A DNA stretch of 32,000 bases from an uncultured Muribaculaceae bacterium (GTDB lineage Bacteria; Bacteroidota; Bacteroidia; Bacteroidales; Muribaculaceae): the NCBI GenBank assembly GCA_910588245.1, contig CAJUQP010000008.1, forward strand, positions 56,706-88,705. Reading direction: 5' to 3'. The notes beneath the pieces were generated by a model. The model saw only the letters and a program-made list of their open reading frames with translations, was not told where the DNA came from and did no database searches. Made by a program: the position numbers and the translations under genes. Of this stretch, positions 1-32,000 are shown piece by piece; positions within the stretch are counted from its first letter, which is position 1, and each line of letters starts with the position of its first letter.

Positions 1-255
1 GTCCAGGAGAAGATTGATGATCTACAGGCAAACATTGATCAGCGCAATAATGATATCAAAGAAGCGAATGAAACGATTGCCGAGATTCAGGCCAAGCTTG
101 ATGCCGGTGATGATCCTTCATCCCTCATTGACATTCAAGAACTCGAAGCCCAGATCGCCACTATGGAGACCGAGGTGACTGTACTTCAGAAGAAGGTAGA
201 CCTTGCCAAGGCTGCTCTCGACGCTGCTATGGCTGAGGATGCTCCCGCTGAGTAA
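1..255 (+). CDS. 3' end (84 codons plus stop) of an Ala-rich coiled-coil surface lipoprotein, paralog of 1083..3008; the 5' end lies left of the window
   Basis: Frame 1 is open from nt 1 to TAA at 253..255 (VQEKIDDLQANIDQ...AKAALDAAMAEDAPAE*). It aligns without gaps to the last 84 aa of the 641-aa ORF at about 50% identity by eye, and the last 17 aa are identical. It is absent from the ORF track because no start codon lies in the window. Confidence 0.8.
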   Translation, partial: VQEKIDDLQANIDQRNNDIKEANETIAEIQAKLDAGDDPSSLIDIQELEAQIATMETEVTVLQKKVDLAKAALDAAMAEDAPAE

Positions 256-1053
256 TTTAGTCCCCGTAAAACGGCAAACAATTTAAAAGTAGAAAAAATG
301 AAACTTCACAGACTTTTAATTTCAGCCGTTCTACCCATGATGTGTCTTACCGTCGCCGCTCAGGAGAGCGACAATACCCCGCAGAAGGGGGACTTCACCG
401 TAGCGGCTACGGTAGGATACAACAGTTTTACAAATGTCTCCGCTCTCCCCGGAAACCTCACCGACTACGAGGCTTCGGCCATCTCCAACCTATGGAGCGA
501 CAAGAAGCTGATGGTCGGGTTCGAAGGCGGATGGTTCGTCGGAGACAGATGGAAACTTAATCTGGGAGGAGGACTGAACTTCACCCACAACCCCGGTTAT
601 CCGGATCTACCCGGAACAATCGACGGGACCACAGGTGACGACACCTTGGGAGAGATACCCAACTACAGGGCCGTGGCAAGCCAGTATTCATGCAACTACA
701 ACGTGTATACAGGCCTCGACCGCTACTTCTCTTTCCCCAATGTCAGCAACCTGATGTGGTACACCGGAGTGCGTGTAGGCTTCGCCTACGCCCTCAACGA
801 ACAGAAATACGACGAATGGACTTCGATGGGCAAGTCCGTAGGCCAGACCTGGAGTCTCCGCGGAAGCCTTACCCTCGGATTCGATTACTACCTGCTCCCG
901 GCAATGTATGTCGGTGTCTCGGTCGATCCGTTTGCGTATTCCTACAACATGACTACCTACCGTCCGCAGGAGGGGCTATCTTCGCTCGAGGCTGACAGCA
1001 GCAATTTCTCGATCCTGGCAGCCCCAACCCTAAAGATCGGATTCAAATTCTAA
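204..1053. repeat. Direct repeat copy 1 (~850 bp): lipoprotein 3' tail, 42-nt spacer and the whole beta-barrel gene
   Basis: Matches 2957..3806 at an offset of 2753 bp. I found five differences: 219/2972, 228/2981, 1008/3761, 1041/3794 and 1052/3805. ORF-track translations are identical in three reading frames (298/3051, 342/3095, 690/3443), so the interior is essentially nucleotide-identical. Confidence 0.92.
298..1053 (+). CDS. Outer-membrane beta-barrel protein, 251 aa (OMP_b-brl-like; possibly the BT1926-type barrel family)
   Basis: Signal peptide MKLHRLLISAVLPMMCLTVAAQ. Alternating hydrophobic, Gly/aromatic-rich strands follow. The C-terminus LKIGFKF ends in Phe, typical of BAM-dependent barrels. 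It lies 42 nt downstream of a lipoprotein gene. Confidence 0.85.
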   Translation: MKLHRLLISAVLPMMCLTVAAQESDNTPQKGDFTVAATVGYNSFTNVSALPGNLTDYEASAISNLWSDKKLMVGFEGGWFVGDRWKLNLGGGLNFTHNPGYPDLPGTIDGTTGDDTLGEIPNYRAVASQYSCNYNVYTGLDRYFSFPNVSNLMWYTGVRVGFAYALNEQKYDEWTSMGKSVGQTWSLRGSLTLGFDYYLLPAMYVGVSVDPFAYSYNMTTYRPQEGLSSLEADSSNFSILAAPTLKIGFKF

Positions 1054-1082
1054 CCAAAGCAAACAATACAAAAAAATAACCT

Positions 1083-3008
1083 ATGAAACAGAAACTTTTC
1101 TTAGGAGCACTTCTCTTGGGAGCTTTGACTCTCAACAGCTGTGTCGACGACACAGAGAACATTGGCGTCACCAACGTACGCCAGGCAAAAGCCGAGCAGA
1201 TAAAGGCTTTGGCCGAATACAACAAGGCCGAGGCCGAGGCTAAAATCACTAAGGCCAACACTTTCAAGGCCGCTCAGGAAGCCTTGGCAGAATATAAGAA
1301 TGCATTGGCCGCTGTGGAAGAAGCCAAAGCGGCAGTCCGTCAGGCGCAGGCCGAAGGTAAAGCCGCTGATGCGGAAAGAGCCCAGATTATTCTTCAGCAG
1401 GCACAGATGGATCTCCAGAACTATGCCAAACAGGTTGAAGTGAATGCGGCAGCCTTGGAAGCAAGCCTTCTTAATTGGCAGAGACGCATAATAGAGAAAC
1501 AAATGGAGCTACAGGCTGAAATCAAAGGTTCATCCCCCGATGAAGCTGTCGAACTTCAGAAACTTCTCAAAGCCTATACAGATGCCTCTTCCGCAGTTTC
1601 ATCAACCGAAGCATCTCTTGCAAGGACTCGCCTTTCCTTGGAAAGTGTAAAGGCAGGACTTCTTTCCACGAAAGAGGGATATGAGCAAACAATCACACTC
1701 AATCAAAACAACATTAAGGAGGCTCAGGACGATATCGCAGAATTGGAAGCTCAGCTTGCCGTCTATGAGGGATACACCAATGTAACTGAAGCAAATGATG
1801 CTCTTGAAAAAGTCAAAGAGCAAATCCCAGTCCTGCAAGACACATATAAGGATCTCTATGCTGCGTATTTGTTGCAGAACGACAAGCTGAACAATGCTTA
1901 CAATGCAATGGAGAACTCGGCATATAAGCAGAACGTGAAAAAAATCGAATATCAGCTCATTAATAATGAGAATTGGAACTGGTATTGGAATATAATTACG
2001 GATGGATACACCAATTCCGATAATATGTACATTGTAACGTCAATTTACGCAGCTTCGTATAAATTGAATACTACTACAGGAATTTGGGGAGAAGTAAAGA
2101 TCCCCGTCTTCAATGGAGATGTTCCTGTCAAGAAGGAGGTCGAGTATTCTTATGCTGAAGGGCAGAAAATTGAAACGCAGCCTTACTATGTCTACAATGA
2201 CTACTACATGCCTGTAAAGGATGGTTTCACAAAATTTGAAGCAGCTGTAAAAGCTGACATCAAAGCCACAGAACAGAAAGCGCTCGATGATGCCAAGGCT
2301 GAGTACACTAAAAAAGAGACTGCGCAGAAAGCAGCCGCCACAGCCAAGGAGGCAGCAGATGCCGCACTCAAGGCTGCTCAGGCAGCATTGACCGCTGCCG
2401 GCGACAATGCAACCGAAGCCCAGAAAAAAGCTGTAAAAGATGCCGAAGGCACTGTAGCATCTGCCAAAGCTACTCTTGACACAGCAAATGCCGAACTTGC
2501 AACAGAGAAAGACAATGTCGAGAATGCTCAGAATGCACTGGATGCTGTCAACGAGAAGCTTGCCGAGATTAAAGCCATCTATGACACAGCCGTTGCCGGA
2601 GTATCGGACAATGAGGCCAATATGAAGGCTTACAATGACGAATCGCTCAAAGCAGCTCAGGCATGGGTGGCTCAAGACAAGGCTGAGAATACTCTTACTC
2701 TCAAGAATTCAGAAAAGAGATCGTTACAGAACATCGTCAACAATGGTGGGAATATTCTCTATGAGATCAAGTATCTCAAGGAGCAGATCGAAAGCAAGAA
2801 CAATGATATCGCCGGCTACGAGAAAGCTATCAAGGATGCCGAGGCTGAACTCGCCAAGGGAGATGATGCAAGCAAGCTTAAACTCATACAGTGGTATGAA
2901 AATAGCATTGCTATATTGGAGACCCAGTTAAGCGTTCAACAAAAAGTATATGACGCTGCCAAGGCTGCTCTTGACGCTGCCATGGCTGAGGATGCTCCCG
3001 CTGAGTAA
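1083..3008 (+). CDS. Surface lipoprotein, 641 aa: lipobox, N-terminal Ala-rich coiled coil, aromatic-rich central module, C-terminal Ala-rich coiled coil (S-layer-like candidate)
   Basis: MKQKLFLGALLLGALTLNSC has a signal peptide and lipobox Cys20. Long heptad-like A/E/K/Q-rich segments occupy aa ~30-270 and ~385-641. The central aa ~280-385 contain 14 Tyr and 4 Trp. The start is 29 nt after the upstream barrel gene. Confidence 0.85.
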   Translation: MKQKLFLGALLLGALTLNSCVDDTENIGVTNVRQAKAEQIKALAEYNKAEAEAKITKANTFKAAQEALAEYKNALAAVEEAKAAVRQAQAEGKAADAERAQIILQQAQMDLQNYAKQVEVNAAALEASLLNWQRRIIEKQMELQAEIKGSSPDEAVELQKLLKAYTDASSAVSSTEASLARTRLSLESVKAGLLSTKEGYEQTITLNQNNIKEAQDDIAELEAQLAVYEGYTNVTEANDALEKVKEQIPVLQDTYKDLYAAYLLQNDKLNNAYNAMENSAYKQNVKKIEYQLINNENWNWYWNIITDGYTNSDNMYIVTSIYAASYKLNTTTGIWGEVKIPVFNGDVPVKKEVEYSYAEGQKIETQPYYVYNDYYMPVKDGFTKFEAAVKADIKATEQKALDDAKAEYTKKETAQKAAATAKEAADAALKAAQAALTAAGDNATEAQKKAVKDAEGTVASAKATLDTANAELATEKDNVENAQNALDAVNEKLAEIKAIYDTAVAGVSDNEANMKAYNDESLKAAQAWVAQDKAENTLTLKNSEKRSLQNIVNNGGNILYEIKYLKEQIESKNNDIAGYEKAIKDAEAELAKGDDASKLKLIQWYENSIAILETQLSVQQKVYDAAKAALDAAMAEDAPAE

Positions 3009-3806
3009 TTTAGTCCCCGTAAAACGGCAAACAATTTAAAAGTAGAAAAAATGAAACTTCACAGACTTTTAATTTCAGCCGTTCTACCCATGATGTGTCT
3101 TACCGTCGCCGCTCAGGAGAGCGACAATACCCCGCAGAAGGGGGACTTCACCGTAGCGGCTACGGTAGGATACAACAGTTTTACAAATGTCTCCGCTCTC
3201 CCCGGAAACCTCACCGACTACGAGGCTTCGGCCATCTCCAACCTATGGAGCGACAAGAAGCTGATGGTCGGGTTCGAAGGCGGATGGTTCGTCGGAGACA
3301 GATGGAAACTTAATCTGGGAGGAGGACTGAACTTCACCCACAACCCCGGTTATCCGGATCTACCCGGAACAATCGACGGGACCACAGGTGACGACACCTT
3401 GGGAGAGATACCCAACTACAGGGCCGTGGCAAGCCAGTATTCATGCAACTACAACGTGTATACAGGCCTCGACCGCTACTTCTCTTTCCCCAATGTCAGC
3501 AACCTGATGTGGTACACCGGAGTGCGTGTAGGCTTCGCCTACGCCCTCAACGAACAGAAATACGACGAATGGACTTCGATGGGCAAGTCCGTAGGCCAGA
3601 CCTGGAGTCTCCGCGGAAGCCTTACCCTCGGATTCGATTACTACCTGCTCCCGGCAATGTATGTCGGTGTCTCGGTCGATCCGTTTGCGTATTCCTACAA
3701 CATGACTACCTACCGTCCGCAGGAGGGGCTATCTTCGCTCGAGGCTGACAGCAGCAATTTTTCGATCCTGGCAGCCCCAACCCTAAAGATCGGTTTCAAA
3801 TTCTGA
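2957..3806. repeat. Direct repeat copy 2 (~850 bp), partner of 204..1053
   Basis: Same evidence as copy 1. Identity stops exactly at the stop codon (TAA in copy 1, TGA in copy 2), and the flanks diverge immediately after it. Confidence 0.92.
3051..3806 (+). CDS. Outer-membrane beta-barrel protein, 251 aa, protein-identical duplicate of 298..1053
   Basis: The translation is 251/251 identical to 298..1053. The only coding differences are synonymous: TTC/TTT at 1008/3761 and GGA/GGT at 1041/3794. Confidence 0.85.
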   Translation: MKLHRLLISAVLPMMCLTVAAQESDNTPQKGDFTVAATVGYNSFTNVSALPGNLTDYEASAISNLWSDKKLMVGFEGGWFVGDRWKLNLGGGLNFTHNPGYPDLPGTIDGTTGDDTLGEIPNYRAVASQYSCNYNVYTGLDRYFSFPNVSNLMWYTGVRVGFAYALNEQKYDEWTSMGKSVGQTWSLRGSLTLGFDYYLLPAMYVGVSVDPFAYSYNMTTYRPQEGLSSLEADSSNFSILAAPTLKIGFKF

Positions 3807-3812
3807 AATAAC

Positions 3813-3878
3813 GCCTTGTCCGCGGAGAGTCAAACACCCCATGGGCTTCTGTAAGCGGCAACCAACCGCGGATAAGGC
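3813..3878 (+). other. 13-bp inverted repeat (one G-U pair) with a 40-nt spacer, 7 nt after the barrel stop codon; possible 3'-UTR RNA structure
   Basis: gccttgtccgcgg (3813..3825) pairs with ccgcggataaggc (3866..3878). Position 3818 G pairs with 3873 T as a wobble on the + strand transcript. Confidence 0.35.
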
Positions 3879-3972
3879 ATGACCGTAAAACATTTTTTAA
3901 TGTGGTGAGAAGACGGGTAGCCCCCTTTTTATCTCGTTGTCAAGGTGTGGCCCCTCTTCATTTTTCAAGTCT

Positions 3973-4015
3973 GAAGGACGCGATGACGTGATGTCAGCGC
4001 GCCCTTCTCCTTTTT
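3973..4015 (+). terminator. Candidate intrinsic terminator of the lipoprotein/barrel operon
   Basis: GC-rich hairpin: gaagg-a-cgcg-a-tgac [gtgat] gtca-g-cgcg-c-ccttc (3973..4007). It has 13 pairs with two 1x1 mismatches and is followed by tcc then ttttt (4011..4015). Confidence 0.5.
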
Positions 4016-4107
4016 ACAATTAGTAATTAGAAATTTGCAATTAGCAATTGCTGAAAGCCTTTTTTACAATTTGCAATTAGAAATTTGCAATTAGCAATTG
4101 CTGAAAG
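4011..4107. repeat. Tandem 47-nt repeat, two copies (period 50 bp), with a nested 13-mer aatt(t/a)g(c/t)aattag and the palindrome gcaattgc
   Basis: 4011..4057 tttttacaattagtaattagaaatttgcaattagcaattgctgaaag matches 4061..4107 tttttacaatttgcaattagaaatttgcaattagcaattgctgaaag at 45/47. The 13-mer occurs four times: 4018, 4032, 4068 and 4082. Confidence 0.9.
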
Positions 4108-4295
4108 ATGATTTTATAATTACGGAAATGAAATCATCGGTTTCGGGGAGTTAATACGGCTTTGCGTAATCTATCATCAATTATAATCATCCGGCAACTA
4201 TCAATTATAAGCCGGGGCGAGAGGCGGGATTGAAGAATGTCGATATTGTGCTATAGAAAGTCGATATTTTCATAGAATATGGCGGATAATCGCTG

Positions 4296-4330
4296 TAATT
4301 TTGTAAATTGGTTGAAATCGTTTAAATTTG
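4296..4330 (+). promoter_or_regulatory. Two candidate Bacteroides -7 boxes (TAnnTTTG) upstream of the GH95 gene
   Basis: TAATTTTG at 4296..4303 and TAAATTTG at 4323..4330. They lie 96 and 69 nt upstream of the preferred ATG at 4399. This is a motif match only. Confidence 0.3.
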
Positions 4331-4398
4331 CATGTAATTCATACAGACCTATACGACGTGACATCATCCTACAACACGGCATAACACCCATCCACAAT

Positions 4399-6840
4399 AT
4401 GAACAGACTTGACATTCTGCTGGCCATAGCAATGGCAGCATCGCCCGGGGTCGCGGCCATCAACGCGGCATCACCTGCCGGAACAAATTCCGGCAACAAT
4501 CCGCTGACCCTGATCTTCGACCGTCCCGCAGACTTCTTCGAGGAGACTTTCGTGATCGGCAACGGCACACAGGGAGCTATCGTTTACGGCAATCCATCGC
4601 GTGAACGGCTATCGCTCAACGACATCACTTTCTGGACAGGAGGCCCTGACACGGCAGTATATTCCCCCGGCGCATACAAGGCGATACCGGATATCCGCGC
4701 CGCTCTCGACAAGGGAGATTATGCTCTCGCCGAACAGCTCCAAAAGAAGGTGCAGGGCCACTACACGGAAAACTATCAGCCCATCGGCAACCTATTCATA
4801 GATTTCGCCGACAAATCGCAGCCCGAGAACTACCGGCGCACGCTCGACCTCAACACCGCCCGCGTGAAGACCACATACACGAAGGGGGGCAACGAGATAA
4901 CTACGGAATATCTCGCATCGGCGCCCGACAGCCTGATAGCGGTGAGGATACGCTCACAGCGTCCTATCAACCTGTCGCTGAGTTTCGAATCTCCGGTGAA
5001 ATACAGCGTGACCTCCTCCGGTTCGCGTATAATGGCTGAAGGACAGGCCGGCACGCACTCGCTCCCGTCGTATGTGGAGGGAAACCTTGCCAAAAATCTT
5101 ACATATGAGGGGGAACGAGGCATACGGTTCCGCACCGATATCTCAGCATACACCCCCGCAGGAAAGATCACGGCCACCCCTCAGGGAAGCCTTGACGTGG
5201 CAGGCACCACCGACCTCACCATCTACGTCACCATAGCCACAAACTTCGCGGGAGCATCCGCCGATCCCAACACCGCGGGCGTAGACTATAAAGGACGCGC
5301 CGACCGTCTGGCCGACAAAGCCTTGCAAGCCGGTTTCATGAAGATCGCCGACCGCCAGCTCGCCGACTATTCAGAGCTTTTCTCGCGCGTGACAATCGAC
5401 TTCGGCGACTCTCCGGCGGCATACAACGCAATGCCGACGGGAAAGCGACTGATGCAATATACCGACGCCCACACCTACGACCCCGACCTGGAGGAACTCT
5501 ACTTCCAATACGGCCGCTATCTGCTGATCAGCTGCTCGCGCACTCCCCGCGTGCCAGCGAATCTCCAGGGGCTATGGAATGAATCCCTGCTTCCGCCATG
5601 GAGTTCGAACTACACCTCCAATATCAATCTGGAGGAGAACTACTGGCCGGCAGAGGTGACCAACCTGAGCGAGCTGCACATGCCTATGCTCACATTCATC
5701 AGCCAGCTTCCCACTACCGGGGAGACGACAGCCCGCGAGTATTACGGAGCGAAGCGCGGATGGAGCCTGGGGCACAACACCGACATCTGGGCAATGACAA
5801 ATCCCGTAGGACTCCGCGGAGGCGATCCCTCATGGGCCAACTGGAACACCGGAGGCGCCTGGGTGGTATCGCATATCTGGGAACACTACCTCTTCACGCA
5901 GGACAAGGCCTTCCTGCGCGAATATTATCCCCTGCTCAAGGGCGCGGCGGAATTCTGTCTCGACTGGATGACGGAAGACAAGGAGGGACATCTCATCACA
6001 TCGCCCGCCACATCGCCGGAGAATAAATTCATAGCTCCCGACGGTAAAGCCTACGCCACAAGCGCCGGAAACTATTCCGACATAGCAATGATCCGCGAGT
6101 GTCTCGAAGACGCCTTAGCGGCTGCGAAAACGCTTAATACGGATGCGTCCCTGCGAAAGGAGATAACCAAGGCCCTCGCACGCATGAAACCATACAGGGT
6201 CGGATCGAAAGGGCAGCTTCAGGAATGGGTGGAGGATTTTCCCGAGCAGGATCCGCAGCACCGCCACCAGAGCCATCTCTACGGACTTTTCCCCGGCCAT
6301 CACATATCGGTGGAGAAGACTCCCGAACTCGCGAAAGCCGCGGCCCGCACCCTTGAGATAAAAGGAGAAAACACCACAGGATGGAGCACCGGATGGCGCG
6401 TGAACCTCCTCGCCCGACTCGCCGACTCGGAGAAGGCTTATTCAATGTACCGCCGGCTGCTGAAATACGTAAGCCCCGACAACTTCAGGGGGTATGACGC
6501 ACGCCATGGCGGAGGCACGTATCCCAACCTCCTCGATGCCCACGCACCTTTCCAGATCGACGGCAACTTCGGTGGCACTGCCGGAGTGGCGGAGATGCTC
6601 CTGCAGTCCACTCCCGAGACGATCACTCTTCTCCCGGCCCTCCCCGACCAGTGGGAATCGGGTAGTTTCAAAGGTCTGAAAGCCCGCGGAGGCTTCGAGA
6701 TAGATGCCGACTGGACAGGGAAAGCCGTCAGAAACCTGACCATAAGCTCGCAGAAAGGCGGGAAGACAACCCTTCTCGTCAACGGCAAGAAGACATCCGT
6801 ATCCCTTAAGCCGGGCGAATCAAAGACGCTACAGTGGTAA
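4399..6840 (+). CDS. Glycoside hydrolase family 95 (alpha-L-fucosidase / alpha-L-galactosidase type), secreted
   Basis: GH95-type N-terminus: LIFDRPADFFEETFVIGNGTQGAIVYGNPSRERLSLNDITFWTGGP. Core motifs include PANLQGLWNE, NINLEENYW and TGWSTGWRVNLLARL. I prefer ATG 4399 (MNRLDILLAIAMAASPGVAA, a signal peptide) over the ORF-track start at 4279. Confidence 0.9.
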   Translation: MNRLDILLAIAMAASPGVAAINAASPAGTNSGNNPLTLIFDRPADFFEETFVIGNGTQGAIVYGNPSRERLSLNDITFWTGGPDTAVYSPGAYKAIPDIRAALDKGDYALAEQLQKKVQGHYTENYQPIGNLFIDFADKSQPENYRRTLDLNTARVKTTYTKGGNEITTEYLASAPDSLIAVRIRSQRPINLSLSFESPVKYSVTSSGSRIMAEGQAGTHSLPSYVEGNLAKNLTYEGERGIRFRTDISAYTPAGKITATPQGSLDVAGTTDLTIYVTIATNFAGASADPNTAGVDYKGRADRLADKALQAGFMKIADRQLADYSELFSRVTIDFGDSPAAYNAMPTGKRLMQYTDAHTYDPDLEELYFQYGRYLLISCSRTPRVPANLQGLWNESLLPPWSSNYTSNINLEENYWPAEVTNLSELHMPMLTFISQLPTTGETTAREYYGAKRGWSLGHNTDIWAMTNPVGLRGGDPSWANWNTGGAWVVSHIWEHYLFTQDKAFLREYYPLLKGAAEFCLDWMTEDKEGHLITSPATSPENKFIAPDGKAYATSAGNYSDIAMIRECLEDALAAAKTLNTDASLRKEITKALARMKPYRVGSKGQLQEWVEDFPEQDPQHRHQSHLYGLFPGHHISVEKTPELAKAAARTLEIKGENTTGWSTGWRVNLLARLADSEKAYSMYRRLLKYVSPDNFRGYDARHGGGTYPNLLDAHAPFQIDGNFGGTAGVAEMLLQSTPETITLLPALPDQWESGSFKGLKARGGFEIDADWTGKAVRNLTISSQKGGKTTLLVNGKKTSVSLKPGESKTLQW

Positions 6841-6868
6841 AGGTTAAAGTATTAAAGCTTTAACCTTT
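6839..6868. terminator. Hairpin at a convergent gene junction (possible bidirectional terminator); carries a 20-nt motif repeated at 30042..30061
   Basis: aaaggttaaag (6839..6849) pairs with ctttaaccttt (6858..6868) across an 8-nt loop. It overlaps the GH95 stop (6838..6840) and the stop and last codons of the minus-strand GH63-like gene. The stem is AT-rich, so terminator function is uncertain. Confidence 0.4.
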
Positions 6869-8799
6869 CCACCCCCTCCGTATTCCTGATAGAGCATGAT
6901 CAGATGGGAGGCGCTCCAGCTGAAATGGGGAGCCTTGAGACGCTCACCGGTATGGGTGCCGTAGTTCTCATGGATCGGGGCTCCCTCCTTCAAGCCATCA
7001 AGACGGTCGAACACCTGACGCGTATAGGCGTCGGCAAGATCGTCATGGCCGTAATTGCGCAGTCCGCTGATGGCGAAATAGGTCTGGTCGAGCCATATCG
7101 GGCCTCTCCAGTAGCCGCGGGGATTATACTTCGGGTTGTCGGCAGCGATGGTCGGGAAAGGTATATAAGTGGAAAATTTCGTGGTGTCCTGCAGCACAGG
7201 CATCATTGCCTCCACCTGCTCAGGCTTCGCGAGACCGGTCCAGAGCATAGTGTACGCCTCGCAGCCGGGATCGCCCACAGAGCGGCGGTCGCCAAGATGG
7301 CGGTCGAAGAAGAATTTACGCTCCGGATCAAAGAAATAGTCGGCTATGCGATCCGTTTGGTCAGGGGCGTCAAACCTCTCCCCTAATATGGCGGCGAATT
7401 TCTTAAGATAGCGGCATTCATTGGCAAGATAGGCGTTGAGGTCAACGCTCTCCTGATCCATGCTCCAGGCATCTTTCTCCTCATTGTTGGGGAGCATCGT
7501 CACATCGTCGAACCGGATAGCGTTGTCCATGCCGCTCTCCCATGCGGCAGCCTCGAGCGTGCCGTCGACAGATCCATATTCGCATATGCCGTTGGCGTCA
7601 TGGTCGCGTTTGGCATACCACCACTTGTAATAGGCCAGAAGTTGCGGATACATCTCTGCGAGAAACTCCCTGTCGGCCGTAGCCTCCCATATCTTGTCGA
7701 CAGCCCAGCACACCAGCGGGGGTTTGGAATCGCGCGCGTTGTTCTCGGCAGGATCGGTATATATGCAGTCTATCACCATTCCGTCGGGTTGCTGGTAATC
7801 AAACATCGCCCGGATATTATTCTTGGCGAGCTCCGGATCGAAAGCCGCCGCGCCCGCTGAGAACCGCCAGCTGTCCCAGGCCCAGAGGCCCACGAAATAT
7901 CCCACGGCGTGACTCGGGATGATACCGTCGTGGAGAAGGCCGCCGCGTGCCACCCGGTGGTTTGAGACCAGAGTGGTGATCGCCTTCACCGCTATACGGT
8001 CATATTCGTCGGGCATGTCGTCGCGAAGCGTCTTGCGCAGATAATCCTCCCAGCGCCGTCCGTTTTCGGCAAGTGCCGAAGCAGGATCGCTGAGTATGGA
8101 GTCTATCCTCTCCGCGCTCGCGTCGTAGTCCTCCCTGTCAGCGAAGAAACTTATCACGACATGATCTGAATCCCTGACAGGGGTGCGGGCCACATAATTG
8201 CCGGCGTCGACCTTTATCTCCGTCTCCGGAGCAAAAGTGAGAGCCACTATCTCGCCGGAAGGATGGGAGGCCAGCACAGTGTTGCCCACCTGCTCCAACG
8301 AAATCTCAGGGGCCCACTCCAGACCGGTGTAGCTCAACCCCTTCCCCGTGGTGTTCTCCACGCTCAGCAGCGCTGAAGAGGCATCTATAAAGTTGAGCCT
8401 CTGCCCTATGCGGCCGTTGCCGAAAGCGGAACCTATGTGAAGTTCTCCGGGATAATAGCACACGGAGTCGGGACTCCCCTTCCCGCCATCGGCAGGAGTG
8501 ACGGTGACAGCCGACTTGGCCATCCACTGACGGCGGTTCATGTCGAGGCTGAACGGGCCGCAGAAGCCGTCGGTCCATGCCGCGCGCTCCGGAGAGGTGA
8601 ATCCGAACCAGGCCCCCGCGTCGGTAAACCATCCTGTGCACCGGTGAAGGGTGTCGGGGGTGTAGGATATGTCGAAAATATCAGGAAATCCGTATCTGAT
8701 GTTCTCGGAAGCGGAGGCCCGCACACAAGAGATCGTGGCGGCGCCCCCGGCTCCGAAAAGCAAAGCAATGAGTATGAAGAATAGTGTGTTGCGTCTCAT
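6844..8799 (-). CDS. GH63-like (YgjK / MGH1 / trehalase-superfamily) (alpha/alpha)6 glycosidase, high-GC copy
   Basis: Motifs resemble E. coli YgjK: VGLWAWDSWRF, KPPLVCWAV, and RDHDANGICEYGS...AAAWESGMDNAIRFDD. The protein has a signal peptide and possibly a lipobox (AATISC). The ORF-track start at 8805 is TTG; I prefer ATG 8799 (MRRNTLFF). Confidence 0.82.
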   Translation of the reverse strand: MRRNTLFFILIALLFGAGGAATISCVRASASENIRYGFPDIFDISYTPDTLHRCTGWFTDAGAWFGFTSPERAAWTDGFCGPFSLDMNRRQWMAKSAVTVTPADGGKGSPDSVCYYPGELHIGSAFGNGRIGQRLNFIDASSALLSVENTTGKGLSYTGLEWAPEISLEQVGNTVLASHPSGEIVALTFAPETEIKVDAGNYVARTPVRDSDHVVISFFADREDYDASAERIDSILSDPASALAENGRRWEDYLRKTLRDDMPDEYDRIAVKAITTLVSNHRVARGGLLHDGIIPSHAVGYFVGLWAWDSWRFSAGAAAFDPELAKNNIRAMFDYQQPDGMVIDCIYTDPAENNARDSKPPLVCWAVDKIWEATADREFLAEMYPQLLAYYKWWYAKRDHDANGICEYGSVDGTLEAAAWESGMDNAIRFDDVTMLPNNEEKDAWSMDQESVDLNAYLANECRYLKKFAAILGERFDAPDQTDRIADYFFDPERKFFFDRHLGDRRSVGDPGCEAYTMLWTGLAKPEQVEAMMPVLQDTTKFSTYIPFPTIAADNPKYNPRGYWRGPIWLDQTYFAISGLRNYGHDDLADAYTRQVFDRLDGLKEGAPIHENYGTHTGERLKAPHFSWSASHLIMLYQEYGGGGKVKALIL

Positions 8800-8845
8800 A
8801 ATCAAAGTTATTGTCTTGTTGTTCTATGATGCCTGACGCCGGATG

Positions 8846-12049
<3,204 letters not shown>

Positions 12050-12073
12050 TCAGCCTCCTCAATACGGCAGAGG

Positions 12074-12679
12074 TCAAGCCAGGCTGCAGAAGAACGTCAC
12101 CAGGAAGGGGACGCTGAAATCCACCACAAATCCATGATAGATCGAGAGGATGACAAATTCCTTGCCGGAGACATTGGTGATGATAGGCAGCGTAGTGTCC
12201 ATAGATGTGGCGCCTCCCGAGCTTATGGGTGCCAGAGGGCCGAAGAAGCGGGCAAGCAACGGCGCCCCGAGCAGAGTGATGATCTCACGCGCTATGTTGG
12301 CGAGCAGGGCTACCGTGCCGAGCTCCGCGCCGCGATATTCGGTGATGAATATGCTCGACAGGGAGTAATAGCCGAATCCGCTTCCCACGGCGAGCACATC
12401 CGTGATATGACGCCAGGGCATCAGCAACGCTATGAGGCAACATCCGGCGAGGGTGCCGACAATGGTGACGACGGGAAGCAGCAGGAGCCTCGGATGGAGG
12501 GTGCGGAGCCCCTTGAGGGCCCCGAGATCGTTGCCGACTCCTATGCCTACGCAGAGCATCAGGCATGCAAGTGCCACGAAACTTATGTCGAACCCGAACT
12601 GGTCGATATGGATCCAGTCCATACCTCCGGCTATGACACCGAGGATGAAGAATCCGACTATGATCATGCTCCCCTTCAT
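12074..12679 (-). CDS. LysO/YbjE (DUF340) family exporter, large C-terminal-type subunit (~201 aa)
   Basis: GSGFGYYSLSSIFITE...NIAREIITLL...GGATSMDTTLPII...YHGFVVDFSVPFLVTFF matches my recollection of the C-terminal two-thirds of E. coli YbjE. I prefer ATG 12679 (MKGSMIIVG), which overlaps the upstream stop as ATGA (tcat at 12676..12679 on +). The ORF-track start at 12718 is GTG. Confidence 0.85.
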   Translation of the reverse strand: MKGSMIIVGFFILGVIAGGMDWIHIDQFGFDISFVALACLMLCVGIGVGNDLGALKGLRTLHPRLLLLPVVTIVGTLAGCCLIALLMPWRHITDVLAVGSGFGYYSLSSIFITEYRGAELGTVALLANIAREIITLLGAPLLARFFGPLAPISSGGATSMDTTLPIITNVSGKEFVILSIYHGFVVDFSVPFLVTFFCSLA

Positions 12680-12957
12680 TTCCTTGCGGCCTCCCTGCCG
12701 CTGCGCGCCCGGCGCCACAGGAAGAGAGCCAGAAGCGCGCTCCCGGCCACTCCTCCTGCCGCCACAGCTATGGCCTCAAGGCCAAGTGAGGCTATTCCTC
12801 TGATTATCCTCTCATCGCCTCCGACTTCCACTCCCAGCAAAAAGAGAAGCACCCAGATAAGGAAATTCGTCACTTTCCCGAGATATGTCAGCTTCCTGCG
12901 GCGCAGCAGCCATCCTATGGCGATGCCCGAAGCCATGATAAGAATAATCTTGAACAT
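12676..12957 (-). CDS. LysO/YbjE (DUF340) family exporter, small N-terminal-type subunit (93 aa)
   Basis: Three predicted TM helices. MFKIILIMASGIAIGWLL...FLIWVLLFLLGVEVG resembles the YbjE N-terminus. The two parts total 93 + 201 aa, close to the ~299 aa of single-chain YbjE. Coupled to the next gene by an ATGA overlap. Confidence 0.8.
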   Translation of the reverse strand: MFKIILIMASGIAIGWLLRRRKLTYLGKVTNFLIWVLLFLLGVEVGGDERIIRGIASLGLEAIAVAAGGVAGSALLALFLWRRARSGREAARK

Positions 12958-12997
12958 ATTGATGTCTTAGTTTAAATTGATAAAAAAATATAATCTA

Positions 12998-16252
<3,255 letters not shown>

Positions 16253-16260
16253 TCATCTTT

Positions 16261-18264
16261 TTAATCTTCATGGAGCATCTTGATAATGCATGCAGAACTC
16301 CATCCAAAATTAGGAGAATTGAGTGTTTCTCCTGTAAGGGGATTGTAATTCTCATGTATCGGGCCATCAGTGGTGAGACCCTGTGCATTGTCGATAAATT
16401 TCTCCGTCAGGAAGTCTGCCTCCTTATCATATCCATAATTGCGCAGACCTTTGATTCCGAAATACACCTGGTCGACCCACACCGGACCTCTCCAGTAACC
16501 ACGGGTTGGACGAAGACGAGGATGGCTCACCTCAAGCGTTCCCAACGGAAGAGTGGAATTGAACTTGGAAGGATCCATCATCTTATCCTTCACCTTTCTT
16601 GCCTGTTCTTCCGTAGCGATTCCGGCCCATAGCGGCAGCCAGCATTCAGCACCCATTACCTTTACAGGCTCACCGGTGCCAATCCTTGTATCGTAGAAGA
16701 ATCCTGTTTCCTCATCCCACATCTTAGTCTGGACAAACTTCTTTATTTTCTCCATATCCTTCCTTAACTCTTTTGCCAGAGCCGGTTTTCCAAGAATATC
16801 GGCCATTTCAGCCAACAGGGATTTCTCCATATGCAGGAATGAATTCAAGCAGATATTCTCCTGATTCATCGACCATGCATTCTCACCATTTTTCAACATT
16901 ACGGCATCATCGAAACGCACCCCATTATCCATACCGCTTTCCCAGCATGCAGCCAGGAGTGTGCCATCGGTAGAACCATATTCACATATACCGTTGTGAT
17001 CATGGTCTCTTTCCGCATACCACCATTTATGGAACTTATATATTTTTGGGAAAACTTCTTCAAGGAATTTCTTATCGCCCGTCTTCTTATATACATTCAT
17101 GGCTCCCCATGCTGATACAGGGGGTTTGGTATCACGCCAGTTGTTCCGTTTTTTATTATATCCTATGAAATCAGGCACCATGCCATTGTCTGCCTGATAA
17201 TCGAAAAGGGTGATTATGTCATTCTTAGCTATATCCTCATTAAAAAAGACATTCCCCGAAGCGATTTTCCATGAATCCCATGACCATATGCCATTAATGA
17301 ATCCGTTGTAAGACGGATTGCTCCCTCCTGTAAGGATATCGCCGGCAGGAGTGCGATAGTTACTGTTAAGGGTCATCATGGCTTTCACCAATACCTTCCG
17401 GTATTTATTGTCGGAAAGATATTTGCTGTTGCCGGTCAGGAGTTTGGCAATACGTGCGTTCCACTCTTTTTCATTATCGGCGAAACACTTGTCGATGTCA
17501 AACCCTTTGAGCGATGCCAATTCCTGCCCGAGGTTTTCTCCTTTAAGCATCAGAGTCTCCGTAATAGCAGATTCATATGTCTCGCCGGGTTTTAGAGTCA
17601 ATCCTTTCTTTTCCACCACGCGTAAGCTGTCGTTGCCATTTGCCTCAACCTTGTCTGCGGTAATAAATCTTACCGCTGTGCTGACAGAATCTGTAGGACG
17701 CAGGAATGAGATTCCCTTATCCACTGGTGTTGACACTGATTTTTTGTCGTGTACTCCCCCGATCCAGTCAAAATCAATCTCAACGGGTTTGTCGCCTACA
17801 TTCTTCACAATCGAACGTATAGCAGCCGAACGTGGAGTCACATAGCAAAATTCTGTGGTGAAATTAAGATTCTCATCATTATACTCCTGTTTCAGTTTGC
17901 CCGGAAGATATTGGGTTGTCTGCACGTTACGGACCATATTGTAGCGAGTGCCATTCACTTTCAGTTGTGGCTCTGCCAACGCATTGGCAATCCAGCCTCT
18001 ACCCGTCATGACCATCGGGCCCATAAAGGCTCCGGCATATTTAACGTTTTCTTTATCGGGTAAGGAATATGCCATCCAGGCTCCTTTGTCAGCGAATACA
18101 AAAGCATCCCAGTCGACAGGGCCGGCAGGAGTATTTTTAATATTTATAAGATTGCTGAAGTCCTCTTGTTTTGTCAACAAAGGTTCCGTAGCGTATACCG
18201 CTGCAAGTCCGGAAGACATGAGTATGAGGGAGAGAGCGAATTTTGAAAATCCAGATATTTTCAT
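16261..18264 (-). CDS. GH63-like (YgjK / MGH1 / trehalase-superfamily) (alpha/alpha)6 glycosidase, low-GC copy
   Basis: Motifs GIWSWDSWKI, KPPVSAWGA and RDHDHNGICEYGS...AACWESGMDNGVRFDD. Roughly 55% identical to 6844..8799 in the core by eye. I prefer ATG 18264 (MKISGFSKFALSLILMSSGLAA); the ORF-track start at 18270 is GTG. Confidence 0.82.
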   Translation of the reverse strand: MKISGFSKFALSLILMSSGLAAVYATEPLLTKQEDFSNLINIKNTPAGPVDWDAFVFADKGAWMAYSLPDKENVKYAGAFMGPMVMTGRGWIANALAEPQLKVNGTRYNMVRNVQTTQYLPGKLKQEYNDENLNFTTEFCYVTPRSAAIRSIVKNVGDKPVEIDFDWIGGVHDKKSVSTPVDKGISFLRPTDSVSTAVRFITADKVEANGNDSLRVVEKKGLTLKPGETYESAITETLMLKGENLGQELASLKGFDIDKCFADNEKEWNARIAKLLTGNSKYLSDNKYRKVLVKAMMTLNSNYRTPAGDILTGGSNPSYNGFINGIWSWDSWKIASGNVFFNEDIAKNDIITLFDYQADNGMVPDFIGYNKKRNNWRDTKPPVSAWGAMNVYKKTGDKKFLEEVFPKIYKFHKWWYAERDHDHNGICEYGSTDGTLLAACWESGMDNGVRFDDAVMLKNGENAWSMNQENICLNSFLHMEKSLLAEMADILGKPALAKELRKDMEKIKKFVQTKMWDEETGFFYDTRIGTGEPVKVMGAECWLPLWAGIATEEQARKVKDKMMDPSKFNSTLPLGTLEVSHPRLRPTRGYWRGPVWVDQVYFGIKGLRNYGYDKEADFLTEKFIDNAQGLTTDGPIHENYNPLTGETLNSPNFGWSSACIIKMLHED

Positions 18265-18283
18265 ATTCACATATTTTTAAGAT

Positions 18284-18342
18284 TCAGGTGGCTAACCGAC
18301 TATTGCAATTAAATTGAACAATCATGCCGATTGGCCACCTGA
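18284..18342 (-). other. 9-bp perfect inverted repeat with a 41-nt spacer between the SusD-like gene and the GH63-like gene (intra-operon stem-loop candidate)
   Basis: tcaggtggc (18284..18292) pairs with gccacctga (18334..18342). It lies within the 93-nt susD-to-GH intergenic region. Confidence 0.4.
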
Positions 18343-18363
18343 GACGGAAATATTTAACTAATA

Positions 18364-19899
18364 TTATTTTGTATATCCCTCATTCTGAACCCAATCAGGA
18401 TTCATCAGGAATTCATCATGCGGAATTGCCAGGCGGATATGCTTGGTTTCAAGGAAATTGTTTGCGAAAGGCTTCTCATGATCAATGAGGGCCTGTTTAA
18501 TTATACCCCAGCGGATGAGATCATACCAACGGGAACCCTCAAGAGCAAGTTCGCATGGGCGCTCAATATCCTGGAGATGCTTCAATACCTCATCTTTTGT
18601 CATCGTATCAGGAATAGGCACAGCATTTACACGGTTACGTACTTGATTGATATATCGGATAGCCTCACCGGTGTTGCCTTCGTTATTCAAACATTCGGCA
18701 TAGAGCAACAGGATATCGGCATAGCGGATAAGAGGCACGTTGAAACCTGAGTTATCCCAGTAATCTCCCAATGATGGATCATATGTGACATATTTTCTCC
18801 AATAGATGCTGCCAGGTTGATGATAGTCGCTAAACGAGGCGCCTTCATCATAATAGAACGGACGGGACTTGGGATCGTCGAAAATAATTGTCTGATACAG
18901 ACGGTCGGTGTATTCACCGTCAGCTGTCACATCTTTCTTCATGGTTTCGAAAAGCCAGTTGGACGGATAGGCTTCCTCATATGCGCCGCAACCGCTGTCA
19001 GGGCCCAGGTGCACTGTGAAGAGGTTGTATTCATAGTGTCCGCCATCGAAAAATCCGGTGAACTGTACTTCCAACACAGATTCCTTATTATTTTTATGCA
19101 GCCCGTCGAAATTATCACCATAGTTTTCCATCAATCCATAACGATTGCTGTTGATGACTTTTGCAAACTCGGTCTTGGCCTTCTCCTCCTCTCCGATAAA
19201 CATATAGTATTTACCAAGAAGTGCAGCAGCTGTGTATTTCGTAGCCCTACCGGCCATGCTGCTATCCCATGATTCGGGGAGATCACTCTGACACTCGCTG
19301 AGTTCTGTCTCGATAAATTTCTTCAAGACACCGGCCTCCACCTGTGGGGGATAAAACTCTTCATCGGTGCCTACGATTTCATGAAGAAACATCGGCACGC
19401 GCTCTCCGTAGTTTATGAAAATACGATAGTAGTAGAACGCTCTCAGGAAACGCGCCTCAGCTATACCTCGTGCCTTTATATCCTTGATGCCTGCATTTCC
19501 TTCCTCAGGAACATCTCCGATATGGTCAAGACACTGGTTGCAGTAATTGATACTGGTGTAAAGATTTCTCCACTCCGTACGCCCAACCGAGTTTGTCGAC
19601 TCATTGTTGTACATGGCCAGTTGCATCCACGATCCTACATCAGGACGGTAATCCAGTTCGTCACTGCGATAGTTGTCGATCACTATATATCGCTCGAAGG
19701 GAATAGCCCACGAAATTGTAGGCTGCAGACCCGCATATGCGGCCGTCAGTCCTTTGAATATGTCACCTTCGCTTTTCCAGAAAATGCTCGGGGAAAGCGC
19801 ATTGGGGTTGCGATCCTCATCAAGATAGCTCCCGGTGCAGGAAGCCAGCAGCGTGCTGCCAACGAGTGAGGCAAATATAAAAATATTTTTTAATTTCAT
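18364..19899 (-). CDS. SusD/RagB-family nutrient-binding outer-membrane lipoprotein
   Basis: Lipobox MKLKNIFIFASLVGSTLLASC. SusD-type motifs: RAFYYYRIFINYG, PLIRYADILLLYAECLNNEGN and ELALEGSRWYDLIRWG. It lies 21 nt downstream of the SusC-like gene. Confidence 0.92.
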   Translation of the reverse strand: MKLKNIFIFASLVGSTLLASCTGSYLDEDRNPNALSPSIFWKSEGDIFKGLTAAYAGLQPTISWAIPFERYIVIDNYRSDELDYRPDVGSWMQLAMYNNESTNSVGRTEWRNLYTSINYCNQCLDHIGDVPEEGNAGIKDIKARGIAEARFLRAFYYYRIFINYGERVPMFLHEIVGTDEEFYPPQVEAGVLKKFIETELSECQSDLPESWDSSMAGRATKYTAAALLGKYYMFIGEEEKAKTEFAKVINSNRYGLMENYGDNFDGLHKNNKESVLEVQFTGFFDGGHYEYNLFTVHLGPDSGCGAYEEAYPSNWLFETMKKDVTADGEYTDRLYQTIIFDDPKSRPFYYDEGASFSDYHQPGSIYWRKYVTYDPSLGDYWDNSGFNVPLIRYADILLLYAECLNNEGNTGEAIRYINQVRNRVNAVPIPDTMTKDEVLKHLQDIERPCELALEGSRWYDLIRWGIIKQALIDHEKPFANNFLETKHIRLAIPHDEFLMNPDWVQNEGYTK

Positions 19900-19920
19900 G
19901 ATTGCTTGATTTTAAAGATT

Positions 19921-22900
19921 TTAAAAACCGAATTTCAGACCTGCCATAAATGTGCGGCTCAACGGCGATGATGCGTAGTCGTAACCCATTCTGTCGATGC
20001 CTCCGTTGGTGGAAGGATCGTAGCCTTTGTATCCGGTGATTGTGAATATACGTGTGCCTCCAATATATACCCTGCAATTATTTAGGCCGATCTTGTTGCA
20101 TATTTTGGAAGGAAGATTATAGCCAATCTGCAGGTTGTTGAGACGGAAGAAGTCACCTCGCTCTATAAAGCGGTCGGAAGTACGGATATTTCCGTTGGGG
20201 TCGCCATAGACGGCACGCGGGATGTCAGTATTTGGATGTTCGGGAGTCCAGGCACGGAGAGCGTTTCTACCATAATTGAATTTAGTATCCATACGCTCGA
20301 GCTGATACTTGGTGTAGTTGTAACGATCTACTCCGAGATCACCATAGAAGTTTGCAAGGAGATCGAAGTTCTTATATCTCAGGTTGACATTCAATGCGAT
20401 CGAAGCCTTGGGACATCCGTTGCCAAGAAGCTTTTTGTCATTGCTGTCAAGCATTCCGTCGCCATTCTGATCCACGAAACGGAAATCGCCGGGAGCGGCA
20501 TTCGGCTGCATAGGAATCCAGTTGCCCTGGCTGTCGGTATATCCGTTCGAACGTTTCCACTCAGCAGCCTCGGCCTCATTCTGAATAATTCCCGCCGTCT
20601 CATATGCCCAGAACTCACCGAAATAACCGCCCACGTAAGTACGGGAAGCGCCATACTCATACATGTAGTTGGGATCAGCCATAGCCACAAGCTTACTCTT
20701 GTAGTGAGAAAGGTTGAACGTCAGATCATACTGGAAATCATTCCAGGCATTTCCATGATAGATCAACTGCATTTCCAGGCCGGTGGTGCGGAGTTTTCCA
20801 TCGTTGACCGTCAGAGCTCCATAGCCGGTGGAGAGACTTATATTCTTTGATGAAAGCATGTCTTTCGTATCCTTGATATATCCCTCTATCGAGAATTCCA
20901 GCTTGTTGTTCCAGAGGCTGAGATCGATACCGATATTCTTGTAATATGTCGTTTCCCATTTGATAAATCTTGAAGGAAGACTTCTCACGGCATATCCCTG
21001 GCTTACGTTCCTGCCGTCGAAAGGATAGTTGATATTATCTTCATTCGATGAAAGAGTCGGGATGTAGAGATAGAGAGGCACAGACTGGTTACCGAGAGCT
21101 CCATAGCTGGCTCTAAGCTTGAACGAGCTGACATGCTCTCTCATATTTTCCCAGAAAGGTTCGTTAGCGATATTCCAACCCGCCGAGAACGAAGGGAAGA
21201 AACCCCAATGATTACCCTCTGCGAAACGGGATGAACCGTCATATCGGAAAGAAGCCATAAACAGGTAGCGCATATTCCAGTTATAGTTCACACGTCCGAA
21301 GAATGAACGCATACGGCTACGTGTCTTTGATCCCTCCACTGAATAGTCCTTGCGGGCCTGATCAAGCACTCCCATATCGTTATTCTCGAATTCAGATCCT
21401 GAAGCACCCAAGATCTTATATCTGCGCTGCTCCTGCGACGCACCGAGGAGGAAATCAAACTCATGCTGCTTAAACCCAAGATTGTAGGTTGCGGTAAGCT
21501 CAAGCAAATCGTTTACCGTGCGCGTATTGGATTCTGACAACGATGCGCTTTCATTCCATTTCATCGCACCGAGTTCATAAGTAGGTCTGAACAGACGGCT
21601 CTCGCCGAATCTCAGGTCGCGACTTGCCTGGCCTTTGATCATAAGCCCTTTTATAGGCTCATATATAAGATATACAGATCCCTTGATATAGTCATTGCTT
21701 CCGTTGTTCTGCACAAGATTGTTGAAGCCAACCATATTTGCAGCATCGCTCATGTTCATTCCGGGGATTGCACCACCGTAACCACCATCACAGGAGTCGT
21801 CATAAAGACGTGCGATAGGTTCGATATTAGTTACCTGATAAATACCGGGGAAACCGGAATTGGCTTCCATCTCAGCATCCCAGTGTCCATAGTTCACTGA
21901 TTCTCCGACTTTGAATTTACCGGTCTTCATATCAGAGTTCAAACGGAAACCGTATCTCTGATCGCCAGTGCCGACGATTATGGCATCGCTCTTCGAATAG
22001 AAAGCGGATACGGCAACATTAGAGATATCATTGCCTGCGGTATAGCCGACATTATATTTCTGCGTAAATCCCGTACGATAATATTCATCTTGCCAGTCAG
22101 TGTCGCCAAACTGGGAAGGATCCTTATCATAAGCCGCGATATATGCCGGCCAGCTACTGGGATTCTGTCCGGCATTCGTACGCGCCATTTTAGCAACACT
22201 GATAAATTCAGCCGCATTACACATATCGAGCTTCTTTGCTATACGATCCATGCCCCAATATGCGGAAACACTGATTTTCGGTTTAGCCTTCGCACCACGA
22301 TAAGTCTCAATAAGGATAACACCGGCTGCAGCTCGCGATCCGTAGATAGCCGCTGTGGCAGCATCTTTTAATACAGACATTGACTTGATATCCTCAGGAT
22401 TAAGATAGCTCATGTCTCCGGGCACTCCGTCAATAATTACTAACGGCGAGTTATCCGTACCATATGTGGTGACACCTCGAACCTGCAACGACGGAGATGA
22501 GCCTGCAGCACCACTTGCAAAATTCACATTCAGACCTGGTGCCATACCTTGAAGCGCAGCCTCAGCACTTGATGTCGGGAGATTATTAATCTTATCTCCG
22601 GATACCGAACTTACAGATCCTGACACATTCGAACGTTTCTGAGTGCCATAACCTATCACAACCACTTCATCAAGGCTCTCAGTGTTTTCTTTCAACTCAA
22701 TTGTAAGTTCCTTGCGACCGCCAACTGCTATTTGCTGTGTGGCATACCCTATGTAAGAAACTACTATTGTAGCGTTGGCCGGGACTTTCAGCTGGAAATC
22801 TCCATTTATGTCAGTTGCCACTCCATTGTTTGTCCCTTTTTGAATCACGCTCGCTCCGATGACAGCTTCGCCATTCTGATCAATCACATGACCCTTAAGC

Positions 22901-22995
22901 ATTAGATCCTGCGCACTTATGCCAAAAGGCAGAATCAAGCATAGAATCAGGAAAAGCTTCATCACCTTTTCTCGGTAATCTTTTCTTTCATTCAT
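19921..22995 (-). CDS. SusC/RagA-family TonB-dependent outer-membrane transporter
   Basis: An N-terminal carboxypeptidase-regulatory-like domain (GHVIDQNGEAVIGASVIQKGTNNGVATDINGDFQLKV) is followed by a plug (DEVVVIGYGTQKRSNVSGSV) and a long barrel ending LKFGF. I see no STN/anti-sigma signalling extension. An alternative start is ATG 22962 (MKLFLILC). Confidence 0.93.
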   Translation of the reverse strand: MNERKDYREKVMKLFLILCLILPFGISAQDLMLKGHVIDQNGEAVIGASVIQKGTNNGVATDINGDFQLKVPANATIVVSYIGYATQQIAVGGRKELTIELKENTESLDEVVVIGYGTQKRSNVSGSVSSVSGDKINNLPTSSAEAALQGMAPGLNVNFASGAAGSSPSLQVRGVTTYGTDNSPLVIIDGVPGDMSYLNPEDIKSMSVLKDAATAAIYGSRAAAGVILIETYRGAKAKPKISVSAYWGMDRIAKKLDMCNAAEFISVAKMARTNAGQNPSSWPAYIAAYDKDPSQFGDTDWQDEYYRTGFTQKYNVGYTAGNDISNVAVSAFYSKSDAIIVGTGDQRYGFRLNSDMKTGKFKVGESVNYGHWDAEMEANSGFPGIYQVTNIEPIARLYDDSCDGGYGGAIPGMNMSDAANMVGFNNLVQNNGSNDYIKGSVYLIYEPIKGLMIKGQASRDLRFGESRLFRPTYELGAMKWNESASLSESNTRTVNDLLELTATYNLGFKQHEFDFLLGASQEQRRYKILGASGSEFENNDMGVLDQARKDYSVEGSKTRSRMRSFFGRVNYNWNMRYLFMASFRYDGSSRFAEGNHWGFFPSFSAGWNIANEPFWENMREHVSSFKLRASYGALGNQSVPLYLYIPTLSSNEDNINYPFDGRNVSQGYAVRSLPSRFIKWETTYYKNIGIDLSLWNNKLEFSIEGYIKDTKDMLSSKNISLSTGYGALTVNDGKLRTTGLEMQLIYHGNAWNDFQYDLTFNLSHYKSKLVAMADPNYMYEYGASRTYVGGYFGEFWAYETAGIIQNEAEAAEWKRSNGYTDSQGNWIPMQPNAAPGDFRFVDQNGDGMLDSNDKKLLGNGCPKASIALNVNLRYKNFDLLANFYGDLGVDRYNYTKYQLERMDTKFNYGRNALRAWTPEHPNTDIPRAVYGDPNGNIRTSDRFIERGDFFRLNNLQIGYNLPSKICNKIGLNNCRVYIGGTRIFTITGYKGYDPSTNGGIDRMGYDYASSPLSRTFMAGLKFGF

Positions 22996-23091
22996 GATGT
23001 TAATTTTTTTAAGGTTTGGAATTATTTTCCCAGCGCTAAATTAGATTATATGCTCTCCCCTGTCAAATAACAATGTTCTACCGACTATCTA

Positions 23092-23099
23092 CAAAAATA
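23092..23099 (-). promoter_or_regulatory. Candidate Bacteroides -7 box (TATTTTTG) upstream of the SusC-like gene
   Basis: The + strand reads caaaaata, which is TAnnTTTG on the minus strand. It lies ~97 nt upstream of ATG 22995. This is a motif match only. Confidence 0.3.
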
Positions 23100-23395
23100 G
23101 GATTTCAGGCCTTGAAACACCTACAATACTTTATAAACATTATTGATTTTAAATAAATTACCTATCTATATATATCTACAAGAATGTATAATCAGAGTTG
23201 CCGCCATTAGCAGTTTTAAATTATTTGAATTCTTATAATTTCATTCGTTTGCATGACACTTTAGCGTGTAATCAGCGTGTAATCGTCATTTGTCATTATC
23301 GGTAGTGTCATTGCCGAAGACGCCTCTCTCGAAGCCGCTCCTAAGCCATTTACATGCACAACACAGAGACACCTTTCAAAGAAGCAAAGATAAAA

Positions 23396-23536
23396 GAAAG
23401 GACGAAGGTATTGAACAAAACGGAAATAACTGACTTCTCCCAGGAATTTCACAGCCTCAAAGGAATCAACTATGTTTAAGCCTCTACTATTCAACAGATC
23501 TATTTGTTCAGAAATAGAAAGTGCCTGTTTGGTATA
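23396..23536 (-). pseudogene. Fragment (~47 aa) resembling the N-terminus of an Abi_2 (AbiD/AbiF-like) abortive-infection protein; no ATG, truncated
   Basis: YTKQALSISEQIDLLNSRGLNIVDSFEAVKFLGEVSYFRFVQYLRPF fits the pattern I recall for Abi_2 N-termini: (L/T)xxEQIxxLxxRGLxIxD...A...L..I(N/S)Y(Y/F)R(L/F)..Y..PF. The enclosing ORF (23261..23620) begins with TTG. After this segment its sequence has no family resemblance in any of the three frames I translated. A TATCTTTG box lies at 23618..23625 on the minus strand. Confidence 0.4.
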
Positions 23537-23858
23537 TAATCTTATTGTACCAATATAAAGCAAAAGACCCGCCCTGGTTCGCTGTTCAAATGGGAAGCGT
23601 GGCGGATTCTGTTGCTGCAAAGATACGAATTATTATTGATTACACAAACTTTTTCGAATGGATAATCTTCAAAATGGTGGCTACATTGCGAATAACCGTA
23701 TCCGTTTCCGTATTTTCAGCCACTCACATCGCAATATAGACGCGAAAATCAGGCATATTAAGAGCTCACGCAATCAGATCGTCCGTGGGTTTCATAACTA
23801 ACAACAGTTCTTCCGTCGAGATACTGTAATAGAGATATGACTGGATTCAATCACAATC

Positions 23859-25535
23859 TCAGAGACGCTGAAGATACTCATACAGGTCGGTTTCGGCATC
23901 AAGATCGAGGGCTTTGCGCAAGCGGTAACGGTTCATGTTGACAGTTTTCGGTTCAAGACCAAGAAGCATTGAGATCTCTTTCGACGACATCCCACCCCTG
24001 ATCAACAGGGCAAGATTGCGCTCCCCTTTCGTCAGGGCAGGATGACGCTCAAGAAGGTGTTGCATGAAATCCTTGTTGCGTTCCTCCGCTTTCAGCAAAA
24101 GGGTCTGACTCGTCTTGTCGTTGCTGGCATAGGTGCTGATGAAGGCATTGATCTTCTTCAGATGGGGCACTATCGCGGAAGGGTCCATCTTATACCCCTC
24201 GCGGAGCATCTCGCGAATGCGGGTCATCATCTCGTTTCGGCTCTTGAGAAAGGCGGCGAATCCTGTCAGCTCACGGTGACTCGCCGAAAGCATATTGCGT
24301 GTGTTCTCAAGCTCGAGTTGTTTCTGACGCAACTTCAGGCTGTCGAGTTCCTTGTCCTTTTGGTCGAGTTCGTGACGTGTCTCAAGGAGCTGGAGATTTT
24401 TCCCATGGCGATACCATTTGTAATAGAAAAGACCGCTGACACCCCCGAGCACAACCACAGCTATAAGAATCCATATATTGCGGTGAAGCAGTTTTATACG
24501 GTAGTCGCTTTCCTGACGCTCTATAGCCCGCCTCTGATCTACGATACGCTTGTAACTCAACTCCATCTCGGCATTACGTTGATTATTGCGCCTCTGAAGA
24601 TCCCTGACAAGCACAGTCATATTCCAAAGATAGTCATGGGCTTTCTTGTAGTTACCGATCTGTGAATAAGCCAAAGCCATATACTCATAGTAATCACACA
24701 GAAGCTCTCGAGCCTCTATCTGCGATATATATTTATAGGCTTCGTCGAGTGCTTGCAAGGCTTCTTGCGGACGTCCGGCATAGCAGAGCTGCCTACCCTT
24801 ATTGTTGAAGTTCTCGCCCAGCGACCATTTAGAATCAAGATTCTTGTTGATAGTTATGGCCTCGTCGATCATGGCAAGCTTCTCCTCACTGTCTCCGCGA
24901 TAAAGACACATGTTATTGAGATTTCTTGCTATCCCTTCGAGGTTATGCTGACGCCGGTTGATGTCGAGTGCGCGGCGGAAGAGATGCTCCGCCACCACGT
25001 ATTGGTCGGTGTTGAGCAGCATGACACCGCGCTCGTTGTAGCACCAGGCCACCGACGTGGAGTCGCCGAGGGCGCGGAATATGGAGGTAGCCTTATCGTT
25101 GAGTTCCGACGAGCGTGAGAAATCACCGAGCTTACCGAACACACGTCCCTGAAGCGCATAGAGGCGTGCGCGTGTGGCCATGTCGGATGAGTCGACAAGC
25201 GCCTCAGCATCGTGAAGCGTCCGGATACTGAGATCGAAATTGCCGAGCAGCTGCTCCGCCTCTCCGTAAAGGATCGTGGCCTCACGGCAGACGGAATCAG
25301 GATCAGAAAGGTCTGACAGACGAATGGCATTACCCGCGAGTCTCGAGGCCTCCTTAGGGCTGCTATAAAGACTCTCCCTCGCTTTCTCAAGAAGACGCAG
25401 GGCTGTGGGATTGGTATCCGCCCCGGCGCTTCCCAAGGGAAGGAGAAGCGCCAGAAGCGGAAATATCATGCCTATGGCCAACCGGCCGCGGAGAGGATAA
25501 TGATGCCGCATGGTGCCGTCAGCATCTGTTGTCAT
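23859..25535 (-). CDS. Transmembrane one-component regulator: N-terminal signal/anchor, periplasmic TPR repeats, TM helix, coiled coil, C-terminal LuxR-type HTH
   Basis: N-terminal hydrophobic segment LAIGMIFPLLALLLPLGSAGA. TPR-like repeats span aa ~45-330. TM helix IWILIAVVVLGGVSGLFYYKWY. Coiled coil LETRHELDQKDKELDSLKLRQKQLELEN. LuxR/GerE HTH LTKGERNLALLIRGGMSSKEISMLLGLEPKTVNMNRYRLRKAL. ATG 25535 overlaps the upstream stop as ATGA. Confidence 0.8.
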   Translation of the reverse strand: MTTDADGTMRHHYPLRGRLAIGMIFPLLALLLPLGSAGADTNPTALRLLEKARESLYSSPKEASRLAGNAIRLSDLSDPDSVCREATILYGEAEQLLGNFDLSIRTLHDAEALVDSSDMATRARLYALQGRVFGKLGDFSRSSELNDKATSIFRALGDSTSVAWCYNERGVMLLNTDQYVVAEHLFRRALDINRRQHNLEGIARNLNNMCLYRGDSEEKLAMIDEAITINKNLDSKWSLGENFNNKGRQLCYAGRPQEALQALDEAYKYISQIEARELLCDYYEYMALAYSQIGNYKKAHDYLWNMTVLVRDLQRRNNQRNAEMELSYKRIVDQRRAIERQESDYRIKLLHRNIWILIAVVVLGGVSGLFYYKWYRHGKNLQLLETRHELDQKDKELDSLKLRQKQLELENTRNMLSASHRELTGFAAFLKSRNEMMTRIREMLREGYKMDPSAIVPHLKKINAFISTYASNDKTSQTLLLKAEERNKDFMQHLLERHPALTKGERNLALLIRGGMSSKEISMLLGLEPKTVNMNRYRLRKALDLDAETDLYEYLQRL

Positions 25536-28500
25536 TTGCCGTCGATCTCCTGGAGGAGAGCGCGCACAGCGGTCTCTATCTGGGCATCGACACCCCTTAC
25601 GATATCAGCCGGAGAGTTTGCCACCTTGATGTCAGGCTCAAGCTGGGAGTTCTCGAGGATATTCCCTTCCTCCGTGCGGAATGCCACGACAGGCACTCCG
25701 AACAGCAGCGACGGATCCTGAAGGTCAATCCAGTTGACACTCGACATGGTGCCGGGCACCGGCATACCCACGAGCTTGCCGAGTTTCTTCTTCTTGTAGA
25801 CCCAGGGGGTGCCGTGGGCATTGCTGTAGTTGGCCTCACCCATCACCATGATGCTGGGTTTGTTCCACCGGCGCGACGGCATTTCCGAAGACTTGCGGCC
25901 GTGAATCTCCTGGGTGAGATACTTATCGCCGCTGAAGAGCACCTCTATGTCCTCGTGGAGGCGTCCGCCGCCGTTCCATCGCGTATCAATCACAATTCCA
26001 TCCTTGCCGACGAATTTGCCGAGAAGCTTGGAATAGACATCGCGGAAACTGTCGTCGCTCATGGAGCGTATATGCACATAGCCGAGGCGTCCACCTGAAA
26101 GGGAGTCGACAGCCGCCTCGCGCCCCTTCACCCAGCGGTCGTAGAGAAGATTGTTCATCTGCGCGGTAGAGATCGGGAGAATCACCTCTTCCGATTTCTC
26201 GCCTGTACGGGGATTGGAGAATGCCACGAGAGTTTTCTTGCGCAGAATGCCGTTGAAGAGTTTAGTCCAGTCCTCATCTGCCTTTACGGGCACGCCATTG
26301 ACAGCCGTGATGATATCGCCGGCCTTCATCGCCGTCGTGGCACGGTCGAAGGGTCCGCCCTCCACGATCTCGCTCACACGGAGGCCGTCGCCATCATAAT
26401 TCCAGTCGAAAAGCAGCCCAAACGATGCCGTGGCGTCCTTGGCCGCGGCACCGTAATAACGTCCTCCGGAGTGCGACACGTTGAGCTCACCGAGAAGCTC
26501 GCTGAGGAGCGGGGCGAAATCGGCATTATGGCTGATGTGGGGGAGGAAGCGGCGGTAGTTCTCCACATACATATCCCAATCTACAGGCATCTCCGGGAGA
26601 AGGAAACGCTCACGGGCTTCGTTCTTCACATAGTCGAGCATGAATTCACGCTCACGGGCAAGATCCATCTTCATGCTGCCGGATATCCCTACGTTCTTGA
26701 GCGAACGGCTCTTCGGATCGAATTTCTTCACCGTAGACCCCGCCAGGAACATGTTGCCGTCGGCATCGGTCTGTATCCTGACGTTGCCGGAGTCGAGCTT
26801 CTTCTCAAGCGACACATCCCCCTTGCGGAGATCTTTCTTCCAGAGGTCGTAGCCACCCTCGAACGCGGAGAGATAATAAAGAGTCTCACCATCTTTTGAG
26901 AGCACGAAATCGGCGATATCCGATGAGTTGGGCGTCAGACGTACGATCCGGTCCTGAAGTCCGTCAAAGTCTATCTCTATATCCTTGCTCTCCTCCGCGG
27001 CGTTATCTCCGGCGTTGCCATTCTTATCTTTCTTCCCTTTCTTGTCGTTCTTGCCGTTTTTGGCCTCTTTCTTCTTATCGGCGGCTTTCTTCTGCTCTTT
27101 CTCCACCTCTTTCAACAGAGCGAGATCCTCTTCCGAGAGACGGAAACGGTCGTAGGCATCCTTGGTCAGGAACACCATCATGACGTCATACTGCGAGCCC
27201 CAGGAGGCATGGTTGCGCATTCCATAACGCTCTGAAGCGAAAAGCAGCGCTTTCCCGTCGGAACTCCAGCGGGGATTCTGGTCGAAGTATCCGCTCTCCG
27301 TGATGTGCACGATCTTCCCGTCGGATGCATTCACGATAGCGATATCATCGTAAGGCTCATGGAGAGGGTTCGACATCTCCACAGCTATCCAACGGCTGTC
27401 GGGGCTCCAAACCATCGTGAAATTGCCGTTGCGGTAGTTGGTGACAGGCTCGTGACGAAGTTCCTTTACCGACTTCGAGGCGAGATCCATCACACACATT
27501 ATGTTGCGGTCTTTCAAGAAAGCCATCTTCTTTCCGTCGGGCGATACCACAGGGTTGCTTCTCTCCACGCCGTCATCGGGGAAAAGCGCTTCCTCATCGA
27601 TAAGTGTGGCGTTGGAGAAATTGGGGTCTTCCTTGCGGGATATTTTCGCGCGATAGATTGTCGGGCGGCCTGTGCGGTAGGTGGTGTAGTAAAGCTCGCG
27701 GCCATCCTTGCCCCATGAGAGCTGCCCCTCTGCGGCGGCCGTGTGCGTCACCTGTTTTGTCGAGGGGAATTCAACAGATGTGACAAACACCTCGCCGCGG
27801 TTGGTGAAGGCAACCTGTTTTCCGTCGGGCGATACAGCCGACTCCTCGGCATTCGAGAAACGTATCGTAGCATCTTCGTCGGAACCCGTATCGGTCACGT
27901 CAATGTCCACTTTCACAGGTTTCGATCCCGGGCGCATAGTGTAGAGTTCGCCATTGTAGGTGAATGCCAGCAGGCCGTTGGCACCACAGCTCAAGAAACG
28001 CACGGGATGGGTGGTGAAGTCGGTGAGCTGTGTCGCCGCACCTTTGCCGTTGAGCGCCATGGAGTAGACATTGAACGAACCGCCGTCGCGCTCGCTCAGG
28101 AAATAAAGGGTCTTGCCATCGGGCGAGGGGGCCGGATCGCGGTCTTCTCCCGCGCGAGCTGTCAGGTTGGTGAAAGATCCGGAAGAGGGCTGCCAGGCCC
28201 AGATATCGCGGGTGATGGAAGATGTGTGATGTTTGCGCCATTTGTCTTCATTGCCCTTCACGTCTTCGAAGACCATTATGTCGGTGCCGGGCACGAACTC
28301 AACATTCACCGCGGGAGTGGGGAGGAGCTGGGAGATGCGTCCTCCCGTCACAGGCACCGTATAAAGCTCACTGTTGGAACGCATGGGAGCAAGCACGCTG
28401 GATGCCGGATCCTGGAGCGTGGCAGAGAATATCACGCTCTTGCCGTCGGCGGTGAAGGCCTCGGGAGTCTCGGCAGCCGAGTTGAATGTCAGCCTCAGTG

Positions 28501-28798
28501 GATTCGAGCCGTCAGCACCCATGAAATAGATATCGGAGCCTCCGTTGCGGTCGGAGGAATAGGCAATCCCTGTGCCGTCGGGATTCCACACCGGATTGCA
28601 GTCGTACGATGTGCCGTCGGTAAGTCTCACGGCCTTTCCGCCGGAAGCCGGCACGGAATAGATATCGCCTTTATATTCGAAAGCGATACGGTCGCCGGAA
28701 GGGGAAATTTTCACATCGCGAACCCACATAGGGGCCACCGCATAGGCTCCGCAAATTGTCAGAGCCATGAAGGAGGTCAGTATCAGTTTTTTATTCAT
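25532..28798 (-). CDS. Tricorn-like S41 peptidase (beta-propeller / PDZ / S41 catalytic domain), secreted, 1088 aa
   Basis: Signal peptide MNKKLILTSFMALTICGAYA. Repeated TolB/WD40-like propeller blades (SPDGxxIAF...IY motifs) are followed by a PDZ-like segment (GLRVSEIVEGGPFDRATTAMKAGDIITAVNG) and a C-terminal S41-like region (LGYVHIRSM...VIDTRWNGGG...GTMSSV). Size and order match the tricorn protease homologs common in Bacteroidota. Confidence 0.87.
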   Translation of the reverse strand: MNKKLILTSFMALTICGAYAVAPMWVRDVKISPSGDRIAFEYKGDIYSVPASGGKAVRLTDGTSYDCNPVWNPDGTGIAYSSDRNGGSDIYFMGADGSNPLRLTFNSAAETPEAFTADGKSVIFSATLQDPASSVLAPMRSNSELYTVPVTGGRISQLLPTPAVNVEFVPGTDIMVFEDVKGNEDKWRKHHTSSITRDIWAWQPSSGSFTNLTARAGEDRDPAPSPDGKTLYFLSERDGGSFNVYSMALNGKGAATQLTDFTTHPVRFLSCGANGLLAFTYNGELYTMRPGSKPVKVDIDVTDTGSDEDATIRFSNAEESAVSPDGKQVAFTNRGEVFVTSVEFPSTKQVTHTAAAEGQLSWGKDGRELYYTTYRTGRPTIYRAKISRKEDPNFSNATLIDEEALFPDDGVERSNPVVSPDGKKMAFLKDRNIMCVMDLASKSVKELRHEPVTNYRNGNFTMVWSPDSRWIAVEMSNPLHEPYDDIAIVNASDGKIVHITESGYFDQNPRWSSDGKALLFASERYGMRNHASWGSQYDVMMVFLTKDAYDRFRLSEEDLALLKEVEKEQKKAADKKKEAKNGKNDKKGKKDKNGNAGDNAAEESKDIEIDFDGLQDRIVRLTPNSSDIADFVLSKDGETLYYLSAFEGGYDLWKKDLRKGDVSLEKKLDSGNVRIQTDADGNMFLAGSTVKKFDPKSRSLKNVGISGSMKMDLAREREFMLDYVKNEARERFLLPEMPVDWDMYVENYRRFLPHISHNADFAPLLSELLGELNVSHSGGRYYGAAAKDATASFGLLFDWNYDGDGLRVSEIVEGGPFDRATTAMKAGDIITAVNGVPVKADEDWTKLFNGILRKKTLVAFSNPRTGEKSEEVILPISTAQMNNLLYDRWVKGREAAVDSLSGGRLGYVHIRSMSDDSFRDVYSKLLGKFVGKDGIVIDTRWNGGGRLHEDIEVLFSGDKYLTQEIHGRKSSEMPSRRWNKPSIMVMGEANYSNAHGTPWVYKKKKLGKLVGMPVPGTMSSVNWIDLQDPSLLFGVPVVAFRTEEGNILENSQLEPDIKVANSPADIVRGVDAQIETAVRALLQEIDGK

Positions 28799-28847
28799 AG
28801 GTCAGTTGCCCGGCATACGATGATGCCTTTAAAGTATGTTTTCTCCT

Positions 28848-28855
28848 CAAAATTA
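28848..28855 (-). promoter_or_regulatory. Candidate -7 box (TAATTTTG) for the protease-regulator operon
   Basis: The + strand reads caaaatta. It lies 50 nt upstream of ATG 28798. This is a motif match only. Confidence 0.3.
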
Positions 28856-28914
28856 GAAAAAATCTATCGTCCCTGCAATTTACGCAGTAAAAAAATCGCA
28901 CAAATCTGCGGATG

Positions 28915-30039
28915 TCAGCGCACGATAAGTTTCTGCGGGGCTCGCAGGCCTTCGGCCATTATGATATATATGCCGCGAGGGAGCATGAATATATCGCCCG
29001 TTGAGGCGGCGGCCACATGCATCACCACACGCCCCGAGATATCATAGACACGCAGGTCGCCGACTGAGGAAAGCACACTGAATCCGCCGTCGACATATCC
29101 TATGACAGCATCAGTCATTTCCTCATAATCCACATCCGCGCTCCCGGGTACGGTCGGGGTCAACCCCTTTTGATCAGCGATATAGAAAGTCTGCTCCATG
29201 CGGGCGCCCCACACGTATTCCGCGAGCTCCGGGAAATCGACATAAGGATTGCGGTTGCCCTGCGATTTCTCCACAGCATCGTTGCGCATACGCTCCTTGT
29301 CGCTCACCGGATCGCGGCGCGACCAATCAAGCAGCATGTCAATGGCCCATGGCCGGAATGTTGGCCAGGAGGTTCGTTCAAACACGGTGTTGCGGCTGTC
29401 TGTCCATTGCAGATGGTCGTAGACCGTCGCCACATAGAAATATGCTCTCGCGAAATCACCCTTGTATTCATCGGCCGGCTCGAACACCATCCCGACACCA
29501 CCGCCGCAATCAGCTTTGGGGACGCCTACTTTCGTGACCCCGTTGTTGAACTTAGGATTGTCGGCCGTCTCACCCACAGGATAATTCGATTTCGCATTGT
29601 TGGCTTTGCCGTCGGAAGGGAAGAGGTTCCACATGTCGGAATACGCCGGAGTATATTTCACGTCGTTGTTCTCCTTCCACCATGATTTCGGCACCACATG
29701 CTCGCGTTGCATGCCATTGGCCGAATAGCTGGTACGCGCCGTCTGCCCGGGAAGGATGAGATAGACGTTGGCTGAATACATTTCCCACCACCGCTTGCAC
29801 ATCTCTCCAGCTTTGGATGGATTCTCTACCAAATCGGGATATACATCGGAATTCTCCCAATATGTGGGCAGATCATCATACAACAGACGCGTATGTGACG
29901 TCACACTCTCCTTTGCCGCGGCTTTGAGATATTCGCGCGTCAGTCCGTCGAGGGCATCATAGTAGCCCTCCCTGAAGTCGGCGCGGGCCTGCGTCAGCAC
30001 GCAGGCCGCGACCGACAGGATGATTATCGATCGTTTCAA
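28915..30039 (-). CDS. Endonuclease I family (PF04231-like) extracellular nuclease with a T9SS C-terminal sorting domain; apparent TTG start
   Basis: Endonuclease-I motifs: REHVVPKSWW and MWNLFPSDGKANNAKSNYP. The tail LRVYDISGRVVMHVAAASTGDIFMLPRGIYIIMAEGLRAPQKLIVR looks like a Por/T9SS type-A CTD. A signal peptide (KRSIIILSVAACVLTQARA) begins right at the TTG codon (30037..30039). No in-frame ATG lies between the upstream stop and the mature domain. Confidence 0.85.
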   Translation of the reverse strand: MKRSIIILSVAACVLTQARADFREGYYDALDGLTREYLKAAAKESVTSHTRLLYDDLPTYWENSDVYPDLVENPSKAGEMCKRWWEMYSANVYLILPGQTARTSYSANGMQREHVVPKSWWKENNDVKYTPAYSDMWNLFPSDGKANNAKSNYPVGETADNPKFNNGVTKVGVPKADCGGGVGMVFEPADEYKGDFARAYFYVATVYDHLQWTDSRNTVFERTSWPTFRPWAIDMLLDWSRRDPVSDKERMRNDAVEKSQGNRNPYVDFPELAEYVWGARMEQTFYIADQKGLTPTVPGSADVDYEEMTDAVIGYVDGGFSVLSSVGDLRVYDISGRVVMHVAAASTGDIFMLPRGIYIIMAEGLRAPQKLIVR

Positions 30040-30041
30040 GC

Positions 30042-30091
30042 TAAAGGTTAAAGTATTAAAGGTTAATGGTTAAAGGTATGACCTTTAATCA
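30042..30091. repeat. Cluster of GGTTAAAG-type motifs including a 20-nt exact copy of 6838..6857 and a hairpin over the deoC stop codon
   Basis: taaaggttaaagtattaaag (30042..30061) equals 6838..6857. Further copies are aaggttaa (30058..30065) and ggttaaagg (30068..30076). Hairpin ttaaaggt-atg-acctttaa spans 30070..30088 and extends to 30067/30091 past one mismatch. Confidence 0.6.
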
Positions 30092-30967
30092 GAAAACTTT
30101 CTTCTCCTCTCCGGTGATGGCGGCGAGAAGATTGTTGGCAAGGCTGCTTGCACCGATGCGGAAAAGATCGTGGCAGAGCCATTCGTCGCCGAGCGTCTCT
30201 TTCACTATGGCGTAATAACGCACAGCATCCTCCGCAGTGCGGATTCCTCCGGCTGCCTTGAAACCCACACGACGTCCGGTCTTCTCGAAATATTCCTTTA
30301 TGCACTGACACATCACATAGGCAGCCTCGAGCGACGCCCCGGGATAGATCTTGCCGGTAGAGGTCTTTATGAAGTCAGCCTCGCTGTACATAGCCAGGAT
30401 TGAAGCCTTGCGGATATTCTCGGCCGTCTTAAGGGCTCCCGTCTCGAGAATCACCTTTACGCGTGCATCCTTTGCCGTATGCTTGAGCTCTATGAGTTCG
30501 TCGCAGAGATCCTCATAGTTCTCGTCGCGGAAATACCCGAGATTCATCACCACATCGACCTCATCGGCACCGCCGGCCACCGCCAGGGCCACATCCGCCA
30601 CCTTGACAGCTGTGAAGGTCTGGCTCGAGGGGAAGCCTCCGGCCACTACAGCCACGTCCACGCCAGTCACCTCGAGAGTGGTCTTCACTACCTCGGCGAA
30701 ATTACTGTAGACACAGATAGCCGCCACATTGCGGTATTGCGGATATTCATTGTCGAAATCGTTCACTTTTTGCGTGAAGGCAGTCACGCTGTTCTGGCTG
30801 TCTTCCGTGCTGAGGGTGGTGAGATCGATAGAGCTCAACAGGAATTCATACACTTCCGGAACGGCATACTGCGATGCGTTCCCGACAATTTTCGCGACTT
30901 CTGTGGCCACGACAGCATCGTCGGCTGTCACCTTACTCTCGGCCAGCACTTTGTGATATCTGTCCAT
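30089..30967 (-). CDS. deoC: Deoxyribose-phosphate aldolase
   Basis: DeoC motifs: DLTTLSTEDS, VAAICVY, VVAGGFPSSQT, ADEVDVVMN, KVILETGAL, FIKTSTGK (Schiff-base Lys region) and GFKAAGGIRT. Confidence 0.92.
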   Translation of the reverse strand: MDRYHKVLAESKVTADDAVVATEVAKIVGNASQYAVPEVYEFLLSSIDLTTLSTEDSQNSVTAFTQKVNDFDNEYPQYRNVAAICVYSNFAEVVKTTLEVTGVDVAVVAGGFPSSQTFTAVKVADVALAVAGGADEVDVVMNLGYFRDENYEDLCDELIELKHTAKDARVKVILETGALKTAENIRKASILAMYSEADFIKTSTGKIYPGASLEAAYVMCQCIKEYFEKTGRRVGFKAAGGIRTAEDAVRYYAIVKETLGDEWLCHDLFRIGASSLANNLLAAITGEEKKVF

Positions 30968-31055
30968 AATAAAGATATTTTATCTGTCAATAAAACCGGG
31001 ACGCCATGCCGTCTTCTCCGCCTCCGATCGCGGACCGGCATATCCCGCGCGTCTG

Positions 31056-31063
31056 CAAATATA
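31056..31063 (-). promoter_or_regulatory. Candidate -7 box (TATATTTG) upstream of deoC
   Basis: The + strand reads caaatata. It lies ~90 nt upstream of ATG 30967. This is a motif match only. Confidence 0.25.
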
Positions 31064-31085
31064 CCTAAAAATTTCCAATCGCCAA

Positions 31086-31682
31086 TCATTTTCTCCTCGG
31101 AGCGATCCGGTCGGGATTCCGCTTCAGGAATTCCTCCCACGATTTCGCGCCCTTCTCCACCTGAGGCTTACCGGTCTCATAATAGTGAGCCAGGGCCGCC
31201 GCGAGGGCGTCGGTAGCGTCGAGAAGATGCGGCATGTTCTCCTGCGGTATCTTCAATATATAACGCAGCATGTTGGCGACTTGTTCCTTCGAAGCCTGCC
31301 CGTTGCCGGTGACCGCCTGCTTTATCTTGAGGGGAGCATATTCCGTAATAGGGATATCGCGCTCGAGCACGGCGGCCATGGCCACACCCTGCGCGCGCCC
31401 GAGCTTGAGCATAGACTGCACGTTCTTGCCGAAGAAAGGGGCCTCGATGGCAACCTCGTCGGGCAGATATTGCTCCACAAGCCCGGTGACCCGCTCGAAG
31501 ATCCTCGCCAGGCGCTTGTAGTGGCTCTCGAACTTACTCAGCTGCACCACTCCCATCACTACTACCGAGAGCTGCTTGCCGTTGATGCCGAGCACACCGT
31601 AGCCCATAACGTTCGTGCCGGGGTCGATTCCCATGATCACACGCTCGTAATCCAGATCAGGATTGCGCGATATGCCATTCAT
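31086..31682 (-). CDS. ruvC: Crossover junction endodeoxyribonuclease RuvC
   Basis: [16 protein letters not shown] (catalytic Asp region), [44 protein letters not shown] and [13 protein letters not shown]. The ATG overlaps the upstream gene's stop as ATGA (31679..31682). Confidence 0.93.
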
Positions 31683-32000
31683 AATGCTTCAGAATGAAGG
31701 AGGGTCACGAAGAAAAGTGCATGAGGGCCAAATTGCGAATGATATGCGGCAAGCACCGGGGGGAGGACACGGTCGTTCCAGTCGTGAGCCGCCTCCGACG
31801 TGAGAAAATCGGCCTGCAAGGCTATGCTGAGGCCATGCTCGGGCCCGGGCACCTCGCCACCCACCTCTATCACGGTCTGCAGACGCGGATCGCATCCGGT
31901 CGTATCATTACCGAACAGCAGAGGCGTTGCCTCCTCTTTCATCCAGCTCAGGAAACGGCGACGCTGCTCATGCGCCATGACAAAGGTGACATTGACTATG
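31679..32000 (-). CDS. DUF4286-like small protein, partial (N-terminus beyond the right edge)
   Basis: The minus-strand frame stays open to the window edge (..[28 protein letters not shown]..). The NVT..V....FL.WMKEE pattern and the position directly upstream of ruvC match what I recall for DUF4286 genes in Bacteroidales. The internal Met at 31978 is probably not the start. Confidence 0.55.

What the first reader, a model, noticed from the sequence alone, without database searches (positions are those of the whole stretch)
1..3806. Tandem lipoprotein + beta-barrel surface cassettes: barrel genes homogenised, lipoproteins diverged
Each unit is a coiled-coil lipoprotein gene followed, after a 42-nt spacer, by a 251-aa beta-barrel gene. 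At least two units sit in tandem (period 2753 bp) and the array runs off the left edge.

An ~850-bp block (204..1053 = 2957..3806) is almost nucleotide-identical. I find five differences, all synonymous or a TAA/TGA stop change, and three reading frames translate identically. Identity switches on abruptly inside the last ~50 nt of the lipoprotein genes and switches off exactly at the barrel stop codon. The lipoprotein bodies just upstream are only ~50% identical.

This sharp-edged pattern points to gene conversion or a very recent cassette duplication, not simple divergence after duplication. The long direct repeats are also a ready substrate for recombinational loss or amplification of a 2.75-kb unit, which would vary which or how many lipoproteins are made. 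The invariant lipoprotein tail AKAALDAAMAEDAPAE lies inside the homogenised block, so tail and barrel may be a co-evolving docking pair.
Basis: partly seen in the sequence, partly recalled or inferred. Interest (0 to 1): 0.75.

Follow-up and report, generated by a model that had tools for sequence, protein, structure and literature searches.

The report
Two stacked surface-lipoprotein/barrel cassettes, identity overstated
A mouse-gut Muribaculaceae bacterium carries two tandem copies of a known Bacteroidales surface module (a variable coiled-coil lipoprotein plus a small outer-membrane barrel), and most of the striking near-identity of the two barrel genes was created by short-read assembly.

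Summary
The repeat is in the window exactly as described: 204..1053 and 2957..3806 (offset 2753) differ at 5 positions. Each unit is a lipoprotein gene, a 42-nt spacer and a 251-aa barrel gene.

The near-identity is largely an assembly artefact. In 26 assembled copies of this two-unit locus, unique DNA is invariant. The only variable sites are 20 biallelic positions inside the barrel repeat. Each is always written identically into both copies, in five blocks that assort freely (14 mosaics). SNPs up to 53 nt apart stay linked and those 57 nt or more apart do not, as expected for a k=55 de Bruijn collapse.

Related one-unit strains, where collapse is impossible, carry the two complementary haplotypes. 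So the real copies differ at 25 of 850 nt (97.1%, 4 amino acids, dS about 0.11). Copy 2 is identical to an allele in another strain, which is the opposite of concerted evolution.

What survives: there are exactly two units. The barrel belongs to PF16961 / the "BT1926 family" (8 strands, OmpA/OmpW-like). The lipoprotein bodies are saturated at synonymous sites, while the first ~45 residues, the last 16 residues and the barrel are constant.

Best reading: two alleles of a BT1927/BT1926-type surface-coat locus stacked in tandem. No invertible promoter was found.

The parts
1..255 (+). 3' end (last 84 codons plus TAA) of lipoprotein A. The full gene is 624 aa and starts 1,620 nt left of the window (L001 7299..9173).
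   Evidence: Frame 1 is open to the TAA at 253..255. The extended contigs give the full gene with a signal peptide, lipobox Cys20 and CVDDTE.
204..1053 (+). Repeat copy 1: the last 16 lipoprotein codons, the 42-nt spacer and the barrel gene.
   Evidence: It differs from 2957..3806 at 5 positions as written. The real haplotype is inferred to be H1 (CT|TCC|AACGTA|AT|GCTCTGGT|T|CAA at the 25 variable sites).
205..252 (+). Invariant lipoprotein C-terminal tail AKAALDAAMAEDAPAE (copy 1). The same tail lies at 2958..3005.
   Evidence: identical in lipoproteins A, B and C; a related motif ..AKAALDAA..E occurs at the C-terminus across Bacteroidales homologues.
298..1053 (+). Barrel gene copy 1 (251 aa; signal peptide MKLHRLLISAVLPMMCLTVAAQ, then an 8-stranded outer-membrane barrel).
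   Evidence: PF16961 OmpA_like E=1e-88. Homologues at 66-72% identity are named 'BT1926 family outer membrane beta-barrel protein' by NCBI. AF2 gives 8 strands. The nearest folds are OmpA-TM, OmpW and OprG. The real protein is probably R69 K84 S148 I175.
354..933 (+). Interior of copy 1 that holds the 20 collapsed paralogue differences: blocks a 354/375/381; b 474/477/492/503/522/548; c 609/646; d 740/741/768/777/786/792/816/821; e 933.
   Evidence: The sites are biallelic, always the same in both copies, and the blocks assort freely among 26 assemblies.
1054..1082 (+). 29-nt spacer between barrel 1 and lipoprotein B. It is too short for a separate promoter, so one transcription unit is inferred.
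   Evidence: sequence. Inference.
1083..3008 (+). Lipoprotein B (641 aa): signal peptide, lipobox Cys20, acidic CVDDTE export-signal-like motif, helices 27-294, a small beta domain 300-370, helices 381-635 and the conserved tail.
   Evidence: no curated family. AF2 pLDDT 79.8. 50% aa identity to lipoprotein A and 41% to lipoprotein C. Asp at +3/+4 matches the B. fragilis export signal (PMC5080379).
2957..3806 (+). Repeat copy 2: tail, 42-nt spacer and barrel gene.
   Evidence: The real haplotype is inferred to be H2 (TC|CTG|TGAACG|CC|ATAACCAC|C|TTG), which is identical to the barrel block of one-unit strains L045/L046.
3051..3806 (+). Barrel gene copy 2 (251 aa, TGA stop).
   Evidence: The protein as written (K69 R84 N148 T175) equals the inferred H2 protein.
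3107..3686 (+). Interior of copy 2, with the same 20 collapsed sites (offset +2753).

Best explanation
The locus holds two tandem copies of the Bacteroidales two-gene surface module typified by BT1927/BT1926 of Bacteroides thetaiotaomicron.

Anatomy. Each unit encodes a lipid-anchored, mostly alpha-helical surface lipoprotein. Its first ~45 and last 16 residues are constant and its body is hypervariable. The lipoprotein gene is followed by an 8-stranded OmpA/OmpW-like outer-membrane barrel, which is probably its membrane partner or anchor. The four genes (lipoA, barrel, lipoB, barrel) are spaced 42, 29 and 42 nt apart, so they are probably co-transcribed from one fixed promoter upstream of lipoA. 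The cell would then display two different lipoproteins at once.

The two barrel blocks are not nearly identical in the organism. They are two alleles, H1 and H2, that differ at 25 of 850 nt and at 4 conservative residues. Short-read de Bruijn assembly (k about 55) merged the interior of the repeat, popped the paralogue 'bubbles' at random, and wrote the chosen branch into both copies.

Both H1 and H2 also occur as single-copy alleles in related one-unit strains, next to a third lipoprotein allele. The two-unit arrangement is therefore best read as two allelic cassettes stacked in tandem. The conserved tail-plus-barrel and the 5' end would serve as the homologous segments at which hypervariable lipoprotein bodies are exchanged between strains.

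Shown here: the anatomy, the family of the barrel, the collapse, the two haplotypes and the one-unit relatives.
Inferred: surface display, barrel-lipoprotein pairing, co-transcription, and the selective reason (phage or host immunity).
For: Repeat and genes.

Barrel family and fold:
- PF16961, E=1e-88.
- NCBI-72% identical homologues 'BT1926 family outer membrane beta-barrel protein'.
- 8 strands in the AF2 model. Top PDB folds are OmpA-TM, OmpW and OprG.

Lipoprotein:
- Lipobox Cys20 with D at +3/+4, as in the B. fragilis export signal (PMC5080379).
- Helices, a small beta domain, then helices.
- The N-terminus is conserved and the rest diverged across 22-29 homologues. Taketani 2015 describe the same pattern for BT1927 homologues, which also sit next to a barrel gene (PMC4611039).
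- BT1926 is regarded as the putative anchor or partner of BT1927 (PMC12578637).

Assembly collapse:
- In 26 two-unit sequences the interior is the same in both copies (26/26) and the edge SNPs are copy-specific (26/26). There are 14 mosaics and each block is near 50:50.
- Unique DNA shows no differences across 21.9 kb in the eight full-length assemblies.
- The tandem AAA-ATPase_like/PDDEXK_9 pair upstream behaves identically. Across the two pairs, linked SNP gaps are 53 nt or less and unlinked gaps are 57 nt or more.
- The four barrel protein variants occur on 251, 222, 161 and 118 contigs.

Haplotypes:
- One-unit strains L045/L046 carry exactly H2 with copy-2 edge alleles.
- L054, L058, L060, L063 and L065 come from different studies and assemblers, including MEGAHIT k141 and k113. 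They carry the complementary interior haplotype H1 (one block-d site differs in L060 and L063) with copy-1 left-edge alleles.

Divergence: barrel H1/H2 dS 0.112 and dN 0.007; lipoprotein bodies pS about 0.8 and dN 0.43-0.69; inter-strain flank divergence 0.85%.

The same constant-ends, variable-body pattern occurs between two dispersed cassettes in the finished B. hominis genome.
Against: - No reads or long-read assembly of the two-unit strain were available. The phase (copy 1 = H1, copy 2 = H2) is inferred from edge alleles and from other strains.
- Homology of the lipoproteins to BT1927 itself was not tested, because its sequence was not obtainable. These lipoproteins are about 69 kDa, against about 100 kDa for BT1927.
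- NCBIfam release 20 gave no hit for the barrel, although NCBI names its homologues 'BT1926 family'.
- Pairing of lipoprotein and barrel, surface exposure and co-transcription are not demonstrated.
- Two small contigs (L047, L048) join lipoB, barrel and lipoB again. The simple two-unit model explains this only as an assembler mis-walk.
Confidence: 0.8

Rival explanations
1. True concerted evolution. Gene conversion keeps the two barrel copies almost identical within each genome. The variation among assemblies is real strain-to-strain polymorphism that is converted into both copies.
For: - In every one of 26 assemblies the two copies have the same interior.
- A second species (L029, a Sangeribacter MAG) also shows two units with a 610-nt perfectly identical barrel interior.
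- Dispersed barrel paralogues in the finished B. hominis genome are 95.5% identical although their lipoproteins are unrelated at nucleotide level. Some homogenisation or cassette exchange therefore does occur in this family.
Against: - It would require 14 or more mosaic barrel alleles in strains whose 21.9 kb of unique flanking DNA shows no SNP at all.
- It would require the same behaviour in an unrelated neighbouring gene pair. It would also require block boundaries that fall exactly between 53 and 57 nt.
- The two alleles at all 20 sites sort into two complementary haplotypes that exist intact in one-unit strains.
- Copy 2 is identical to an orthologous allele (0 differences) while differing from copy 1 at 25 sites. 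This is the opposite of the signature of concerted evolution.
- L029 is also a short-read SPAdes assembly, so the same caveat applies.
Confidence: 0.07
2. The bubbles come from two co-existing strains in every sample. Each strain has its own homogenised barrel pair, so they are not differences between the two copies of one genome.
For: Metagenomes often contain strain mixtures. Both H1-type and H2-type barrels exist in different natural strains.
Against: - Two strains that differ only inside two tandem repeats, and nowhere else in 21.9 kb, are implausible.
- Block frequencies are close to 50:50 across many samples.
- The known H1- and H2-carrying one-unit strains differ from the two-unit strain in their flanks (0.85%) and in their lipoprotein. 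Their presence would create bubbles outside the repeat as well.
Confidence: 0.05
3. Functional rival: the barrel is a dedicated secretion pore for the lipoprotein (a two-partner-secretion-like system, as first suggested for BT1927-BT1926), not an anchor or partner.
For: Taketani 2015 proposed this from the conserved adjacency and the extended conserved N-terminus. The conserved N- and C-termini could be recognition signals.
Against: - The model has only 8 strands and resembles OmpA-TM, OmpW and OprG. Such barrels have no lumen able to pass a 640-aa polypeptide.
- The lipoprotein has an ordinary lipobox plus an acidic export-signal-like motif, which suffices for surface export in Bacteroidota.
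- Later work treats Bt1926 as a putative anchor whose complex formation depends on the BAM dome.
Confidence: 0.12
4. The duplication itself is an assembly artefact and the organism has only one unit.
For: - Repeats are error-prone in short-read assemblies.
- Some scaffolds are visibly mis-built. L042 lacks barrel 1 and has 100 N. L012 has 100 N, and L012 and L015 show a single truncated (329-aa) upstream ATPase-like gene where other assemblies show two 520-aa genes.
- One-unit relatives exist.
Against: - LipoA and lipoB are different genes (50% aa identity) and both are present.
- All four junctions (lipoA into the repeat, repeat into lipoB, lipoB into the repeat, repeat into the GH95 flank) are assembled with constant copy-specific edge SNPs in 26 sequences.
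- The one-unit strains carry a different lipoprotein (lipoC) and diverged flanks.
Confidence: 0.02

Closest known systems
BT1927/BT1926 S-layer locus of Bacteroides thetaiotaomicron and its seven paralogous 'S-layer lipoprotein / OmpA beta-barrel' loci (Taketani 2015, PMC4611039; Porter 2020, bioRxiv 10.1101/521070; Silale 2025, PMC12578637)
   Same: - The gene order is the same: a surface lipoprotein immediately followed by a small outer-membrane barrel.
- The barrel belongs to the family NCBI names after BT1926 and is predicted to have 8 strands, as reported for Bt1926.
- The lipoprotein has a strongly conserved N-terminal ~45-48 residues and a poorly conserved remainder.
- Paralogous or allelic copies share nucleotide identity in their constant parts.
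   Different: - No GTTAC-N7-GTAAC inverted repeats, no adjacent tyrosine recombinase, and no alternative promoter orientation in any assembly.
- The lipoproteins are about 69 kDa rather than about 100 kDa.
- Two cassettes lie head-to-tail, apparently in one operon, instead of being dispersed and separately switched.
- The host is a Muribaculaceae bacterium.
- Direct sequence homology to BT1927 was not tested. Lattice formation is unknown.
Surface-lipoprotein/beta-barrel complexes of Bacteroidota in general (SusCD, BtuBG and others), exported via the lipoprotein export signal (Lauber 2016, PMC5080379)
   Same: An N-terminal Cys is followed by acidic residues at +3/+4 (CVDDTE). The lipoprotein gene is adjacent to an outer-membrane barrel gene. 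This fits the phylum's hallmark lipoprotein-barrel pairing.
   Different: The barrel is an 8-stranded OmpA/OmpW-like protein, not a 22-stranded TonB-dependent transporter. No transport function is indicated.
Collapsed near-identical repeats in de Bruijn graph assemblies (bubble popping within a two-copy repeat)
   Same: - Differences survive only within about k of the unique flanks.
- Interior variants are written identically into both copies.
- Blocks are delimited by a fixed distance (between 53 and 57 nt) and assort at random between assemblies.
   Different: Nothing differs. This is the textbook behaviour. The attribution to k=55 is inferred, because the assembler settings were not available.
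Concerted evolution / gene conversion between tandem paralogues (e.g. tuf genes or rRNA operons; from general knowledge)
   Same: A sharp-edged block of high identity is flanked by diverged sequence. The long direct repeats are a substrate for RecA-dependent exchange.
   Different: The defining signature fails. Paralogues should be more alike than orthologues, but copy 2 equals an orthologous allele (0/850) and differs from copy 1 at 25/850.

Membership tests
PF16961 OmpA_like / 'BT1926 family outer membrane beta-barrel protein' | Significant match to the family profile above its curated cut-off | tested here: met
   PF16961 E=1.1e-88, 296.7 bits against a cut-off of 26.6, covering profile positions 1-195 of 195.
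PF16961 OmpA_like / 'BT1926 family outer membrane beta-barrel protein' | Close homology to proteins carrying the BT1926-family name | tested here: met
   P0025 and P0027 (72% identity, Paramuribaculum intestinale) and P0082 (66%, B. fragilis) are named 'BT1926 family outer membrane beta-barrel protein' by NCBI.
PF16961 OmpA_like / 'BT1926 family outer membrane beta-barrel protein' | Hit to an NCBIfam model for the family | tested here: inconclusive
   no NCBIfam release 20 model matched the barrel at E<=1. The NCBI name may come from a rule or model that is not in this library.
PF16961 OmpA_like / 'BT1926 family outer membrane beta-barrel protein' | Signal peptide plus an 8-stranded outer-membrane barrel | tested here: met
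   8 strands with strand pLDDT of about 86-94 and mean pLDDT 70.8; best PDB folds are OmpA-TM, OmpW and OprG. This is a model only; no solved relative was found by sequence.
BT1927-type S-layer lipoprotein | Encoded immediately upstream of a BT1926-family barrel gene | tested here: met
   There is a 42-nt spacer in both units, and the same order in 24 related loci from Muribaculaceae, Bacteroides, Alistipes/Rikenellaceae and others.
BT1927-type S-layer lipoprotein | Highly conserved N-terminal ~48 residues (signal peptide and beyond) with a weakly conserved remainder (Taketani 2015) | tested here: met
   C20, V21, D22, E25, V29, R33 and K36 are invariant or nearly so, while overall column identity is 25-37%. 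One search gives the published description.
BT1927-type S-layer lipoprotein | Sequence homology to BT1927 itself | not tested
   The BT1927 sequence could not be obtained. The supplements are not held and the searches returned only unnamed proteins. The lipoproteins are homologous to those in the same position in B. hominis, B. cellulosilyticus and a Bacteroides MAG (blastp E from 1e-10 to 1e-40).
BT1927-type S-layer lipoprotein | About 100 kDa protein that forms a surface lattice | tested here: not met
   Size: 624-641 aa (about 69 kDa), against 928 aa reported. Lattice formation cannot be tested with these tools.
Phase-variable (invertible-promoter) S-layer locus | Promoter flanked by inverted repeats (GTTAC-N7-GTAAC or 17-nt imperfect palindromes) | tested here: not met
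   the motif is absent from L001 and from all 66 loci, with up to 1 mismatch allowed in L001; upstream there is only a 21-bp terminator-like hairpin and weak AT-rich repeats.
Phase-variable (invertible-promoter) S-layer locus | Tyrosine recombinase gene next to the locus | tested here: not met
   none of the genes called within 7 kb upstream and 10 kb downstream has a recombinase domain on record. The neighbours are SecDF, two AAA-ATPase_like/PDDEXK_9 genes, GH95, GH63-like and GH2; none elsewhere in the window.
Phase-variable (invertible-promoter) S-layer locus | Both promoter orientations present in populations | tested here: not met
   the upstream region has no differences in the eight full-length assemblies. 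Reads were not examined.
Bacteroidota surface lipoprotein (export-signal-bearing) | Lipobox Cys followed by acidic residues at about +3/+4 | tested here: met
   ..LNSC-VDDTE.. in lipoproteins A, B and C, and CVDD/CVDN in homologues. The criterion comes from PMC5080379. Surface exposure itself cannot be tested here.
Concerted evolution / gene-conversion tract | Paralogues in one genome more similar to each other than to orthologous alleles in other strains | tested here: not met
   inferred copy 2 equals the L045/L046 allele (0/850). Copy 1 differs from the L054-type allele at about 10 sites. Copy 1 and copy 2 differ at 25 sites.

The most novel reading that the evidence does not exclude
The constant parts of the module are the lipoprotein 5' end and the 16-codon tail plus barrel. 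They may act as recombination 'handles' that let Muribaculaceae swap, stack and perhaps amplify or excise hypervariable coat-lipoprotein cassettes. This would be population-level surface variation by cassette exchange and copy-number change, instead of the promoter inversion used by Bacteroides.

The invariant tail would be the physical docking element for the barrel. The two loop contigs (lipoB, barrel, lipoB again) would then be real amplification or circular excision products of the 2,753-bp unit.
Probability: 0.3. Interest if true: 0.55.

Novelty: new member of a known kind. Interest (0 to 1): 0.3.

Why it matters
- Biology. The BT1927/BT1926-type coat module, studied so far only in Bacteroides, extends to Muribaculaceae, the dominant Bacteroidales of the mouse gut. 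Here it occurs in a form without an invertible promoter. Diversity instead comes from very old lipoprotein alleles on a constant barrel scaffold, and from one-unit versus two-unit loci. This is relevant to phage and antibody evasion in mouse-model microbiota.
- Method. This is a clean, quantified example of how short-read metagenome assembly manufactures apparent 'gene conversion'. Paralogue differences are erased and a chimeric sequence is written into both copies. Scans for concerted evolution in MAGs need to exclude this.
- Structure. The conserved tail and barrel remain a reasonable, untested target for work on how these lipoproteins are held on the cell surface.

Tried and rejected
- Curated families for the lipoprotein: only weak coiled-coil noise in Pfam and NCBIfam.
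- Sequence search of the PDB with family profiles for the barrel and the lipoprotein: nothing.
- Foldseek of the lipoprotein model: only generic long coiled coils such as SMC, MukB and PrgA, which is not informative.
- The afdb50 fold library was unavailable.
- Trying to reach BT1927 by name. Two lipoprotein searches, one with a single sequence and one with a 22-sequence profile, returned only unnamed or 'hypothetical' proteins. The supplements of Taketani 2015 are not held.
- The species' own reference genome was not found in the GTDB collection. The best barrel match was 86% (an uncultured Muribaculaceae MAG), so no finished genome of the two-unit strain could be examined.
- Looking for a correctly phased two-unit assembly via the barrel protein variants and lipoA. 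Every two-unit contig recovered had collapsed interiors. The MEGAHIT k141 and k113 contigs turned out to be one-unit strains.
- A JGI metagenome scan was not run, because none of these proteins is recorded from JGI sources.
- Invertible-promoter idea: rejected.
- The 80-aa ORF upstream of lipoA (L001 6945..7187) overlaps a perfect 21-bp hairpin and has an odd composition. It was treated as spurious.

Full report
**1. Is the observation in the sequence?**

Yes. A direct repeat with offset 2753 is present. In register, window 204..1053 and 2957..3806 differ only at 219, 228, 1008, 1041 and 1052. Positions 219 and 228 are third codon positions in the lipoprotein frame. Positions 1008 and 1041 are third positions in the barrel frame. 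Position 1052 turns TAA into TGA.

The two barrel ORFs (298..1053 and 3051..3806) encode the same 251 residues. The spacers are 42 nt. Identity drops to background immediately after the stop codon. To the left of 204 it drops to about 48%, where the two lipoprotein genes are still homologous in register.

**2. Extending the window**

An exact look-up of lipoprotein B found the same locus on many metagenome scaffolds and MAG contigs. Window position 1 corresponds to L001 position 8919. The array has exactly two units:
- lipoprotein A (624 aa, L001 7299..9173), then a barrel
- lipoprotein B (641 aa), then a barrel
- then a GH95 gene

Upstream of lipoA lie a 21-bp perfect hairpin, a 15-nt tandem repeat array and two tandem AAA-ATPase_like/PDDEXK_9 genes. 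No further cassette is present. So the array does not run on to the left.

**3. The near-identity is mostly an assembly product**

I compared the eight full-length 21.9-kb assemblies with the window and with each other. Every difference lies inside one of two tandem repeats: the barrel pair, and the upstream AAA-ATPase_like pair at offset 1942. Every difference is present at x and at x+offset simultaneously. Unique DNA shows no differences.

In all 26 two-unit sequences collected:
- the interior is the same in both copies
- the five edge differences are always copy-specific
- the 20 interior biallelic sites fall into five blocks (a 354-381, b 474-548, c 609/646, d 740-821, e 933)
- the blocks combine freely, giving 14 different mosaics, each block near 50:50

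The four protein variants that result occur on 251, 222, 161 and 118 contigs.

The SNP spacing fits a fixed k-mer limit:

| Repeat | Gaps within a block | Gaps between blocks or to the nearest phased SNP |
|---|---|---|
| Barrel pair | 37 nt or less | 61 nt or more |
| ATPase-like pair | 53 nt or less | 57 and 60 nt |

Phase is therefore kept below about 55 nt and lost above it. This is what a k=55 de Bruijn graph does to a two-copy repeat. Paralogue differences become bubbles, one branch is kept, and the collapsed node is traversed twice. The five surviving differences are exactly those chained to the unique flanks by gaps of less than 55 nt: 203-219-228 on the left and 1008-1041-1052-1054 on the right.

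**4. Independent confirmation from strains without the repeat**

Related strains have a single unit, with a third lipoprotein allele (lipoC, 629 aa) followed by a barrel and GH95. No collapse is possible there.
- Logan contigs L045 and L046 carry the barrel block TC|CTG|TGAACG|CC|ATAACCAC|C|TTG, with no other difference from the window block.
- L054 is a 284-kb scaffold from another study. L058 and L063 are MEGAHIT k141 and k113 contigs, and L060 and L065 are further contigs. They carry CT|TCC|AACGTA|AT|GCTCTGGT|T, with one block-d site different in L060 and L063. All have a few private changes near the 3' end.

These two haplotypes are exact complements at all 20 interior sites. Their left-edge alleles match window copy 2 and copy 1 respectively. 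The simplest conclusion is that copy 1 is H1 and copy 2 is H2 in the real two-unit genome.

That gives 25 differences in 850 nt (97.1%) and four conservative substitutions (K69R, R84K, N148S, T175I). Barrel dS is 0.112 and dN is 0.007, against dS 0.012 for the window as written. The window's interior (H2 at blocks a, b and d; H1 at c and e, in both copies) is a chimera that probably does not exist in nature.

**5. What survives of the contrast**

The lipoprotein bodies are genuinely far more diverged. Pairwise amino-acid identity is 41-50%. The proportion of synonymous differences is about 0.8, which is saturated. dN is 0.43-0.69. A barrel dS of 0.11 therefore cannot come from simple divergence after one duplication of the whole unit.

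But the barrel copies are also not freshly homogenised. They differ about three times more than the flanking DNA of two strains does (0.85%). Each is closer to an allele in another strain than to its neighbour. That fails the defining test for concerted evolution.

The pattern fits old, diversified lipoprotein alleles that recombine onto a conserved scaffold. In this strain two such allelic cassettes are stacked in tandem. The breakpoint in the lipoprotein tail recurs (window ~181-204) in lipoA, lipoB and lipoC.

The same constant-ends, variable-body pattern is seen in a finished genome. Two dispersed cassettes of B. hominis share 95.5% identity over the barrel and its flanks and 87.5% over the 5' 248 nt. 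Their lipoprotein bodies share nothing detectable. A Sangeribacter MAG (L029) also has two tandem units, and B. cellulosilyticus has two lipoprotein genes before one barrel.

**6. What the genes are**

The barrel:
- It matches PF16961 (OmpA_like) at E=1e-88.
- Homologues at 66-72% identity are named 'BT1926 family outer membrane beta-barrel protein' by NCBI.
- The AF2 model (40-sequence alignment, pLDDT 70.8) has a signal helix and eight strands, with two long low-confidence extracellular loops.
- The best PDB folds are the OmpA transmembrane domain, OmpW and OprG.
- No relative has a solved structure by sequence.

The lipoproteins:
- They have no curated family.
- They begin with a signal peptide, a lipobox Cys20 and CVDDTE. 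Asp at +3/+4 matches the B. fragilis surface-lipoprotein export signal (PMC5080379).
- The AF2 model (pLDDT 79.8) is helices 27-294, a small beta domain 300-370, and helices 381-635.
- Across 22-29 homologues only the N-terminal ~45 residues and a C-terminal motif ..AKAALDAA..E are conserved.

**7. Comparison with the literature**

Taketani et al. (PMC4611039) describe BT1927 as a secreted surface-layer protein. Its N-terminal 48 residues are 75-100% conserved among homologues and the rest only 31-43%. It always sits next to a predicted outer-membrane barrel (BT1926).

Porter et al. (bioRxiv 10.1101/521070) found eight such 'S-layer lipoprotein / OmpA beta-barrel' loci in B. thetaiotaomicron. 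Each has a tyrosine recombinase and an inverted-repeat-flanked promoter. They are up-regulated in phage survivors, and BT1927 confers phage resistance when locked on.

Silale et al. (PMC12578637) call Bt1926 an 8-stranded putative anchor or secretion partner. They show that S-layer assembly needs the extracellular BAM dome.

The present locus matches this module in gene order, barrel family, barrel fold and lipoprotein conservation pattern. It differs in several ways:
- The lipoproteins are smaller.
- The GTTAC-N7-GTAAC repeats are absent.
- No recombinase lies nearby.
- The upstream region has the same orientation in every assembly.
- Two cassettes lie head-to-tail, only 29 nt apart, and so are probably in one operon.

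A Bacteroides-type -7 box (TAcaTTTG, L001 7168..7175) lies about 125 nt upstream of lipoA. I read this from the sequence using the known consensus, so it is an inference.

**8. Mechanism**

Shown:
- two units
- the barrel family and fold model
- lipoprotein signal features
- hypervariable bodies with constant ends
- one-unit and two-unit strains
- no inversion switch

Inferred:
- Both lipoproteins are exported to the surface and held by, or assembled with, their barrels.
- The N-terminal ~45 and C-terminal 16 residues are the membrane-proximal or partner-contacting parts, and the body is the exposed, selected part.
- The two barrels differ by four conservative residues and are probably interchangeable.
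- Diversity is generated by allelic exchange at the conserved ends, driven by phage or host immunity by analogy with B. thetaiotaomicron.
- The 850-bp direct repeats remain a plausible substrate for deletion or amplification of the 2,753-bp unit.

Two small contigs (L047, L048) run lipoB, barrel, lipoB again. These could be such products, or simply a wrong walk round the graph loop. I cannot decide without reads.

**9. Verdict**

The claims of homogenisation, recent conversion and a longer array do not.

The locus is a new member, in Muribaculaceae and in tandem form, of the known BT1927/BT1926-type surface module. Biological interest is modest. The methodological lesson, that MAG assemblies can fake concerted evolution, is the most useful outcome.

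Noticed in passing
L001 2896..4458 and 4838..6400 (about 2.5-6 kb left of the window): A second tandem pair encodes two 520-aa AAA-ATPase_like/PDDEXK_9 genes at offset 1942. It shows the same assembly collapse. A 425-nt '100% identical' segment (3061..3485) holds two freely assorting SNP blocks (3117-3201 and 3261-3373), always written into both copies. L012, L015 and L055 instead show a truncated 329-aa gene (PDDEXK_9 only) in place of a full 520-aa copy.
   Followed up: partly
L047 (Logan ERR4371894, 2,567 nt) and L048 (ENA BATT21 scaffold_9706, 2,432 nt): These contigs run lipoB 3' part, barrel, 29-nt spacer, lipoB 5' part. That is almost a full turn of the 2,753-bp unit, with a copy-2 left edge and a copy-1 right edge. 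They are either an assembler walk round the graph loop, or evidence of tandem amplification or a circular excision product.
   Followed up: partly
window 4011..4110: Two tandem 50-nt AT-rich repeats (TTTTTACAATTAGTAATTAGAAATTTGCAATTAGCAATTGCTGAAAGCCT, 90% identical), built from CAATTAG / AATTTGCAATTAG sub-repeats. They lie in the 470-nt gap between barrel 2 and the GH95 gene and may be a regulatory region for the glycoside hydrolase genes.
   Followed up: no
L001 6389..6612 (about 2.3 kb left of the window): About 13 copies of a 15-nt tandem repeat (GTTAAAGCGTTAAAG) directly follow the second AAA-ATPase_like gene. Similar arrays match weakly downstream of the first copy and near the GH genes in L054.
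   Followed up: no
L001 6939..6985: A perfect 21-bp inverted repeat (AAAGGGATGACCCAGGGTTGC / GCAACCCTGGGTCATCCCTTT, 5-nt loop) lies between the ATPase-like genes and lipoA. It is probably a bidirectional terminator. The 80-aa ORF called over it is probably spurious.
   Followed up: partly
window 4279..22995: The cassettes abut a polysaccharide-utilisation-type region: GH95 (4279..6840), two GH63/MGH1-like hydrolases (6844..8805 and 16261..18270, minus strand), two GH2 genes (8846..11968 and 12998..16252), and a SusD/SusC-like pair (18364..19899 and 19921..22995). The 127-nt repeat at 10249/14428 (76% identity) is simply homology between the two GH2 paralogues.
   Followed up: partly
L042 (ENA scaffold_3807) and L056 (GCA_948798725.1): In these scaffolds lipoA is followed, after a gap containing N (100 N in L042), directly by lipoB, with barrel 1 missing. 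In L056 the remaining barrel has a copy-2 left edge, an all-H1 interior and a mixed right edge. These are further signs that this locus is routinely mis-assembled.
   Followed up: partly
L029 2933..8750 (Sangeribacter MAG) and L032 3931..8774 (B. cellulosilyticus DSM 14838): Other species show other stackings of the same module. L029 has two full units, with a 610-nt identical barrel interior and a hairpin terminator between the units. L032 has two lipoprotein genes in front of a single barrel.
   Followed up: partly
P0019 / L020 55..1290, and P0089 (B. helcogenes): Some family members are 411-418 aa. They fuse the PF16961 barrel to a C-terminal PF00691 OmpA peptidoglycan-binding domain. This suggests the barrel family can also tether the outer membrane to the cell wall.
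   Followed up: no
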